A stretch of DNA of 64,000 nt from Candidatus Altimarinota bacterium (GTDB taxonomy: Bacteria > Patescibacteriota > Gracilibacteria > 1-14-2-50-48-13): NCBI GenBank assembly GCA_046314355.1, contig JBKBWQ010000001.1, positions 672,001-736,000 of the forward strand, in the 5' to 3' direction. This document shows positions 1 through 64,000 of this stretch, piece by piece (the first letter of the stretch is position 1; every line of letters starts with the position of its first letter). The translations under genes were made by a program, and so were the position numbers. The notes beneath the pieces were generated by a model, which did no database searches, was not told the origin of the DNA, and saw only the letters and a list, made by a program, of their open reading frames with translations.

Positions 1-1
1 A

Positions 2-292
2 TGGGAGCAGGATCTAAATAATCTTGCTACTTGGGAACAAGAGTACCGTTTAACTCATCCAAATGCTACAGATGAAGAAGTCGATGCAGCATTTAAAACA
101 GGAATAGCAGGTATGGAACAGTGGAAGAAGGAATACAAAGCCTCACATCCAACGGCTACCGACGCAGAGGTTGATCAGGCTTTAAGAAGTTCTTTTGAAG
201 AATTTGGAAAAAATCTGGAAGAGTATAAAAAGACTCATCCAAATGCAACAGATGAAGATATCCAAAAGGCATTATCAAACATGGGGAAGTAG
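2..292 (+). CDS. 3' end of a protein (start outside window) with three ~30-aa helical repeats W/LxxEYxxxHP(N/T)ATDxE/DV/Ixx(A)
   Basis: Frame +2 is open from position 2 to TAG at 290-292. It reads WEQEYRLTHPNATDEEVDAAF / WKKEYKASHPTATDAEVDQAL / LEEYKKTHPNATDEDIQKAL. It is absent from the ORF track because the start lies outside the window. Confidence 0.85.
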   Translation, partial: WEQDLNNLATWEQEYRLTHPNATDEEVDAAFKTGIAGMEQWKKEYKASHPTATDAEVDQALRSSFEEFGKNLEEYKKTHPNATDEDIQKALSNMGK

Positions 293-295
293 AAT

Positions 296-625
296 CTACT
301 CTCTCCATTTCCCCATCCAATTCCGGATGGACTCTAGGATAGGCACAAGGTCCTGTCCTTTTTTTGTGAGCATATATTTTACCTGTAACGGTCGCTCAGT
401 AGTTACCTGTCTCTCAATGATTCCATTTGCTTCCAGCTCCTTGAGACGCTCGGTCAGCAGTCTATCACTCATGGATGGGATCATATCTCGCATATCGCAG
501 AATCTGCATTCGTCTTCAGAAAGAGCAGAAATAATGGCACCAGTCCATTTTTTTCCTATCAGTTCTACAGACTTATAAAACTGTTCGCAAACTTGCTTAT
601 TGTGTGGAGTACATTCTTTGTCCAT
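296..625 (-). CDS. HxlR-family winged-helix transcriptional regulator
   Basis: Motifs C..F.KSVELIGKKW, RFCDM, SDRLLTERLKELE, VKYMLTKKG. Divergent from a dioxygenase gene. Confidence 0.92.
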   Translation of the reverse strand: MDKECTPHNKQVCEQFYKSVELIGKKWTGAIISALSEDECRFCDMRDMIPSMSDRLLTERLKELEANGIIERQVTTERPLQVKYMLTKKGQDLVPILESIRNWMGKWRE

Positions 626-734
626 ACTTGACTTTAGTAAAATAACTACTTACTATTAATATGTAACTTATTCATATCGTATCATCGATGCTATAGCGTG
701 TCTATAGATTCATTTCATTCATATATTACCTGTC

Positions 735-1517
735 ATGTCATACCTAAGACAAGAGAAAATACAACCAGCATTATTCATTGGGCACGGAAGTCCTGAGAAT
801 GGAATACTTCATAACCAGTTTACTGAGGCATGGAGAGCGGTAGGATCGTCTCTCACAGCTCCTAAAGCTATACTTTCCATATCTGCACATTGGCTGACTG
901 ATGGGACTTATGTAAACAGCAGTACACATCCTAGAACTATCCATGACTTCTACGGTTTTCAGGAAGAACTCTATGCTTTAGAATACAATGCTCCCGGAAG
1001 TCCCGAGACTGCAAGTGATATACAGAAAAAAGATACATCCATCCTTTCTGATACTTCGTGGGGGCTTGATCACGGTACATGGGTACCGCTCCTTCATATG
1101 TTCCCTGAGCATAATATTCCGGTATTTCAGATGAGCCTGGATTATAAAAAAACGTATGAGGAACATTATGCGTTAGGAAAGCGTCTGGCAGATTTAAGAA
1201 AAGAAGGAGTGCTTATACTAGGAAGTGGAAATATAGTACACAATCTGAGAATGATCGATCCTAGAGAATCTAAGATATTTGACTGGGCAGAAAATAGCGA
1301 CAAGGTTGCGGCTGAATATATACTAAAAAGAGAACACGATAAACTCATGCATCCTTTTACATCTCATCCTGATTTTGTAAAAGCTATCCCTACACCCGAA
1401 CACTACTGGCCGCTTTTGTATGTACTGGCGGCGCAGGATTCTAGTGACTCCCTATCTTTCTTCAATGAAGGAATCGTTCATGGTAGTATCGCAATGAGAA
1501 GTGTACGGATAGGATAA
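735..1517 (+). CDS. ygiD: 4,5-DOPA-extradiol dioxygenase-like protein (LigB/YgiD family)
   Basis: Motifs FIGHGSP, ISAHW, TIHDFYGF, GLDHGTW, GSGNIVHNL, PTPEHYWPL. Confidence 0.9.
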   Translation: MSYLRQEKIQPALFIGHGSPENGILHNQFTEAWRAVGSSLTAPKAILSISAHWLTDGTYVNSSTHPRTIHDFYGFQEELYALEYNAPGSPETASDIQKKDTSILSDTSWGLDHGTWVPLLHMFPEHNIPVFQMSLDYKKTYEEHYALGKRLADLRKEGVLILGSGNIVHNLRMIDPRESKIFDWAENSDKVAAEYILKREHDKLMHPFTSHPDFVKAIPTPEHYWPLLYVLAAQDSSDSLSFFNEGIVHGSIAMRSVRIG

Positions 1518-4055
1518 TTAGTCTTTTACATATCTGTAGAAGATTCTCTTCCCTACTTCAACTGTAAGAAGGTAGACACATACGACTCCAGCAAGTGCAA
1601 GGAGTACATACCATGGCAGCGCAACAAATCCAAATACGCTCCCGAGCGGTGTAAATGGAAGAACCCATCCTAAAATAACAATAGCAAAGGTTGAAGCCAC
1701 AAGCGCCCAGTGAGGTCTGCTTTGTATAAACGGAATCTTCTTGGTACGGATCACATGAATAATCAGGGTCTGTGTAGCGAGAGATTCTATAAACCATCCT
1801 GTCTGAAACATAGCTGCATTTGCCTGAAACACATAATAGAGTAAACCGAACGTCACAAAGTCAAAGAAGGAACTGATAAGTCCAAAAGTAAGCATAAATT
1901 TTTTTACAAATCCCATATTCCATCTCTTTGGACGAAGAGTATATTCAGGATCAATATGATCTTCAGGCAGAGTCATCTGTGAAACATCATAGAGCAGATT
2001 ATTTAAAAGAATCTGGATCGGGAGCATTGGCAGAAATGGAAGCAGTATCACAGCACCAAGCACGCTAAACATATTTCCGAAATTGGAGGAAATACCCATC
2101 ATGATGTATTTCATGGAATTACCAAAGGTCTTTCTTCCCTCTTCAATACCGTCCAGAAGTACCTTGAGACTCTTCTGCGTAAGAATGATGTCAGCGGATT
2201 CCTTTGCTACATCCACGGCATTATTTACAGAGATACCAATATCTGCAGTCTGTAATGAAGGAGCATCATTGATACCATCTCCCATATATCCTACGACATA
2301 TCCGGAAGCTTTCAGTGCCATAATAATTCTATTCTTCTCATCAGGAGAAAAACGTGCAAAAATAGTATTTTTCATCGCTACCACACGTATCGCATCATCC
2401 GTGAGGCTCGCAAGATGTCCTCCCAGAATAATTCCTTCCACAGGTATACCTAGATCCTTACAGATCTTTTCTGTCACCAGTTCATTATCTCCTGTAATGA
2501 TTTTTATAGCGACACCTCTTTCTTTCAGAGCTTCTACTACTTCTTTTACATCCTGTTTTGCAGGATCAAGAAATGCTATAAATCCTAAGAGAGTCATCTC
2601 TGATTCTTCTTCAGTATGGTATACAGGTTTTTCAGCTACTTTTTTATAAGCAATAGCTACTACGCGGTACCCTTCTCTACTCAGATCCGCATATCTCTTT
2701 AATATGTCTTCTCTCACTTTTCCCTCAAGAGAGATCTCTGTATCTCCAGACTGAACAAAGACCGAATCCTTGAGTATCTCTTCAGGCGCTCCTTTTGTAA
2801 CAAGATACCGCACCTTGTCTTTTGATACGACGACACTCATCTTCTTTCGGACAAAATCAAAGGGGATCTCATCCACCTTTTCATACTCTGAGACATCCTC
2901 TCTCTTATATCTCAGTACTGCTTCATCCATAGGATTTTCAATACTGGTCTGATAAGCACTATTTAAATATGCAAATCTTAATACTTCCTCAGAATTATTA
3001 CCAAAAGCATCTTCATACTTTACGAGATCAATACGTCCTTGAGTAAGCGTACCTGTCTTATCAGTACACAAGATATTCATGCTGCCAAGATTCGGAATGG
3101 AGAGAAGCTTCTTTACCACTACTCCTTTGTCCGCCATCTTCAGAGCTCCCCGACCCATGGTAATGGACATGATCATAGGTAGGAGCTCAGGCGTGAGACC
3201 AACCGCGATGGCAATGGCAAACATGAAAGATCCCATAATGTCATGTTTGACCAGACTATTGAAGAGAAATACGAATAGTACGATAGCAATGGTAAGCTTT
3301 AGGATCAGAAAGCTGAACTGATGAATACCTTGGCTAAATTCACTTGGAATAGGACGTTCATCAAGAGTTTTCGCAATCTTACCAAACTCAGTATCGCCTC
3401 CTGTTGCCAATACAACAGCATGAGCAGAACCAGTCACGACATTTGTACCTGAGAACACAATATTATGGAGGTCACTCAAAGATCCTTGCCCATTTCGAAT
3501 TGTATCTGAGGACTTCTCGCTAGGGAGACTCTCGCCTGTCAGTGAGGATTCATTTACAAAAAAATCCTTTGATTCAAGAATTCGTGCATCAGCCGGGATC
3601 AGATCTCCGGCGTTCAAGACAAGAATATCGCCTGGAACTACATCTTTAAAGGAAATTTCAATAGGCTTTTGATCTCGAATAACTGTAGCAGTATTCGCTA
3701 GCTGAGCTTTGAGTTTCTCTGCGGCATGACTTGCCTGACGTTCCTGAAAAAAATTCAAACATGTACTCACTAGAATAATAAGCATTACGATACTACCATC
3801 TATCACTTCTCCTCTTATGTAGGATATTACTGAGGCAAAAAGAAGAATAAGAATAAGCGGATCCTTAAATTGTTTAATAAACTCAAACACTGCCCAAGTT
3901 TTCTTTTCTTCCACTAGGATATTTCTACCAAATTCAAGAAGCCTCGCAGACGCATCGATAGATGTAAGTCCTTTTTCATTTGTAGCAAGAAGAGTTACTA
4001 CCTTTGCCTTCTCTTCGGCACTTGCCTCCTGTATACTTGGTCGTGAGATTGCCAT
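1518..4055 (-). CDS. mgtA: Magnesium-translocating P-type ATPase (P3B)
   Basis: Motifs TGES, AVGLTPELLPMI, CTDKTGTLT, DEIPFDF, MGDGINDAP, SSNFGNMFS, FQTGWFIESL. Confidence 0.93.
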   Translation of the reverse strand: MAISRPSIQEASAEEKAKVVTLLATNEKGLTSIDASARLLEFGRNILVEEKKTWAVFEFIKQFKDPLILILLFASVISYIRGEVIDGSIVMLIILVSTCLNFFQERQASHAAEKLKAQLANTATVIRDQKPIEISFKDVVPGDILVLNAGDLIPADARILESKDFFVNESSLTGESLPSEKSSDTIRNGQGSLSDLHNIVFSGTNVVTGSAHAVVLATGGDTEFGKIAKTLDERPIPSEFSQGIHQFSFLILKLTIAIVLFVFLFNSLVKHDIMGSFMFAIAIAVGLTPELLPMIMSITMGRGALKMADKGVVVKKLLSIPNLGSMNILCTDKTGTLTQGRIDLVKYEDAFGNNSEEVLRFAYLNSAYQTSIENPMDEAVLRYKREDVSEYEKVDEIPFDFVRKKMSVVVSKDKVRYLVTKGAPEEILKDSVFVQSGDTEISLEGKVREDILKRYADLSREGYRVVAIAYKKVAEKPVYHTEEESEMTLLGFIAFLDPAKQDVKEVVEALKERGVAIKIITGDNELVTEKICKDLGIPVEGIILGGHLASLTDDAIRVVAMKNTIFARFSPDEKNRIIMALKASGYVVGYMGDGINDAPSLQTADIGISVNNAVDVAKESADIILTQKSLKVLLDGIEEGRKTFGNSMKYIMMGISSNFGNMFSVLGAVILLPFLPMLPIQILLNNLLYDVSQMTLPEDHIDPEYTLRPKRWNMGFVKKFMLTFGLISSFFDFVTFGLLYYVFQANAAMFQTGWFIESLATQTLIIHVIRTKKIPFIQSRPHWALVASTFAIVILGWVLPFTPLGSVFGFVALPWYVLLALAGVVCVYLLTVEVGKRIFYRYVKD

Positions 4056-4159
4056 ACTAAAAATGAAAGAAATATATCATCCCAATATTGTATCACACAG
4101 GCATTCTGATGTACAATAAAGTGAACGTGCATCTTTTTTCCCTATATTATAAGTAGTTT

Positions 4160-6544
4160 ATGGTTACAAATGCCCAGCCACGCATACCAGTGTTTCATAT
4201 TATTGCCAGAGAAATCGGTCCTATTCTCTTTAGAAATCTTTTCTCGCTGATTACATTAATAGTCGCGGTAGTTGTAACTATCCTTCTTCTCTTCGGTGAA
4301 CTCCGGGAGGGATTATTTCTAGGAAGTGCTCTCACTATCAATATATTAGTAGGAATCGTGCAGGAGATCAGAGCAAAGATTGCTCTTGAAAAGCTTCAAG
4401 CTCTTACAGCTCAAAAAGTACATAGGGTAAATGCCGATGGAAGTATCGAGACCATTGCTCTCAATGATGTAAAAGTCGGAGATATTCTCAAGCTTATCAC
4501 AGGAGATCAGGTGCCGGCCGATGGAAAGATTACTGAATCAAAAGCCATAGAGGTTAATGAAGCTCTGCTCACCGGTGAATCAGATAATATTCCCAAGTAT
4601 GAGGGCGAAGGAGTATTTGCAGGAAGTATAGTAGTAGCCGGTCATGCACTTATGATGGCTGAGACCACTCCAAAGGAGAGCTTTGTAGTAAAGATGACTG
4701 ACAAGGTAAAAAAATACAGCATCAACTTAAGTCCTATTCAGAGATCTATAGTAAAGTTTATACGTATCATGAGTGTAATATTGCTCATCGTGGTAGCTAT
4801 CATTCTTGTACGCGGACGTATAGCACAGGAGGAGCTCATCTCTATGGTAAAGGAGATCGCTGCTCTTACCGGTGCTCTAGTGCCGGAAGGACTTATTCTT
4901 GCTATTACACTTCTCTTTACCTACGGAGCAGTACGTCTTTTCAGAGGACAGCTGCTGCTGCAGGAGATCAACTCTACAGAAGGACTCGGACGTATCTACA
5001 ATCTTTGTATTGATAAAACTGGTACACTTACTGAGAATGAACCAACAGTAGATCAGCTTATACCCTATAATGAAAAGGAGCGGGAGGAGCTTGTATCTCT
5101 TACGTGTCATCATTTAAGAAGCAGCGAGGACACATCTTCCACAGGTACTGCACTTAAGAATTTCCTCTCCTATGATCAGAAACAAAAGACCAAGGTACTA
5201 GAGACACTTCCCTTTTCTTCCGAGAGAAAATATGCAGCAAGTAAGATCCAGACTACTGACGATGCAGTTGTTGTGACCGTCGGAGCTCCTGATATTTTGA
5301 TAACCTTTATCAAAAACGAAGTTCAGAAAAAATGGATAGAGGACATGATTGATCTCTATGCCTCACAGGCAAAGCGGCTTGTTCTTATCTGTAAAAGTAA
5401 AAATATCATCCGCACACGTGAAAAACCTGAGGATGAACTACAGGTACTTGGATTATTTGTGCTTTCAAATCCGCTTCGTCCAGGTACAAAGGATATCATA
5501 GATTTCTTCCAGAAGCGCGGAGTACAGATCCGCGTAATATCTGGCGACAATGCAAAGACGGTACAGGCTATTGCACAGCAGTGTGGGATAGAACAAAGCG
5601 ATAAGGTAGCTACAGGAAGTGAAATAGAGAAATGGAAAAGAAAGGATTTTTCAGTCATGGCACATAAATATCATCTCTTTGCCCGAGTACGTCCAGAGCA
5701 GAAAGAAAAACTTGTAAAGGCTTTTAAGAAAAGCGGATTCACAGCCATGGTAGGTGACGGGGCTAATGATGCGCTTGCTATTAAAAAAGCAGATCTGGGT
5801 ATTGCAATGTTTGATGGTGCAAGCGCCACAAGACAGATAGCCAAGATAGTGCTTATGAATAATAGTTTTGCTCTCCTTCCCACAGGAGTAAAACTTGCAG
5901 ACAGCATCATCTCCACTATAGAAATGGTAGGAAGTATTTTCTTCAATAAAGTAACGGCAAGTCTTGCTCTCTTTGTTATTATTGGGCTTCTTGGAGTAGG
6001 ATTCCCCATCGGTCCACGAAATATGACTATTATCAACTACTGTATTATTGGGTTTCCCGTATTCTACTGGGCAGCATTTCCTGCAGATCAGGAGAGAAGC
6101 ATCGAGGATAGACACTTCCTCAAAAAGGTTATGCCAATGGCGGCAATTAATGGACTTCTGACGGCTCTTGCCTGTGTCGCAGTGTTTATAGCCACAAAAG
6201 GCTATATGCATCCAGGGGACCATAATACATCAGTGGTATTTACCTTTGCAATGCTCGGGTACTGGTTCTTCTTGAACGTACCTAATTCACTCAATATTAA
6301 AACCACCTTGAAGCAGCGTAGAATAGCTTACGGACTTGGAGTGGTGGAAGTGCTCCTTTTCATGATTATTCTACAAGTACCGGTACTCTCAGAATTCTTT
6401 GATCTGCAGATGCCAAATATATATAGTATCCTTATGACCCTTAGTATTATCGGTCTCACTGGATCTCTCCAATATATTATACTGACAGTATTATTTAAGG
6501 AAAAATATCTCAATAAGCTTAGGAGGATATTTTCCTTGGAATAA
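4160..6544 (+). CDS. Cation-transporting P-type ATPase (CtpE-like)
   Basis: Motifs LTGES, VPEGL, DKTGTLT, PFSSERKY, ISGDN, VGDGANDALA. Multiple TM helices. Confidence 0.88.
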   Translation: MVTNAQPRIPVFHIIAREIGPILFRNLFSLITLIVAVVVTILLLFGELREGLFLGSALTINILVGIVQEIRAKIALEKLQALTAQKVHRVNADGSIETIALNDVKVGDILKLITGDQVPADGKITESKAIEVNEALLTGESDNIPKYEGEGVFAGSIVVAGHALMMAETTPKESFVVKMTDKVKKYSINLSPIQRSIVKFIRIMSVILLIVVAIILVRGRIAQEELISMVKEIAALTGALVPEGLILAITLLFTYGAVRLFRGQLLLQEINSTEGLGRIYNLCIDKTGTLTENEPTVDQLIPYNEKEREELVSLTCHHLRSSEDTSSTGTALKNFLSYDQKQKTKVLETLPFSSERKYAASKIQTTDDAVVVTVGAPDILITFIKNEVQKKWIEDMIDLYASQAKRLVLICKSKNIIRTREKPEDELQVLGLFVLSNPLRPGTKDIIDFFQKRGVQIRVISGDNAKTVQAIAQQCGIEQSDKVATGSEIEKWKRKDFSVMAHKYHLFARVRPEQKEKLVKAFKKSGFTAMVGDGANDALAIKKADLGIAMFDGASATRQIAKIVLMNNSFALLPTGVKLADSIISTIEMVGSIFFNKVTASLALFVIIGLLGVGFPIGPRNMTIINYCIIGFPVFYWAAFPADQERSIEDRHFLKKVMPMAAINGLLTALACVAVFIATKGYMHPGDHNTSVVFTFAMLGYWFFLNVPNSLNIKTTLKQRRIAYGLGVVEVLLFMIILQVPVLSEFFDLQMPNIYSILMTLSIIGLTGSLQYIILTVLFKEKYLNKLRRIFSLE

Positions 6545-6572
6545 AAAAAAGACCATACGGTTGTACGGTCTT
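6542..6572 (-). terminator. Intrinsic terminator
   Basis: On the minus strand: AGACCGTAC-AACC-GTATGGTCT followed by a T-tract, between convergent genes. Confidence 0.65.
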
Positions 6573-6594
6573 GTGTGCAGTTTTTATTTATAAA

Positions 6595-6807
6595 CTAATA
6601 TCCAGCTGCGAGAGACCAGTGGGTCTCATGAGTACGATCATGTAATGAGCCAGCCATTACATCTCCGTTTTCTCTATCCATAGGTATTGAGCATAGCGCT
6701 ACTACCACAACCAGAGTCATGGTTAGTCCAAGGATTACTTTGTCTTTAAAGGACAAAGGTTTTTCAACTGGTTCCATTATAGCAGTTATTTGTTCTCTAT
6801 TCATCAT
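6595..6807 (-). CDS. Small single-pass membrane protein
   Basis: Start moved to MMNREQ because an AGGAGG SD lies just upstream. One hydrophobic helix (VILGLTMTLVVVVALCSI). Confidence 0.6.
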   Translation of the reverse strand: MMNREQITAIMEPVEKPLSFKDKVILGLTMTLVVVVALCSIPMDRENGDVMAGSLHDRTHETHWSLAAGY

Positions 6808-6925
6808 TTCCTCCTTAAGGAATGATCGAAATATTTTTGTTTTTCCCTCTTTAAGGATATCAAAATTGATATCCTCAAAAGGAGGCAAATTATTGCAAAA
6901 TATTGACTACTTGTAAAGATAAGTC

Positions 6926-7471
6926 TTAATTTTCCTCTGAGACAAGTTTTTCATCAATAGAATACTCACCTAGAGCCTTGAGCACAGCTGGATCAAGAGG
7001 CTTTGTCTGTGATATCTTTTTTTGGGATTCCACAGACTGTGGCTGTGATACTGCGTTATTTTCTTCTATATCCCCATATATCTTAGTTGGAGCACTATCA
7101 ACATTTACACGCTCTAGAAGGATATCCCGTATCTGCTCATTTGTGATACTTATCCAGTACATCATAAAAGATTCTATAGCTTCTCTCCTGATTACTTTCA
7201 CTCTCTCTTCGTCTCTATCATGGATTACGATATCTAAGGTACGCCGTTCACTCTGCATTCCATCTATAGGATTAGGATAGCGGTATGACTTCACATTTAC
7301 CCTAACCGCCACATCTCCATGGACCACTATACTCTTTATTATGTCATGGATATTATGTATATGAACTGCCATTTCTATCTGTAATTCTTTTGGCACAACC
7401 ACTAAAAGGTCATCTAGAGTTCCCTCTATCATACCTGTACTACACTGCTCTTTTACTTTTGTAGTCTCCAT
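6926..7471 (-). CDS. Hypothetical protein
   Basis: 181-aa ORF with protein-like composition and no recognised motif. Confidence 0.65.
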   Translation of the reverse strand: METTKVKEQCSTGMIEGTLDDLLVVVPKELQIEMAVHIHNIHDIIKSIVVHGDVAVRVNVKSYRYPNPIDGMQSERRTLDIVIHDRDEERVKVIRREAIESFMMYWISITNEQIRDILLERVNVDSAPTKIYGDIEENNAVSQPQSVESQKKISQTKPLDPAVLKALGEYSIDEKLVSEEN

Positions 7472-7623
7472 AATAATAGTTAAAAAAGAGTTAGGCTATC
7501 TAGAACTATATGCTCAATAATATTAGTGGCAAGAAGTATTAATAATTTAATAACTATGCATATATAAAAGATATGAGACTGAAAATTGTACAATAATTTT
7601 TCTTACTTCCTTTTGCTTTCAAA

Positions 7624-7638
7624 CGCAACTTTGTTACA
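7624..7638. promoter_or_regulatory. Putative Zur/Fur-family operator CGCAACTTTGTTACA
   Basis: Imperfect palindrome matching the two boxes at 12188 and 12212. It overlaps a TTGCTT(7613)-16 bp-TACACT(7635) promoter candidate for the permease operon. Confidence 0.6.
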
Positions 7639-7665
7639 CTACTGAGGATTATTACTTGCACAAAT

Positions 7666-8550
7666 ATGTCAGACGCAGTTACTGTATTCTTAGGTATTAT
7701 CTTTGAAGCTACTCCTTTTATACTTCTAGGAGTAATCATTTCATCAATTCTACATCTATTTATTAAAGATGAGACTATTCTGAGACTTATACCAAAGAAT
7801 CCTTTTCTTGGTGTACTTGCCAGTGCATGTTTTGGTTTTCTTTTCCCTGTCTGCGAATGCGGAAATATTCCTGTAGCAAAAAGGCTGTTGCAGAAAAATG
7901 TACCTCCTTTTATGGTCACTACATTTTTGCTGGCAGCACCAGTCTTTAACCCTATTGTGATTTTTTCCACAATGGTTGCCTTTAAGGATCAGCCTGAGAT
8001 GGTATGGATGAGAGTAGGATTTTCGCTTTTGATAGCATGCAGTATTGGTCTTCTCATGAGTAGAATAAAAAATCCTTCAGAGCTTATCGTAGCTTCAGCA
8101 CAACATCATAATAGCGCAAGCTGCTGTTCTACGAAAAAACACAGACATTCTCTGAAGGAAATTTTTCCAAATATTGCAAAGGAATTTCTGGAAATGATGA
8201 GTATTCTTATTCTCGGAGCATTTATAGCAGCTGTAGTTCAAGGCATACTTCCTCGAAACTTTATCACCGCTGTCGGTAATGGACCTATACTTTCCATTAT
8301 ATGTATGATGTTACTTGCTGCAGTAATCTCTATCTGCTCTACAGTAGATGCTTTCTTTGCTCTCTCTTATACAGCAGCCTTTACCTCCCCTTCCATACTT
8401 GCCTTTCTCATTTTCGGACCAATGATTGATATCAAAACTATTATTATGCTTCGCGGAATCTATAAAGGGAAAACGATTTTCTGGATTACTATTCTTACAG
8501 GACTTATGACTCTCGCTATCACACTTTTTATGAACTTACATATTTCATAA
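7666..8550 (+). CDS. DUF318/ArsP_1 permease (YcgR-like), putative metal transporter
   Basis: Motifs EATPF, FPVCECGNIPV, FLLAAPVFNP, a His/Cys-rich loop, ICSTVDAF, FGPMIDIK. Confidence 0.88.
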   Translation: MSDAVTVFLGIIFEATPFILLGVIISSILHLFIKDETILRLIPKNPFLGVLASACFGFLFPVCECGNIPVAKRLLQKNVPPFMVTTFLLAAPVFNPIVIFSTMVAFKDQPEMVWMRVGFSLLIACSIGLLMSRIKNPSELIVASAQHHNSASCCSTKKHRHSLKEIFPNIAKEFLEMMSILILGAFIAAVVQGILPRNFITAVGNGPILSIICMMLLAAVISICSTVDAFFALSYTAAFTSPSILAFLIFGPMIDIKTIIMLRGIYKGKTIFWITILTGLMTLAITLFMNLHIS

Positions 8551-9249
8551 ATGATACACTTATATATTCGTTACATAGCCGGTCTTCTTCTTATATTATT
8601 CGGAGGTATCATACTCTATCTTCAGAATGCTGATAAGTTGGGATTTTATGTCTACCCTACACATATTATTTATATTTCTCTTTCAGCATTTGTACTGATA
8701 CTTACAGGGGTTTTTATTATATTTGTAAAAAGAGGTATTCACTTCCACTTGGAAAATACATACCTGCTGCCAGTATTATTTATTCCTATTCTGCTTGTGC
8801 TTTTCTTTCCCTCAAAGCCTCTTTCAAGTGATGCAGCTCTTGCTCGCGGCGTAGTAGAAGACCTTCCTGTCTTTGCTGCAGATACATCATTCAGCTTTAA
8901 TGTAGATCCGAAAAATAGACAAATTCTTGACTGGATAAAAGCATTTAATGCAGACCCCGAGCCAAACAGTTATGTTGGACAAGAAGTGGATATTCAAGGA
9001 TTTGTAGTACCTTCTGAGATCCCGAATACTTTTTTTATTACACGATTTTATATTGCATGCTGCGCTGCTGATGCACGTCCAATAGCAATTCCCGTAGAAT
9101 ACTCAGGAGATTTCACACCTGCGAAAGATGATTGGCTGGAGATTGAAAGAATAATGAAATCAGGAATCATAAATGGCGAGAGAAAAGTAGTTATTGAGAT
9201 GAAAAAATCCACTCCTATACCCGTACCTAGTAATCCTTACGCCTTTTAG
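8551..9249 (+). CDS. TIGR03943/YcgQ (DUF1980) family membrane protein
   Basis: Three N-terminal TMs, RFYIACCAADARP, and a C-terminal PSNPY. It abuts the DUF318 permease gene, its usual partner. Confidence 0.88.
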   Translation: MIHLYIRYIAGLLLILFGGIILYLQNADKLGFYVYPTHIIYISLSAFVLILTGVFIIFVKRGIHFHLENTYLLPVLFIPILLVLFFPSKPLSSDAALARGVVEDLPVFAADTSFSFNVDPKNRQILDWIKAFNADPEPNSYVGQEVDIQGFVVPSEIPNTFFITRFYIACCAADARPIAIPVEYSGDFTPAKDDWLEIERIMKSGIINGERKVVIEMKKSTPIPVPSNPYAF

Positions 9250-9250
9250 T

Positions 9251-10672
9251 ATGACAAAGATTGATAAACTATTTGGTATAGTTGCATCCGTATTACTTTT
9301 TATCGTTCTTGGATTGATACTTGGGGGAGATCATACAGTCCCGAAAGTCATGTTTTCACATGCAGAAAAAACTATCACTCCCAAAACAAGCCAACTCTCT
9401 TTTACGTTCAACCGAGAAATGGACAAGAACAGTGTAGAGTCAGGATTTACACTTACACCATCAGTGGAAGGCACTTTTAGTTGGTCAGGGAAAAAAGCTG
9501 CATTTACTCTCTCGAAACCTCTTGAATATACTACTAACTATACTCTTTCTCTCAAGAATGTAATTGATAAAAACGGTGTTCCCTTACCCGCTTATGAATC
9601 TGCATTTAATACAAGGAGTCCGCTTTTGAGTTATATAGGGACCGAAAATGAAGAGAAAAGAAAGATTATTCTTTATGATCTCAATACAAAAATAAAACAG
9701 ATTCTTCCCACGAATAATCTAGATATTTTAAGCATTTATCCTCATCCGAGCGGTCGTTATCTCCTGTTCTTTGCTGTAGATCCTTCCGCTGCTACAAGTA
9801 CTTCTTTAGAAGAATATCAAGAGCTCTATAGCATCAATCTAGAGACAAAGATCATCTCAAAACTCGCCGACAACAAAGGATTCAGAAATAGTGCTCTCTC
9901 CATATCTCCTGACGGAAGCCTTCTTATCATAAGACGGATCGAGCTCGACGAGCATAGATTAGTCTCCCGGTCAGATCATCTCTGGATGGCTTCCTTCCTT
10001 TCTCCTGAATGGAAAAAATTCTGGTATACAGCCGGCAATCCTCCAGTACATTTTACTCCTGATGGCAGATCAGTGCTCGTATGGAACATCAGGGAAGGAT
10101 TTATGCTTCTTCCGATAAGTCAGGGAGATAGTGCCCCTGAACAGATTGGGAACTTTGAACGAAGTTTTGGATTTAGTCCTGACGGTTCTAAGGCACTATT
10201 CACAGAGTTTGAAATGGAAGGCACTACAAGAAATTTTAATCATGTGGTAGCTTTTTATAATAAGGGAGAAAAAATGCCTCTTCTCAAAAATACCGGATCC
10301 ATCATGAATCCTTCTTTTTCAAAGAACGGACGATTTTTTTATTATGTGATGATGAGAAAAGAAGATAATACTCTCGGTGCTCCCCTTTTCCATCTTTATG
10401 CTTATGATTTTGACAAGAATGCTGTACGAGCTATCACACAAGATCCGAATTTTTCAGAGGAACATTTTGCTATATCTCCAGATGAAACTCAGGTTGTATT
10501 CGAAAGATTTCCTTATCTAAGTACAGAAAATAAAGGGATCGATCATCGTCCACTCCTTGAAGCTGCAGAAAAAAGTTATGCCGGAGCCGAACTTTGGAGT
10601 TATGAGACAAATACCATGGGAGGTTTAAAGAACCTTGGAATTAAAGGCAGAAGCCCGAAGTGGGTTGAGTAA
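9251..10672 (+). CDS. Membrane-anchored Ig-like (Big_5/SbsA) plus TolB-like beta-propeller protein
   Basis: N-terminal TM, an Ig motif (TFNREMDKNSVE...FSWSG...LEYTTNYTL), and repeated SPDG/TPDG blades. 1-bp gap from the ycgQ-like gene. Confidence 0.8.
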   Translation: MTKIDKLFGIVASVLLFIVLGLILGGDHTVPKVMFSHAEKTITPKTSQLSFTFNREMDKNSVESGFTLTPSVEGTFSWSGKKAAFTLSKPLEYTTNYTLSLKNVIDKNGVPLPAYESAFNTRSPLLSYIGTENEEKRKIILYDLNTKIKQILPTNNLDILSIYPHPSGRYLLFFAVDPSAATSTSLEEYQELYSINLETKIISKLADNKGFRNSALSISPDGSLLIIRRIELDEHRLVSRSDHLWMASFLSPEWKKFWYTAGNPPVHFTPDGRSVLVWNIREGFMLLPISQGDSAPEQIGNFERSFGFSPDGSKALFTEFEMEGTTRNFNHVVAFYNKGEKMPLLKNTGSIMNPSFSKNGRFFYYVMMRKEDNTLGAPLFHLYAYDFDKNAVRAITQDPNFSEEHFAISPDETQVVFERFPYLSTENKGIDHRPLLEAAEKSYAGAELWSYETNTMGGLKNLGIKGRSPKWVE

Positions 10673-10675
10673 AAA

Positions 10676-10765
10676 CCCTAATTCTTAATTCTTAATCCTC
10701 ATCCTTAATGCTCGAGCAAAATGCTAAAGATAAAGATGAGAACAAAGAGAAGAATTAGGGGTAGT
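10676..10765. repeat. Short tandem heptamer-like repeats (TAATTCT) with inverted flanks between convergent genes
   Basis: ccctaattcttaattcttaatcctcatccttaat at the left end; aagaattaggg at the right end is the reverse complement of ccctaattctt. Confidence 0.55.
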
Positions 10766-10767
10766 TC

Positions 10768-11172
10768 TTAGCAGTCAAGCTGAGGAATATTCCCTGTCTG
10801 AAAACCTATTTGTTCTAATACAGAGAGTTTTAATTTGTCCTTACTATTCGCAACCACACCGTTGCAACAATTGTAAAAGGCAAACTTCACACCAAACTGC
10901 TCTTCTAAGATCATTCTGCAGATATCAGTACCTAACAGTCTTGCAATCTGCCTTCCAAGTAAACTATTGGGATCTTCAGTAAAAAGAAACCGTTCTTCAT
11001 TACTTACTTTGAATGCAGCCACAAAGTCTCTGATATATGCTACTCCTTCTTGAAGATCTATTTGAATCCCCTCCCAGAGTATAGCGATCTGTTCTTTTTC
11101 TGTTTTTGTACTTAGATCTTCAAATGTAAGACCTTTATTTTGTAATACTTTTTTTACTGACTGAAATGACAT
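10768..11172 (-). CDS. SCO5389-like protein (partner of actinobacterial-type CooC-like ATPases)
   Basis: GRQIARLLGTDICRMILEEQFGVKFAFYNCC and the terminal DC parallel the SCO5389 pattern as I recall it (GQLLRALASD..R..L..HFGVRLAFQNCH...DC). It lies directly downstream of the CooC-like gene. Confidence 0.7.
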   Translation of the reverse strand: MSFQSVKKVLQNKGLTFEDLSTKTEKEQIAILWEGIQIDLQEGVAYIRDFVAAFKVSNEERFLFTEDPNSLLGRQIARLLGTDICRMILEEQFGVKFAFYNCCNGVVANSKDKLKLSVLEQIGFQTGNIPQLDC

Positions 11173-11239
11173 ATAGATTCCCCCTATGTCTTGATAAATA
11201 ATGTTTCAATAGTGATGTACATTCACTACTGAATTCTAT

Positions 11240-12178
11240 CTACCAATCTTTGTAAGAGAATCCGGGATCAATTTGCAGCGACAAATCTTTTCCAACAGAA
11301 GCATTTCCCCAACTAAGTGCATTTTTTTTGTGAAAAAAGTATGTCTGCTGCTGATAGTGGTCCCAGTCTCTTTTCTGCTCCTTTAATGCATGTATTATAG
11401 AGCTCAGAGTCTGCTGATTCTTCACGTCTAATTCCATCACTTCATATAACTCTCCCCTTTCATTTTCTCTTACCTTTTGCTCCATATAAAATACAGCAAG
11501 GAGATCAGGACCTAATTGAGACTTTAAAAATAGAATATCATCCTCATTTAAAATTTTATTGCCTACCGCATAGAGACACACATTAAATTCTGTACAGTAT
11601 TTTTTATACTGATGAAATACTGATAGAGATTTAAAAGTAGGCTCAACTATGACACAAGTCATATCAAACTTTGTAAATAATCCCGAAGAAAAGGCGTCTG
11701 CTCCAGCAGTCATGTCAATAATAATACATTCATCTCTTTCATCTTTGAGATGATTCAAAAGCAGCTCAATACTGCCAGTCTTTGCATGATAACATTTGGT
11801 GCCTATATCATCTTCAGTAATCTCTCCGGCATTAATCAGTTTAATACCCCGAGAGAAAGATACATACTTATCCCAGAAAGAATGCTGCCCCTTTAAGAGA
11901 AGCTTTTGAGATCCTTTCCCTGGGGGAGTTGTCTTCAACATTTCTGATATGTCTGTAATCAATGAATTATTTCCTTTTATATATTCCTTCAAATACATGA
12001 TCGCTTCTGAAAGTGAAGGCTTCTGTCTCTCGATTCCAAAGAGAGTACTTTCTAGATGCTGATTGATGTCAGCATCTAGAGCTAAAACTTCATTAAAAAA
12101 TTCTTTTGAATACAAGGCAAATGCACTTGATAAGGTAGTTTTTCCACTGCCGCCTTTCCCGACAAAAGCAATTCTCAT
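11240..12178 (-). CDS. CooC-like (MinD/Mrp class) metallochaperone ATPase
   Basis: Deviant Walker A GKGGSGKTT, plus LDADINQHL, KTTPPG, CYH (in place of the CooC CxC), DMTAGAD and VGNK. Confidence 0.85.
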   Translation of the reverse strand: MRIAFVGKGGSGKTTLSSAFALYSKEFFNEVLALDADINQHLESTLFGIERQKPSLSEAIMYLKEYIKGNNSLITDISEMLKTTPPGKGSQKLLLKGQHSFWDKYVSFSRGIKLINAGEITEDDIGTKCYHAKTGSIELLLNHLKDERDECIIIDMTAGADAFSSGLFTKFDMTCVIVEPTFKSLSVFHQYKKYCTEFNVCLYAVGNKILNEDDILFLKSQLGPDLLAVFYMEQKVRENERGELYEVMELDVKNQQTLSSIIHALKEQKRDWDHYQQQTYFFHKKNALSWGNASVGKDLSLQIDPGFSYKDW

Positions 12179-12187
12179 AAAATATTA

Positions 12188-12234
12188 TGCAACTATGTTG
12201 CGCTATTTATACACAACTGAGTTGCGTATGTCAA
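12188..12234 (-). promoter_or_regulatory. sigma70 promoter of the CooC-like gene overlapped by two putative Zur/Fur boxes
   Basis: Minus strand TTGACA (12234-12229)-17 bp-TATAAA (12211-12206). Boxes: TGCAACTATGTTGCG (12188-12202) and CACAACTGAGTTGCG (12212-12226). Confidence 0.72.
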
Positions 12235-12363
12235 GAAAATAAACTTAATAACGAGTAATAAAGTAATACGAGATATTTATTAAGCTCTTTTCGGATCAAA
12301 TCATCATGCTCTTGCCTCACATCTCTTACGCCACTATACTACCTACAACATTACACTACTTCT

Positions 12364-12807
12364 ATGCACGAACATCTTTCCGGTACACATTCAAAATTAA
12401 AGGACGACCTTAAATCTCAGGGGTTCCGTATGACAAAAACCCGAGAGAGTATCCTGAAGATTCTTTCACACCACAAGGAGCCAATAAGTGTTCCTGAGAT
12501 TTTAGAATGTCTCTCTCACGAGGATATTAATGTAAATAAAACCACAGCCTATAGAGAACTTGATTTTCTACTTGAACAAGGATTCATACAGGAGCTTGAT
12601 TTCGGAGATAGAAAAAAAAGGTATGAGCTCTCAGAGAGAGATCATCATCATCACCTTATTTGTGAAAATTGTACTAGTGTACAAGATATAGCACTAGATG
12701 AAGATCTAAAAAAAGAAGAAGAAATAATCAAAAAATCAACCGGCTTTCAGGTAAAAAGACATGCGTTAGAATTTTTTGGATTATGTGAGAAGTGTAGAAA
12801 AGAGTAA
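12364..12807 (+). CDS. Fur-family metalloregulator (probably Zur)
   Basis: Motifs RMTKTR, TAYRELDFL, HHHHLICENC, and a C-terminal GLCEKC. Confidence 0.9.
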   Translation: MHEHLSGTHSKLKDDLKSQGFRMTKTRESILKILSHHKEPISVPEILECLSHEDINVNKTTAYRELDFLLEQGFIQELDFGDRKKRYELSERDHHHHLICENCTSVQDIALDEDLKKEEEIIKKSTGFQVKRHALEFFGLCEKCRKE

Positions 12808-12825
12808 TGAAGACTTCTTCCTACA

Positions 12826-13398
12826 TTACTCTTTTAACAGTGCTTTAAATTCTGCTACTTCCTTCTGCTGAGTCAGTACAATGTCCCTAGCCATCTTCTG
12901 AAGCTCAGGTCTCTTTGTGTATTTCATGAGATCATAGGCCATCTCAATAGCTCCTTCATGATGGATAATCATGCCTGTCATATATGCTTTATCAAGAGCA
13001 GCAGGAGATAGGTCTGTGAGCTTAGGCATCATCTGCATGTATTGATTATGATCAGTAACATCCTTTCCAAACCACGTATTACTCCACTCCTTCATCTCAG
13101 CAATCTCTTTCTCCTGCGCATCCACGATTCTCTGAGCAATAACACGAAGCTTCTCATTCTTTGACGTCTCCAGTAAATTCTTGGAACTTATCACTGCCTC
13201 TTCATGATGTGGAATCATCTTAGCTATAAACTCCTCATCAGAAGCTGCCTGCATCATCGAAGTCATATCATGCATAGCTGCCCCAGAAGACATAGAACTA
13301 CCAGAAGAATGACTCACATTTTCCGAAATAGACTGAGTACCACAGCCAGAGAGCAATAGCAAAAAACTCAAAGTAGAAAGAGAAATGAGCTTTTTCAT
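12826..13398 (-). CDS. DUF305 (CopM-like) metal-binding lipoprotein
   Basis: Lipobox LLSGC, a Met-rich segment, and two M(I)xHHxxA(V/I) ferritin-like repeats. Confidence 0.88.
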   Translation of the reverse strand: MKKLISLSTLSFLLLLSGCGTQSISENVSHSSGSSMSSGAAMHDMTSMMQAASDEEFIAKMIPHHEEAVISSKNLLETSKNEKLRVIAQRIVDAQEKEIAEMKEWSNTWFGKDVTDHNQYMQMMPKLTDLSPAALDKAYMTGMIIHHEGAIEMAYDLMKYTKRPELQKMARDIVLTQQKEVAEFKALLKE

Positions 13399-13722
13399 AG
13401 GAAGAGGAAAAATAGAATATATGACTGAAGTATAGCACCGCAGGAGGCGGAGTGGAAGAGTAACTAGTGACTAGTTACTTATAGTAACTCCAGAATCTAT
13501 AAGTAGACTCAATGATAACGTGCACAAAACTTATGTATTTGGATACTGCAGTTCTGACTTTAGAGATATCTGATTACTCTTAGAAAGCACCCCCTCTGCC
13601 AGACGCTTTTCTCCTCCCCCAAGACTTTTGGTTACCTTTTGGTCACAAAAGTAACGCCCCACCGGCAGGTGAAGAAGAAACAACCTATGAAACACTCCTC
13701 TAATAAACCACTACCCCACAAT

Positions 13723-13747
13723 GGGTTCCCGCATACGCGGGAATGAC
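13723..13747. repeat. REP/dRS3-like palindrome GGGTTCCCGCATACGCGGGAATGAC
   Basis: Hairpin TTCCCGC-ATAC-GCGGGAA with a GTCA tail on the minus strand. GC-rich within an AT-rich spacer. Confidence 0.65.
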
Positions 13748-13850
13748 ATATATTACACAGCTATTTTGATTCTTTATTAAAGAATATCCCTTCCTCTCCC
13801 CTCTCTTTTTCATTATAGTGATCCCAACTTTACCTCTCATCTTACCCTCT

Positions 13851-14411
13851 ATGATTCTCTCAGACCGCGATATCAAAGCAGCTCTCGACCAGGGAAATAT
13901 TACCGTAAGCCCCTATGATCCCAAGTATCTTCAGCCGGCATCAATAGATCTGCACCTTGATAAGCACTTTCTTGTGTTTGATAGCCTCTGCAACTATGTC
14001 ATAGATCCAAAAAAGCCTATGGATGATATGATGAAAGAGGTGGTCATAGATGAAGAACATCCCTTTGTGCTGCATCCAGGAGAGTTTGCACTAGGACTTA
14101 TCTATGAGACTACTGGAGTATCAGATGGGTATGTGGGAAGACTTGAAGGAAAAAGCTCTGTAGGAAGAATGGGAGTACTTATCCATGTAACAGCGGGATT
14201 TCTTGACCCAGGAAATTCTCTTAAAATGACATTGGAGCTTCATAATGTATCAAATCTGCCAATCTTGCTCTACTACAAAATGCCTATCGCTCAGATGGCC
14301 TTTGAGCAAATGTCTTCTCCCTGTGAAAAACCTTACTCCAAAGAACTAGGAAGTAAGTATGCAGGTGATATGAAACCGCGAGCGAGCCAAATGTGGAAAA
14401 ATTTTCTGTAA
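13851..14411 (+). CDS. dcd: dCTP deaminase
   Basis: Starts MILSDRDI. Motifs QPASIDL, LHPGEF, EGKSSVGR, TAGFLDPG, TLEL, IAQ. Confidence 0.95.
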   Translation: MILSDRDIKAALDQGNITVSPYDPKYLQPASIDLHLDKHFLVFDSLCNYVIDPKKPMDDMMKEVVIDEEHPFVLHPGEFALGLIYETTGVSDGYVGRLEGKSSVGRMGVLIHVTAGFLDPGNSLKMTLELHNVSNLPILLYYKMPIAQMAFEQMSSPCEKPYSKELGSKYAGDMKPRASQMWKNFL

Positions 14412-14424
14412 GAAAATAATTTTT

Positions 14425-14943
14425 CTACTTTTTCTCCATAACAATAGCCTCACCCATAAAAGGAAGTTCATGTATCAGATCATGAGCTTCCTTTTCAAAA
14501 TGAGAAAGAAGCTGAGACATAATTTTTTGAGCAGAATCAAAGTCTTCAAAGATCATATATTTCTCCCAACCCGGAGAGACGAATACTTCTTTTTTATTCT
14601 TAGCATCAAAGGAATTTACAAAAGTATGAAACTTTGTACTTGGCATCCGAAGAATAGTCTTAGTAATATCTAATTCAGGCTTTTCAATAAAAAGGTTTGT
14701 ATAAATAGAAAATCTTAACCCCTCCATATCTACGATAAATCTTGATTTTTCCTCATTATTTCGGATCTGATTCCATAATTGTTCGGCGAGCCACTGAGCT
14801 TCAAGTCTAAAAGTCTGACCTATAATAGAGTGCTTATCTATGGAAAAATATTCAATCAAAGTATCTTCGATACGTTTTATCTGTACCTGTTCTTCTATTT
14901 TTTCTTTCTCCTTAGTTCTTTCAATATGTTTTAGTAGATTCAT
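14425..14943 (-). CDS. Hypothetical protein
   Basis: Open frame. The likely ATG start is MNLLKHIE; start uncertain. Confidence 0.6.
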   Translation of the reverse strand: MNLLKHIERTKEKEKIEEQVQIKRIEDTLIEYFSIDKHSIIGQTFRLEAQWLAEQLWNQIRNNEEKSRFIVDMEGLRFSIYTNLFIEKPELDITKTILRMPSTKFHTFVNSFDAKNKKEVFVSPGWEKYMIFEDFDSAQKIMSQLLSHFEKEAHDLIHELPFMGEAIVMEKK

Positions 14944-15071
14944 ACACAATATAGTAATAGCGGCACGTACTATCGTGTATCTATGCTCAGAAGTCAAGAA
15001 AAGTTTTGCGACTTCGTATTTGCAAAAAGTATAAAAAAAAGTAGGATAAGGCTACCTACTAATTATGAATT

Positions 15072-15383
15072 ATGAATCCTCAAGATATTCCTGAAATACT
15101 ACCAGCTGGTATGGACGAAGAAAGATTTTTAGAAATGGAAGGCCATGTCCTGAGAGTTATGGACATGAATGAGCACGATAAAATGGCAGAACCTATCGAA
15201 GCCGAGAGAGGCGAGCTCAGATATTTCTGCAAAAACAAAGACTGCACGCAAAATACAGGACCATATACGTTAGATTATGATCCTGAGACTACCTATAAAG
15301 CACCTATATGTCCTGCATGCGGAGGCTCCCAAGTAAGCTTAGGTACAAGAGAGAGTATCGTTTCACACTTCCGGATCAAATAG
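15072..15383 (+). CDS. Small Zn-ribbon protein
   Basis: Cysteine pairs CKNKDC and CPACGG, with an acidic N-terminus. Confidence 0.75.
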   Translation: MNPQDIPEILPAGMDEERFLEMEGHVLRVMDMNEHDKMAEPIEAERGELRYFCKNKDCTQNTGPYTLDYDPETTYKAPICPACGGSQVSLGTRESIVSHFRIK

Positions 15384-15385
15384 TT

Positions 15386-16447
15386 CTACTCCTCGTTTAG
15401 ACTTAAATTCGCACGCTTTACACGGAGAAGATATTCTTCACCGATAGTGTCGTTTACCTTTCCTTCAAGCATAAGATTCTCGATGGCTTTTTCCATGGTA
15501 ATCATTCCATCAGACTTTGAAGTCTCAAGGATAGAGCGGATCTGATATGTCTGTCCTTTTCGGATAAGATGAGCGATTGCATGGTTATTGAACATGATCT
15601 CCACTGCAGGGATAACTCCAGTCCCCTCCTTATTTGGAATAAGCGACTGCCATACTACAGCACGAAGGACCTGTGAAAGCTGTACCCGGGTCTGCTGCTG
15701 TCTGTCAGCTGGAAATGCATCAATAATACGGTCAATAGCGTGGATAGCTCCTGCTGTATGTAGTGTAGAAAATACAAGTGCTCCTGTCTCAGCTGCGGTC
15801 ATAGCAAGAGACATTGTCTCAAGGTCTCGCATTTCTCCAAGTAAAAGAACATCTACTGCTTCACGGAAAGAACCTCTAAGAGCCTTAAAGAAGTTATGTG
15901 AATGTTCAGGGATTTCACGCTGATCCACAAGAGACTGTTTATTTTCAAACTGGTACTCAATCGGATCTTCAATGGTCACAATATGTTTCTGGAAATTCTC
16001 GTTGATATAGTCGATAATACTCGCCATAGACGTACTCTTACCTGATCCCATAGTACCCGTAAAGAGAATCAGACCGTTTGAATATTCTGTAAACTTCAAA
16101 AATTCATGTACAGGTACAGAAAGTGTATCAAGTGCAGGTATCTTGCTTTTAATAGGACGGAATACAAGTGCTCCGCCTCGTCCTGTCATAGATGCATTTA
16201 CTCGAAATCTAGAAAGTCCTGCAATACTTACACCAAAGTCCAAATCCTTCTCCTTCTTGAAAAAATCCTTTGCGTGAGCATGAGTGAGCTCAACAAGATA
16301 ATTTTCAATATCCTCTGATGTAAGAATAGGAAGATCCTCTTGGAAGAGTACTTTACCCATGACTTTAAAGGCAGGATGAGAGCCGGTACTTAAGAATATA
16401 TCTGAAGCATTGAGATCAAGTGCCTGACGAAGGTATGTTTGAAGCAT
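15386..16447 (-). CDS. pilT: PilT/PilU type IV pilus retraction ATPase
   Basis: Motifs ASDIFL, RFRVNA, GTMGSGKST, TIEDPIE, LLGEMRDLET, AAETG, STLHT, and the AHLIR (AIRNLIRE-like) motif. Confidence 0.92.
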   Translation of the reverse strand: MLQTYLRQALDLNASDIFLSTGSHPAFKVMGKVLFQEDLPILTSEDIENYLVELTHAHAKDFFKKEKDLDFGVSIAGLSRFRVNASMTGRGGALVFRPIKSKIPALDTLSVPVHEFLKFTEYSNGLILFTGTMGSGKSTSMASIIDYINENFQKHIVTIEDPIEYQFENKQSLVDQREIPEHSHNFFKALRGSFREAVDVLLLGEMRDLETMSLAMTAAETGALVFSTLHTAGAIHAIDRIIDAFPADRQQQTRVQLSQVLRAVVWQSLIPNKEGTGVIPAVEIMFNNHAIAHLIRKGQTYQIRSILETSKSDGMITMEKAIENLMLEGKVNDTIGEEYLLRVKRANLSLNEE

Positions 16448-16550
16448 AGAGAAAAATTAGGATATTCATAGAAGTATAACATAAAGTGTATACTTCTTAC
16501 AATATCGCATTCATACAGAATATAAATTTATACCATTCTCAATCATAGCA

Positions 16551-17960
16551 CTACTTTTTTACCCTTGGAGTACTTGTTCCATCTGCTTGTTGCTTCAATA
16601 TTGATAACAAACGTATATATTTATCCACCGATTGTAATTCTTCTTTTGTAAGATTCGGTTTTTTGAAATCAATTTTTGTAACTTGATCAGCGTAGTTCTT
16701 GAGCGTAGTACTTTGCATTTTTGATATTTTTTGAGAAGAGATATATGTTCGTAACTCTGTATCATTTTGAAAAAGTAACTTAATATCTCTTAATTTATCA
16801 GACCATTTGTCGCTGCCGTATTCTTCTTGGGCAGCCATAGTGCCAGCTTCTTCTAGAGTTTGTGTAAATGAACTATGTTCCTCTTCACTTTCTTCTATTT
16901 TTTGAGATATTTTTGATGAAGTATCTACTAATAGCTTCCAATATGCATTATATTTTTCTACGTAATCTTGCGCATCAGTTTTGAGGGCAGTTCTTAGTTC
17001 CATTGCAGATTGCGTAATATTCGACAATTTATGCTGTTTAATATACTCATTAATTTTCTGTCCCTGAGGATTATATGTAAGAAAATGATCAATAGTATTC
17101 ATTCTATTTAATAATACATCTTGATCAATAAGTCCTGTACCATGCTCATTAGGACGAGTCTTGAAAAGGTCTTCCAAAGTTACTTTCATGAAGTTTCTTG
17201 ATTTATCTACATCATTTTGCAATGAATTATTATTTAAGATATTTCCTTTATCATCAAACACAAGCCTTCCTAAAGAAGAGGATCTATCAAGTAACTGACG
17301 TGACAGATCTTGTGAGACATATACTTCTTTTTGATTTAAGAAAGCTTTATATAAAGGAAGAAAATTAGTATGGTCTTTATTTACAGGAGAAAAATATGAG
17401 TATTCCTTCTTACCATTAATGGTCATTTCTTTTTGATAAATATTTCCTTTGAAAGGTGTGACTTCTTTAGAATCCATCTGCGCAAGTTTGATAGCTGATT
17501 CTGGATCTCGAATTAACTTCGAAAGATTAGTAAATTTTTCCTGTTCACCTGCATCATTCAATTTACTTACAGCATTATTAATTGTTTTAGCATTTTCTAA
17601 AAAAATGTTATTTTTATCAGCGCTTAAAGAAAAAGAATTAAGATCAAAATGTTTATTATTTAATTCTGTAGCAGTATTTAATAAATTGCTGGCTTCATTT
17701 TTTTTATCTTCTATTCCAGAATTAAATGTTGTTACCAATCCTCCTACATTTAAATCTATAGGCTTAATATTAAAACTCTTTACATCAATTTTCTTTTGAT
17801 CAAATCCGTTAACAACTTTTAATGCATTGTCTAGAACAACATCATTCTTTGTCTTAAAGTCTTTTAGTTTATCCGAAATATTATCAAAAGCATTAAATTT
17901 CTTTTCACTAAACGTGCCTTCAAATTTCGAATTATTAAGAGAAAAATTTTCAGAAGACAT
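16551..17960 (-). CDS. Large lineage-specific hydrophilic protein (Asn/Lys-rich, helical)
   Basis: 469-aa ORF in AT-rich DNA, no TM or signal peptide, 3 bp downstream of a small helical gene. Confidence 0.75.
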   Translation of the reverse strand: MSSENFSLNNSKFEGTFSEKKFNAFDNISDKLKDFKTKNDVVLDNALKVVNGFDQKKIDVKSFNIKPIDLNVGGLVTTFNSGIEDKKNEASNLLNTATELNNKHFDLNSFSLSADKNNIFLENAKTINNAVSKLNDAGEQEKFTNLSKLIRDPESAIKLAQMDSKEVTPFKGNIYQKEMTINGKKEYSYFSPVNKDHTNFLPLYKAFLNQKEVYVSQDLSRQLLDRSSSLGRLVFDDKGNILNNNSLQNDVDKSRNFMKVTLEDLFKTRPNEHGTGLIDQDVLLNRMNTIDHFLTYNPQGQKINEYIKQHKLSNITQSAMELRTALKTDAQDYVEKYNAYWKLLVDTSSKISQKIEESEEEHSSFTQTLEEAGTMAAQEEYGSDKWSDKLRDIKLLFQNDTELRTYISSQKISKMQSTTLKNYADQVTKIDFKKPNLTKEELQSVDKYIRLLSILKQQADGTSTPRVKK

Positions 17961-17963
17961 AAA

Positions 17964-18284
17964 TTAGTTGTTATTGAAGTTATTTAGAAGGTCGCTTGTT
18001 TCATTTTCTACCTCTTTAGACTCAAGCAACTCTATAGTATGAAGTAGTACTTTCTTTTCACTATTGATTTTTTCAGCAAGTGTATTGATTTTCTTAGCAG
18101 TTTCTTCAATGTCCTGCTGAATAAGTTCTTCATTTTGTAACACTAATTCCCTGCACTGTTCAAGAATTGGTTCAGCTTCCGCCATAGTCAGTTCAGATGC
18201 TTCTTCTTTAAGACGTATAGTTTTTATAAGTTCTGGTTTAATGTAACCATATGATGCTAATTCATCGCTAATTGGAGTACTCAT
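17964..18284 (-). CDS. Small acidic coiled-coil protein
   Basis: 106 aa, heptad-rich, ending E..E.ETSDLLNNF. Confidence 0.75.
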   Translation of the reverse strand: MSTPISDELASYGYIKPELIKTIRLKEEASELTMAEAEPILEQCRELVLQNEELIQQDIEETAKKINTLAEKINSEKKVLLHTIELLESKEVENETSDLLNNFNNN

Positions 18285-18361
18285 AAAGCAAAAATAATTT
18301 AATATCTACATAATATACAATAAAATTAATAATATGTAAAGTATTCAGAATGTACTATAGA

Positions 18362-18390
18362 AAAAACCTGTTCCATTTAAACAGGTTTTT
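18362..18390 (-). terminator. Intrinsic terminator downstream of proS
   Basis: AAAAACCTGTT-loop-AACAGGTTTTT inverted repeat. Confidence 0.65.
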
Positions 18391-18409
18391 CCACGAGCTT
18401 TAAAATTCA

Positions 18410-19840
18410 TCAATACGCCTTTGCAAAGAATATCCGTCTCTTACTCTCTTTTCCGCAATACACACAGTTTCCCTTTTCATCCTTCTCATCAAACAGTCTG
18501 CATCTCGTAGTCGCCTTTGTCTCTTCTTTGATCTTCGCTTCACAATCAGCACTCTCGCACCAGTGAGCATGTACGAATCCGTCCTCTGCTTCTATATGCT
18601 TCTTAAAGTCATCATAATTTTCTACTTTGTGAGTATGGCTATCTCTGAATCCTCTAGCAGTAGAGTACATAGACTCTTGAATACTAGTAAGTAATTCAGG
18701 AAGTTTTTGCACTATATCACTCATAGCAATAATTTCTTTTTCTCCAGTATCTCTTCGAGCTGCCACTACCTGTGAAGCCGCAAAATCCCGTGGTCCTATT
18801 TCTACTCTCACTGGTACTCCCTTCAACTCCCATTCAAAGAATTTTGCTCCAGGAGACATATAATCCCGAGTATCAACCTCAATACGAACATTTGGAAGTG
18901 CTTTCTTGATTTCTTCAGCAACACCAAGTACCTGAGCTTTTTCTTCATCAGTCTTTCCAATAGGTACAATAACTACCTGTGTTGGAGCTATGACTGGAGG
19001 CAATTGTAGTCCTTTGTCATCTCCGTGTACTACTACCAATGCTCCTATTACTCTTGTGGTAAGTCCCCAAGATGTTTGCCATACATATTCGAGTTCATTT
19101 TTTTCATTTTGAAACTCAATACCGATGGATTTTGAGAAGCTCTGCCCTAAGAAGTGAGAAGTACATCCTTGAATTGCTTTTCCGTCCTTTGCGAGAGCTT
19201 CAACAGTTGTCGTATATACTGCTCCTGGAAATTTTTCCCCTTCACTTTTCTTCCCTACATATCCAGGTATCGCGAGAAATTTAGAATAGAATTCATCATA
19301 CATCTCAATAGCACGCATCGTTTCTTTTTCTGCCTCATCAGCTGTAGCATGACAAGTATGTCCTTCCTGCCAAAGAAACTCTGTAGTTCGTAAGAAAAGA
19401 CGTGTTCTCTTTTCCATTCGAACTACATTTGCCCATTGATTAATAAGAAGCGGTAGATCTCTATGACTATGTATCCAGTCTTTAAATGTAGCATACATAA
19501 TAGTCTCAGAAGTAGGTCGAATAACAAGAGGCTCCTCAAGTTTTTCATTACCTACATGAGTAACAGTTGCAAGTTCAGGAGCAAATCCTTCCACATGTTC
19601 TGCTTCACGGTCAATAAAACTCTTTGGAATGAAAAGAGGAAAATAAGCATTTTTTACCCCTGCTGCTTTAATCTTACTATTCAGCTCAGTCTGAATATTT
19701 TCCCAAAGTGCGTAGCCGTAAGGTTTAATCACCATACATCCTTTTACAGGAGAGTAATCCGCAAGACCAGCCTGCAGAATTACGTCTGTATACCATTTTG
19801 AGAAATCTTCTTTTTGAGAAGTGAGTTTTTGTTGTGCCAT
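18410..19840 (-). CDS. proS: Proline--tRNA ligase (archaeal/eukaryote-type)
   Basis: Motifs DFSKWY, RPTSET, QWANVVR, EFLWQEGHT, TSWGLTTR, a C-terminal Zn-like domain, and a terminal FAKAY. No INS domain. Confidence 0.97.
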   Translation of the reverse strand: MAQQKLTSQKEDFSKWYTDVILQAGLADYSPVKGCMVIKPYGYALWENIQTELNSKIKAAGVKNAYFPLFIPKSFIDREAEHVEGFAPELATVTHVGNEKLEEPLVIRPTSETIMYATFKDWIHSHRDLPLLINQWANVVRMEKRTRLFLRTTEFLWQEGHTCHATADEAEKETMRAIEMYDEFYSKFLAIPGYVGKKSEGEKFPGAVYTTTVEALAKDGKAIQGCTSHFLGQSFSKSIGIEFQNEKNELEYVWQTSWGLTTRVIGALVVVHGDDKGLQLPPVIAPTQVVIVPIGKTDEEKAQVLGVAEEIKKALPNVRIEVDTRDYMSPGAKFFEWELKGVPVRVEIGPRDFAASQVVAARRDTGEKEIIAMSDIVQKLPELLTSIQESMYSTARGFRDSHTHKVENYDDFKKHIEAEDGFVHAHWCESADCEAKIKEETKATTRCRLFDEKDEKGNCVYCGKESKRRIFFAKAY

Positions 19841-19960
19841 GGGTGTGTATTCTAAATAACGATAGTACAGGTACTATAGGGAAAAATCACCAAATGTACA
19901 AGGAATGATTTCACTACTACAACCTAGCACACTGGAGTTCCGTCCAATAATTCGATGAAT

Positions 19961-20356
19961 CTATAAGCCTTTCAATTTCTCAAGCCCCCCTTTCCTTTTC
20001 ACAATATTTTTATAATCCCACTGAATATTTTCAGATTTTTGAAGCCAGATACGAAGATCTTCAGTATTTACTTCTTGTACATTTTTATACCTTTTTTGGG
20101 CAGCCTTAAAAGTACCCTCTATTTCTAAGCCAGTCTCATCAAAGGATTGTCCGCTCCAAAAGAGTAGTTGAATATCATTTTTACGTTTAGCATACCCTAC
20201 AATCGGATTTCCTTCCAGGAACCATACAGGATGACTATGCCAGACTTTGCTTTCGGCTTTAGGCAAAGAAGCATCGATTTCTGATGCTAAAAGATCACAT
20301 ATCGCTTTATCATCAGGAAGCTGTAATTCGTTGTATTGTATGATATCTTGATGCAT
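19961..20356 (-). CDS. DUF1801 (YdhG-like) protein
   Basis: Motifs SKVWHSHPVWFLEGNPIVGY, LLFWSGQSF, QWDYKNIVKRKG. Start placed at MHQDI. Confidence 0.85.
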   Translation of the reverse strand: MHQDIIQYNELQLPDDKAICDLLASEIDASLPKAESKVWHSHPVWFLEGNPIVGYAKRKNDIQLLFWSGQSFDETGLEIEGTFKAAQKRYKNVQEVNTEDLRIWLQKSENIQWDYKNIVKRKGGLEKLKGL

Positions 20357-20534
20357 TGTGGGAATAGTTATGAAATTAGCGAGTGAATTATAGTAAGTAT
20401 ACCGGAACTTTGTCATAAAAATAGCCTTTTCAATTACTAATTACTACTTACTCAATTACTGAGCCCTCACTTCCCCTTGCTTTTCCCCGGCTTTTTCGTA
20501 TTGTAGAATAGTTCTTTCACAGAATAGAAATTGT

Positions 20535-20611
20535 GCCCGCGTAGCTCAGCTGGATAGAGTACTTGGCTTCGAACCAAGGGGTCGTAGGTTCGAACCCTGC
20601 CGCGGGTACCA
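20535..20611 (+). tRNA. tRNA-Arg(TCG)
   Basis: Acceptor GCCCGCG/CGCGGGT, D-loop with A20, anticodon arm CTTGG-CT TCG AA-CCAAG, GGTTCGAAC, encoded CCA. Confidence 0.97.
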
Positions 20612-20712
20612 GAATTTTCTTCGAAAATTCGAGTACTTAGTAGTGAGTACTTTGTAATTAGTACGCCCTTTTTATAATGAGCCACTAATTACTAACTACA
20701 AACTACTATCAC

Positions 20713-22425
20713 TCACGCGAAGCGTATATGCACTCGTAGCTCAGCTGGATAGAGCGTTGGTTTGCGGAACCAAAGGTCGTAGGTTCGAACCCTGTCGAGT
20801 GCACCATATAGAAATTTTAAGGTACTCAACATAGTGTTAAGCTTGTTTGATGCAGGCTTTTTTGGTTCGACCACGCTAATACTCTTCTCTCCTTTAGGTT
20901 TGGCGAACCGAAACAGGATCTTTATTTTTAATTTTCCTTCTTCACTGTAGTAAGCCTCTATTCGTTCAACAAGGACAGAAATAATTGTACGTCTTTGCTC
21001 AAAGCTTAGATCATCTACTTTATCCTTAAAGTATAGAGCAAAGCCTTCAATCGCTTTGAAGGTCATTTCATGGTTAATGAGTCGCTCAAGTTCATCTAAT
21101 AGGGCTTGTTCACTTTTCATACAATCATTAATTGTTTTCTGATACTCAGCTTGCTTTCTATCCCTAAATTCTTCAGAAATACTTCCCTTATAGTAATCTT
21201 CCATAAGCCTCTCAAAAGATTTTTCAGCAATCTCCTTTTGTCTGACAACGTTCTCTATTTCACGCTGTTTACCTCGAACGTGGACTTTGGTGACAATTTG
21301 TTTTTTATAAATCGCAAAAAACTTTTTAGGGTTATTTATAGCCATCAGTACATGGTTCCACACAAAATTATCAATTACCTCTCCTGGTATCTCTAAATTG
21401 CTATACCTTAAACCATCCTCACGAATAAAAGCCTTATGACGATACGAATGCCCTCCTTTGGGTCTCATATATCCAATAAATTTCCTCTTTGATATTGGAT
21501 TATATATTTTTCTTGAAAGTAGGTACTCACGTTGTCCTCCTCCTTTATTACCACTAGTTTCTGTAATCTCATGAATAATCTCCTTAGCTTGGTCAAAAAC
21601 TACCTTCGTAATGATCTGTGGTGCCTTCTCTCTTACAACTCCATGATCCTTGAATGTGATCTCTCTATACCCCAAATAAATGCTATTTTTTAATATATCT
21701 TTAATAGATGTATCATACCATTGGGTATCCTTCACCTTAGAGCCTCGTTGATTAGACTTAGGGACATGTAGCTTATTCATTTCTATAGCAATTTCACCGT
21801 AGTTCTTGCGTTCAAGTATAAACCAAAAAAAGATCTGCTTTACCCATTTAGCTTCTTCAGGGATTACTTCAAGCTGTGAGCCTTTCTTATCTATATTTTT
21901 CACTTTTTTGTACCCATATGGTACAGCTGAACCCGTATAGTTACCAAGCCGAGCAGAGGCAATCTTCCCTTCCATCGTGCGAGTTTTTATTGTTTCTCTT
22001 TCAAACTCAGCCAAAGCACCAAAGATCTGGAATGTAAGCTTACCAATAGGACCAGTAAAATCTACATTCTCTTTGAGAGAATAGAAACTTACTCCATACT
22101 TCTGCATCTCTTCAAAAGCAAACAATAGATGTGAAAGATTACGGGACAAGCGGTCAATCTTCCATACAGCAACTAGGTCCACTTCTTTACGCTTCACACA
22201 CTCCATTAGTTCCTTGAATTTTGGACGGTTTAAATCTGCACCACTTAGCCCCTCATCAATAAATTCCCATTTCTTCTCATGGACCCAGTTATGTAATTTA
22301 CTGCGGTATTTTACTAGCTCATTTAGTCCATCAAGTTGCATAGCTAAGCCAAAGCCTTCTACTTGCTCTTCCGTAGAAACTCGGAGGTAAAAAGCTACTC
22401 GTACAGGTTTTTTGTCTTCTTCCAT
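20713..22425 (-). CDS. Large serine recombinase (integrase); last 29 codons run antisense through tRNA-Arg(GCG)
   Basis: Catalytic YLRVST motif, then DEGLSGA, RPKF, DRLSR, AEFERETI, PYGY (recombinase domain) and a coiled coil. Confidence 0.93.
   Translation of the reverse strand: MEEDKKPVRVAFYLRVSTEEQVEGFGLAMQLDGLNELVKYRSKLHNWVHEKKWEFIDEGLSGADLNRPKFKELMECVKRKEVDLVAVWKIDRLSRNLSHLLFAFEEMQKYGVSFYSLKENVDFTGPIGKLTFQIFGALAEFERETIKTRTMEGKIASARLGNYTGSAVPYGYKKVKNIDKKGSQLEVIPEEAKWVKQIFFWFILERKNYGEIAIEMNKLHVPKSNQRGSKVKDTQWYDTSIKDILKNSIYLGYREITFKDHGVVREKAPQIITKVVFDQAKEIIHEITETSGNKGGGQREYLLSRKIYNPISKRKFIGYMRPKGGHSYRHKAFIREDGLRYSNLEIPGEVIDNFVWNHVLMAINNPKKFFAIYKKQIVTKVHVRGKQREIENVVRQKEIAEKSFERLMEDYYKGSISEEFRDRKQAEYQKTINDCMKSEQALLDELERLINHEMTFKAIEGFALYFKDKVDDLSFEQRRTIISVLVERIEAYYSEEGKLKIKILFRFAKPKGEKSISVVEPKKPASNKLNTMLSTLKFLYGALDRVRTYDLWFRKPTLYPAELRVHIRFA
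20730..20806 (+). tRNA. tRNA-Arg(GCG), the integration target
   Basis: Acceptor GCACTCG/CGAGTGC, anticodon arm TTGGT-TT GCG GA-ACCAA, T-arm, encoded CCA. Confidence 0.96.
20802..20808 (+). other. att core CACCATA at the tRNA-proximal junction (tRNA C72-A73-CCA plus TA)
   Basis: Identical 7-mer at 30082-30088. On the minus strand it encodes Y540-G541 of the integrase. Confidence 0.75.
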
Positions 22426-22504
22426 GCAGTAAAAAAAAAGAATGATACAGGTATTGTATACATCTTTTTTCTTCCTCTCAACGTTTCTCTTTAATCTTTC
22501 ATAC

Positions 22505-22705
22505 TTAACCTTGTGGAGCTCTTGTATCTTTTAAGATTACACGCAGTATAAATTCATCATCTTCTTCTCTCTTATCTTCAGGAATTTCATCATCAAAAAC
22601 AGCCTCTATTTCAATTATATGGGTCCTTCTCCCCATTGGAGGTATTACTAGAATAGAAGGATTATCCTGCTTATTCTGCGCTGTTTTAAGAGGTTTTTTC
22701 TTCAC
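22505..22705 (-). CDS. Small protein upstream of the integrase (possible directionality factor)
   Basis: 66 aa, GTG start, basic N-terminus and acidic C-terminus. Function inferred from position only. Confidence 0.5.
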   Translation of the reverse strand: MKKKPLKTAQNKQDNPSILVIPPMGRRTHIIEIEAVFDDEIPEDKREEDDEFILRVILKDTRAPQG

Positions 22706-22785
22706 AAAAAATCAAGATAGGATTTGTTGTAGTGATCCTACTGATTTAAATTATGACCTCGTGACATCAGAAACCAGAAGTAATG

Positions 22786-23496
22786 TCACAACCAACCAAT
22801 CCTTTGTTTTATCTCTTCTAATTTTCTATGAGAGATCTGACGTACATTTGCCGCCCTACGAGTGTCTGTTTGTTCATCCCCTTCAGGATAAACTTCTGCA
22901 ACAATATCCTTCGATGAATACTTATATTCTTCATCAAATGTTTTCACTTTCTTCCCTCTTTGCTGAGATTTTTCTAATATCATCTTATCTCTATTAGCAT
23001 TCTTTTTTGGTCTATGTACTATAGCTTTATTAGGCTCTGAGAAATTTCTAATAATCTCCATGAGTTCATTAGAAACTAACAATTCTTTCTGAGACGGTTT
23101 ACGGTATGTAGCAATTGAAAGTGTACTCGGTTGATTATTCTCATAATGACGAACAACCTCGGCATTAGCTACTGGAGCCGTAATTTCATTAAAAATCACA
23201 TAAGTTTCTATAGCTCTTCTGTAGCGCTTATCCACTTTAAGCTCATGACACCTTTGATGTAGTTTATTGATGTCTTCGCACCAATCTTCAATCTTCTCAT
23301 CTAAGTTTATATACCATTCAGTTTTTTGCTCACCACCTTTTACAGTGAAAGGAAAACCTTCTAAAGGTATATTATAGCATTTACGAAGCTCTGTGACATT
23401 TTCTTTAAATGCTGGAATCTGAACAAGCAATTCCATTAGGTTGAGATTTGCTTGGTAAACATTCTTATCAAAGTCTTCATTCTCAATCTGTTTCAT
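22786..23496 (-). CDS. Hypothetical protein, possible C-terminal HTH-like DNA-binding domain
   Basis: 236 aa with a basic C-terminus (RDKMILE...YSSKDIVAEV...AANVRQISHR). Start overlaps the OLD gene stop. Confidence 0.7.
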   Translation of the reverse strand: MKQIENEDFDKNVYQANLNLMELLVQIPAFKENVTELRKCYNIPLEGFPFTVKGGEQKTEWYINLDEKIEDWCEDINKLHQRCHELKVDKRYRRAIETYVIFNEITAPVANAEVVRHYENNQPSTLSIATYRKPSQKELLVSNELMEIIRNFSEPNKAIVHRPKKNANRDKMILEKSQQRGKKVKTFDEEYKYSSKDIVAEVYPEGDEQTDTRRAANVRQISHRKLEEIKQRIGWL

Positions 23497-25489
23497 GACT
23501 TCTAGTTAGATCTTGAATATCATTCCAATGGACAATTTGCATGTGCAATTTTTCAATCATGGAAATTAAGACTTGGTTATCTTTGAGGTCTTGTATAACC
23601 ATGTTTTTGGTAACTTTTAATGCAAACCTTTTCTTGGCCTTAGTATAACGATCTTGATATTTTTCATCTAGAGATTTCTCAAATGGTTGACCTCTTTTAT
23701 TCATTTCATAGGTATCAGGTACAATGTCATCTTTATATGCCCTGACCAAGCAATCTCTAGTTAAGTAATTCTCTATTTCAGTTCCATCTGTTATCCATCC
23801 AAATCCATGTCCCTTATTAGCTTCTGCCTCAATCTTAATTTTAGTTGACCACATATTATCTGTTTCACTATCTCTATCCATCAATACAACCGCATTTCTA
23901 TTTATATGTAACATACTTATAAAGTCTTGATTAGCTTCTTCTACTTCGTCTATCCAATCTTGATCCAAATCAAAATTTGAAAGTACTTTTCCACCGTAAA
24001 ATAGTATTGAAAAATCTCTACCCTCAACAACTTTTGTAATATTTTCATTTAATGCTTGAAAAAGGTTTAGCCACTTTAGAAGATATATTCTATCTGAAGG
24101 ACCTTCCACCCATATAATTCCATTTGACTGCAATAGATCAGAAGCAAATATACCCAGCTCCCTACAAAGGTCTGACATAGAATTACAGTCTCCATTATCA
24201 TTAAAAATATTTTCTACTCTGCTGAATGTTTCCTTTGCATCCATCGAAACCTTTATAATTTTCGTTGAAGTTCTTATTTTCAGTAATGGATCAATAAACG
24301 TATTTGAGTGAGTCGTAATGAAAAATTGGTATCCATACTTTTTACTTTGATCCATTAAAAACCTTATGAATGCTCTTTGTAGCTTTGGATGGAAGTGTGA
24401 TTCAGGTTCTTCAATTAAAATTAATGAATTCTCTGTCGATAGAATAATCTCGAGAGACATATAAATTAATTGTTCAAGACCAGCTCCAAGTTGCGAAAGC
24501 GGAAGTATCTTATCATCAAGACTTAGCTCAATAGCATACTGTGTACTCTCATTTATATCTGGAAATATGAGCTCTAGCCTATCTATTTGATTTTCAGGTA
24601 TGGAAGGAAAAAGTAGTTCTCTAAGCATTTGCTTAACTTGTAGGAATTTCTTTCGTTCGGCGATTCTACCGTCTCTAAGATTCATTAATCTCTGGACAAT
24701 TCTACCTTCTAAATCATCTTTTAATTCATTATGTCTCTTCTCAAATAAAAGAGGATATATTCCTCTTAATGGTTGAATGGTTGTCAAACGATTACTAGAG
24801 ATGCTACGCAAGACCCTTTTCAACACTATGCCTACATCACCAAACATAGACCTCGCCTTAACAGCTATACCTTCAGGTACGTGGCGACTAACAGGATCCA
24901 TTGCACTAATAATTCCTCTCGATTCATGTACGCTAATTACCAAATTTTCTTCTATATCAAACAACGTATACTCTCTACCATTCTCAGAATCAGGGATAGA
25001 TAATCCAATAAGTTCTGCCTGCAATTCCATTTGATGAATTTCCTTTATCTTAAATTTAAATTTTAAAGATTTTTCTTCTCTTTCTGATTCTTCCCATAAT
25101 GTGGGTATAATTTTTATTTGACGTTGCCCTGCATTAAAAAATGGTAGAATAGTTTTTATTTCATCAGCTTCTTCTTTTGTAAAAACCAAAGCAAAAGAAA
25201 TATATAATTCTTTTGGAATTTTCTGCATATAAAAAAGATCCTCAATTTTTCTTATAAAACTAAGCTTAGTCTTAATATCATCAATACCTATTACATGAGT
25301 AAAGTGTTCCCTATTATTCCATTCAGCAGAAAACAAGATATAATGAATGAATAGTAACGATTTTAAAACATTAGATTTACCTTCATTGTTTGGTCCTATA
25401 ATCAAATTATATTTATCAAAAGTGACATCTAAAGGGTGTTCTTCTGAAAAACTAAGCATATTACTAATATGTAGACTTTGTATTTTCAT
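23483..25489 (-). CDS. OLD-family ATP-dependent nuclease (ABC ATPase plus TOPRIM)
   Basis: ATPase: Walker A GPNNEGKSN, signature LGAG, Walker B LIEEPESHFHP, ITTHSN. TOPRIM: WVEGPSD, DRD, EIENYL. Confidence 0.9.
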   Translation of the reverse strand: MKIQSLHISNMLSFSEEHPLDVTFDKYNLIIGPNNEGKSNVLKSLLFIHYILFSAEWNNREHFTHVIGIDDIKTKLSFIRKIEDLFYMQKIPKELYISFALVFTKEEADEIKTILPFFNAGQRQIKIIPTLWEESEREEKSLKFKFKIKEIHQMELQAELIGLSIPDSENGREYTLFDIEENLVISVHESRGIISAMDPVSRHVPEGIAVKARSMFGDVGIVLKRVLRSISSNRLTTIQPLRGIYPLLFEKRHNELKDDLEGRIVQRLMNLRDGRIAERKKFLQVKQMLRELLFPSIPENQIDRLELIFPDINESTQYAIELSLDDKILPLSQLGAGLEQLIYMSLEIILSTENSLILIEEPESHFHPKLQRAFIRFLMDQSKKYGYQFFITTHSNTFIDPLLKIRTSTKIIKVSMDAKETFSRVENIFNDNGDCNSMSDLCRELGIFASDLLQSNGIIWVEGPSDRIYLLKWLNLFQALNENITKVVEGRDFSILFYGGKVLSNFDLDQDWIDEVEEANQDFISMLHINRNAVVLMDRDSETDNMWSTKIKIEAEANKGHGFGWITDGTEIENYLTRDCLVRAYKDDIVPDTYEMNKRGQPFEKSLDEKYQDRYTKAKKRFALKVTKNMVIQDLKDNQVLISMIEKLHMQIVHWNDIQDLTRSHETD

Positions 25490-25545
25490 GAATTATCTGT
25501 AGTTAATTTAAGAATACTATAAGCCATACTAGTGAAAATAAGGCT

Positions 25546-25577
25546 AAAAAAAAGACCTTGTTAGAACAAGGTCTTTT
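25546..25577 (-). terminator. Intrinsic terminator after the SLH/DUF4352 gene
   Basis: AAAAGACCTTGTT-AG-AACAAGGTCTTTT, with a long T-tract on the minus strand. Confidence 0.75.
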
Positions 25578-25582
25578 AGACT

Positions 25583-26305
25583 TTATAAATTCACATAAAA
25601 CTGTCCAAGCTTCCCATAGTCTATTTCATACTTCAGATCTTTCAATGTCGCATCTATAGGAACCTCAAAAGCAACATATCCACGTGTCTCTCTTGTATTC
25701 TCAAGCTCTCCACTGCTTAGAAGAGGAGTTTTGTCTGTCACTGCCATCTGGTATGCGTAACTATCCTTGTCATAAAGGGTAAAGTTATAAGCATTATAGG
25801 AAATTGTTTTTCCACTATTATTACTGATCCGAACATCTGCAATAACATACTTCTTTCCTGCATCTGCTTTAAACAAAGATGATGAATAATCTGCCACACT
25901 ACTTACTGTAAGAGTGACGCCATTTAAAGTACCCGCAGAGTTGAGGCTGATTGTTTTAGATGTCTCAGTCGTATTTACATTTGTGTTTCCGTTAGAGGTA
26001 GTCGTAGTAGGATTTTTTAACATCGTATCTATCTGTGCCTTCGTATAGTAGTTTTTTGCTACGTACGCATTGTATCTATTCCACATTGCAGAAAGCTCCG
26101 CACGGTTTACGTTGTTTCCTGGTTTGAAGGTCCCATCGGGATTACCTCGTATAACGTCCCAATCTACCATTTTCTGGACATCGTTATAGAACCAGTCACT
26201 TGGACTGACATCGCTAAAACTCATTTGAGCTGCGAACGTTGCACCCACTCCGAAGAGAGAACCAACGAGAAATATTGCTGTGCCTACTGCCATTGTTTTT
26301 TTCAT
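25583..26305 (-). CDS. Secreted SLH-domain protein with a C-terminal DUF4352-like Ig fold
   Basis: Likely start MKKTMAVG (signal peptide). SLH motif FSDV..SDWF....GNPDGTFKPGNNVNRAE, a Thr/Asn linker, then GKKYVIADVRISN...F.LYD...GYVAFEVP. Confidence 0.85.
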   Translation of the reverse strand: MKKTMAVGTAIFLVGSLFGVGATFAAQMSFSDVSPSDWFYNDVQKMVDWDVIRGNPDGTFKPGNNVNRAELSAMWNRYNAYVAKNYYTKAQIDTMLKNPTTTTSNGNTNVNTTETSKTISLNSAGTLNGVTLTVSSVADYSSSLFKADAGKKYVIADVRISNNSGKTISYNAYNFTLYDKDSYAYQMAVTDKTPLLSSGELENTRETRGYVAFEVPIDATLKDLKYEIDYGKLGQFYVNL

Positions 26306-26331
26306 AGTTTTTGAAAAAAAGGGATAAAAAC

Positions 26332-26465
26332 AAAAAGGACGTACATGGCTGATCCAATACGCTTGCCCATAAGGTAGCCTTACTGGCATGTACGCCCACC
26401 TCTGGCAGTAAAGCCTTAGGAAAGAACGTTCCTTATGGAATTGGTAAACTATATTGGATCAGCAC
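26332..26465 (-). ncRNA. Putative structured 5' leader RNA (three nested helices, 11-bp loop-tail helix, U-tract)
   Basis: P1 13 bp (26451-63/26348-60), P2 8 bp (26431-38/26367-74), P3 10 bp (26406-15/26376-85). Loop 26387-97 is complementary to 26337-47. It begins just downstream of a TTGCAA..TGcTACTAT promoter. Confidence 0.72.
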
Positions 26466-26502
26466 GAAGATAGTAGCAGAAACAGAATCTTTTGCAATTA
26501 TA

Positions 26503-26552
26503 GTTTTCAACGTTGGAAACCCTCATTTCAGGGAGTTTCCAACGTTGAAAAC
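26503..26552. repeat. Perfect 18-bp inverted repeat whose arms are themselves near-palindromic
   Basis: GTTTTCAACGTTGGAAAC-14 nt-GTTTCCAACGTTGAAAAC. Confidence 0.9.
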
Positions 26553-27025
26553 CCCTAAGTATTTTAGAAAATACAGACCTAAAATTGACATATTTGTAAA
26601 TTAACAGCTAATCTCACCAAAGTACTGATTTAGCTCAAGCAAATCCAACCACAGATGCTAAATTATTACACATTTACAATACATGTATTTTATTTTTTTA
26701 TTCTATCTATCATTTGCGGTATGTCTGCTTAAAAAAGAGATATTTATATTTCATAGCATAAACATATCTTCTCTTTTGTGAGAGCTAACTTTACCTATTT
26801 TTACATTCATATTTATAAATAAGAATAACCTTTATCTTTAAGTAAATCCAACCAAGTATTTATACTTTACAGTATACTTTTTCTCCTTTCTTATTACAAT
26901 TTCTATATAAATCCCATTTTAGAGATAATCTCAATTATAAAAAAGCTTTAGAAACTGTATTATTTTGACTTATTCATGACCTGAATCTTATAAAATAGCT
27001 TAAATCTCTACCACCTCACTTATAA

Positions 27026-28534
27026 ATGCCAAATACACCTAAAACACGAATTAATATATATTTCTCTGACTTTTTTAATATTGCTCCTAAAGTTATAGAG
27101 GACTTTGGAGCATTAAATATTTCGTTAGTCTCAGATTTACCTTTATTTATAGACCCCTTTCTTCTCTTCCACAGTACAAAAGAACCCTATAAAGAAATTC
27201 ATATTCAAATAATAAAGTATCTACATTTCTTACGAAAGACATCTACATCCGTTAGTATTGGAGACAAAGGAAGATTAAAAACTTTGTATAGTTTTTCAGA
27301 AGTAAAACAAACTTGGTTAGGATTTACCGAAAACAGCAATAAGGGTAAAGGTCTAGGACCAATCTTTGCATCCAAGTTAGACAATAATTTACGCAAAATT
27401 TTTAAACAGTTTGGGGAAGAAGAAGTAACTCAATCAAGTCATCTAGAAAAACTTTGCTTATTAGAGAAAGGTGTTGGAGCAGATTCAATAAGTGATTATA
27501 CGACAAATCTAATATGGGGCTTTCTTGCTGAATATACAGAAGAGTTTGCAAAAGCACATTTATCCGCTGCACAATGTAAATTAGTCACTATCCCAAGAGC
27601 TTTCTTTAATGAAGAAACTGAAATGTGGGTATCAAAGAACTACACATTGCCATATATAAATGGTGATTACGTCCTTTTGACTCCTATAGACATAGTAGCC
27701 AGAGAAAAAAATTGGATAAATAGAGACGATCTTATTAAAGATTTTGAAGCTATTCCTGAAATAATTACTAATGAAGAACTCAGATCTGGTATTAGTAATT
27801 ATTTTTGTAAAAAACTAGCAGAAAAGTCACCTAACTCTTCGCCTACGGCTGAAGATAAAGTATATGCTATTAACAGCACCTTCCATCAATTTCCAGAATT
27901 GATCGATTACTATATTCTCTTAAAAGAAATAACTGGCGACAAAGCTAGTAAGATTAATAAGGAGGAAATAAGCCATATGAGAGAAGCTGTTATTAAAAGA
28001 GCCAATGCATTAGTAGATCTTCTAAGCCATTGTACTAAATTCTATGACATAGAGGGAAATACGTATGAAGAGGCATTAAAACGTATCCAGTATTTAAAAC
28101 ATGTAATAGAGGATGAGGATGGCTATAGAATTTTTCATCAAAATGGCACTGTAAAGAAACGAGAATCTGATATTCATGCACTTTTCAAACTAACTTGGTG
28201 TGGAACTAAGTATGATGTAAATTCTGAGGTAAATAATGGACGTGGTCCTGTAGATTTTAAAGTCTCATTAGGAAGTACTGATAAGACTCTTGTAGAATTT
28301 AAGTTAGCTTCTAACCCTCAGCTAGAAAGGAATTTACGCAATCAGGTAGAAATATATAAAAAGGCTAATAAGACCAAAAAAGCCTTAAAAGTAATATTAT
28401 ACTTCACGAAAGGAGAGTTAATCAAAGTAGAAGGCATCTTAAAAAAATTAGGTAGAGAAAATGATCCAACCATTATACTTATTGATGCACGTAATGATAA
28501 TAAGCCTTCTGCTTCAAAAGCAACCACACATTAA
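27026..28534 (+). CDS. Uncharacterised protein with a probable C-terminal PD-(D/E)XK nuclease fold
   Basis: N-terminal DLPLFIDPFLLF. C-terminal RESDIH...EVNNGRGPVDFKVS...LVEFKLASN...QVEIY matches the D...ExK nuclease pattern. Confidence 0.72.
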   Translation: MPNTPKTRINIYFSDFFNIAPKVIEDFGALNISLVSDLPLFIDPFLLFHSTKEPYKEIHIQIIKYLHFLRKTSTSVSIGDKGRLKTLYSFSEVKQTWLGFTENSNKGKGLGPIFASKLDNNLRKIFKQFGEEEVTQSSHLEKLCLLEKGVGADSISDYTTNLIWGFLAEYTEEFAKAHLSAAQCKLVTIPRAFFNEETEMWVSKNYTLPYINGDYVLLTPIDIVAREKNWINRDDLIKDFEAIPEIITNEELRSGISNYFCKKLAEKSPNSSPTAEDKVYAINSTFHQFPELIDYYILLKEITGDKASKINKEEISHMREAVIKRANALVDLLSHCTKFYDIEGNTYEEALKRIQYLKHVIEDEDGYRIFHQNGTVKKRESDIHALFKLTWCGTKYDVNSEVNNGRGPVDFKVSLGSTDKTLVEFKLASNPQLERNLRNQVEIYKKANKTKKALKVILYFTKGELIKVEGILKKLGRENDPTIILIDARNDNKPSASKATTH

Positions 28535-28551
28535 CATATTTTCAGATAACA

Positions 28552-29373
28552 ATGAAGAAAGAAAAAAGTACAGGTAAATATCAAAAACCGATAACAGGAC
28601 TTATGATTTTGGCATATATATTCTTTGCAAAAGAACTATTACCAACAATCAATGAGGGGTTTGATTTTGTTGCTAATATGACAAAGACATTCGGAGTTGA
28701 TAACTCAAAACAAGTTGTATTTGAACCAGATACATATATCCAAGAAGAACTTTTTGCCAATTTTAAGCCTGGTATGAATAGTCAACTGCTTACTGAGAAA
28801 TTTGGTTATCCAAAGTTAATAAATAATATTAATGACTCAAAGCGCTATTTACAGTGGGAAACTAAGAAATATAGTATGGGAACTATAATTGAAAAGGATA
28901 CAGGAAAAATAGAAATGCTAGCTATATATAGTCCTGAATGTAGAGGTACAGTAAAACTACCAAATACTGACATTCAAGGAGTACTTTGCCAAACAACATA
29001 CCCTATAAAGGAACTTTCAGACGTCACCATGCTTATACTTGGAGGTATGAAATATGGTGGTTATTTTGAAGCATATGCATCTGGAGCATGGAATAGTTTT
29101 CAAAGAGAGTATGTCGGCACAAGCTCAACGGGCACAGCTCCATATGTAGAAACAAGTAAATCAGCTAATCCAATTCTAAATTTTATTTATGATAATGATC
29201 TAGTTCACTTAAATCCAGAATCATTACATTTTAGTGAGTATATAAAAAATCCATCTTTTGTAAAAGCACGGACTGAGTCTAAATATAATTTTTACGCTAC
29301 TAGTAATTATAGCACTGAATTATCTGATCTTGAGACGGTATATACTACAATGGAACGTCCATATACATACTAA
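28552..29373 (+). CDS. Single-pass membrane protein with a large extracytoplasmic domain
   Basis: Basic N-terminus followed by a hydrophobic helix (ITGLMILAYIFFA). 17 bp after the nuclease-like gene. Confidence 0.7.
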   Translation: MKKEKSTGKYQKPITGLMILAYIFFAKELLPTINEGFDFVANMTKTFGVDNSKQVVFEPDTYIQEELFANFKPGMNSQLLTEKFGYPKLINNINDSKRYLQWETKKYSMGTIIEKDTGKIEMLAIYSPECRGTVKLPNTDIQGVLCQTTYPIKELSDVTMLILGGMKYGGYFEAYASGAWNSFQREYVGTSSTGTAPYVETSKSANPILNFIYDNDLVHLNPESLHFSEYIKNPSFVKARTESKYNFYATSNYSTELSDLETVYTTMERPYTY

Positions 29374-29384
29374 TCAGGATTATA

Positions 29385-29930
29385 TTAAAAACTATGGTTA
29401 TCTTCTTTGAGCAGTTCGTAATGTCTTAACGTAGATAGATACTTGGGAGATAAAGCAGATAAATAAGTCCTATTAAGTAATTCTTGAGGTATAGATAAAT
29501 ATCCTCTCAATTCTTTATATAGCGAGTCAATTTCATACAATTCATAAGAAGATTTTGTAGTTGAAGCATCAGCATTGTCATGATACCGGCTTTGGTAATG
29601 TGGGAAAAGCCTATCTAATAGATCATTGTGGACAGTAGAAATTTTGTATCTATTTTGTACACTCTCTAATTCATTTCGAAGCTTTGCAGGATTATGTTTG
29701 TCATTCCCTTTTAATGTAGTTTTTTGTTTGGTTTCTAAATAAAGCAGTGCCTTAATAATCTTTTCAATTGCCTGGCATGCTATTTCTAATCCTGGCTCAA
29801 TTAAACTATTGAGGATTAAGCATCTTGCAGCAAGATAGTCCATATCTGCATGAAATAGAAAAAGCATTGATTCAGCATATTCATTATGAAAATCTTTCGC
29901 CGTTTTAGAAAGCTCTGGAAGTTGAGGCAT
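29385..29930 (-). CDS. HEPN-domain protein
   Basis: Helical HEPN pattern: ADMDYLAAR, ACQAIEKIIKA, KHN, SRY. Confidence 0.78.
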   Translation of the reverse strand: MPQLPELSKTAKDFHNEYAESMLFLFHADMDYLAARCLILNSLIEPGLEIACQAIEKIIKALLYLETKQKTTLKGNDKHNPAKLRNELESVQNRYKISTVHNDLLDRLFPHYQSRYHDNADASTTKSSYELYEIDSLYKELRGYLSIPQELLNRTYLSALSPKYLSTLRHYELLKEDNHSF

Positions 29931-29953
29931 TATATTCGAAGAATAAGTAATAT

Positions 29954-30091
29954 CTAAACCTTAGCGACGAAAATTTTTGTTGTCCACCTATTCTTTGCCA
30001 ATATCTTCTCTACCTGAGCTAAGATAGGAATATACACATATTCCTCAGGCTTATTTTGAATGTAACCATAGCAGGCTTGTTCACCATACAT
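29954..30091 (-). CDS. Orphan integrase C-terminal tail at the distal junction (M-YGEQACYGYIQNKPEEYVYIPILAQVEKILAKNRWTTKIFVAKV)
   Basis: Stop-free frame from the distal CACCATA core to TAG at 29954-56, in frame with the integrase Y-G codons. An ATG from flanking host DNA (30089-91) precedes it. Confidence 0.6.
   Translation of the reverse strand: MYGEQACYGYIQNKPEEYVYIPILAQVEKILAKNRWTTKIFVAKV
30082..30088 (+). other. att core CACCATA at the distal junction
   Basis: Followed by CATTTTCTGGGAAAATTTGAGTA, similar to the tRNA-Arg(TCG) trailer GAATTTTCTTCGAAAATTCGAGTA. Confidence 0.75.
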
Positions 30092-30518
30092 TTTCTGGGA
30101 AAATTTGAGTAAGTAGTCTTAGATGCTTTGCAGAAGGCTTTTTTTGTATCAAGTACTGTTTATTATTTACAAAGTAATGAGCTCATAGGTTAACAAAAAT
30201 CAGACCTAGCCGCAGTGATTTTTCACGTTTTGACAGAAAAAACAGATACTCTACTTAGTCAAAGATATTATTATGAGTAAACCATCACTAGAAGTTCTTG
30301 TGATGGTTTTATACGAAATTTTTCTCGTTTTGTGTATTTTCGTGGATATAATTTCATACACTCTCGTTCAGATATTCTACTCCTATAATTGATTTGCACA
30401 CATTTGGAGCAAAAAAAGTATAAAAGTATTCTAGGACTAGACAAATCTATAGGTCATTGTAAAAAAACACCTGTTCATGCTATAATTTATAGAAGTTATA
30501 CCTCCTATCCCTCCAAAA

Positions 30519-33500
30519 ATGTTTTATACAAAAACAAAAAAGGTATCAACGCTGTTCCTGCTCTCTGCATTTATCTTTGGATTCATACTCAATTCAGAAT
30601 TAGTCTTTGCAGCCAATGTAGCGCCCGTTGCATCCGATGTTTCTATTACTGGCGGCACCAATGTCGGCGACCTTCTTACAGGTAACTACACTTTTAGTGA
30701 TGCTGATAACGATTGGACTGCACTAGGCGGTGCGGGAAATGCATATAATGGTGAAACATGGAGACCAAAAATGAAGGTTGACCAATCAGGAAACGTATAT
30801 TTTGCATTCGGTTCAGATATACCTAATGGTAATAAAGGTACAGTGACAAAATACGATCCTAATACACAAAGCTGGTCATTTGTAGGTACGCCGTATTTCA
30901 CACCTGGAGCTGCTCGTGATGTAGGGCTAGATATTGATTCAAATGGCACTCCTTATTTTGCATTTCAAGATGAAGCAAATTTTTATAGACCCTCAGTGAT
31001 GAAATTTAATGGTACGTCATGGGTATACGTAGGATTACCTGAAGTCTCTAATGTGCCTATAAATAGCCAGTTAAATCTTGTTTTGGATAGTAATGACTTA
31101 CCATATATCTCGTATGTAAATGATACTAATTTTAAACTTAAAGTATTGAGATTCAATGGCACCTCTTGGGTTGATGTTGGTCCTGCTGGTGAACCATCCA
31201 CTGATGCTGCCCGTGGTGGATCTCTTGCTCTTGATGGAAATAATGTACCTTATATTACTTACGCAATCGCGCCCTCTGCTGCGAATGGATATAATTATGG
31301 TAAAGTAATAGTAAAGAAGTTTAATGGTACCTCATGGATTGATGTTGGTCCTGCTGGTGGTGTTAGTGAAGAAACAGCAACTGATGTCACTATGGCTATT
31401 GACTCTAATAACGTACCTTATTTTGTTTATTCCAATACTACTGGAGGTAATAAGGCACTGAAATTCAATGGCAGCGTTTGGGAATATATTGGTTCAAATA
31501 GCGGTTCAGTCACACCAGTATTTGGAGCTAGTAGTCCATATCTAGCCCTCGATGATAATGATGTCCCATACGTAGCTCTTGAGGTTGTTGACTTTAATGA
31601 TGGAACCTACTCTAATTCAGTAAGAAAATTTAATGGTACTTCTTGGGAAACTGTAGGCAGCGATAGTTTTACCCCTGCCCGCGGATATATCCCGGTATTG
31701 GACTTTGATGCAGACCAAAATGTCTATATAGGATTTGAAGACTTTTATTTTTCAGATCCAGATAATGATGTTGTATCTTATGGTACCGTAACGAAATATG
31801 CTATAGTAGATGAGGAAGGAGCATCTACCTATCGATGGCTAAGAGATGGTACTCCTATATCTGGAGCGACCGCTTCGACATACACTATTGTTACTGCCGA
31901 CCGAGGTACCACACTTACCTTTGAGGTCACTCCAGTAGCTGCTACAGGCACTTCTCCAGGTACCGCTGCAACGAGTCCAGCGTACTTCATCCCCGATGAA
32001 CCACCAGAAGCAAGTAATGTCTCTATCACAGGTAATCCGAGAACTGGAGAACTCCTCACCGGAGAATATACCTACAGCGACCCTGATGGGAATCCTGAAG
32101 GAAATACTACATTTCAATGGTTTAAGGATGATACACCCATATCAGATGCAACTACTACTACTTATACAGTTAAACCTAGTGATGTAGGGCATAATATTGC
32201 TTTTGAGGTAAGACCAGTAGCTTCAGCAGGTATCACAAATGGAACCCCTGTACGAAGTGTAAATGTTATGATCCTCAATGCTCCACCAATGGCAAGCAAT
32301 GTTTCAATCTCTGGAAATCCTTATGCAGGAGAAGTGCTTACAGGTCAGTATACCTTTAGCGATGCAGATAGTAATATTTGGAAATCTGTAAATAATAATG
32401 GTGATGCTTCACTTGGAACTAATGCTCAATCTGCTTTCTTGAGAAATGATGCAGCAGGCAAACTCTATATGGGATATGTAGACCAGAATTTCTTAGGTAC
32501 AGTGACAACATATAACACGGTTACAGAGACTTGGGAGTATGTAGGTTCACCTGCCTTCACAAATAGCAATGTATATATGAGCGCATTTGATGTAAGCGAG
32601 ACTGGAACTCCATACTATGCCTTCATGGATGAATCAGTAAATTACCAGGCTACCGTAATGAAATATAACGGATCATCATGGGTACATGTGGGAGCATTAG
32701 GCTTTACGCCAGACCCAGTCAACAACATATATATTGATATAGATAGTAATAACACTCCTTATATTGCCTATTCTTCTCAACTAGACGCTAGTATCTATGT
32801 GATGAAATATAACGGCACAAGCTGGGTACAGGTAGGTACAAGTCCTGCAAGCGCATCTAATGCTTCTTTTGCATTAGATCATGACGGAACACCCTACATC
32901 GCATACTTAGATAACAACCATCTTGATTCTAACTTTAACCCAAAAACAACAGTAAAAAAATTTAATGGTACAGCTTGGGTAACTGTGGGCACAGAGGGAT
33001 TTAGCCAAAATGGAGCAACATACACAAGCATTACATTTGATAGCCAGAACCAGCCATATTTAACCTATGATGATGTAGATCTCTATAAGACAATCACTCA
33101 AAAATTTAATGGTACAGCTTGGGAAACGGTAGGTCAGCCAACAGGAGTAGCATATTCAAATGCTCTTATATCTATTGATGCAAATGATGTGCCATACGTA
33201 GTGTATTCAAATTATGCAAATCAATCATCCTTAAATATCATATCATTTAATGGTACCTCATGGGTACCTGTAGGTGATACAGTTATATCAGATCAAACCG
33301 CAGCAAATCCTACTATAGCATTTGGTCCAAATAATAAGCTTTATACGGGTTACGTGGATTATTCGACTATGGACAGTGCGGCTACTGTAAAGACTCTTGA
33401 TGCTGGCGATATAGAAGGTGCAAGTGAATATGCATGGTTAAAAGACAGTTCTCCTATTTCAGGTGAAACTGGAGTCACATATACAGTCAAAGCTGAAGAT

Positions 33501-36500
33501 ATCGGACATACTATTATATTTCAGGTATCTCCACGTTCAGCTACAGGTACAAATCCTGGAACAACGCAGTCTAGTAGTGGTCTTGTCATTCTGAATTCTA
33601 CTCCAACTGCACCGTCTGATCTTTATGCCAATACTGCCGCAAACGGTGCACAGACAGGTCTTACAAACCCTACAATAACTAGTGCTGACATCGTCCTCTC
33701 AGCTATCTACAATGACCCTGACATGGGTGATACTGCAAATAAATATGATATTCAGATCGGTACTGACACAACATTTACCGCTCTTTATTATGCTAGCGGG
33801 ATGGCAGACATAAGTGATATTGCTCAAGGTGAACGCAGCCCTGATATAGTTCTCAATGGGTTTAATGCTGCAGACAATTTAACGTATTATTGGAGAATCA
33901 AATTCTGGGACGTGAATGGCGAAGAAGGTGCATACTCTCAAGCTGCTGAATTTACCACGGTATTAAATGATATTCCCACCTCACCTACTGATCTTTATGC
34001 AAATACTGCGGCTAATGGTGCACAGACAGGACTTACAAACCCTACTTTAAATGATGAGAATATTGTCTTCTCTGCTGTATACAATGATAATGATCCAACA
34101 GATACAGCAAAGAAATACCAGCTGCAGGTTTCAACAGACATTACCTTCAGCACTACGGATTATGACAGTGGTTCAGGGGTAGTTATTACAGACATCTCTA
34201 CGGGAGAACGCAGCATTGATATTGCTCCAGGATCATTTACTGCTGACGATAATACACCTTACTACTGGAGAATAAAGTTCTGGGATGCAAATGATGCGGA
34301 AGGACCATATTCTGGAACAGCTAGTTTCCTTACAAAAATCAATGATACGCCATCCGCACCAATAGATCTTTTCTCAAATACTGCTAGTGAAGGAGCACAA
34401 AGTGGTCTCAGCAATCCAACTCTTGCAGAAAACGAAATAGTCTTTTCAGCCATTTATACTGATGAAGATGCTACAGATACAGCCAACAAATACCAGCTTG
34501 AAATAAGCTCTGATAGCTCCTTTAATACTATAGTGTATGACAGTGGTTCAACAGGTACAAGTATTGCAGATATCAGCGAAGGAGATAGAAGTACAGATAT
34601 TATTCCTGGATTATTTACAGCTGAAGATGATTCTACTTATTACTGGAGGATAAAGTTCTGGGATGATGAAAATACAGAAGGTGCGTTCTCATCTGCTGCA
34701 AGTTTCACTACAAATATTAATGATGCACCAACAGCACCTACAGATCTCTTTGCAAATGACTCCACAACTGGTGCACAAAGCGGACTTACTGATCCAACTA
34801 CTCTACAGACTAGATCACTTGCCTTCTCTGCTGTCTTTAATGATCCAGATACTAACGATACTTCTACACAGTATCAGCTGCAAATATCTGCAACTAATAC
34901 TTTTAGTTCCACTGTCTATGACTCTGGAGCAGAAAGTATTGCAAGTATTGATGCAGGAGAGCGTTCTTCTGATATTACTACTACCTTTACTCCTGAATAC
35001 GAAACAACATATTACTGGAGAATACGTTTCTGGGATGCTGAGACTACGGCAGGAGCATATTCCTCCGCAGCTACATTCTCTGTACCTGATCAGGATGCTC
35101 CTGTAGTTACTAGTACGACGCCAGCAGATGGTGCAACAAACGTATCTACTTCCACAGAAGTAAAACTAAGCATTACTGACCTACTCTCTGAAGTGGATCT
35201 TGATTCTCTTGATATTTCAATAGGCGGCTCCAATGCTATTACCGATGGAGTTTGTGAACAAAATAATTTCAACTGCAGCACCAATCCAATCACAAACGGA
35301 TATGAGATCGTAATTACAAATACGAGTGGTGGATATGCTGCAAATACTCAGCACACAGTGGCATACTCTGTGCAGGATACTGCAGCTACACCAAATGTCC
35401 TTTCTGATGACTTCAGCTTTACTACTCTTGCAGCTCCTGATGCTCCTAGTGATCTCTATGCAAATATTTCCAGTACAGGTGTACAGAGCGGACTTGCAAA
35501 TCCTATGGATCTTAATGGACAGTCAGTTGCCGTATCAGCTGTACACAATGATCCACAGACAGAGGCGGCAGAAAGCTATAGACTTGAAGTTTCTACAGAT
35601 AATGGATTCAGTACGATCATCTTTGATAGCGGAAAGACACAGCTTACTTCTTCCGTCGCGGATGGAGCAAGAAGTCCTAGTATTACAATACCTGAGACTC
35701 TCGTAGATAATACGACATATTACTGGAGAATACGTTTCTGGAGTAATGCCGGTGAAGGTACACCTGCAACTGCAAGCTTTGGAATTCACCTCAATAGTGC
35801 GCCAACAGCACCAACAAATCTCTTTGCAAATGATGCATCCTCCGGAGCACAGACAGGTCTGACAAATCCTACAGATCTTAATAGTACTTCCCTCACCTTC
35901 TCTGGAATATACAACGATCCAGATACTGGCGATATAGCAAATAAGTATCAGCTTCAGATAAGTACTGATAATAACTTTTCGGCCATTGCATATGACAGCG
36001 GATCAACTGGTACAAGTATCACAAATATCATAGCTGGAAACCGCTCAGAGGATATCATTCTTGGAACAAGCTTTACTCCTGTAAGAGGAACAACCTACTA
36101 CTACCGTATTAAGTTCTGGGATGATAGTAATACAGAAGGAGCATTCTCCGCATCTGGTACGAGCAGTGCAACTTTCAAAGTAAAACTTGCTAACACTCCA
36201 ACACCTACTCCTCCAGTATCCGGCGGAGGTGGAGGCGGCGGATATACACCTCCGGCACCAGTAGGGACAAACACTAATACGAATGTACCTAGTACAAATG
36301 CCAATAACAATTCTACGAATACAAATAGTAATACTACTCCGAACAATAATACAAACACTACATCCCCAAACCAGAATAGTACAAATCCAAATACTTCAGG
36401 CTCAGGAGGAACTACTCAAACACCAGAGACTTCACACTCTCTCTGCAAGATTATGAGACCCTTTGATACTACAATCAGCGACGCTATTACTGAATCAGAA

Positions 36501-37025
36501 CTCAAAGGTACAATGGAGAGACTTCTCAAGAAAGGTGTCGTACTTAATGATCAGGAGAGTGTATTTGATATCTATTCAGAAGTGGATCGTGGAACTCTTG
36601 TAAGATATATTCTCCAATCAAATTGTGAAACTTATCCAGTTTTACCATTATTTAAAGCACCATTCATCGATGTACCTGTTACCAATACCAATGCTCTCTT
36701 CATCTCTATTGCAAAAGCATATGGAAAGATAAAAGGATATGAAGTAGATGGAACCTTCAGACCAGGTAATAAGATCACTCGAGCTGAAGCATTAAAGATC
36801 ATCCTTGAGATTACACTTGGTGATGGAGAAAGAAAGCTCACTGGAACTGCTAGTCCATACAATGATGTGCCAGCTGATGCTTGGTTCAAGGATTATGTAA
36901 GTTATGCCTTTGAACACGGAATCATTAAGCCTCTTGAAGATAAGAAGTTTAGACCAAATGATGCTGCAAAGAAAAGCGAGATCTTCTATATGCTTGGAAG
37001 AGTATTTGCTTTTAAGAATAGCTAA
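30519..37025 (+). CDS. Giant SLH-anchored surface protein: AIR9/A9-type Ig domains, two KFNGTSW beta-propellers, six YYWRIKFWD FN3-like repeats, Big_5-like domain, T/N linker, C-terminal SLH
   Basis: Signal peptide, repeats visible in the translation, and SLH motifs PFIDVP...GTFRPGNKITRAEA and PYNDVPADAWF...FRPND. Confidence 0.9.
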   Translation: MFYTKTKKVSTLFLLSAFIFGFILNSELVFAANVAPVASDVSITGGTNVGDLLTGNYTFSDADNDWTALGGAGNAYNGETWRPKMKVDQSGNVYFAFGSDIPNGNKGTVTKYDPNTQSWSFVGTPYFTPGAARDVGLDIDSNGTPYFAFQDEANFYRPSVMKFNGTSWVYVGLPEVSNVPINSQLNLVLDSNDLPYISYVNDTNFKLKVLRFNGTSWVDVGPAGEPSTDAARGGSLALDGNNVPYITYAIAPSAANGYNYGKVIVKKFNGTSWIDVGPAGGVSEETATDVTMAIDSNNVPYFVYSNTTGGNKALKFNGSVWEYIGSNSGSVTPVFGASSPYLALDDNDVPYVALEVVDFNDGTYSNSVRKFNGTSWETVGSDSFTPARGYIPVLDFDADQNVYIGFEDFYFSDPDNDVVSYGTVTKYAIVDEEGASTYRWLRDGTPISGATASTYTIVTADRGTTLTFEVTPVAATGTSPGTAATSPAYFIPDEPPEASNVSITGNPRTGELLTGEYTYSDPDGNPEGNTTFQWFKDDTPISDATTTTYTVKPSDVGHNIAFEVRPVASAGITNGTPVRSVNVMILNAPPMASNVSISGNPYAGEVLTGQYTFSDADSNIWKSVNNNGDASLGTNAQSAFLRNDAAGKLYMGYVDQNFLGTVTTYNTVTETWEYVGSPAFTNSNVYMSAFDVSETGTPYYAFMDESVNYQATVMKYNGSSWVHVGALGFTPDPVNNIYIDIDSNNTPYIAYSSQLDASIYVMKYNGTSWVQVGTSPASASNASFALDHDGTPYIAYLDNNHLDSNFNPKTTVKKFNGTAWVTVGTEGFSQNGATYTSITFDSQNQPYLTYDDVDLYKTITQKFNGTAWETVGQPTGVAYSNALISIDANDVPYVVYSNYANQSSLNIISFNGTSWVPVGDTVISDQTAANPTIAFGPNNKLYTGYVDYSTMDSAATVKTLDAGDIEGASEYAWLKDSSPISGETGVTYTVKAEDIGHTIIFQVSPRSATGTNPGTTQSSSGLVILNSTPTAPSDLYANTAANGAQTGLTNPTITSADIVLSAIYNDPDMGDTANKYDIQIGTDTTFTALYYASGMADISDIAQGERSPDIVLNGFNAADNLTYYWRIKFWDVNGEEGAYSQAAEFTTVLNDIPTSPTDLYANTAANGAQTGLTNPTLNDENIVFSAVYNDNDPTDTAKKYQLQVSTDITFSTTDYDSGSGVVITDISTGERSIDIAPGSFTADDNTPYYWRIKFWDANDAEGPYSGTASFLTKINDTPSAPIDLFSNTASEGAQSGLSNPTLAENEIVFSAIYTDEDATDTANKYQLEISSDSSFNTIVYDSGSTGTSIADISEGDRSTDIIPGLFTAEDDSTYYWRIKFWDDENTEGAFSSAASFTTNINDAPTAPTDLFANDSTTGAQSGLTDPTTLQTRSLAFSAVFNDPDTNDTSTQYQLQISATNTFSSTVYDSGAESIASIDAGERSSDITTTFTPEYETTYYWRIRFWDAETTAGAYSSAATFSVPDQDAPVVTSTTPADGATNVSTSTEVKLSITDLLSEVDLDSLDISIGGSNAITDGVCEQNNFNCSTNPITNGYEIVITNTSGGYAANTQHTVAYSVQDTAATPNVLSDDFSFTTLAAPDAPSDLYANISSTGVQSGLANPMDLNGQSVAVSAVHNDPQTEAAESYRLEVSTDNGFSTIIFDSGKTQLTSSVADGARSPSITIPETLVDNTTYYWRIRFWSNAGEGTPATASFGIHLNSAPTAPTNLFANDASSGAQTGLTNPTDLNSTSLTFSGIYNDPDTGDIANKYQLQISTDNNFSAIAYDSGSTGTSITNIIAGNRSEDIILGTSFTPVRGTTYYYRIKFWDDSNTEGAFSASGTSSATFKVKLANTPTPTPPVSGGGGGGGYTPPAPVGTNTNTNVPSTNANNNSTNTNSNTTPNNNTNTTSPNQNSTNPNTSGSGGTTQTPETSHSLCKIMRPFDTTISDAITESELKGTMERLLKKGVVLNDQESVFDIYSEVDRGTLVRYILQSNCETYPVLPLFKAPFIDVPVTNTNALFISIAKAYGKIKGYEVDGTFRPGNKITRAEALKIILEITLGDGERKLTGTASPYNDVPADAWFKDYVSYAFEHGIIKPLEDKKFRPNDAAKKSEIFYMLGRVFAFKNS

Positions 37026-37070
37026 ATTAAAAAAGCCACTGGGATAATCCCAGTGGCTTTTTTAATTTAG
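37022..37070. terminator. Bidirectional terminator, a perfect 24-bp inverted repeat containing both stop codons
   Basis: CTAAATTAAAAAAGCCACTGGGAT-A-ATCCCAGTGGCTTTTTTAATTTAG. Confidence 0.9.
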
Positions 37071-37546
37071 TAAGCATTTGAAAATGTTAGAAGAATTTCC
37101 GCATCCCCCTTCTTCTGATGAACCTCTTTCTTCAGTCTCATATTAAAATCTCCTGCAGTTAAGTGTATACCATGGGAGAGTATATCTCCTTCTCCGATCT
37201 GTTTTGTCACTACTACTGTATCCTCGATCTTTTCAACTTCCATGAATGATATGTCATGTAAAGAAATATCTCCTTTAGTCTGAATGGAAACATCCATGCC
37301 ATGTGCATCCGCCTGTTCCATGATACTTAAAGGAATAGATTCAGTACCAGGCAGTATATACCCTGCATTAAGAGGAGTCTGACTCACCGTAACCACATCT
37401 GCGCTCAATACAAGATTTGTACTATCAGCCAAAGCCATATTGATATTATTCTTTGTATTAGATACCGTCGTGAGAATCGTAGCAGCAGTAAGTACAGGCA
37501 ACACCACTTTTTTATTTATAAATGTGCGGGTTTTTTCTAAATCCAT
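37067..37546 (-). CDS. Hypothetical exported protein
   Basis: N-terminal hydrophobic stretch, beta-rich remainder. Confidence 0.6.
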   Translation of the reverse strand: MDLEKTRTFINKKVVLPVLTAATILTTVSNTKNNINMALADSTNLVLSADVVTVSQTPLNAGYILPGTESIPLSIMEQADAHGMDVSIQTKGDISLHDISFMEVEKIEDTVVVTKQIGEGDILSHGIHLTAGDFNMRLKKEVHQKKGDAEILLTFSNAY

Positions 37547-37616
37547 AGAGTCAGAAGGGAGGGTAAATACTTATATTATAAGAAAATCATTAGTTCTGTA
37601 AACAGGTCTATAGATG

Positions 37617-38150
37617 CTACTTCTTCCCTACCATCTTCATATACTCATTCTTACTTGTCAGAGTTGTAGTATCAGAGATTCTATCTAGAAACACCTTTCC
37701 ATCGAGATGATCTATTTCATGCTGGATAATGCGGGCAAGCAGACCTCCTGTTTCAAGGATAAATTTTTCTCCATGCACATCCACTGCTTCTACTATCACA
37801 GTTTCCGGACGCCTCACAGAGGAAAAAAGATCTGCATGTGCTACACTGCCGCATCCCTCATAGATCTCTACCTGTTTTTTTGAAAGAGAAAGAATTTTCG
37901 GATTAATAAAAACGCGTACAGGATCAGGGATCTGCGCGCTTCTTGTATCAGTCACTCTGATTTCCGTTACAAATACACGCAGATTGATACCTATCTGCGG
38001 AGCTGCCATACCTACAAGACGTGCATCTCTCATACTATCTGTCAGATCTTCCACAAGCTGCTTTATCTCCTCTGAACGGATATCTTTAACGATCTTAGAT
38101 TTTTTTCTGATAATCGGATTACCGACCTGCGTCACATCTTTTATAATCAT
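37617..38150 (-). CDS. def: Peptide deformylase
   Basis: Motifs VGMAAPQIG, EGCGSV, QHEIDHLDG. Confidence 0.93.
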   Translation of the reverse strand: MIIKDVTQVGNPIIRKKSKIVKDIRSEEIKQLVEDLTDSMRDARLVGMAAPQIGINLRVFVTEIRVTDTRSAQIPDPVRVFINPKILSLSKKQVEIYEGCGSVAHADLFSSVRRPETVIVEAVDVHGEKFILETGGLLARIIQHEIDHLDGKVFLDRISDTTTLTSKNEYMKMVGKK

Positions 38151-38204
38151 GGAGGAGAAGATAATTGAGTAATTAAATTCTAGTATAGCTACTCTTTTAC
38201 AAAA

Positions 38205-38232
38205 TGAAAGAGCCCCTTTCAGGGCTCTTTCA
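38205..38232. terminator. Terminator-like hairpin
   Basis: TGAAAGAGCCC-CTTTCA-GGGCTCTTTCA. Confidence 0.6.
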
Positions 38233-38252
38233 GAAGTCAGGAAAAATACAGG

Positions 38253-38627
38253 TTACTCAAAAATAACTGAGTCTACAATTACTTGATCTCTTATACGGTC
38301 AGTACCCTCATCCCCACTGGATTCCTGATAGTCATGAGCATAGAGACCATCTCCGAATTTTTCCTTTAAGCTTTCACGAAACATTTTGATCCGCGGACAA
38401 AGCGGGTCGTAACTCATATATACAAACTGTATCCCATAATTATCCTGAGATACTTTTCTGACAATAATTTGTTTAAACTCTTTATGCTGTGCCCACTCTT
38501 GGGCAACTTTACGAATCTCAGCATACCCCGCCGTGCGGTAATCTATTTTTAAGACACCTACAGCAAAATAGTAAAAAGGTTTTGTTGAATCTGAGTGGAA
38601 TGCTCCACTTTGAATTGATTGTGACAT
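38253..38627 (-). CDS. Hypothetical protein
   Basis: Likely start MSQSIQ. Globular alpha/beta composition, no recognised motif. Confidence 0.65.
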   Translation of the reverse strand: MSQSIQSGAFHSDSTKPFYYFAVGVLKIDYRTAGYAEIRKVAQEWAQHKEFKQIIVRKVSQDNYGIQFVYMSYDPLCPRIKMFRESLKEKFGDGLYAHDYQESSGDEGTDRIRDQVIVDSVIFE

Positions 38628-38784
38628 AAGGACAAAAATAAATGACAAAAAATGACTTCCTGACTTCAATAGGATTGTACTACTATTTATTATTCCTGCA
38701 ACATTTCGACAAAAATTAATACTCTAGATCTAAAAAGAGAAGATCCGCAGACCTCCTCTTTTTATTCCTAACTTTGATAAACGT

Positions 38785-39243
38785 TTATTTCAGCATACTG
38801 ATGATTTCCTCTTCAGTGACGATACCTTCCTTTCTTGCAATCTCTTCATTTCCCTTCATTACGACAAGAGTTCCTACTTTAAGATTATGCGCTTTTTCAA
38901 AGTCCCTGTCCTGCTCTGGTGTATATTTAAATCCAAGAATATCAGTTCTCTTCATAAAAGAAAAAGCCTTTATAATAGAAAGTGTCGTCTTTCTACAATC
39001 AGTGCATGTAGGACTATATGTATAGACCAAAAACTTTTTATCCCCGCTCTCGATAAGTGAATCTACATTACTCTTATTATAATCCTGATATCTGCCCCAA
39101 AGAATATTTGTAGCCTTTGCAGCGATACCTTGAGATCCCTGAGCATTGAGGTTGGCACCGGAAGAAGTCTCCTCTCCCCTGCTGCATGAAGTAAATCCTA
39201 AGACAAGAGTAAGTACAAGAAATGATGAAATGAGTGAGCGCAT
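38785..39243 (-). CDS. Thioredoxin-fold lipoprotein
   Basis: Lipobox FTSC, a CTDC active-site motif, and a C-terminal TLVV.KG.EIAR.EG pattern. Confidence 0.75.
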   Translation of the reverse strand: MRSLISSFLVLTLVLGFTSCSRGEETSSGANLNAQGSQGIAAKATNILWGRYQDYNKSNVDSLIESGDKKFLVYTYSPTCTDCRKTTLSIIKAFSFMKRTDILGFKYTPEQDRDFEKAHNLKVGTLVVMKGNEEIARKEGIVTEEEIISMLK

Positions 39244-39407
39244 GAAAATAGTATTAACAATATTACAGAGTAAAGATATAGCATAATCAGCCTCTTTTGG
39301 AAAGAAAATTACAATATCTCGGAAGGTGAGTAAAATATTATAGAAATTTCATCGATGAGAAGAAAATTTCTGCTATACTTAGAAGAACTATCTTCTTATC
39401 TTCTTCT

Positions 39408-40118
39408 ATGTCTTATAACCGAATACTGCTCAAGATATCCGGTGAAGCTCTTAAAGGCAAAAGAGATCACGGCATTGATCCAGCTTTTACACATGAGCTT
39501 GCCTTAGAAATACAAAAGATTCACAAAAAAAACATCCAGATCGCAATCGTCATTGGAGGTGGAAATATATTCCGCGGAGCTAAGGCTGAGGCGAACGGAA
39601 TGGATAGAACACTCGCAGATTACACCGGAATGCTCGCAACTATAATGAATGGACTCGCTCTTCAAGATGCCTTCAAAAAAACAGGCATTTCTTCACATGT
39701 TCTTTCTGCCCTCGATATACCGCAAGTCTGTGAAAACTATAATAAAAGAGAAGGAGTTGAGTACTTGGAAAAAGGAGAAATCGTGATCTGCGTCGGTGGT
39801 ACAGGAAATCCGTATTTTAGTACAGATTCCGCTGCGGCTCTGCGTGCAATAGAACTAGAATGCGATATCATTATGAAAGGAACAAAGGTAGATGGAGTCT
39901 ACGACAAGGACCCCATGCAATTCCCAGAAGCACACCTCTACACCACCCTGTCCTTTGATCAAGTCATAGAACAAAATATAAAAATTATGGATCAAACAGC
40001 CTTTACACTATGCAAGGAAAACAACATGCCCATAAAAGTATTTAACGTCACCCACCTAGAGAATATAGAACGAGCAATACTAGAGGACGGATTTGGAACT
40101 AAGATAAGTGGGAGTTAG
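39408..40118 (+). CDS. pyrH: UMP kinase
   Basis: Motifs RILLKISGEAL, GGGNIFRG, GMLATIMN, GNPYFSTDSAAALRA, DGVYDKDP. Confidence 0.97.
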   Translation: MSYNRILLKISGEALKGKRDHGIDPAFTHELALEIQKIHKKNIQIAIVIGGGNIFRGAKAEANGMDRTLADYTGMLATIMNGLALQDAFKKTGISSHVLSALDIPQVCENYNKREGVEYLEKGEIVICVGGTGNPYFSTDSAAALRAIELECDIIMKGTKVDGVYDKDPMQFPEAHLYTTLSFDQVIEQNIKIMDQTAFTLCKENNMPIKVFNVTHLENIERAILEDGFGTKISGS

Positions 40119-40215
40119 GGCGCAGTAATTTGGCGCACATAATTGGACTCAATAATTAAGTAATTGAGATCAATTATTGCAGTCCAATAATGTGTCCCTA
40201 ATGATTGAGCCAAAT
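40119..40215. repeat. Palindromic array of TAATTG/GACTCAATAATT units (copy 1)
   Basis: Internal inverted repeats; shares an exact GACTCAATAATTA with 42075-42087. Confidence 0.7.
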
Positions 40216-40297
40216 TCCCCTTTTCTTTCCTCCCCTTGAATATCCTCAATAGTCCTGTATAGTAGACCCACTATTATACATTTTTTCACATATCTGC

Positions 40298-40837
40298 ATG
40301 GATACATATATCAGCGCATTTCAGCAGAAATACCTAAAGACAGTAGAACATTTTAAAACTGAATTAGGTAAAGTACAGACTGGACGTGCGAGCGCATCTC
40401 TCGTAGAGCATATTAGCGTAGAGCTTTATGGACAGATGCAGCCGCTTAAAAACGTAGCTTCTATCTCCATCCCTGACTCAAAGACAATTTCTCTCCAGCC
40501 ATGGGATAAATCTGCTATTCAACCTATAGAAAAGGCTCTGCAGAAATCCGATATCAACCCTATGAACAATGGTGTGAGCATACTCATTACACTTCCTCCT
40601 CTTACTGAAGAGAGAAGAAAAGAGATGGTAAAAATCGTGAAGAAAATCGCTGAAGAAACAAAAGTAACTATCAGACAGCAGCGTCAGACAGCCATGGATG
40701 AAATCAAAAAAGATAAGGATGCTTCCGAAGATATGAAAAAAGGAGCAGAGAAAAAACTTCAGGAAAAAGTAGATGCTGCAAATAAAGAGATTGATGAGAT
40801 CTCCAAGAAAAAGGAGCAGGATATTATGACTATTTAA
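40298..40837 (+). CDS. frr: Ribosome recycling factor
   Basis: Motifs TGRAS, QPWDK, PPLTEERRKE, KKKEQDIM. Confidence 0.97.
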   Translation: MDTYISAFQQKYLKTVEHFKTELGKVQTGRASASLVEHISVELYGQMQPLKNVASISIPDSKTISLQPWDKSAIQPIEKALQKSDINPMNNGVSILITLPPLTEERRKEMVKIVKKIAEETKVTIRQQRQTAMDEIKKDKDASEDMKKGAEKKLQEKVDAANKEIDEISKKKEQDIMTI

Positions 40838-40852
40838 TCAACCAATCGTTTC

Positions 40853-42055
40853 ATGGAAAGTTTTTTCTCAAGTATACCATCATTTTTATTAAGTGCTCTT
40901 GCGGTTATAGTTGTCTTCTCACTGGTCATTCTTATACACGAGCTTGGTCATTTTACCGCAGCAAAATGGTTTAAGGTAAAGGTTGAGGAATTTGGTATGG
41001 GATTACCTCCAAAGGCAAAAGTACTCTATAAGAAAGGTGACACTGAATATACATTGAACTGGATTCCTTTCGGAGGATTTGTGCGTATGTTCGGAGAATC
41101 TGATGTGGACGGTGAGCTTACAGATAATAAAGATAGCTTCTCTGCAAAGCCCGTATGGCAGCGTATAATTATTGCCTCTGCAGGCGTATTTATGAATTTT
41201 CTGCTAGCATATATACTTATAGTAATATTATTCCTTTCTGGATTTAAGCCACTTGCTATCATTCCAGATAATATGTATCCAATGAAAGAGAGTTCTTATC
41301 TCTTGAGTTCACAGTCCTTCGCAAAAGAGAAAGGTATCATTAAAGACAATCCAGGAAGTACGTCTCCCCTTGTTATTACGTCTATCACTCCTGATTCTCA
41401 GGCTAGCCGTCTAGGTATTTCAGACAACTCACGTATTATAACTATCAATGATATTCCAGCATCCACAATGGAGATCTTCACAAAAACTTTGAAAGATGCT
41501 CCTGCAGGATCAAATATTACCATTGCCCTTCAGACTTCTAACGGAGTATCACAGATGATTGCTTTTCCAAAGGAGAAGGACACTATTGGAGTGACCATTG
41601 AACAAGAAAGAGCCTATACAGCTACAGGTAAGGATTATAAACTCTCGCTTTCAGAGGCTCCAGTAGCTGCAGCTGTAGAGCTTAAGAGTCAGATTACATA
41701 TATGTTTAGCGCAGTAGGTCAGGTCTTTGGAGAAATATTTACTTCCTTCAGTCTACCGAAGGATATCGGTGGTCCAGTACAGATCGCGAGCACGATAGGT
41801 ACAGTAAGCAAAGAAGGTATCAGTGCACTTATTATTCTTTCGGTTCTACTTTCAGTGAATCTTGGAGTTTTCAATATACTCCCTATCCCTGCTCTAGACG
41901 GAGGTAGAATTCTATTCATGATATATGAAGTGATCACGCGTAAGCGTCCAAATCAAAAAGTAGAGACTTATATTCATGTGATCGGATATGTATTTATACT
42001 TGGTCTTATACTACTGGTAACATATCAGGATATTGTCAGGTTATTTGTGAAATAG
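40853..42055 (+). CDS. rseP: Site-2 (M50) zinc metalloprotease with PDZ-like insert
   Basis: Motifs HELGH, NWIPFGGFVRM, AGVFMN, GGPV, NILPIPALDGG. Confidence 0.93.
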   Translation: MESFFSSIPSFLLSALAVIVVFSLVILIHELGHFTAAKWFKVKVEEFGMGLPPKAKVLYKKGDTEYTLNWIPFGGFVRMFGESDVDGELTDNKDSFSAKPVWQRIIIASAGVFMNFLLAYILIVILFLSGFKPLAIIPDNMYPMKESSYLLSSQSFAKEKGIIKDNPGSTSPLVITSITPDSQASRLGISDNSRIITINDIPASTMEIFTKTLKDAPAGSNITIALQTSNGVSQMIAFPKEKDTIGVTIEQERAYTATGKDYKLSLSEAPVAAAVELKSQITYMFSAVGQVFGEIFTSFSLPKDIGGPVQIASTIGTVSKEGISALIILSVLLSVNLGVFNILPIPALDGGRILFMIYEVITRKRPNQKVETYIHVIGYVFILGLILLVTYQDIVRLFVK

Positions 42056-42169
42056 TAATTGGGCACGATACTTAGACTCAATAATTAGGGCTCATAATTT
42101 GCGTAATTGGGCTCAATAATTGAGTCTAATTAGTGATGCCCAATTATCGTGCGCCCAATTATGAGCCCT
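42056..42169. repeat. Palindromic array of TAATTGGGC/GACTCAATAATT units (copy 2)
   Basis: Inverted pairs TAATTGGGCA/TGCCCAATTA, TTAGACTCAA/TTGAGTCTAA, AGGGCTCATAATT/AATTATGAGCCCT. Confidence 0.75.
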
Positions 42170-42260
42170 CTTTCAGAATTCCTTTCTTACCCCATTGCTT
42201 TTTACGAACTTTTATGTCATAATAATACGAATAACATAAATTCATAAAAACAAAATCCAT

Positions 42261-43517
42261 ATGTTTGGAATGGATCCATCGAGCATCATAACTACAATAA
42301 TGAATTATACAATTGGAGGTCTCCTCTCTCTTGTATCACTTCTTATTTGGGGATTTTTGTTCTATAGAAAAGATCCTGAAAGAAAAGATCTTACTATTCT
42401 ATCTTTCTGTGCAGGTGTACTTTCTGTAATTCCTATATTTACAGTACTTGGTAGTTTCGGATCAAGCCCTATTACCTTCGGACAGCTCAATATCGCAGGT
42501 CTGAACGTCTACACTCATATAGAAGCAATCGCAAATCATGGTGGTATGGAGCGTCTGCTCATCTATATCATTGTATGTATTCTCGCCTTCTTCCTGATGT
42601 ATGTCATCGTAGGAGTTATCATATTCATCCTTGATATTTTTTCAGGTGAACAAAGTGTACGGTCTTATGAGAAGATACTTTCAAGAAGTTTTGAAGCTCC
42701 ATTCATATTCATCACTTTAGGTATCATCATTGGTTTACTGGCATATTTCCTAGACTGGTCGCTCAATCATGTACTCTGGAAATCTTTGATGATTGGTGCG
42801 GTAGAAGAGTTTGCCAAACATCTCGTAGTACGTTTTTCAAATGAAAATAAATTTAGAAATATTAACGATGCGATAGAGTTTAGTATTATCGTTGCGCTCG
42901 GTTTCGCCTTTCTAGAAAATATTCTCTACTTTGTAGATAGAATCTGGCTTGCTCCATGTAATGCAGAAGAAATACGGCTTGGAGAATGTCTTTTTAATCC
43001 AAAGACAGGTACGTATATCCATCAAGTGGGCTATCTTCTTGTACCTTTCATATTTAGATCCTTTTTCTCTACGCTTGCCCATGTGATTTCATCAGGTCTA
43101 TTTGGATATTTTTATGGTCTGGCAACCTTTTCAAGTGAGGAAGTAAAAGATTATGCAAAAAGACCACAAAGCTTTCAGTTTAAAATACTTTCATGGTTTC
43201 ATAGGATCCTTCATCTAAAAGCTGATATCATTTATAGAGAGGAAAAAATACTTGAAGGTGCCATCATAGCAATGGTCTATCATGGAATCTTTGACTTCGT
43301 ACTGGATGCGGAAGTGGCAAAGTACTCCACAGAGCATTTTGGTATAAGCAGTATGGCACTCATCGCTCCGATGACCTTCGTCGGACTCTTTTACCTCTTC
43401 CACCTTTTCAATCAGCCCCGCAATAAGATTATATGGAATCAGAACCAGGTGCTTGGTGAACGTACAGAACTGCGTCTCATGAGAGAAGAATTGAAAAAGA
43501 AATTGAACATACAGTAA
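42261..43517 (+). CDS. PrsW-family intramembrane metalloprotease
   Basis: Motifs EEFAK, ALGFAFLENILY, RS...LAH, HGIFD. Many TMs. Confidence 0.88.
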   Translation: MFGMDPSSIITTIMNYTIGGLLSLVSLLIWGFLFYRKDPERKDLTILSFCAGVLSVIPIFTVLGSFGSSPITFGQLNIAGLNVYTHIEAIANHGGMERLLIYIIVCILAFFLMYVIVGVIIFILDIFSGEQSVRSYEKILSRSFEAPFIFITLGIIIGLLAYFLDWSLNHVLWKSLMIGAVEEFAKHLVVRFSNENKFRNINDAIEFSIIVALGFAFLENILYFVDRIWLAPCNAEEIRLGECLFNPKTGTYIHQVGYLLVPFIFRSFFSTLAHVISSGLFGYFYGLATFSSEEVKDYAKRPQSFQFKILSWFHRILHLKADIIYREEKILEGAIIAMVYHGIFDFVLDAEVAKYSTEHFGISSMALIAPMTFVGLFYLFHLFNQPRNKIIWNQNQVLGERTELRLMREELKKKLNIQ

Positions 43518-43533
43518 TCAAATATGTTTTAGA

Positions 43534-43574
43534 CATAAAAAAGCCGCTGCGTTAAACGCAGCGGCTTTTTTATG
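43534..43574. terminator. Bidirectional intrinsic terminator
   Basis: CATAAAAAAGCCGCTGCGTT-A-AACGCAGCGGCTTTTTTATG. Confidence 0.9.
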
Positions 43575-43583
43575 AATAGATGA

Positions 43584-43979
43584 TTATGCATCCATCATAT
43601 CACCTCCATCATTGAATGATGGTCGGCTGTTGTATCCTCCTCGGTCTCCTCCGAAATCTCGGCGTCCACCTCCGAATCCACCTCGATCTCCTCCTCCGAA
43701 TGAACGGCGAGGTCGATCTTCCATTGGTCGAGCCTGACTAACTCGTACAGTTCGTCCGAATGGTTCGCTCTTGTTGTCGAAGAATGCAATAGCATCTTCT
43801 ACCTGAGCTGGGTTTGCAAGAAGTACAAATCCGAATCCTTTGGACTCGCCTGTCATCTTGTTCATAATTACGCTAGCACCGTTCTCCGCAACTTCAAATC
43901 CTGCGTTAACAAATGCGTCGTGAAGTTCTTCTTTAGTAGTGGAATAAGGTAGTCCTCCTACGAAAAGCTTTGGTTCCAT
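43584..43979 (-). CDS. RRM (RNP-1) RNA-binding protein with Gly/Arg-rich tail
   Basis: RNP2 KLFVGGL, RNP1 KGFGFV, VRVSQARP, and an RGG tail. Start at MEPKLF. Confidence 0.92.
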   Translation of the reverse strand: MEPKLFVGGLPYSTTKEELHDAFVNAGFEVAENGASVIMNKMTGESKGFGFVLLANPAQVEDAIAFFDNKSEPFGRTVRVSQARPMEDRPRRSFGGGDRGGFGGGRRDFGGDRGGYNSRPSFNDGGDMMDA

Positions 43980-44261
43980 GTGACTTGGGATAAAGCTAAA
44001 AATATAGAATAGGCAGTCTTTCACCTCTTCCACCCAAATCTTTATGTATAAACGTAAAGAGCTTTGTAGTTTCGTGATTCTTATGGTTTCACGGGGGAAT
44101 CAAGATTCTGATACTTACCTATACTTATTGTACTCTATGTTAGCCCATTTGCAAGAGAAAGTCGGGGCTCAAGTAAGGAAGTAAGTAGTGATTCAGTAAT
44201 TAAGAATACCACTTAATGCTAGAAAAAACCTCCCTAATTCTTATGTCCTATTTCCCAATTC

Positions 44262-44867
44262 CTAATTCCTCTGAGCCTTTCTAATCCAGTACTTAGCCTC
44301 ATTTTCAGCTTTCTTCTCAATCCTTCTTATCCATTTTTGAAGTTTTTCTTCAGGTACTCTTCCAAATTTAGGTCCTATATACTCAAACATTCTCGGCCAT
44401 ACACCGCAATAAAAGAGAATAAATAGATTCCACACAACCGCAAACGGCATACCTATGCAAAGATATTTCCATGGTGAGCCTCCACCCGTCACAATAACTC
44501 TTCCTGTTTTACCTTTTAATAATCCCTGCGCACCCCATTTTGTATATTTAAAAGCAAAACCTGAAGCAAAATTTCTATCCACGAAGTTCTTGAGCGGAGC
44601 CGGCATTCCTCCCCACCAGAGCGGATGAAAAAAAGCAAGATGCTGTGCGTTATTAATTTTTTCCTGCATTGGAGTAAGATGTTCTGGATCGGCCTTTGTT
44701 TCACTTGGAATCTCAAAGCTCAGATATGGTTCCTGAGATTCTTTTTTATATAGATCCAGTAGCTCAACCGTATGCCCCGCTTCCTCAAGTTTTAATTTAT
44801 ATGCATCTGCGAGTACTCTCACAAATCCTTTTGAGCTTGGATGGGCAATAACAAGAAGTGCGTGCAT
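44262..44867 (-). CDS. NAD(P)H-dependent oxidoreductase (flavodoxin-like fold, Flavodoxin_2)
   Basis: Motifs IAHP, LDLY, PLWWGGMPAPLKNFVDR, GFAF, LLKGK. Confidence 0.9.
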   Translation of the reverse strand: MHALLVIAHPSSKGFVRVLADAYKLKLEEAGHTVELLDLYKKESQEPYLSFEIPSETKADPEHLTPMQEKINNAQHLAFFHPLWWGGMPAPLKNFVDRNFASGFAFKYTKWGAQGLLKGKTGRVIVTGGGSPWKYLCIGMPFAVVWNLFILFYCGVWPRMFEYIGPKFGRVPEEKLQKWIRRIEKKAENEAKYWIRKAQRN

Positions 44868-45061
44868 ATTTATCAAGAAATTATAGAAGTACCCGAGTTT
44901 GTATCAGAAATAATATAAGCTTATCATAAGTAAGTTAAAAGACATGTCAAAAGAATAATCATTCATGAGCATGTAAGCGCGATTCTACAAAATAAGAAGA
45001 TTTGATTCGACCTGTAGACAAATAAAGAGTATAGTAAACTATTACTTAATATATATATTAT

Positions 45062-45511
45062 ATGGCTATAAGAATCGGCGATCATATTCCCGCCTTCTCT
45101 CTCCCACTTCCAGACGGAAAGTCTTTTGATATATCAAAATCCACAGACAAACATCACGTTATATTTTTCTATCCAAGAGATGAGACTTCAGGATGTATTA
45201 AAGAAGCATGTTCTTTTAGAGATAACTACGAAACATTCCAAAAGGCCGGTGCAGAGGTAATAGGCATCAGTTCTGATTCTAAAAAATCTCATCAACTATT
45301 TCAGAGAAAACACCGTCTTCCCTTCAAGCTTCTAAGCGATGAAGCAGGAAAAGTAAGAAAACTTTTTGGGGTTCCGAAAACTCTTGGATTATTTCCTGGC
45401 AGAGTGACGTACATAGTTGATAAAGAAGGTGTTGTAAGACATATATTCAATTCACAATTTAATGCAGAGCAGCACGTAAAAGAAGCACTGGAAATACTTA
45501 GTAAGATGTAG
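45062..45511 (+). CDS. bcp: Peroxiredoxin Q/BCP
   Basis: Motifs FFYPRDETSGCIKEACSFRD, GISSD, GRVTYIVDK. Confidence 0.92.
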   Translation: MAIRIGDHIPAFSLPLPDGKSFDISKSTDKHHVIFFYPRDETSGCIKEACSFRDNYETFQKAGAEVIGISSDSKKSHQLFQRKHRLPFKLLSDEAGKVRKLFGVPKTLGLFPGRVTYIVDKEGVVRHIFNSQFNAEQHVKEALEILSKM

Positions 45512-45561
45512 ACAAAACAATAATGTATTTATTCTAAATATACTCTTGCGAAATTTAGTTA

Positions 45562-45584
45562 AGTACCTAATATAATTAGGTACT
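45562..45584. promoter_or_regulatory. Putative MarR operator
   Basis: Perfect IR AGTACCTAAT-ATA-ATTAGGTACT overlapping a TATAAT, 22 bp upstream of the marR start. Confidence 0.72.
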
Positions 45585-45606
45585 GAAATATATTCACCAA
45601 ATTTCT

Positions 45607-46071
45607 ATGCAGAGAACAGAAATTATACAGGATTTTTTCAGCAATTTGAATACAATGAAACGTCTCCTAATGAAACAACACGGAGATAGTCATATCGCTA
45701 ATCTCCCGACTCACGCACAAATGGGTATTCTCATGACCGTAAGTAAGAGAAAAAATACCAGCATTAAAGATCTTGCACAGGAATTCGGTATCTCCTCAAG
45801 CGCGATCACGCAAATCGTAGATCTGCTTGTGAGAGATGGTCATCTTAGACGTAAAGAAGATCCTCTAGACCGTAGAAAACTCTCAGTATCACTTACCGCT
45901 AAAGGTAAAAAGATCATGGAAGAGGCAAAGAAAATGCGTATGGCTTTCCTTTCAAATATGCTTGAAATCCTCAGCGAAGAAGAACTCTTACAGTTAAAAA
46001 ATATCCAGCAAAAAATTATTGAACATTTACCATCTCATGAAAACAACACCCCCAAAGAAACAAGGTCCTAG
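45607..46071 (+). CDS. MarR-family regulator
   Basis: Motifs KDLA...SSSAITQIVDLL, DPLDRR, LTAKG. Confidence 0.92.
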   Translation: MQRTEIIQDFFSNLNTMKRLLMKQHGDSHIANLPTHAQMGILMTVSKRKNTSIKDLAQEFGISSSAITQIVDLLVRDGHLRRKEDPLDRRKLSVSLTAKGKKIMEEAKKMRMAFLSNMLEILSEEELLQLKNIQQKIIEHLPSHENNTPKETRS

Positions 46072-47770
46072 CCTAGGCACACTTCTCAAGCCATATATGA
46101 AGTTTATAATACTTCTCATCGTACTTGCCATAGGCAGCAATGGACTGAGTCTTGTACTTCCTCAGCTGATTGCTCATGCAATCGATACCTATACAGCAAC
46201 GTCAACGATTCCAGATGCGAGTATTTGGTACTTTTCGCTAGCAGTGCTTGGCATACTTCTACTCACTTTTGGACAAAGTATCATCCAGACCTATGCTTCT
46301 GAAAAAGTAGCACGGGATCTTCGTGAAGATCTCGCAGCAAAGATATCAAGACAAAGTTATCTTTATATCCAAAATACTAATCCATCCAAACTTCTTACAA
46401 ACTTAACCTCTGATATAGACAGTATTAAGCTCTTTGTCTCACAGATTATCGTATCAATGGTTTCCTCTTTCCTGCTTATTATCGGATCTGCTATTTTTCT
46501 GCTGATGATTGACTGGCAGCTTGCACTCCTGGTACTGATGATTATTCCTCTTATCGGAGGTGCATTCTTTTTTATCTTCAAAAGAATAGGCGCACTTTTT
46601 CTCAAAGCACGAGAGGTTATCGACTGGCTCAATAAAGTAATCAATGAGAGTATCTTAGGTGCTGCACTTATCCGTGTACTTCATGCAGAGAAAATGGAAA
46701 CTGCCAAATTCAATGAAGCAAATACTCAGGCAACTTCTGTCGGACTCCAGATACTTACAATGTTTGCAACACTCATACCTATTATCGTATTCGTCTCAAG
46801 CATGGCAAGCGTTGTCATACTTGTACTTGGTGGATACTTCGTAATCGGAGGTGTCATGACACTTGGTGATTTCACCGCCTTCAATAGTTATCTTGGAATA
46901 CTTGTCTTCCCTATCATCATGATCGGATTTATGAGTAACATGATCGCTCAAGCATCCACTTCATATCATAGAATTTCTGAAGTCCTTGAGGCAGAAGAAA
47001 AAGAACCTGAGGGAGTCATTACAAAAACACTCCAAGGAAAGATCAGTGTTGAAAATATTTCTTTGAATTATGGCGAAAAGAAGACATTAAAGAATATATC
47101 TTTTGAAGTTGCACCAGGAAGCCGCACAGCCATCCTCGGACCAACCGCAGCAGGAAAATCCCAGCTGCTCTATCTCATGACAGGACTAAACCAGCCTTCA
47201 GAAGGTCGCATATTATATGATGATCAGCCGATTTCTGATTATGACCCCATAAGCTTTCACAAGCAGGTAGGATTTGTATTCCAGGACAGTGTGATATTCA
47301 ATATGTCCATTAGAGAAAATATAGCTTTTAGTTCGGATTCCACAGAAGAAGATCTCCAAAAAGCCATCAAGACTGCTGAACTTGAAGATTTCATTACTTC
47401 CCTTCCTGAAGGTCTAGAAACAATTGTATCAGAAAGAGGGGCATCACTCTCCGGAGGACAAAAGCAGCGTATTATGCTCGCACGTGCACTTACACTCAAT
47501 CCTCGCATACTTCTCTTAGATGACTTTACAGCCCGGGTAGATACTCAGACAGAACAAAAGATTCTTGAAAATATGAAAAAATATTATCCAGATCTCACTC
47601 TTGTATCTATTACCCAAAAAGTAGCAGCCATAGAATCATACGAACAAATCCTTCTCCTAATGGAAGGAGAACTGCTCACTTCAGGTACACACAAGGAGCT
47701 TCTCCACACCTCACCTGAATACGTACAAATTTATAATTCCCAAAAGAGTACAAACCATTATGAACTATAA
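46037..47770 (+). CDS. Multidrug-type ABC exporter, subunit with degenerate NBD
   Basis: Six TMs, GPTAAGKS, LSGGQKQR, and LLLDD (catalytic Glu replaced). Start MKTTPP. Confidence 0.9.
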   Translation: MKTTPPKKQGPSLGTLLKPYMKFIILLIVLAIGSNGLSLVLPQLIAHAIDTYTATSTIPDASIWYFSLAVLGILLLTFGQSIIQTYASEKVARDLREDLAAKISRQSYLYIQNTNPSKLLTNLTSDIDSIKLFVSQIIVSMVSSFLLIIGSAIFLLMIDWQLALLVLMIIPLIGGAFFFIFKRIGALFLKAREVIDWLNKVINESILGAALIRVLHAEKMETAKFNEANTQATSVGLQILTMFATLIPIIVFVSSMASVVILVLGGYFVIGGVMTLGDFTAFNSYLGILVFPIIMIGFMSNMIAQASTSYHRISEVLEAEEKEPEGVITKTLQGKISVENISLNYGEKKTLKNISFEVAPGSRTAILGPTAAGKSQLLYLMTGLNQPSEGRILYDDQPISDYDPISFHKQVGFVFQDSVIFNMSIRENIAFSSDSTEEDLQKAIKTAELEDFITSLPEGLETIVSERGASLSGGQKQRIMLARALTLNPRILLLDDFTARVDTQTEQKILENMKKYYPDLTLVSITQKVAAIESYEQILLLMEGELLTSGTHKELLHTSPEYVQIYNSQKSTNHYEL

Positions 47771-49514
47771 ACTTAACCAAGATACAGCCCAGAAAAAAGT
47801 CGGTACACTGGAAGCCAGCAAAAAGCTTCTTCCGTTACTTAAAGGAGAAGAAAAGCAGATTGCCATATCTGCAGTTGCTCTTCTATTCAATTCAGCGACA
47901 AATCTTATTGCCCCGCTTATTATCGGACTAACAGTAGACAAGTATATACAGACCGGAGATTTCGGAGGAGTGCTTTATTGGGCAGCTATACTTTCTGTAT
48001 TATTCTTGATTGGACTTGCCACAAACTACATACAGACCAAAGTCATGGGAGGAGTAGGACAGCGTATTCTTTTTAAATTAAGAAACAAAATCTTTCTTAA
48101 ACTGCAGGAGCTACCTATCGCTTTTTTTAATCAAAACAAAGCAGGAGATCTTATCTCTCGTATCAATAACGATACAGATAAACTTAACCAGTTTTTCTCA
48201 CAAGCGCTTACGCAGTTTATTGGAAATCTCTGTATCATGATAGGTACTGGTCTTTTCATTCTGTTCATTCACATAAAACTTGGCGCTGCTGCTCTCTTCC
48301 CTGCACTACTCTTACTTATCTTTACTCAGCTGATTTCACCATGGGTAAAGAAAAAGAATAGTGAAAACCTGAAAAGTACTGGTGGATTAAGTTCAGAGAT
48401 TCAGGAAAGTTTAAATAATTTTAAAGCAATCATTGCCTTTAATAGAAGAGATTATTTTAGAAAACGATTCAATGAAGCGAATACAAAAAGCTTTCAGACA
48501 GGAATCTGGGCAGGAATAGCAAATACTATATTCACTCCTATTTATGCGCTCTCATATAACATCGCACAAATCATCGTACTTGGTTATGGAATCTATCTGA
48601 TTTCCCAGGGAGACTTTACAATAGGACTTCTAATTAGTTTCTTTACTTATCTCAGCAGATTCTATGATCCGCTTAGACACCTGGCTGCCCTATGGGCATC
48701 ATTTCAGGTAGCTCTTGCAGGATGGGATCGTATCAGTAGCATTCTTTCTCTAGAGACTGATCTCACACAAATAGAAGATACTTCGAAGAAATCATCAGAT
48801 GCTGTTCTTGAGTTCAAAAACGTAAGCTTTACCTATCCAGAAGGCAAGCATGTACTCTCAAATATCAACTTTACATTAGATCATGGCAAGACTTATGCAC
48901 TTGTGGGACCTACAGGAGGCGGAAAGACAACTACAGCATCCCTCATGGCGCGTCTCTTTGACCCTACAGAAGGAACTGTGCTCCTCAACGGCAAAGACAT
49001 CAGATCATATACTTCAGAGGAACGTACGGCGAAAATCGGATTTATTCTTCAGGAACCATTTCTTTTTAGCGGAACGTTAAAGGATAATATTCTCTATGGA
49101 AATGATGAGTACAACAATACAGATACTGAGAGTTTGAAGAAGACACTCACAGATGCGGGACTAGATACTTTACTCTCTCAGTTCTCAGAGGGACTTGAGA
49201 CAAAGATTACCGGAAACGATGCTATTAGTCTTGGACAGAAACAGCTCATTGCATTTATCAGAGCTGTCCTTAGAAAACCTGAGATTTTGATTTTAGATGA
49301 AGCTACAGCAAATATTGATACTGTTACGGAACAGCTCCTTGAAACAGTTCTTACGCAGCTTCCAAAGAGTACAACACGGGTCATCATTGCTCATAGACTT
49401 AATACTATTGAAGCTGCTGATGAGATTTTCTTTGTAAATGGAGGAAGTCTGACGCTTGCTCATTCTATGGAGGAAGCAGTGCATATGCTGTTGGATGAGA
49501 AGAAGGAGAGTTAA
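47760..49514 (+). CDS. Multidrug-type ABC exporter, partner subunit
   Basis: Six TMs, GPTGGGKTT, ISLGQKQ, ILDEATANID, IAHRL. Heterodimeric exporter pattern. Confidence 0.9.
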   Translation: MNYKLNQDTAQKKVGTLEASKKLLPLLKGEEKQIAISAVALLFNSATNLIAPLIIGLTVDKYIQTGDFGGVLYWAAILSVLFLIGLATNYIQTKVMGGVGQRILFKLRNKIFLKLQELPIAFFNQNKAGDLISRINNDTDKLNQFFSQALTQFIGNLCIMIGTGLFILFIHIKLGAAALFPALLLLIFTQLISPWVKKKNSENLKSTGGLSSEIQESLNNFKAIIAFNRRDYFRKRFNEANTKSFQTGIWAGIANTIFTPIYALSYNIAQIIVLGYGIYLISQGDFTIGLLISFFTYLSRFYDPLRHLAALWASFQVALAGWDRISSILSLETDLTQIEDTSKKSSDAVLEFKNVSFTYPEGKHVLSNINFTLDHGKTYALVGPTGGGKTTTASLMARLFDPTEGTVLLNGKDIRSYTSEERTAKIGFILQEPFLFSGTLKDNILYGNDEYNNTDTESLKKTLTDAGLDTLLSQFSEGLETKITGNDAISLGQKQLIAFIRAVLRKPEILILDEATANIDTVTEQLLETVLTQLPKSTTRVIIAHRLNTIEAADEIFFVNGGSLTLAHSMEEAVHMLLDEKKES

Positions 49515-49527
49515 GAGAAAGTGTATA

Positions 49528-49569
49528 ATTTAAAAAGCATCCGCTGGATTCAGTGGGTGCTTTTTAAAT
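49528..49569 (+). terminator. Intrinsic terminator
   Basis: AAAAAGCATCCGCTG-GATT-CAGTGGGTGCTTTTT. Confidence 0.75.
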
Positions 49570-49742
49570 GGTAGATTATTTTTCTACTACTTCATATAGA
49601 TACCCCGTAGGGCTCAGAGTATGAGTGATAGCGTGCGTACTTAGTAGTGAGGGATAAATTTTTTTACGTCTCAATACAAAAAAAGAGCCTTCTACCTACG
49701 AAGTACTAATTACACACTACTCTAATTTTTTCAAAAAATTTA

Positions 49743-49817
49743 TGGCTTCGGGGGAGGGATTCGAACCCTCGACCTGCCGGTTAACAGCCGGATGCTCTAC
49801 CGCTGAGCTACCCCGAA
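49743..49817 (-). tRNA. tRNA-Asn(GTT)
   Basis: Minus strand: acceptor TTCGGGG/CCCCGAA, CCGG-CT GTT AA-CCGG, GGTTCGAAT, G-CCA. Confidence 0.95.
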
Positions 49818-49885
49818 ATAATTTCTTACATAAGACACTTCCTGAGTATAGTAATGGCTTGAAAAAATGCAAGAAAAAGTGAAAA

Positions 49886-50953
49886 TTAATAATCTCGGTC
49901 GTATACCCGGGTCTTTTTACGCTTTCTAAGTTTTCTAATTCTGAATACTCCTACCGTACTTATAATCATTGCTAGCGCAGAAGCATATCCTCCTGCATAC
50001 ATATGAGATTTCAGATATCCCCATTTGTCGTAGACAACTTCAAATGGTATGACTAGCGGATCATAAAATGTATCATTTACTGGCTCTTTAAGGGTAAGGA
50101 TAAATTCATGATTACCTTCTTCCAGAGGTACTGTTGGTGACGCAACTATAGTACGCATAGCTGTATCAGAGAGTATTTGTGCTGAAGTAACAATACTGCT
50201 GAAGTATCCCTTCGCTTCAAGCTCCTGTGTAAGCTGCCCCTTAAATCCATGTTCTAGATGATTAAGTACCAATAACGGCTGCATATCAAATCCTGGTGAC
50301 ACAGACTGATTATTGAATTCTATACTTGAAAGTAGGTTTCTATACGATTCGGGCATACATTGAAGCTCAATAGTACTTAAAGTGATACTTTTAAATAGAA
50401 TATTAAATTTCATATTCTGCTCATGCATACAAAATCCATCAAGAGAAACCACTTCATGAAATACTCCTCTTTTATCTGAATGAAGCGGTACATTAAACGC
50501 CAGACCGCTTTCGCTTTCAAAGGCAAGAACAACCTGCGATTCAGGAATGCCGTAGAGACCTTTTACATATACACTTGTCCCCTTCACAGATGCTTCCTCG
50601 GGCAAGCTTACTAAACGAATATTTAAAGGATCTTTGATATCTTTATTAGAAAAAAGAGCACTATCATACTTTGTGGGATCAGTTCCAAATTCGTAGAACT
50701 CTTCTCCATCAGAGTATCCGTCTTGATCAGTATCCTTTTCCTCTGAGGAAGTACCCAGATCTGCTTCCTGCAGATTAGTCAGTCCATCATGATCGGCATC
50801 ATCTATACTCTTTGTCAGATGTGTATAATATTCATCTAGCGAAAGAGAGCTCGCATATACAGTAGGAGAAGCATTTATTATAATTAAAACAAAAGCCAGC
50901 ACGATGCTGACAGCTCTAATAGCCGATTTTTTATATGTATATTTTGTCAACAC
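49886..50953 (-). CDS. Exported, C-terminally membrane-anchored protein with bacterial TSP3-like Ca-binding repeats
   Basis: Signal peptide, DADHDGLTNLQE and DTDQDGYSDGEE...GTDP repeats, C-terminal TM and basic tail. Confidence 0.78.
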   Translation of the reverse strand: MLTKYTYKKSAIRAVSIVLAFVLIIINASPTVYASSLSLDEYYTHLTKSIDDADHDGLTNLQEADLGTSSEEKDTDQDGYSDGEEFYEFGTDPTKYDSALFSNKDIKDPLNIRLVSLPEEASVKGTSVYVKGLYGIPESQVVLAFESESGLAFNVPLHSDKRGVFHEVVSLDGFCMHEQNMKFNILFKSITLSTIELQCMPESYRNLLSSIEFNNQSVSPGFDMQPLLVLNHLEHGFKGQLTQELEAKGYFSSIVTSAQILSDTAMRTIVASPTVPLEEGNHEFILTLKEPVNDTFYDPLVIPFEVVYDKWGYLKSHMYAGGYASALAMIISTVGVFRIRKLRKRKKTRVYDRDY

Positions 50954-51228
50954 TTAGGAGGGGATAAATGTTTGCTACAGTCATTAAATATTATATTCTA
51001 CACTAAATTATGTTAAAATACAATTTTTTGTAAGTTTGTTAATTTACTTTTATACTACTAGTTAAAAATAATATTTTTATATTATGTATACCTTATACTA
51101 CTATCTGGAATAAAAACTATTAGATAGTGCACACAAAATCACTACTCTTTTCAGCTTCAAAAAAAGAGAGATTACTGATCTTAGTACCTAAGTTCAATAC
51201 TCTCTCTCCTCTTCAAAACAAAATTTAA

Positions 51229-52473
51229 CTACTTTCTCTTAAACTTGATGATCTCTCTACCTACAAACTGCTCTCCTCGTACATACATTATCGTACCTTC
51301 CTGAGTATACGATCCGCGTAATGTTTTATCAATCCCGGCAGTATTTGAGACAAGCGGCATGACATAGAAACTATTTTTTTGAGCAAGGGAGAAAATCTCT
51401 CTGCATCTCAAAAATTTTCCATCTGAGAGTATATGTATCGGAAAAGCTGCTACAATCTCTATCTCTGCTTTCTGTAAGTTAAGAAACTCAAAAAAAGCCT
51501 TCCAGATTTCCATGATCTTTTTTTGTTCCTCATTAGTTTCCTCTCTAGTAGGATGCAGTCCTCTAAAATTCTTCCCCAGATATCCTTCAGTGACTATTAC
51601 TTTAGGCAATTGACCATTGAGCACAGGGATATGACGAATACTTGTCACATCCTCCATCTGAACGGTATAAGGCACATCAGATGCGCGCTCATACTGACTC
51701 TGTGTGATCATCCATCCCACATTTGCTTCTGAATGCCCTACCATTACATCACTATAATCACTTCCTATAATAGAGCGTCTCTGCAGCAGTGACTCCATAA
51801 GAACTGTTCCGCTTCCGCAAAAAGGATCCCAAACGGGTTCATAGTACTTTTCTTCTCTTGCAAGATTCAGCATAGACTGCGCAAGCTTTGGAGGAAGCAT
51901 ACCATTTCTAGAATCCCTATGAGGACGTCTCATATCCCTATACGCATAGCTATCTATATTCTGAGACCAAAGACCAACTCCAAGGTAGAATATTCCATTC
52001 TTCTCACAGCAGATAAGATCTACCCCTTTATCATAGATACCCTCAGAGTTTAGAAATGCTTCCGCAGGATTCTTATCTATCCGTTTATTCAAAAATCTTC
52101 TTTTACCTGAAATAAAAAAAGCACTTTCCTTCTTTATTTCTAAAAGAAGCTCTTTCTGCACTTTTTTTTCTTTCCCATATACTGACACAGCATAGATCAA
52201 TTTATCTTCTATTACTTGCTCCTTACAAAAATTCTTCACCACATCCACTGCCCGAGGAAGCAAATCTTCTCTCGAAGATGAATCATAAATCTCTGCAAAT
52301 TTAATGATTCCTCCAAAATCATCAGGGAAAAAAGATGGAAATTCATCTGCCTCAATAATCAGAAAATCTCTGTCACACGCGACAATATTTGGCTTGTAGT
52401 CAAAGATAGACAACACCTCCGCAATTGACAGTATGGGGTTGTGACCTAAGATAAAAGCATATTTTTTTTTCAT
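51229..52473 (-). CDS. Trm11/UPF0020-like SAM-dependent RNA methyltransferase
   Basis: Motifs FILG..P.LS.AE, RD..RP.RD...GMLPPKLAQ, DPFCGSGT, TEGYLG, VGREI. Start MKKKY. Confidence 0.85.
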   Translation of the reverse strand: MKKKYAFILGHNPILSIAEVLSIFDYKPNIVACDRDFLIIEADEFPSFFPDDFGGIIKFAEIYDSSSREDLLPRAVDVVKNFCKEQVIEDKLIYAVSVYGKEKKVQKELLLEIKKESAFFISGKRRFLNKRIDKNPAEAFLNSEGIYDKGVDLICCEKNGIFYLGVGLWSQNIDSYAYRDMRRPHRDSRNGMLPPKLAQSMLNLAREEKYYEPVWDPFCGSGTVLMESLLQRRSIIGSDYSDVMVGHSEANVGWMITQSQYERASDVPYTVQMEDVTSIRHIPVLNGQLPKVIVTEGYLGKNFRGLHPTREETNEEQKKIMEIWKAFFEFLNLQKAEIEIVAAFPIHILSDGKFLRCREIFSLAQKNSFYVMPLVSNTAGIDKTLRGSYTQEGTIMYVRGEQFVGREIIKFKRK

Positions 52474-52479
52474 GAATAT

Positions 52480-52977
52480 ATGTTGACTGACAATGTATAT
52501 AATACGTTTTCTTCCCATCTGCCTCGCATACTAGTGATTACATCTATCTGCGCCACACTGGTATTTGGTTTCTTTTGCGGTTCATTCTACGCAAATATGA
52601 AAGAAGTTCCCTCTTATCCTATACAATTTATCGACGATATCAACCCGTATGTACCTTATCTAAAAATTTTAGGTCTTGAGAATAACCAGCTGCAGATAGA
52701 AACAAAAGATCATTCAATACGAATAGAGAATGGTGAGGACATTCTCAATGCACCAGCCAATACTCCTTTTACAGTACCAATAGCAAATATTTTAGCTTCT
52801 TCTGACTCGCCTGCCGCTCTCCCGGCATCATCCTGCGCCTATGCTGCCGCAAAGACAGGTAAGTATTTATACTCGGCAGAAAGTACCCAAGCTCAGAGAC
52901 TCTCTGCAAGTAAAAGATGTTTTGCAAGTATTGCTGAAGGAGAAAAAGCAGGACTAGTACTTTGGGAGAAGAAATAA
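52480..52977 (+). CDS. Single-pass membrane protein, C-terminus weakly Ada-metal-binding-like
   Basis: One TM helix and a C-terminal YAAAKTGKYLY...CFASIAEGEKAG pattern. Confidence 0.65.
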   Translation: MLTDNVYNTFSSHLPRILVITSICATLVFGFFCGSFYANMKEVPSYPIQFIDDINPYVPYLKILGLENNQLQIETKDHSIRIENGEDILNAPANTPFTVPIANILASSDSPAALPASSCAYAAAKTGKYLYSAESTQAQRLSASKRCFASIAEGEKAGLVLWEKK

Positions 52978-53035
52978 TTGTTATTTGCAGCTCAGTTCTT
53001 TTCCAGTAGAATAGAGCAAATATTAGCCTTATTGT

Positions 53036-54640
53036 ATGTCAATTTCGAAAAGAACAGCTACACGTATTCTTGAATCAGTACCAGGTATATTATCCTGGAG
53101 TGTACTGCTTTTTCCTCTCATTTTTTCTTTTATAGTTCCTGAGATTGTAGCTGCTTTTTACATTCTCTTTTCTCTTTTTTGGCTCCTGCGGGCACTGTCT
53201 TTCTCTTTTTATCTGATTTGGAACTATTATATTTTCCGAAGACAAGAATCCGTTGATTGGACATATATCTACTCTTCGCTTGCTGATTCCCGAACTATAG
53301 CTTTTGATAAACATATTCCAGGAACACTCCGGCAGCTTATACGTATGAGAGAAAATACTCATATCCATCCAGTAGGTATCAGAGATATCAAAAATATCAT
53401 CATTATCCCTACCTATAAGGAACCTTATGAAATATTAGCTGATACTATTCAGTCTATCCGGAAATCTAATTTCAATCTCAAACAAGTTACCCTTGTCATA
53501 GCCACAGAAGAAAGAGATCATGAGAATGCAACCGCAACAGCAGCAAAGCTTGAAAAGAAATTCTCACATTTCTTTGAACATTTTCTTCATGTGGAGCATC
53601 CCAAGAATATTCCAGGGGAAGTACCAGGAAAAGGCGGAAATATAAGCTTTGCCTGTAAAAAAACTGTAGCCTACCTGCAGGGAAAAGGCGAGCTTACGCC
53701 GGAGACCACCGGGAACTATATTGTTACTACAATCGATGCAGATAACAGACTGCATACTGAATACTTAAGAATACTCACAATTTATTTTTTCCTGACCCCT
53801 GACAGGCAACACTTTAGTTATCAACCACTTCCTTTTCTCTGCAACAACTTATGGGACGTACCTATTTTCAATAGATTAGTGGCAATTTCAAGTACCTTTT
53901 GGCACCTGATTGAATCAGGAAGGAGAGATAAACTCAGGAATTTCTCATCTCACGCACAGCCTCTGGAAGCGTTGATTGATATGAATTATTGGTCTACTAA
54001 TACTATTGTAGAGGATGGTCACCAGTTCTGGAGATCATATATTCATTTCAGAGGTAAATATGCAGTCATCCCTATCTTTATTCCTATATTTCAGGATGCT
54101 GTTGGTCATGAAAAATACATATCTTCCCTGCTTGCCCAGTATAAGCAACTTCGAAGATGGGCATATGGAGCTGAGGACTTTGCATATGTTATAAAACGCA
54201 CTTGGCAGTTGAGACGGGAGCTTCCTATATGGAAAACATTTTTCCATATTCTTCAGCTCCTTGAAGGACATATCATGTGGGCAACCGCACCACTCATTCT
54301 GACATTTTCATCGTATACACCAAAGATCCTAAGCCCACACTTCATTGAAACTACGATCTACTATAATCTTTCAATTATTATGGGGTATCTCTTTTCTCTG
54401 TCCTTTGTTGGTATAGTGGTCTCTATCTGGATATCACTTGTTACCCTTCCTCCCTTTCCAAAAAACATTTCTATAAAAAGAACTTGGTATTTACGAATAA
54501 GCCTCGTACTTCAATGGTTTCTCCTGCCGTTTACCACCACAGTATTCGCAGCCCTGCCAGCTCTTGAAACGCAGACGCGCCTTATCTTCGGCAATAAACT
54601 CGGCTTTAATGTAACAGAGAAGGTAAGGAAGAATCCTTAG
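53036..54640 (+). CDS. Membrane glycosyltransferase family 2
   Basis: Motifs IPTYKEP, GKGGN, DAD, IVED, QLRRWAYG (QxxRW). N- and C-terminal TMs. Confidence 0.9.
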   Translation: MSISKRTATRILESVPGILSWSVLLFPLIFSFIVPEIVAAFYILFSLFWLLRALSFSFYLIWNYYIFRRQESVDWTYIYSSLADSRTIAFDKHIPGTLRQLIRMRENTHIHPVGIRDIKNIIIIPTYKEPYEILADTIQSIRKSNFNLKQVTLVIATEERDHENATATAAKLEKKFSHFFEHFLHVEHPKNIPGEVPGKGGNISFACKKTVAYLQGKGELTPETTGNYIVTTIDADNRLHTEYLRILTIYFFLTPDRQHFSYQPLPFLCNNLWDVPIFNRLVAISSTFWHLIESGRRDKLRNFSSHAQPLEALIDMNYWSTNTIVEDGHQFWRSYIHFRGKYAVIPIFIPIFQDAVGHEKYISSLLAQYKQLRRWAYGAEDFAYVIKRTWQLRRELPIWKTFFHILQLLEGHIMWATAPLILTFSSYTPKILSPHFIETTIYYNLSIIMGYLFSLSFVGIVVSIWISLVTLPPFPKNISIKRTWYLRISLVLQWFLLPFTTTVFAALPALETQTRLIFGNKLGFNVTEKVRKNP

Positions 54641-54744
54641 CAGATGAGCTTAAGTTTCTAAATTATCTTGAGAAAATAAGAGTTCTACACTAGAATCTAG
54701 TAACTAGATTCTAAAAACTTGATTCTAGTAGGCACAGCCATCCT

Positions 54745-54830
54745 GCCCGGGTGGTGAAATCGGTAGACACGCGGGACTTAAAATCCCGTTCCCTATGGGA
54801 GTGCGGGTTCGATTCCCGCCCCGGGCACCA
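54745..54830 (+). tRNA. tRNA-Leu(TAA)
   Basis: Acceptor GCCCGGG/CCCGGGC, CGGGA-CT TAA AA-TCCCG, long variable arm, encoded CCA. Confidence 0.97.
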
Positions 54831-55247
54831 TTCTTCGCTTCTCACGAAGCTACGAATGGCACAGCCAGAATGGAATTAATCTTCGCAGGCGAAGATTTTT
54901 ATATATAGAGCGAAGAATGTCCCTCGTAGCCTACACCTGAACTGTAAGTTGCTTGTTCATAATGGCGAAGAGGGATGCCCAAGCATAAAGCATTGATGTA
55001 TTTTGGTACGCCTCTGAGTTTGTAGTAACTCTTTTTTATACTAAGACGTAAAAAAATTTATCCCTAAGTACTAACTACTCCCACCCACACTCGCGCCGAG
55101 CCCTACCTCTCACTACTCACTGCTCACTACTCCCACTATCACTCACACTCCCGAGCCCTCGAGCCTCTACACTTAATTCCTCTACCTCTTCCCTTTTCTC
55201 TACTTTCCACTTATACTAGATACATATTTGTAAATATCAGCAGTTTC

Positions 55248-56546
55248 ATGGCATCTTTTTGCGACGAAGTATCACTTACAGTTAGTTCAGGTAAAGGAGG
55301 AGACGGTTCCATTTCTTTTCGTAGAGAAAAATTTATACCAAAAGGAGGACCAGATGGCGGCGATGGAGGACGAGGAGGAGACATCATATTTAGAGCAAAT
55401 CCTAATCTCAATACTCTTTCACATATACGCGGACGAAAATTCTACACAGCTGAGAATGGTGAAAGAGGTCATGGGAAGAAAATGCATGGTAAAGATGGAG
55501 AACATTATATTATTGATGTGCCTGTAGGAACGCTTATTCAGACACAGGAAGATATGGAGCTTATTAAAGACCTCTCTACACCTTGGGAAGAGTACGTAGC
55601 CGCAAGAGGAGGACGTGGAGGATATGGTAATGCACATTTTGCGACAGCCACAAGACGTGCGCCGGACTTTGCAGAAATAGGAGATATCCCTGAGACACAT
55701 GAGTTTCATCTTGAGCTCAAGCTTATAGCAGACGTAGGTATCATTGGTATTCCTTCTGCAGGAAAATCCACCCTGATTTCAGTTATTTCAAATGCACGTC
55801 CTAAGATAGCTGATTATCCTTTTACGACTCTTATACCGAACCTCGGTGTATGCGACCATAAAGGATACTCATTTCTTGTATCAGATATCCCTGGACTGAT
55901 TGAAGGTGCCTCTGAAGGAAAAGGACTAGGTCATGAGTTCTTAAAACATATCGAGCGATGCGCACTTCTTCTTCATGTGCTTGATGGAAGTCACCTCGAT
56001 AAGATAGTAGAAGAATACAAGATTATACAGAATGAACTTCATACCTATTCAGAGAACTTAAGTGAAAAGAAGCAGTTTATCGTAGTAAACAAGATTGATG
56101 TACTTGATAAGGACCTTGAGAGTCTTCTCTTAGAAAAACTCCTTGCCGAGACAAAGCTGAAGAAAAAGGAAATCTTCTTCATCTCAGCAGCATCGCATCA
56201 GGGACTTGAGAGTCTTTTAAATGCACTTGTTCCATTGATCAAAGAACATAAATCCCAGCAGGAAGAGCTTGTAGCTCCAGAAGAGGTACTTACGATAAAA
56301 CCTTTAGAAGAGGATGATCAGAGATGGTGGCTTGATAAGGATGCTGAGGGTAAATTACATATCTATGGCAAACGTGTCGAGCAGATCGCCCGTATGAGTG
56401 ATCTCAGCAATATAGGAGCTCAAGAGCGTATGTATGACGTTTTAGAAAAGAAAAATATTATGAATGCATTAGGTAAGACCGGTCTCTTTGAAGGAGATCC
56501 ATTCTACATTGCAGGTAAAAGGATGGAGTACAGAGAGACATTATAA
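55248..56546 (+). CDS. obgE: GTPase ObgE/CgtA
   Basis: Motifs GKGGDG..SFRREK, GGPDGGDGG, GIPSAGKST, YPFTT, DIPGLIEGA, NKID, and a C-terminal OCT domain. Confidence 0.97.
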   Translation: MASFCDEVSLTVSSGKGGDGSISFRREKFIPKGGPDGGDGGRGGDIIFRANPNLNTLSHIRGRKFYTAENGERGHGKKMHGKDGEHYIIDVPVGTLIQTQEDMELIKDLSTPWEEYVAARGGRGGYGNAHFATATRRAPDFAEIGDIPETHEFHLELKLIADVGIIGIPSAGKSTLISVISNARPKIADYPFTTLIPNLGVCDHKGYSFLVSDIPGLIEGASEGKGLGHEFLKHIERCALLLHVLDGSHLDKIVEEYKIIQNELHTYSENLSEKKQFIVVNKIDVLDKDLESLLLEKLLAETKLKKKEIFFISAASHQGLESLLNALVPLIKEHKSQQEELVAPEEVLTIKPLEEDDQRWWLDKDAEGKLHIYGKRVEQIARMSDLSNIGAQERMYDVLEKKNIMNALGKTGLFEGDPFYIAGKRMEYRETL

Positions 56547-56555
56547 ATGTACATT

Positions 56556-57089
56556 ATGAAACTCATTGTAGGACTCGGCAATCCAGGGAAAGAGTATGAA
56601 ACTACACGCCATAATGCAGGATTTATGGCTGTAGATTTTCTGCAGAAAAAGTTTAGTCTTGCTGACTGGAAGATAGAAAAATCCATGAAAGCAGAACTTA
56701 CAAAAGGAAGTATCAACGGTACCACTGTGATACTAGCAAAACCAACTACATATATGAATCTCTCAGGTGAGAGCGTAGTGGCTATTAAGAATTTTTATAA
56801 GATAGAAGAAAAAGATATTCTCATTGTCTTTGATGATGTGGATCTCCCCATCGAAACTTTGCGCTTTCGAGAAAAAGGATCAGCAGGTACTCATAATGGG
56901 ATGAGAAGTATAGTCCAGCTGCTGGGATCAGAGGATTTTCCAAGATTGAAAATAGGCATTCAGCCTTCTCATAAGATAAAGGATCTTAGCTCTTATGTAC
57001 TTGGTAGAATGACTGAAGATGAATTAGCAGCTCTAGGAATACTTGAAAGCTCTATTGAGAGCCAGGTAGAAAAGTTTTTGGAAAACTAA
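56556..57089 (+). CDS. pth: Peptidyl-tRNA hydrolase
   Basis: Motifs MKLIVGLGNPG, TRHNAG, KPTTYMNLSG, GSAGTHNG. Confidence 0.96.
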   Translation: MKLIVGLGNPGKEYETTRHNAGFMAVDFLQKKFSLADWKIEKSMKAELTKGSINGTTVILAKPTTYMNLSGESVVAIKNFYKIEEKDILIVFDDVDLPIETLRFREKGSAGTHNGMRSIVQLLGSEDFPRLKIGIQPSHKIKDLSSYVLGRMTEDELAALGILESSIESQVEKFLEN

Positions 57090-57145
57090 TAAAGAAAACC
57101 TCCAAATATTATTAGAGGTACGATCATTTCAGATCCATGATCCTA

Positions 57146-58555
57146 TTATTCAAACACTATCTTCACTGTTGCTACAGGAACATCAAGAGATATCTCTGAT
57201 TCAGCAGCAGCATCTTTCTTTGCCTTACCTATGGCAGCCGCAAGAAACCTCTTAAATTGAGCCTCTGCAAGATCTGCGGGGTGATCGGTATCTCCACTTA
57301 TTAATGGTGATGCATCTACCACTAAGGCAGCATTTTTGTCATCCTTATAGTTTAGCTTTTTGATAGGAATATCTTTAAATTCTCCCATAAGCATTTTTCC
57401 TTTTAAGGCAAATCTTGCGGTCTCATTTCCGATGGTAAATGTATTATTCTCGAACACACATTCCTGCCCCTCAAGCTTAAAGGAGAGTTTTCCACCTGTA
57501 GTAAAATCTACACTCTGTGCACTCTTAAGTGCCTCTAAAGCACTTTTCATAGCATTCTCTACTATCTTATCCTTATTTGTTGGATTCCATTCTAGAGGTG
57601 AGATCGTACTTTCAGACGTTTTAGCTGGATTTTCATTGCTAGTATCAGCTGTCTTTGGGTCAGTGACCGTATTAGTTTGAGGATTAACTTCCATTTTCTC
57701 AACAGCAGGTATTAAATTAATATCTGGTGACTTCTGTATATCAGCACTAGTAAGCATCGTCCACTGTGTGGTTGGCAGTATACGTTCTCCTTTTGGTCCT
57801 TTATCTTTATTCATACGTGTTCTCCACACGTTTTCAGCTGCAGCCATCTTTTCATCAGTAAAGCCTGGACGTTCTTTCTCAGGAATGCTGTGAATAATTT
57901 TCAGGAAATTTAATCTAAGCCCAACATTTTGTGAATCCTTTTTCAAGGCATTATACGTGCTATCAAGTTGAGATTTCTTTGTCTGGTCCTGTACCTTTAT
58001 GTGTTTATATAATGTGCTAAGTACAGTATTTTCATAAGGTGCTTTCTCTAATTCTGTGGATGATATTTCTTTTAAAGATGCACTTAATGCCGTATCAGTT
58101 TTTGCAAGTTCAGTAATGAATGATTTTTTTCGGTCAAAATCACTCTTTGGCTTTTCCTTGGGTTTTGCTGGTTCAGAACTTGATTGAGCTGTAGTTACAG
58201 GTTTAAGAGAGGCGCGGTCAATTCTCTCAAACTCTTTCGTAAGATTATCTATCAGTTCTACCGCTTTTTTCTTTTTCTCTGCATCTAATGATTGTTCCAG
58301 CAAAGTTATGTTTGTCTGATATTTTTGAAAGTTGAATTTTTTATTCACTTCATCCTCAATAGGTTTGACCATTTCAGGGTTCTTCACCGCTTCAGTAATC
58401 ATAGTATTGAGTTTTGTGACCTTCTCCGCACTCTTTGCTTTCAGCTGCTTCACCTGGGTTGTAATATCCTTATCAGGGTTATCTTGAAGCTTCGCTACTG
58501 CATCAGCAGCTTCGTGTACTTCTGTTTTATAATTATTTTTTGGTATGTCTGACAT
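57146..58555 (-). CDS. Large lineage-specific hydrophilic protein
   Basis: 469 aa, Lys/Glu-rich helices with P/T linkers, no signal peptide, 13 bp after a small helical gene. Confidence 0.78.
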   Translation of the reverse strand: MSDIPKNNYKTEVHEAADAVAKLQDNPDKDITTQVKQLKAKSAEKVTKLNTMITEAVKNPEMVKPIEDEVNKKFNFQKYQTNITLLEQSLDAEKKKKAVELIDNLTKEFERIDRASLKPVTTAQSSSEPAKPKEKPKSDFDRKKSFITELAKTDTALSASLKEISSTELEKAPYENTVLSTLYKHIKVQDQTKKSQLDSTYNALKKDSQNVGLRLNFLKIIHSIPEKERPGFTDEKMAAAENVWRTRMNKDKGPKGERILPTTQWTMLTSADIQKSPDINLIPAVEKMEVNPQTNTVTDPKTADTSNENPAKTSESTISPLEWNPTNKDKIVENAMKSALEALKSAQSVDFTTGGKLSFKLEGQECVFENNTFTIGNETARFALKGKMLMGEFKDIPIKKLNYKDDKNAALVVDASPLISGDTDHPADLAEAQFKRFLAAAIGKAKKDAAAESEISLDVPVATVKIVFE

Positions 58556-58568
58556 ATTTTTATCTCTA

Positions 58569-58874
58569 TTAAAGTTGGTTTAGGAGAGCCGTTTCTTCTT
58601 TTTCATTCTCTTGTATCATACTGGACTCTATCAATCTTTTTGCCATTAGAAAATCATGGTCTACTTCTTCATTGATCTTCTGGAGCTCCTTTGTATACTT
58701 TTCCTCTAATATTTTCTCTTCCTCATGATAGCGGACAAGGGCATCCTGAAGGAATTTTTCTATTTCCTGCTTCCCTTCTTCAGTGAGAGTAGGCAGTTTC
58801 ATAATAAAATACTGTTTCTGAGTATCGCTTAGGAAATCACATGCAAGGATTTTATTTTGAATGAGAGCATCCAT
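58569..58874 (-). CDS. Small acidic helical protein
   Basis: Contains CDFLSDTQK and ends ENEKEETALLNQL. Confidence 0.78.
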   Translation of the reverse strand: MDALIQNKILACDFLSDTQKQYFIMKLPTLTEEGKQEIEKFLQDALVRYHEEEKILEEKYTKELQKINEEVDHDFLMAKRLIESSMIQENEKEETALLNQL

Positions 58875-58881
58875 AAATACA

Positions 58882-59154
58882 TTAAGAGGAAATAGAAGAG
58901 ATACTTGATCTTGTATTTGAATGAAGTTCTTGCCGTATAGATTTCATCTTGAAAGACTGCTGATGACTTTCTCTTTTTTTCAATAAATTATGCTCATGAA
59001 GCTCGGACATGAGAAACTCCTCCATCTCATGCAACTGTACTTCTTCTAACGATGGAAGAAGGCGTGAATAGTTATTCTTTTCCGTATCAGAAAGAAATTC
59101 ACATGTATCAATCAGTTTTCTTATGCTCTCTATAAGAGAAATATTCATAATCAT
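58882..59154 (-). CDS. Small helical protein, paralog of 58569-58874
   Basis: CEFLSDTEKNNYSRLLPSLEE versus CDFLSDTQKQYFIMKLPTLTE. Confidence 0.75.
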   Translation of the reverse strand: MIMNISLIESIRKLIDTCEFLSDTEKNNYSRLLPSLEEVQLHEMEEFLMSELHEHNLLKKRESHQQSFKMKSIRQELHSNTRSSISSISS

Positions 59155-59214
59155 ATTATTTTAAATACTATCATAACATTGTAACACACTTTAAGTAAAA
59201 ATGCCTTATTACTG

Positions 59215-59253
59215 GAATATAAAAACAGCCCTGTCGGGGCTGTTTTTATATTC
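59215..59253 (-). terminator. Terminator downstream of rny
   Basis: GAATATAAAAACAGCCC-TGTCG-GGGCTGTTTTTATATTC. Confidence 0.85.
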
Positions 59254-59260
59254 TTTACTA

Positions 59261-60778
59261 TTATCTCGCGAACTCCATTACTCTCTGCTCTCGAATTACA
59301 TTGATACGTATCTCACCTGGATACTGAAGTTCTTCTTCTACTTTTCGTGCTATATCCTGTGCAAGCTTCATAGCATCAAGATCTGTAATCTCCTCAGGAT
59401 TTACAAATACTCGCACCTCACGTCCCGCTTGGATAGCATACACATTCTTTACACCTTCAAAGGAAGATGCAACGTTCTCAAGATCCTGAAGTCTTCTAAT
59501 ATAATTCTCTATACTATCTGAACGTGCTCCAGGACGAGCTCCTGAAATCGCATCCGCGGCAGTAGTAAGGATTGCCTCAATGCTCTTTGCTTCTACATCG
59601 TTATGGTGGGATTCCACACAATTGATAAGCCTCTCATCCATATCAAATTTTCTCAAGATACTCGCTCCTATTACCGCATGTGATCCTTCTATCTCATGAG
59701 TGACAGCTTTTCCAATATCATGGAAGAAGCCGGCCATTTTCGCAAGCTTTACATCAGCACCGATCTCCTGTGCAAGCTGTCCACAGATATACCCTACTTC
59801 CATTGAGTGTTTAAGAATATTCTGGCCATAACTTGTACGGAATCTCAAACGTCCTATGAGTTTAATAAGGTTCGGATGAAGTCCTGTGAATCCCATTTCC
59901 ATCACAGCCTTTTCTCCGAATTCTTTCACAAGGTCATTTGTATCATTCTTTACTTTTTCAACCACCTCTTCGATGCGAGCTGGATGAATACGTCCGTCCT
60001 CAATAAGCATCTCAAGAGAGCGCTTTGCAATATAACGTCTCATAAGATCAAATCCGGATATAAGGATAGATCCTGGCGTGTCATCCACAATCACATCAAT
60101 ACCAGTGAGCATTTCAAATGTATTAATGTTTCTTCCTTCACGTCCGATAATTCGTCCCTTCATGTCGTCATCAGGAAGATGAACTATAGTAGACATGGTC
60201 TCAGATGCCACTTCAGAAGCATACTTCTGAATAGCAAGACTGATGACATTTTTTGCCTTTTTATCAGCCTCATCCAGATATCTTTCTTCCATTTTACGTA
60301 CATGGACGATAATATCCTTTTCAAATTCCTTCTCATACTTGTTCATCAAAAGTTCTCTTGCCTGCTCCTTTGAAAGTCCAGAAACACGTTCTAGTTCATG
60401 TTTTCCTTTCTCTTCCAATTCATTGAGATCCTCTTCCCTTTTCTTAAGCTGTTCAGTTTTCTCTTCGAGCTTCGTACGGGATTCTTCAAGCTTTTCAAGT
60501 TTCGTATCAAGCTGCTCTTCTCTCTGAATAATACGTTCTTCAATCCGCGTTATCTGCTGCTTACGGTCATCCTCTTCCCGTCTAGCATTGTCCAGAATAG
60601 AACGAGCCTCATCTCTTGCATCTGAGAGCATACGCTCTCTTTTCTCTTCTGCTTCAGTGAGGATTTGTCTTTTGAGACTTTCAAGGTCAGCTTTTTTCTT
60701 TTTCTGTGTAAAAACTACAAGCACAGCACCAAGTATGCCTCCTGCGAGTACACCTATAATGGCAATCAGCACTTCCAT
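59261..60778 (-). CDS. rny: Ribonuclease Y
   Basis: N-terminal TM, coiled coil, KH domain (MKGRIIGREGRNI), HD domain (HDIGKA), YAIQAGREVR. Confidence 0.97.
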   Translation of the reverse strand: MEVLIAIIGVLAGGILGAVLVVFTQKKKKADLESLKRQILTEAEEKRERMLSDARDEARSILDNARREEDDRKQQITRIEERIIQREEQLDTKLEKLEESRTKLEEKTEQLKKREEDLNELEEKGKHELERVSGLSKEQARELLMNKYEKEFEKDIIVHVRKMEERYLDEADKKAKNVISLAIQKYASEVASETMSTIVHLPDDDMKGRIIGREGRNINTFEMLTGIDVIVDDTPGSILISGFDLMRRYIAKRSLEMLIEDGRIHPARIEEVVEKVKNDTNDLVKEFGEKAVMEMGFTGLHPNLIKLIGRLRFRTSYGQNILKHSMEVGYICGQLAQEIGADVKLAKMAGFFHDIGKAVTHEIEGSHAVIGASILRKFDMDERLINCVESHHNDVEAKSIEAILTTAADAISGARPGARSDSIENYIRRLQDLENVASSFEGVKNVYAIQAGREVRVFVNPEEITDLDAMKLAQDIARKVEEELQYPGEIRINVIREQRVMEFAR

Positions 60779-61136
60779 GATAAAAATTATTAGTGTCGCT
60801 GTAGAGGATCAGTATTTTAAAAAATCTTTTCATTAACTGAAAAAGCTATTTTAAAAAACACTCAAAATGAGAGTATGTGTATATGCAAAATTTGATTCTT
60901 CTCTTTTAAAGCTCATATTCAGTTACGAAGGGTAATCAATACAGTTCTTATATCTACTCTATTTTATTATCGTACAGAAACGTATATGTAAAATTTCTCA
61001 TGAATTGTATATTAGTTATCACTGGGAGTCAAAGTAAGAAAAGTAACAAAAACTATTGACTTATGTGATATATATTTTATAATTACACGATGTATCAAAT
61101 TTTAGCCAGTCCTATCTACTCCCTTATTATCGATCC

Positions 61137-62387
61137 ATGAATGGACAAATAATCCAGACAGTCATTGACAAAATACGTGCTAGCCACAATATATTGTTAG
61201 TAGCTCACCAGAAACTCGACCCAGATCTTTGTGGTTCCGTATTAGGTCTTTATCATATACTTTTAAAACTTGGTAAAAAGCCTACAGTTCTTTGCTATGA
61301 GAAAGTTCCTGCAATACTGAACTTTCTTCCGAATCTTCATATTTTTGATTCCCATCCAAAGCTTCTTAAGGATTTTATCATTACTTTATTCAATCCAGCA
61401 GCAGAAGTAGATGAAGTAAAATATAGTGTTGCTGAAGATGGACGGATTAACATTATCGTTACACCAAAAAAAGGAAGTTTCTCTGAGAAAGATATTTCTT
61501 TCAAGGGCTCCAATTCATCCTACGATCTTATCATTACTCTAGACTGCGGAGATAGAAAAAACCTTGGAAAGGTTTATGAGGATAATAAAAAAATGTTTGA
61601 AGAGACGACAGTGATCAATATTGATCATCATGCTTCAAACGATATGTTCGGTACAATTAATCTAGTGGACACAAATGCAAGCTCCACGGCAGAACTAATA
61701 TTCTATATTATCAAAGGAATAGATCTTGGTCTTATTGATGAAGATATTGCAACCTACCTTCTTCTTGGTATCATCGCAGATACAGGCAGTTTTCAGAATA
61801 CAAATACCTCATCAGAGGCCTTTAATGTTTCTGCTGAGCTAGTACGCTTAGGTGGAAGACAACAGGATATCATCAAGCATCTCTATAAAACTAAGAAGCT
61901 CACGACCTTAAAGCTTTGGGGAAAGATACTATCTAAGCTTCAAATCGATAAGGAGCACCGGATTTTGTGGTCAAACATCCCATATAGTGATTTTACATCT
62001 ACAGACACAATAGAAGGTGAAGATACAAAAGGAATCATTGATGAACTAATGACCAACGCACCAAATGTAGATATCATATGTCTCATTCGGGAAGTTTCTC
62101 CAGGTAAGATTATTACTAGTCTTCGCACAAAGACAAAGGATGTAGACAGCAATATAATTGCACATCAGTTTGGAGGAGGAGGTCACGTTATGGCATCAGG
62201 GTTTACCCTAGAGAACACTACTTTAGAGGAAGTAGAAAAAAATCTTATCGCTAGCATTAGACACTATCAGGCACAAAGATTAGGGCTTTCGACAACTCAG
62301 TCAGAACCAGCAGATACAAAGCCACAGTTCAACGAACCAGCACCAGAAGAAAAGATTGCTGCTAGAATCAAAGAGGAGCTCTTTTAG
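61137..62387 (+). CDS. DHH-family phosphoesterase (NrnA-like)
   Basis: Motifs H..LDPD, TLDC, NIDHH, DTGSF, SLRT, GGGGH. Confidence 0.9.
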   Translation: MNGQIIQTVIDKIRASHNILLVAHQKLDPDLCGSVLGLYHILLKLGKKPTVLCYEKVPAILNFLPNLHIFDSHPKLLKDFIITLFNPAAEVDEVKYSVAEDGRINIIVTPKKGSFSEKDISFKGSNSSYDLIITLDCGDRKNLGKVYEDNKKMFEETTVINIDHHASNDMFGTINLVDTNASSTAELIFYIIKGIDLGLIDEDIATYLLLGIIADTGSFQNTNTSSEAFNVSAELVRLGGRQQDIIKHLYKTKKLTTLKLWGKILSKLQIDKEHRILWSNIPYSDFTSTDTIEGEDTKGIIDELMTNAPNVDIICLIREVSPGKIITSLRTKTKDVDSNIIAHQFGGGGHVMASGFTLENTTLEEVEKNLIASIRHYQAQRLGLSTTQSEPADTKPQFNEPAPEEKIAARIKEELF

Positions 62388-62423
62388 GTCAGACTTTTCT
62401 CCAATACAAAATTTGTATTGAAA

Positions 62424-62457
62424 CTAAAACACCTCATAAGACTATGAGGTGTTTTAG
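62424..62457. terminator. Bidirectional terminator
   Basis: CTAAAACACCTCATA-AGAC-TATGAGGTGTTTTAG between convergent genes. Confidence 0.82.
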
Positions 62458-62476
62458 ATATCTTTATAAGAAATGT

Positions 62477-63949
62477 TTACTGTACAGTACTTCCACTTCC
62501 AGTAGCCGCTTTATTAGTATTGAGATTCTTATTTGCATTTGAAGAAGCTGTATCTGCCTTGCCGGTATAAGTCACTACTGCATTCAATGCTTTACTTGCA
62601 TTGCCTGCCTTATCGTAAGCAACTACACGGTATGTATTGTCACCTGGTCTCAAGTTCTGTATGTCAGTAGAGAGTATATACTGCCACGATCCTGATCCTG
62701 GTACAAATTTCTTTAATGTATAGCCATTTACATCTACACGCACTACTTCCTTACTTACTGTTCCCTGTAAATTAGACGTACTCTCAGAGACTGTGGATCG
62801 CGATGTCAAGACTGGAGTATTAGGCGCAGTAGAATCCTTTACAACTGAGATACTTGCGATGGTTTTCTGTTCACCATTTGCCGTAGCCTTTACACTAATA
62901 GTATTCTTTCCTTCAGTCGTCAGAGGAACTTTATACGCAACCCATGTGCCTGCGGAGATATTAATATCTGCAGCAATACTATTTACTGTTACAGCTGTGA
63001 CAGATACATCGTTAATCTCTCCTTTTACTGTTATATTTGGAATATTAAATACATCTCCAGCTTCAATATTTGTAACTTCTACACTATCTCCCTGTGTTCT
63101 AGTTTGATTAGTATTTGCATTTACAGGAAGATCACGACTCTCAGCTACTATGTTTTCACCCGCATTTGCATTTCCCTGCTCTGCACTTTCATAATTTTCC
63201 ATTTTACTATCTTCGACAATATTCCAGTCGTACCACTCACTCTTCTTTAGCTCATCTCCAATGTCACGTATAAGCGATACTTCATCCACCCCATTTCCAT
63301 TTTCAATGACACTTGGAGTTATGGAGATTTCCTTACCTTCATTGACTAGGAGCTCCTTAAGTTCTTTTCCTGAGTTATCAAAGATCTTTACCTGAATCTT
63401 TCCCTGTAATACTGATAATGTCTGACTGCCGTTTATGCTCATAATGTTTACAATTGTACCCGGCTGAATAATACTCTGAGTATTTTTTGTTTTCAGAAGG
63501 ATCTCTTTTGTATCATTAGATGCTTTTTCAAAACGAAGCCAAAGCTGTCCTTTTGCTAAATTAATAAGCTGAGTAGCAGAATTTTGCTGCTTGATAAAGA
63601 ATGTTGAATATTCTTCAAGACGTCCGTATCCTTTTCCTAACAATTCTATATATTGTCTTGATCCTGCTCCAGTAGCTAAGCCTTCCCCATGATATAAACT
63701 AGAGGTATAGTCATTTGAAAGTCTTCTTTCTTTCTCATCTAGAATGATGAATACATTTTGTGACGCAACTGTAAAACTCGCCAGTGCCTTATCTTTTCCA
63801 CCGCTTTCCGTACCATTTTCCTGATATTTTACCCAGGCGTTCACTGCTAGTATCACAAGTATTATACATAGAATACTTGTAAGAAGAGGCAATATATATG
63901 CTATAAAAGGTTTTTTCTGAATTGTTCTTCGTCTCTGTCGCATGTCCAA
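62477..63949 (-). CDS. Membrane-anchored FecR-like domain protein with C-terminal Ig-like domains
   Basis: Basic N-terminus plus TM, FecR-like pattern (LAKGQLW...GT...LSVLQGKIQV), and Ig motifs EGKNTI and GDNTYRVVAYDKAGNAS. Confidence 0.7.
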   Translation of the reverse strand: MDMRQRRRTIQKKPFIAYILPLLTSILCIILVILAVNAWVKYQENGTESGGKDKALASFTVASQNVFIILDEKERRLSNDYTSSLYHGEGLATGAGSRQYIELLGKGYGRLEEYSTFFIKQQNSATQLINLAKGQLWLRFEKASNDTKEILLKTKNTQSIIQPGTIVNIMSINGSQTLSVLQGKIQVKIFDNSGKELKELLVNEGKEISITPSVIENGNGVDEVSLIRDIGDELKKSEWYDWNIVEDSKMENYESAEQGNANAGENIVAESRDLPVNANTNQTRTQGDSVEVTNIEAGDVFNIPNITVKGEINDVSVTAVTVNSIAADINISAGTWVAYKVPLTTEGKNTISVKATANGEQKTIASISVVKDSTAPNTPVLTSRSTVSESTSNLQGTVSKEVVRVDVNGYTLKKFVPGSGSWQYILSTDIQNLRPGDNTYRVVAYDKAGNASKALNAVVTYTGKADTASSNANKNLNTNKAATGSGSTVQ

Positions 63950-64000
63950 AACTCCTAATAATGTAAAACAAATGTACTCTAATTATAAACCTTCGTAGAT

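Follow-up and report, generated by a model that had tools for sequence, protein, structure and literature searches.

A large serine recombinase gene that runs through its own recombination core at a tRNA 3′ end and is probably split on integration

What happens to an integrase whose own recombination site lies inside its coding sequence? We investigated this for a large serine recombinase (LSR) encoded in a 64,000-nt stretch of Candidatus Altimarinota DNA, hereafter the window. The gene lies next to a tRNA-Arg(GCG) (20730..20806, + strand; identified by ARAGORN and by the Rfam tRNA model at 66.4 bits), which is the integration target, is intact with its CCA encoded, and carries the only gcg anticodon among the genome's 39 tRNAs. 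The 7-bp core CACCATA, a copy of the tRNA 3′ end (..CACCA) whose opposite strand codes for a nearly invariant Gly541, occurs at 20802..20808 (left copy, attL) and again at 30082..30088 (right copy, attR). On the minus strand, the integrated LSR gene (20713..22425) encodes 570 aa, of which residues 1-541 are native and residues 542-570 are antisense-tRNA codons (20716-20802). The left core supplies Y540 (20806-20808), G541 (20803-20805) and the first base of codon 542, and the 29 antisense-tRNA codons then lead to a TGA at 20713-20715. The right core opens a minus-strand frame of MYG plus 42 codons (29954-30091), in which the stranded codons (29954..30081) encode a conserved C-terminal tail, YVYIPILAQVEKILAKNRWTTKI. 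Joining through the core in silico with a script yielded a 9,280-bp circle and a 583-aa ORF. All coordinates that the original prediction gave for the tRNA, the core copies, the recombinase ORF and the right-hand frame held on recheck, and its claims that the gene spans its own att core and that integration exchanges the C-terminus are supported. The core sits within the integrase reading frame, ~42 codons ahead of the native stop, and because the recombination site lies inside the gene, insertion removes the enzyme's conserved tail.

The explanation that best fits the locus as a whole, and which we consider very likely, is that 20809-30088 is a 9,280-bp integrative island placed at the tRNA-Arg(GCG) 3′ end by its own LSR. 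The 7-bp repeat taken alone is at chance level: CACCATA occurs 5 times in the window where 6.5 copies are expected, and 78 of 100 shuffles contain at least 5. The boundaries are placed by the displaced tRNA trailer and the tail homology, not by the repeat. A conserved trailer motif (~65-70 nt) directly follows nine tRNAs in this genome, and a native trailer of this kind, that of tRNA-Arg(GCG), lies at 30089..30155 (+ strand), 9.28 kb away from its own tRNA, with the motif beginning at 30090, 2 nt past the right core. Searching 1.69 Mb with a profile of the nine trailers (nhmmer) returned 11 sites: the nine themselves, 30090-30151 in the window (E = 2e-4) and one other orphan. The displaced trailer is 73% identical to 20614-20654, and both of the likenesses noticed earlier, to the sequences 3′ of tRNA-Arg(TCG) and of tRNA-Asn, are real. 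The genome has two trailer families, and the DNA now immediately 3′ of tRNA-Arg(GCG) fits neither; two relatives of the same family (G001 and G002) have the tRNA-Arg(TCG)-tRNA-Arg(GCG) tandem without any LSR. The island boundaries as originally predicted are thus upheld by the trailer and the tail homology. The locus has the parts named in the Islander definition of a tRNA-targeting island, namely an intact tRNA, a displaced 3′ part and an integrase on board; the displaced tRNA copy is only 7 bp long, but the native trailer comes next. Dyad symmetry in the reconstructed attP and attB did not rise above chance (best 9/22; random: mean 5.8, sd 2.1), which leaves the crossover position undefined. 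In the one sequencing run containing this DNA (probably the source, as contigs), we saw the integrated form only and no excision or junction reads.

The enzyme itself carries Resolvase (PF00239, E = 5e-36, residues 10-161) and Recombinase (PF07508, E = 5.6e-14, residues 189-285) domains, with the catalytic-serine motif present and R15, S17 and Q21 invariant across 42 aligned relatives. The zinc ribbon PF13408 was not matched in the window LSR and reached only E = 0.22 in a relative (P0005), while the family profile aligns through this region to the SPbeta integrase (9dxh; positions 60-504 against 60-523, E = 6e-25) and matches the TP901-1 catalytic domain at E = 2e-37. Among the island proteins scanned against Pfam, no tyrosine recombinase, transposase or other recombinase domain was detected.

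The original prediction had treated the 42 residues beyond the right core as an alternative tail; homologue alignment and a profile match identify them as the family's conserved native C-terminus. With a profile built from 20 homologous tails, all from outside the window, the peptide at 29957-30081 was the only significant match among 1,789 six-frame peptides (E = 9.8e-5; runner-up E = 1). A first profile of 13 sequences had given the window tail only E = 0.06, and we regard the match as moderate. The window tail aligns in register with six split tails and has an 8-aa insertion relative to the others. Across 119 homologues, the tail is fused to the enzyme in 15, antisense T-loop motifs stand in its place in 54, and 39 proteins end no more than 8 aa from the split column (other, 11); a Gly occupies that column in 105 of 120 homologues. 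The tail is a module of ~35-40 aa in which hydrophobic residues alternate and a Tyr/Trp signature is invariant; it is conserved between proteins that are only 35-47% identical, and no Pfam match was found within it in any of the six proteins scanned. Between two split tails, dN was 0.38 and dS 1.42 (dN/dS ~0.27). Contigs bearing fused, tail-containing genes span 3.1-26.2 kb (14 proteins), and they may be free circles, judging from their short size alone.

The split-gene arrangement is no one-off but characterises an entire group of Patescibacteria LSRs. In six of the 22 related loci scanned (L008, L011, L015, L174, L177 and L178; E = 1e-11 to 1.4e-3), we found the tail encoded on the same strand as the integrase and at the island's far end, and these islands occupy tRNA-Arg, -Tyr, -Pro and -Lys genes. 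With the window included, all seven split elements are open and in phase across the core, which is located at the CCA end of the tRNA and has a shared length of 3-20 bp. For L015, where the direct repeat measures 20 bp, the empty site was found in a relative (G033). Among the 10 related loci that have 10 kb of upstream flank in full, 5 yielded no tail; these islands may be longer, or may have lost their tails. More broadly, among 204 LSR loci whose 3′ end is complete, 22 terminate in antisense tRNA (16 family loci, L179 and five more distant ones, four of which are labelled Parcubacteria, Nomurabacteria or Dojkabacteria), and the more distant Patescibacteria LSRs read just a few codons into the tRNA. 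The related elements are small (3.5-11.6 kb), and searches of phage records (≤28% identity), plasmids (≤27%) and IMG/VR (≤35%) returned no close relative of the LSR.

The region around the left core carries several signals at once. On the tRNA strand, 33 nt past the tRNA, a terminator-like hairpin with a T-run (20839..20865, +) falls within the codons of the integrase linker; read on the other strand, the T-run supplies the Lys codons of an 'EPKK' motif. By itself the window hairpin is weak (-8.9 kcal/mol, z = -1.75; 9 of 200 shuffles fold equally well), and across the family such a feature occurs at 13 of 19 integrated loci compared with 14 of 285 control windows. A GGTTCG motif (20864..20869, +), the antisense of Glu-Pro codons, keeps its position throughout the family, 56-57 nt downstream of the tRNA end (16 of 19 loci; 17 of 798 control windows). 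Protein linker, tRNA 3′ end and opposite-strand terminator thereby share ~70 bp, an extreme overlap of information. Directly upstream of the integrase gene, a position occupied by an ORF in many related loci, is a 66-aa ORF (22505..22705, -) with the family-conserved motif IPPxG[KR]R. A profile of four upstream ORFs found it as the sole significant match among the 1,789 peptides (E = 2.8e-9). The protein is a candidate directionality factor or regulator.

From this anatomy, we infer that the free circle would encode the 583-aa enzyme with its conserved, probably beta-rich tail of ~40 aa. Integration would split the gene, leaving a chromosomal copy of residues 1-541 plus 29 meaningless antisense-tRNA residues and stranding the tail codons at the other island end. 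The element would spare the tRNA, whose displaced trailer would be replaced by the terminator-like hairpin dual-coded in the integrase linker. Because the integrated state has only the tail-less gene, yet the tail is open and constrained, the tail would be dispensable for excision and would have to serve the episomal phase. As originally proposed, the arrangement may be a switch that sets directionality or stability. A tentative reading, to which we give somewhat less than even weight, is that the tail is needed for attP x attB integration or biases the enzyme towards it, such that the two states correspond to two isoforms and the 66-aa ORF encodes a candidate excision cofactor. More speculatively still, a Patescibacteria-wide LSR clade might have adopted tRNA 3′ ends through a triple-coded attP that serves as crossover site, as copy of the CCA end with a replacement terminator, and as the codons joining the enzyme to its C-terminal module. 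On this view the module would be lost on integration and regained on excision, and the physical state of the element would therefore decide which isoform is made; such built-in control of directionality, in which the 66-aa protein would be the cofactor, has not been described for serine integrases.

SSV1-type fusellovirus integrases are archaeal tyrosine recombinases that target tRNA genes and have att within the integrase gene, which integration partitions; the target of Mx8 is also a tRNA gene. In SSV1 the gene is cut into two large parts, and in another domain of life, whereas the LSR here loses just its last ~42 codons. According to the pertinent passages of PMC6070905, Mx8 IntP/IntX has attP inside the integrase coding sequence, and integration makes a new 3′ end and an altered enzyme that is still active with changed properties; a passage of PMC4383910 cites Mx8 together with SSV as integrases extending across attP. 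The present system works like this kind, with a crossover core in the integrase frame and a C-terminus changed by integration, but is not a member of it: Mx8 Int belongs to the tyrosine recombinases, whereas the only domains found in the LSR are Resolvase and Recombinase. Canonical large serine integrases have attP beside the gene, not within it, and target mostly protein-coding genes. The LSR family shares its domain order with SPbeta (SprA/YokA), TP901-1, A118, Bxb1 and phiC31, and differs from the canonical enzymes by an extra linker, the conserved tail and its use of tRNA 3′ ends. We know of no use of tRNA genes by serine integrases as a class. Passages of PMC4383910 give the field's view that tRNA genes are targeted by tyrosine integrases only, and 'tRNA' occurs 0 times in the available text of the largest att-site survey (PMC10083194). 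A tRNA-targeting LSR family challenges this rule of tyrosine-only targeting. In mycobacteriophage BPs, it is the repressor gene that is split, the integrase belongs to the tyrosine recombinases, and what is lost is a short degradation tag. There too, as described in part of PMC4557955, attP lies within a coding sequence and integration alters the protein's C-terminus, hence the element's state; BPs splits its repressor, whereas here the integrase itself is split. The only serine-integrase precedent in the literature searched is the streptococcal IME_Spy2096_SNF2, for which PMC5357655 remarks in one sentence that the recombination site is within the integrase gene. Its target is the conjugation gene snf2, not a tRNA, and the PMC5357655 passages on it do not describe a family-wide pattern, a conserved tail or a functional meaning. 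The expectation that this arrangement is unusual for a serine integrase is supported.

Island finders keyed to tyrosine integrases beside tRNA genes would miss such elements in candidate-phyla bacteria. Where large DNA is to be inserted one way only, serine integrases are the tools of choice, and their direction is, to our knowledge, thought to be set solely by a separate directionality factor. A natural enzyme edited by its own reaction would give a new handle on directionality, with the tail present only in the free form. The system should also be easy to work with, as it calls for no more than three forms of the protein, two short-site pairs and a single small candidate cofactor.

Could the overlap instead be a by-product of compaction, with a tail that has no regulatory role and a truncated enzyme that is fully equivalent? 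The small size of the elements would suit this, as would the antisense-tRNA replacement tails, which differ in both sequence and length and are plainly not under selection, and the distant Patescibacteria LSRs that enter the tRNA by only a few codons. We nevertheless consider it unlikely, given that the tail is conserved across proteins of 35-47% identity, is open and in phase in 7/7 split elements, and evolves with a low dN/dS, its conservation reaching over ~35 codons, more than the usual LSR half-site. A quite unlikely variant holds that the tail would be a stability or degradation determinant, so that integration alters the level of the enzyme and not its direction. This draws on the analogy with the C-terminal tags of mycobacteriophage BPs and similar systems, described in part of PMC4557955, where attP is intragenic and integration strips the tag; the tail here, with its hydrophobic alternation and Tyr/Trp signature, is a conserved module of ~35-40 aa and no short terminal tag. 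That the repeat and open frame are coincidental, and that the island ends elsewhere or was moved by another enzyme, has a nearly negligible probability: the chance frequency of the 7-mer and the missing dyad symmetry are offset by the displaced trailer, the tail homology, six replicate islands, the empty site of one of them, and the lack of tyrosine recombinase or transposase domains in the island proteins scanned.

The original prediction also had the switch gate a HEPN gene, placed under integrase read-through in the circle and uncoupled on integration. The gene in question is a 181-aa HEPN-like cargo ORF (29385..29930, -), and the tail-frame stop of the joined form lies 23 nt ahead of its ATG (29930) on the same strand. 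The ORF probably encodes a HEPN-domain protein: 25 of 30 look-alikes by language model and fold fall in HEPN clusters (feature score 0.94, TM 0.59), and residues 94-101 (RYKISTVH) form a candidate Rx6H motif, although the Pfam HEPN score stays under the gathering cut-off (16.3 bits against 22, E = 0.011). A promoter-like TTTAGA-18-TATAAT ends at its ATG, which counts only weakly against read-through, since matches of this type show no enrichment relative to shuffles. None of the island's seven cargo proteins, HEPN included, had a match in any of 23 related loci, and the genes following the tail differ from island to island; it follows that HEPN coupling is not a family feature. With HEPN membership itself only probable, the gating claim is not supported, and we judge it improbable.

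Other cargo includes a 268-aa SLH + DUF4352 surface protein (Pfam; 25583..26389, -) and a 273-aa ORF of no known family (28552..29373, +). A 668-aa AAA_15/AAA_21 ATPase (Pfam; 23483..25489, -) resembles the OLD, GajA and AriA defence proteins (PADLOC: NsnB 2.5e-24, AriA 7e-24, GajA 1e-22, Old 1.6e-19), its NCBIfam matches all being far under the cut-offs. Its would-be partner, a 236-aa ORF (22786..23496, -) that overlaps the end of the ATPase gene, had no family match in PADLOC or Pfam. Lastly, a 502-aa protein (27026..28534, +) showed a weak PD-(D/E)XK match (Pfam E = 5e-4, below cut-off) and matched PDC-M36A, a candidate defence protein, in PADLOC (8e-20).

At the left end of the island, the 570-aa open reading frame at 20713-22425 (minus strand) carries Resolvase (E 5e-36) and Recombinase (E 5.6e-14) domains, and the profile of its family aligned with the SPbeta integrase structure 9dxh over almost its whole length (E 6e-25), identifying it as a large serine recombinase (LSR). 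The gene ends in 29 codons that are antisense to tRNA-Arg(GCG) (20730-20806, plus strand), the single such tRNA in the genome; tRNA-Arg(TCG) lies at 20535-20611 on the plus strand. The att core CACCATA is found at 20802-20808 and at 30082-30088, and a 42-codon frame opens from the right copy in the same phase as the LSR. Scripted joining through the core yielded a 583-aa reading frame and a 9,280-bp circle. We found no dyad symmetry above chance in the reconstructed attP and attB.

The CACCATA 7-mer alone occurs at chance level (5 copies vs 6.5 expected); the boundary is fixed by two independent lines, a displaced tRNA trailer and tail homology. This genome of 1.69 Mb has 39 tRNAs and uses the standard code. 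Two conserved sequence families of ~70 nt lie directly 3' of most tRNA genes, family A at ~14 tRNAs and family B at 9-10, with examples in the window at 20612-20680, 49674-49741 (minus strand) and 54831-54900. None of these trailers matched an Rfam family at gathering score, and they may serve as signals for processing or termination. Used as a profile, nine family-B trailers matched 11 places genome-wide: besides the nine, these are window 30090-30151 (E 2e-4) and a second orphan. The match at 30090-30151 therefore places the native trailer of tRNA-Arg(GCG) 9.28 kb away from its tRNA, and the sequence now directly after this tRNA belongs to neither trailer family. A single run, X1, matched this DNA in one search; it is probably the source and is stored as contigs. 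X1-X3 contained the integrated form in one 26.5-kb contig, no joints, and one loose end at 30091, whose letters differ from the tRNA end; as contigs do not reveal rare circles, this result does not bear on excision.

We then compared the C-termini of 120 relatives listed by a protein search, 105 of which have glycine at the column of window residue G541. Beyond this column, the 119 other proteins continue into antisense T-loop motifs (54), end within 8 residues (39), carry a conserved tail (15) or show other endings (11). The tail has the pattern G-x5-GY[IF]... followed by a strand containing W; its 14 strong carriers are encoded on contigs of 3.1-26.2 kb. With a profile of 13 tails, the same module was recovered in six LSR loci whose integrase gene extends into a tRNA (L008, L011, L015, L174, L177 and L178), each time as a distinct open frame on the integrase strand at the far island end. 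Among the 22 family loci scanned for a far-end tail, ten had the full 10-kb flank, and five of these ten were positive. Against a profile built from 20 tails outside the window, the window's right-end peptide scored E 9.8e-5 and the second-best of 1,789 six-frame peptides E 1; we would grade the match of the right-end peptide as moderate. Judged by sequence, the right-end peptide corresponds to the C-terminus that the family normally has.

In 7 of 7 elements, integrase and tail keep one phase across a shared core, which is 3-20 bp long and takes in the CCA end of the tRNA. From such shared cores we had first taken A73-C74 to be a common crossover dinucleotide, a candidate ruled out by L178, which shares only A76 to +2. 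Between the tails of L008 and L011, dN was 0.38 and dS 1.42. The tail matched no Pfam family in six tail-bearing proteins, and its Atlas look-alikes scored at most 0.77. A representative search with the homologous LSR protein P0005 returned 146 proteins at E up to 1e-30, and among the matches listed no alignment extended into the tail beyond query residue 561; tail-like ends were seen in a few distant members (P0138, E 4e-5; P0126, E 0.083). Viral contigs, phage records and plasmid records contained no close family members. The original prediction, of an integrase split by its own att core whose C-terminus is swapped on integration, was correct in every coordinate; it is supported, and it extends to the whole family. 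The 42-aa tail, whose conservation it proposed to check, does recur among homologues.

Empty sites were sought in relatives. Locus L015 has a 20-bp direct repeat, and the relative G033 provides its empty site, with the same flank followed by tRNA-Tyr and tRNA-Thr and no island. The tRNA tandem is present in the same-family relatives G001 and G002; over 1.5-kb flanks, no empty site for the window's own island was identified in these two genomes, as the flanks were not alignable and the neighbouring proteins not syntenic. Matches of the window LSR in all three genomes were confined to its antisense-tRNA residues 522-567, so no gene of its family was detected there.

A survey of LSRs in genomes, metagenomes and viral contigs covered 240 loci, of which 204 have a complete 3' end. 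Among these 204, the gene finishes in antisense tRNA sequence in 22, made up of 16 loci of the family, L179 and five that are more distant; four of the five bear the label Parcubacteria, Nomurabacteria or Dojkabacteria. Among the targets are Arg, Tyr, Met, Phe, Lys, Ile, Pro, Val and Gly tRNAs. The distant tRNA-abutting LSRs L019, L020, L022, L029, L179 and L182 had no clear far-end tail (the best, at E 0.019, was not counted). The integrases of L012 on tRNA-Phe and L013 on tRNA-Met are very close to each other (branch lengths of 0.045 and 0.12 in the tree), and the 3' halves of their target tRNAs are alike at ~20 of 25 positions by eye; on these sequences, the pair points to easy retargeting or generic recognition of tRNA features. 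In L178 (1-1660), the far-end tail adjoins the 3' end of another LSR gene, of the zinc-ribbon type, which suggests that elements have accreted in tandem at a single tRNA.

The island and its boundaries, the splitting of the gene, the conservation of the tail and the pattern across the family are demonstrated. From these we infer that the free form would produce the 583-aa enzyme and the integrated form, in which there is no intact integrase gene, a tail-less one. Since the tails remain open, in phase and constrained at the protein level although the gene is split, excision would proceed without the tail, which would then have to serve the episomal phase. A switch function of the split is plausible. 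Our best guess, a tentative one that we rate somewhat short of probable, is that the tail promotes or is needed for integration, with the state of the element then choosing the isoform. Alternatively, the tail might be a stability tag, or might have no role at all, a reading to be set beside its low dN relative to dS.

The original prediction further proposed that the split gates expression of a HEPN gene. The window island does encode a probable HEPN protein, along with an OLD/GajA/AriA-like ATPase, a PDC-M36A-like protein and an SLH surface protein. However, cargo varies among islands, and none of the seven cargo proteins had a match in 23 related loci; because the cargo is not conserved, HEPN gating is weakened and is unlikely to be general. 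What the islands share is the integrase, the split tail and a small upstream ORF. As described in the relevant passages of PMC4383910 and PMC6070905, Mx8 IntP/IntX and the SSV integrases follow the same logic as the window LSR family, but are tyrosine recombinases. A one-sentence remark in PMC5357655 on one streptococcal element with a serine integrase is the sole serine-integrase precedent that we found. In the literature searched, we found no account of a family of serine integrases that use tRNA genes and have attP within the integrase gene; tables and figures of the island databases PMC12424338 and PMC13626063 may hold cases.

The small ORF (22505-22705, minus strand) lies directly upstream of the integrase, as in many related loci, and encodes the motif IPPxG[KR]R followed by an acidic stretch. 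It matched a profile built from four relatives at E 2.8e-9 and had no Pfam, NCBIfam or PADLOC match; its product may be a recombination directionality factor or a regulator. A perfect 18-nt inverted repeat (GTTTTCAACGTTGGAAAC / GTTTCCAACGTTGAAAAC, 14 nt between arms) at 26503-26552, in the island's 640-nt gene-free stretch, may be an operator or origin-like site. To the right of the island, starting 430 nt beyond it, a secreted, repetitive protein of 2,168 aa whose C-terminal region is SLH-like is encoded at 30519-37025 (plus strand).

The same genome holds a second island of ~9.8 kb, outside the window (G000:C1:389554-399505, equivalent to L254 555-10506). Its LSR, of 553 aa with a zinc-ribbon domain, differs from the window LSR (28% identical over 90 aa) and runs antisense into tRNA-Met(cat). 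The far end is marked by the genome's other orphan family-B trailer, the second one matched by the profile, and by the core TATGGTGG, after which an in-phase frame stays open for 48 codons; this far-end peptide had no match to the tail profile. Its cargo comprises an AAA_21/AAA_15 ATPase and a 1,387-aa AAA_22 protein.

Lastly, the integrase 3' end overlaps signals on the tRNA strand. A hairpin (-7 kcal/mol or better) with a T-run was present 28-51 nt past the tRNA in 13 of 19 integrated loci, vs 14 of 285 control windows taken antisense to integrase bodies; that of the window, at 20839-20859, has -8.9 kcal/mol (z -1.75). The T-run is the antisense of Lys codons in the conserved linker motif EPKK, and the hairpin would act as a replacement terminator for the tRNA. 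The motif GGTTC[GT], antisense of Glu-Pro codons and resembling the tRNA T-loop, recurs in 16 of 19 loci (vs 17 of 798 controls) at a fixed 56-57 nt past the tRNA 3' end, with the window's GGTTCG at 20864-20869 sharing its offset with 15 other loci. In L016 this stretch is read in a different frame, a hint that the motif is constrained at the DNA level.

Follow-up and report, generated by a model that had tools for sequence, protein, structure and literature searches.

A family of pseudoknotted leader RNAs on serine-recombinase islands of CPR/Patescibacteria-like bacteria, with a proposed role as terminator/antiterminator

Several described classes of RNA resemble the leader RNA considered here in part. 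Intrinsic terminators, attenuators and the expression platforms of riboswitches share with it a G+C-rich helix followed by a U-tract in a 5' leader. As in terminator/antiterminator leaders, an upstream purine run can pair with the U-tract and, in one subtype (type B, see below), an earlier hairpin competes for the 5' arm of the helix. Unlike the helix of an intrinsic terminator, however, the terminator-like helix of the leader is a pseudoknot that engages the loop of a 31-bp hairpin and has arms 39 nt apart. Neither a sensed ligand nor a leader peptide is apparent. H-type pseudoknot riboswitches such as preQ1-II and SAM-II likewise pair a hairpin loop with a 3' tail bearing the expression signal, but they are far smaller, have many conserved unpaired nucleotides that contact the ligand and precede coherent sets of genes; none of them was matched in Rfam.

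Mobile elements offer further comparisons. The P4 CI and P1/P7 c4 immunity RNAs belong to the Rfam C4 family. They too are leader-derived, and their loops pair with complementary sites in the leader of the same operon, leading to early termination or blocked translation; they differ in that their covariance model gives no match to the leader, whose partner site is intramolecular and adjacent and for which no extra genomic targets are enriched. In lambda (nutL/nutR) and HK022 (put), homologous leader RNAs stand at the heads of two divergent operons belonging to a single mobile element, where they control termination. Homologous leaders also start divergent operons of one element in the present family, a likeness by description, as nut and put make polymerase ignore downstream terminators whereas the leader carries a terminator-like helix of its own. 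The IS110 bridge RNA, finally, is comparable in being structured, 150-200 nt long, provided with its own sigma-70-type promoter and placed immediately upstream of the recombinase gene of a mobile element. There, however, the recombinase is a DEDD enzyme and here a serine recombinase, one third of the leader copies precede non-recombinase genes, and no complementarity of the leader loop to flanking DNA was found in the window (10-mers).

Architecture of the leader in the window

The leader lies on the minus strand of the 64-kb window, by which we mean the whole stretch of DNA that was analysed (Table 1). A first-pass annotation had described a TTGCAA-16 bp-TACTAT promoter with an extended TG, the helices P1 (13 bp), P2 (8 bp) and P3 (10 bp), an 11-bp helix joining the apical loop to the tail directly after P1, and then UUUUUG and an ATG. 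It had also remarked that all deviations from Watson-Crick pairing are G-U on this strand. Each of these elements is present as described, the non-Watson-Crick pairs of the window copy being four, all G-U.

Table 1. Features of the leader and of the genes behind it, in window coordinates
Feature	Position	Strand	Description	Basis
Inverted repeat	26503..26552	-	near-perfect; 20-nt arms, 10-nt spacer; stops 5 nt short of the -35 box	hairpin alignment
Predicted promoter	26470..26497	-	-35 TTGCAA 26497-26492; 16-nt spacer; extended TG 26478-26477; -10 TACTAT 26475-26470	
Leader RNA	26326..26463	-	first P1 base to end of U-tract; ~130-138 nt	sequence, folding, covariance models, covariation
P1	26463-26451 with 26360-26348	-	13 bp; 5' arm GCUGAUCCAAUAU (26451..26463)	
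P2	26438-26431 with 26374-26367	-	8 bp; 5' arm CCAUAAGG (26431..26438)	
Alternative hairpin, proposed antiterminator	26392..26429	-	ACGUUC/GGGCGU, CCU/AGG, GGC/GCC; sequesters GGGCG and takes the P3 5' arm	predicted in MFE
P3	26415-26406 with 26385-26376	-	10 bp; 5' arm GGCUUUACUG (26406..26415)	
Apical loop	26386..26405	-	CCAGAGGUGGGCGUACAUGC, 20 nt; bases 26397-26387 are the pseudoknot 5' arm	
Pseudoknot	26397-26387 with 26347-26337	-	11 bp; loop GGGCGUACAUG with tail CAUGUACGUCC; tail starts immediately 3' of P1	
U-tract	26326..26336	-	UUUUUGUUUUU (UUUUUG, more U); directly after the pseudoknot; predicted 3' end of terminated transcript	
Gene start	26305	-	ATG, downstream of the U-tract	
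First gene behind leader	25583..26305	-	240 aa; signal-peptide-like N-terminus, SLH domain, DUF4352	
OLD/GajA/AriA-like AAA ATPase	23483-25489	-	668 aa; in probable operon behind leader	
ORF of no known family	22786-23496	-	236 aa; overlaps the OLD-type ATPase gene	
Large serine recombinase	20713-22425	-	3' end antisense through tRNA-Arg(gcg) 20730-20806	

The window copy has a minimum free energy (MFE) of -49.4 kcal/mol (z = -3.86), and none of 200 shuffled sequences folds equally well. Nucleotides of the hairpin loop pair with sequence 3' of the hairpin, as in H-type pseudoknots, and the strand between the two pseudoknot arms is wholly paired to upstream strands (P1-P3). The remaining, purine-rich 5' part of the loop is able to pair with the U-tract in the window and, in many other members of the family, with the U-tract and beyond.

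The 3' end has some of the properties of an intrinsic terminator. The G+C-rich helix is followed immediately by the U-tract, and for this reason the pseudoknot may act as one; the arms are separated by the 39 nt already mentioned instead of a short loop of about 3-8 nt, and a simple terminator scan does not call the site. Across the family, the pseudoknot is succeeded by a U-run of at least three in 59 of 60 members and of at least four in 40 of 60; the corresponding shares of control windows are 32% and 13%. This genome is also enriched in terminator-like sites of the hairpin-plus-U kind, positions 1-20000 of the window containing 20 where shuffled sequence has 11.0 ± 2.4.

At the other end, the predicted promoter of the window agrees with the consensus at 8 of 12 positions and is absent from the list of a simple consensus scan. 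A TAnnnT box about 7 nt upstream of P1 is nevertheless a feature of 31 of the 32 homologues, often in the form TATAAT and often with TG before it. Each arm of the inverted repeat further upstream contains the palindrome CAACGTTG, the two palindromes lying about three helical turns apart. The arrangement resembles, possibly, a double operator for a dimeric repressor; inspection by eye of the upstream regions of the other 31 copies revealed no such repeat. Another kind of repeat is seen upstream of the RNA in locus L154 (about 85-120), where three tandem copies of a 12-nt unit, GTGTAATAACAG, are iteron-like.

Distribution and covariation of the family

The leader belongs to a new, previously uncatalogued RNA family, which, on the reading favoured below, is also a new architectural variant of the terminator/antiterminator leader. 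A search of window positions 25800-27100 with Rfam 15 (4227 models) at E <= 10 gave only chance-level matches, the best of those overlapping the leader being to tmRNA with 5.8 bits, against a threshold of 47. At gathering thresholds the whole window yielded four tRNAs and nothing else, and seven other members of the family had no match at E <= 0.1. The first-pass view that the leader matches no known riboswitch, for which a run against Rfam had been the proposed check, is borne out by these searches. Annotated phage and plasmid records contain no blastn match to the leader, no account of the motif was found in the full-text literature, and the portions of PMC11109978 that a term search brings up hold none either.

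A second copy, 79% identical to the first, is present in the genome from which the window comes. Between the two, 81 of 81 cells pair and five pairs have both partners exchanged; P1 accounts for two of these, and P2, P3 and the pseudoknot for one each. Covariance models were needed to go further because blastn over 60 relatives recovered nothing beyond these two copies. Run over the same class, the model built from them found matches in 6 of 150 other genomes. A model built from eight sequences found matches in 10 of 150 other genomes in a sample of the phylum and in 14 of 56 genomes of one family of that class; it matched none of 151 genomes from a different phylum, entered by way of an Oscillospiraceae MAG, and none of four further genomes. 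Exact 16-mer scans with the loop pointed to 13 viral and more than 119 genome loci in unrelated phyla, all discarded as chance matches, with the leader present in none of the 93 loci checked with the eight-sequence model.

In all, the covariance models located 32 copies, spread over 28 genomes of this phylum, and metagenomes add 28 matches next to related recombinases. Three genomes carry two copies each, and the leader ranges in length from about 125 to 175 nt. The genomes that carry it measure 0.7-2.0 Mb. That of the window, at 1.69 Mb and 98% completeness, has no detected ribosomal protein L30, a protein recovered from 13 of 14 control genomes; a small genome lacking L30 is, we take it, consistent with CPR/Patescibacteria, and the genome looks CPR-like as the first-pass annotation had supposed.

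Covariation among homologues, proposed at the same time as a check, supports all four helices. In an alignment of the 32 sequences fitted to the model for P1-P3, with the pseudoknot columns lying outside the model and shuffle controls that ignore relatedness, 93.6% of P1-P3 cells pair, compared with 63.1% in shuffles, and with the 11 pseudoknot pairs included the figures become 95.0% of 1237 cells and 67.9%. Pairs varying on both sides number 12 of 13 in P1, 8 of 8 in P2, 9 of 10 in P3 (29 of 31 for the three together) and 7 of 11 in the pseudoknot, giving 36 of 42 for all four helices, and the observed values were matched by none of 500 shuffles. Pairing reaches 97.4% of cells in P2 and 97-99% in the pseudoknot; when partners are slid by 1-3 columns it falls to 35-49%. 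RNAalifold, applied to the alignment, independently predicts ten pairs of P1 and also P3; P2 is not predicted. Gapless runs of loop-to-tail pairing of at least 10 bp are found in 30 of the 32 copies (mean 12.3 bp, maximum 19), the other two having bulges or insertions, whereas non-cognate combinations of loop and tail average 4.4 bp.

The pseudoknot of the 32 copies includes 47 G-U cells, each of which would be an A-C mismatch on the other strand. Such strand specificity counts against a feature acting at the level of DNA, be it an att site, an origin or a single-strand promoter, a reading for which the location on a mobile element near a recombinase gene might speak. Also against it are the promoter box at a fixed upstream distance, the U-tract downstream and the element boundary, which is at a tRNA on the other side of the recombinase gene, so that we find a DNA feature scarcely credible. 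At the third pseudoknot pair (alignment columns 126/224; 26395 with 26339 in the window), 24 of 32 copies have a G-U wobble and 7 have G-C. A conserved wobble within a helix is a frequent mark of a recognition or metal-binding site.

Between constant flanks, the middle of the pseudoknot is hypervariable, with 25 different tail cores among the 32 copies, and the two copies of one genome differ there by a compensatory pair. Together with the conserved -10 box and the terminator-like end, this variability could indicate a stand-alone, trans-acting small RNA of about 130 nt, for example an island immunity or incompatibility RNA in the manner of P4 CI or P1 c4, with specificity set by the loop-tail core. 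We think this unlikely. The RNA is directed towards the adjacent gene in every one of the 32 copies and the partner of the loop is in the same molecule. Nor is there a match to Rfam C4 or any enrichment of possible targets, tail-like 11-mers (at most one mismatch) occurring 23 times in the genome and 52 times for the reversed control.

Genes and islands behind the leader

A cis-acting role fits the leader, since an ORF on the same strand begins within about 50 nt of the model match in 32 of 32 copies. The downstream gene encodes a large serine recombinase (LSR) in 21 of these, in one of which (L164) it is disrupted. The other 11 precede genes for SLH proteins, an SLH-nuclease (SNase), DNA methylases, Zn-ribbon proteins and unknown proteins. 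Of 80 metagenomic loci selected because they hold a related LSR, 26 contain a model match, which abuts the LSR start in 22; strong upstream matches were found in 5 of 80 loci on viral contigs.

In the window it is a secreted SLH/DUF4352 protein that is encoded directly behind the leader, on the island, in agreement with the island surface-protein gene of the first-pass annotation. Three metagenomic loci have the same layout as the window, with a long-form leader, then one or two genes for membrane or secreted proteins and then the LSR gene. Because a consensus scan places a separate promoter-like site before the recombinase gene of the window, co-transcription of the genes at 20713..25489 from the leader is given here as probable. 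Between the first gene and the recombinase sit the OLD/GajA/AriA-like ATPase and the 236-aa ORF, which may be an island-borne defence pair. Elsewhere in the window, a divergent operon (27026-29373) encodes two proteins, one of 502 aa that weakly matches PD-(D/E)XK and PADLOC PDC-M36A and one of 273 aa without a family assignment, and positions 30519-37025 encode a 2168-aa SLH-anchored surface protein with Rha78A-like Ig and AIR9 domains and repeats of ~375 nt and ~145 nt.

The LSRs are of ordinary architecture (Pfam Resolvase, Recombinase and Zn_ribbon_recom). In 8 of 8 loci (the window, L147, L148, L149, L150, L152, L345 and L346) the 3' end of the LSR gene overlaps a tRNA gene on the opposite strand, for Arg, Gly, Asn, His, Phe or Met, so that the island boundary is at the tRNA and the leader RNA inside the island. 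The islands therefore appear to insert at tRNA genes by means of a serine, not a tyrosine, recombinase, whose C-terminus may be encoded across the integration junction. As to the far end of the island, no direct repeat of at least 16 nt was found between 20.4 and 42 kb of the window. Two recombinase genes are unusual. That of L148 (8179-10749) meets no stop codon before running antisense through tRNA-Phe and, in frame, into an amino-acid-kinase gene; the resulting ORF of 856 aa is probably an artefact of the integration junction and not a true fusion. In L164 (1607-2798) the recombinase is split into two frames with residues ~200-313 missing, and the leader in front of it is intact.

Genes upstream of the leaders are also those of mobile elements, among them tyrosine integrase (four loci), primase and an AAA_25 ATPase. 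On one contig each of G313 and G303, two divergent copies of the leader lie ~5 kb apart, one directed at the LSR gene and the other at a cargo operon. In seven loci (L143, L153, L155, L156, L158, L168 and L171) the type A leader (defined below) is immediately preceded by a gene for a conserved four-Cys Zn-ribbon protein of ~200 aa, U1. No family in Pfam or PHROG covers this protein, and its AlphaFold model, which is poor (pLDDT 62.9), matches nothing in the PDB at E <= 0.001; the protein is a candidate for a partner of the leader or a directionality factor.

In 21 of 32 genomic copies, and in 22 of the 80 metagenomic loci with a related LSR, the RNA directly precedes the LSR gene. This position and the presence of two internal loops of variable sequence raise the question of whether the RNA is a partner of the recombinase, as guide, directionality cofactor or att-site mimic, in the way of IS110 bridge RNAs. 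This is very improbable given the 11 of 32 copies that precede other genes, the ordinary Resolvase/Recombinase/Zn-ribbon architecture of the LSRs and the 10-mers of the leader, which recur in the 64-kb window at about the rate of chance and never at the tRNA end of the island. Characterised LSRs, to our knowledge, require no RNA, and this too was counted against a partnership.

Related LSR genes that have no model match are in some cases preceded by other leaders in which, by eye, a hairpin loop pairs with a tail before a T-run (L185, L190, L195, L196, L199, L208, L212, L255 and L257). One recurrent form, GGGGUAAC/GUUAUCCC, was recognised by eye in L195, L199, L208 and L212; L185 and L190 show, likewise by eye, a minimal form. 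These leaders may be sister RNA families. A strict script requiring a long-range helix and a T-run found 20 cases upstream of 148 related LSR genes, against 0.7% of shuffles, and is an undercount because it missed 20 loci that have model matches.

Two subtypes and a possible switch

The 11 copies that are not directly before an LSR gene, both copies of the genome of the window among them, have a long J2/3 and are referred to as type B. In 11 of 11, a complementarity of 9-11 bp (-9 to -20 kcal/mol) links J2/3 to the 5' half of the loop and takes in GGGCG. Such pairing is present in only 1 of the 21 LSR-proximal copies (type A), where the competitor is at most a mini-hairpin of 3-4 bp within the loop. 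For the window copy, P1, P2 and P3 together have -35.3 kcal/mol, to which the pseudoknot duplex would add -16.6 to -20.7, while P1, P2 and the alternative hairpin have -48.4 kcal/mol. The similarity in energy of the two folds suggests a bistable element. The MFE structure of a 75-nt nascent chain is already the alternative hairpin, and the read-through fold is thus predicted to be the first to form in this copy.

We consider it somewhat more probable than the contrary that the leader is a cis-acting pseudoknot terminator/antiterminator for island operons in small-genome CPR/Patescibacteria-like bacteria. The first-pass annotation had offered a choice between a ring-shaped pseudoknot and a terminator/antiterminator switch, possibly sensing a protein or an invader RNA. 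The two may be one and the same thing. The switch is the best reading because type B keeps a conserved competing hairpin, which that annotation missed along with the family-wide link to LSR genes and the ability of the remaining loop bases to pair with the U-tract. An xrRNA-like ring was dropped by reasoning, as the 5' end begins in P1 and threads no ring.

The mechanism that we infer from the sequences, with regard to promoter use, termination, switching and input alike, would be as follows. Transcription probably starts ~7 nt past the conserved -10 box, at P1. The RNA would fold as the P1-P2-P3 hairpin, and the 3' half of its apical loop would then pair with the 11 nt that follow P1, the pre-folded hairpin presenting the 5' arm of a G+C-rich pseudoknot helix that, with the U-tract, would constitute an intrinsic terminator. 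In type B, J2/3, the 5' arm of P3 and the 5' half of the loop could instead form the alternative hairpin, which would be transcribed first and is close in energy to the pseudoknot fold. With GGGCG so buried the tail would stay free and polymerase would enter the SLH/DUF4352 gene and probably proceed to those of the OLD-type ATPase and the recombinase.

Type A may work in part differently. As the competing fold is at most weak there, it may be a constitutive attenuator instead of a switch. Many type A members have a U-run of just 3 nt, and the tail often ends 8-11 nt upstream of the start codon; lying so near, the pseudoknot might block translation too. In L159 there is only UU and the Shine-Dalgarno sequence, GAGGAG, lies within the extended helix. 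The short U-runs, and the burial of GAGGAG in L159, suggest that the mechanism of type A members of this kind may be translational.

A more general version of the constitutive view holds that the 5' hairpin and pseudoknot are, throughout the family, a fixed attenuator or insulator and a stabiliser of the mRNA 5' end, allowing a low and constant read-through and blocking island transcription from upstream. It agrees with the 3-4-bp loop competitor of type A, with P1 starting at the predicted +1 so that there is no 5' overhang, and with the seven loci in which the RNA lies between the same-strand U1 gene and the LSR gene. We nevertheless hold it to be rather unlikely, since the alternative hairpin of type B is conserved, with some compensatory change, and nearly iso-energetic with its competitor, which is hard to explain without switching, and since a conserved promoter straight before a terminator would be wasteful unless regulated.

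If the terminator/antiterminator reading is right, the deciding input is more likely to be a protein or the kinetics of transcription than a metabolite. Few unpaired nucleotides are conserved across the copies, and for that reason no binding pocket or protein site can be named. A riboswitch, with a small molecule or ion selecting between pseudoknot and alternative hairpin, would make sense of the bistable architecture with its terminator-type expression platform, of the wobble conserved in 24 of 32 copies and of a conserved, GCAAG-like J2/1. It is decidedly unlikely, however, in view of the scarcity of conserved unpaired positions, the patchy, island-bound distribution (10 of 150 phylum-sample genomes, 14 of 56 in one family) and the absence of any metabolic theme downstream. 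Across the 32 copies the downstream genes do not belong to one pathway or transport function, and their unrelated functions (LSR, SLH, nuclease, methylases, Zn-ribbon) disfavour a metabolite sensor. The same mixture of genes, the confinement to islands, the few conserved unpaired nucleotides and the lack of trans targets disfavour sensor and recombinase guide together, and the findings favour a protein-responsive, kinetic or constitutive attenuator. A T-box-like sensor of tRNA was also dropped, on reasoning, for want of a specifier or UGGN logic.

A broader proposal, more tentative and in our estimation distinctly less probable than not, is that the leader receives an island-wide signal, carried by an RNA-binding factor of island or host or by a small molecule, and through its pseudoknot terminator jointly switches on the LSR and the outward-facing cargo and defence operons. 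If true, mobile elements of the CPR would have an RNA-based lifecycle switch built on a terminator architecture not described before. The unusual design, in which the loop of a pre-folded hairpin supplies one arm of a pseudoknotted terminator helix, could also show how pairing at long range is able to trigger termination.

Almost nothing is known of gene regulation or the control of mobile elements in CPR/Patescibacteria, for which the family described here, with ~60 sequences, is well supported. Rfam could take it in and, as it marks tRNA-inserting serine-recombinase islands of these bacteria, it is usable as a finder of such islands. The leader would provide a concrete, testable control point for the expression of integrase and cargo which, in the window, includes an OLD-type defence ATPase.
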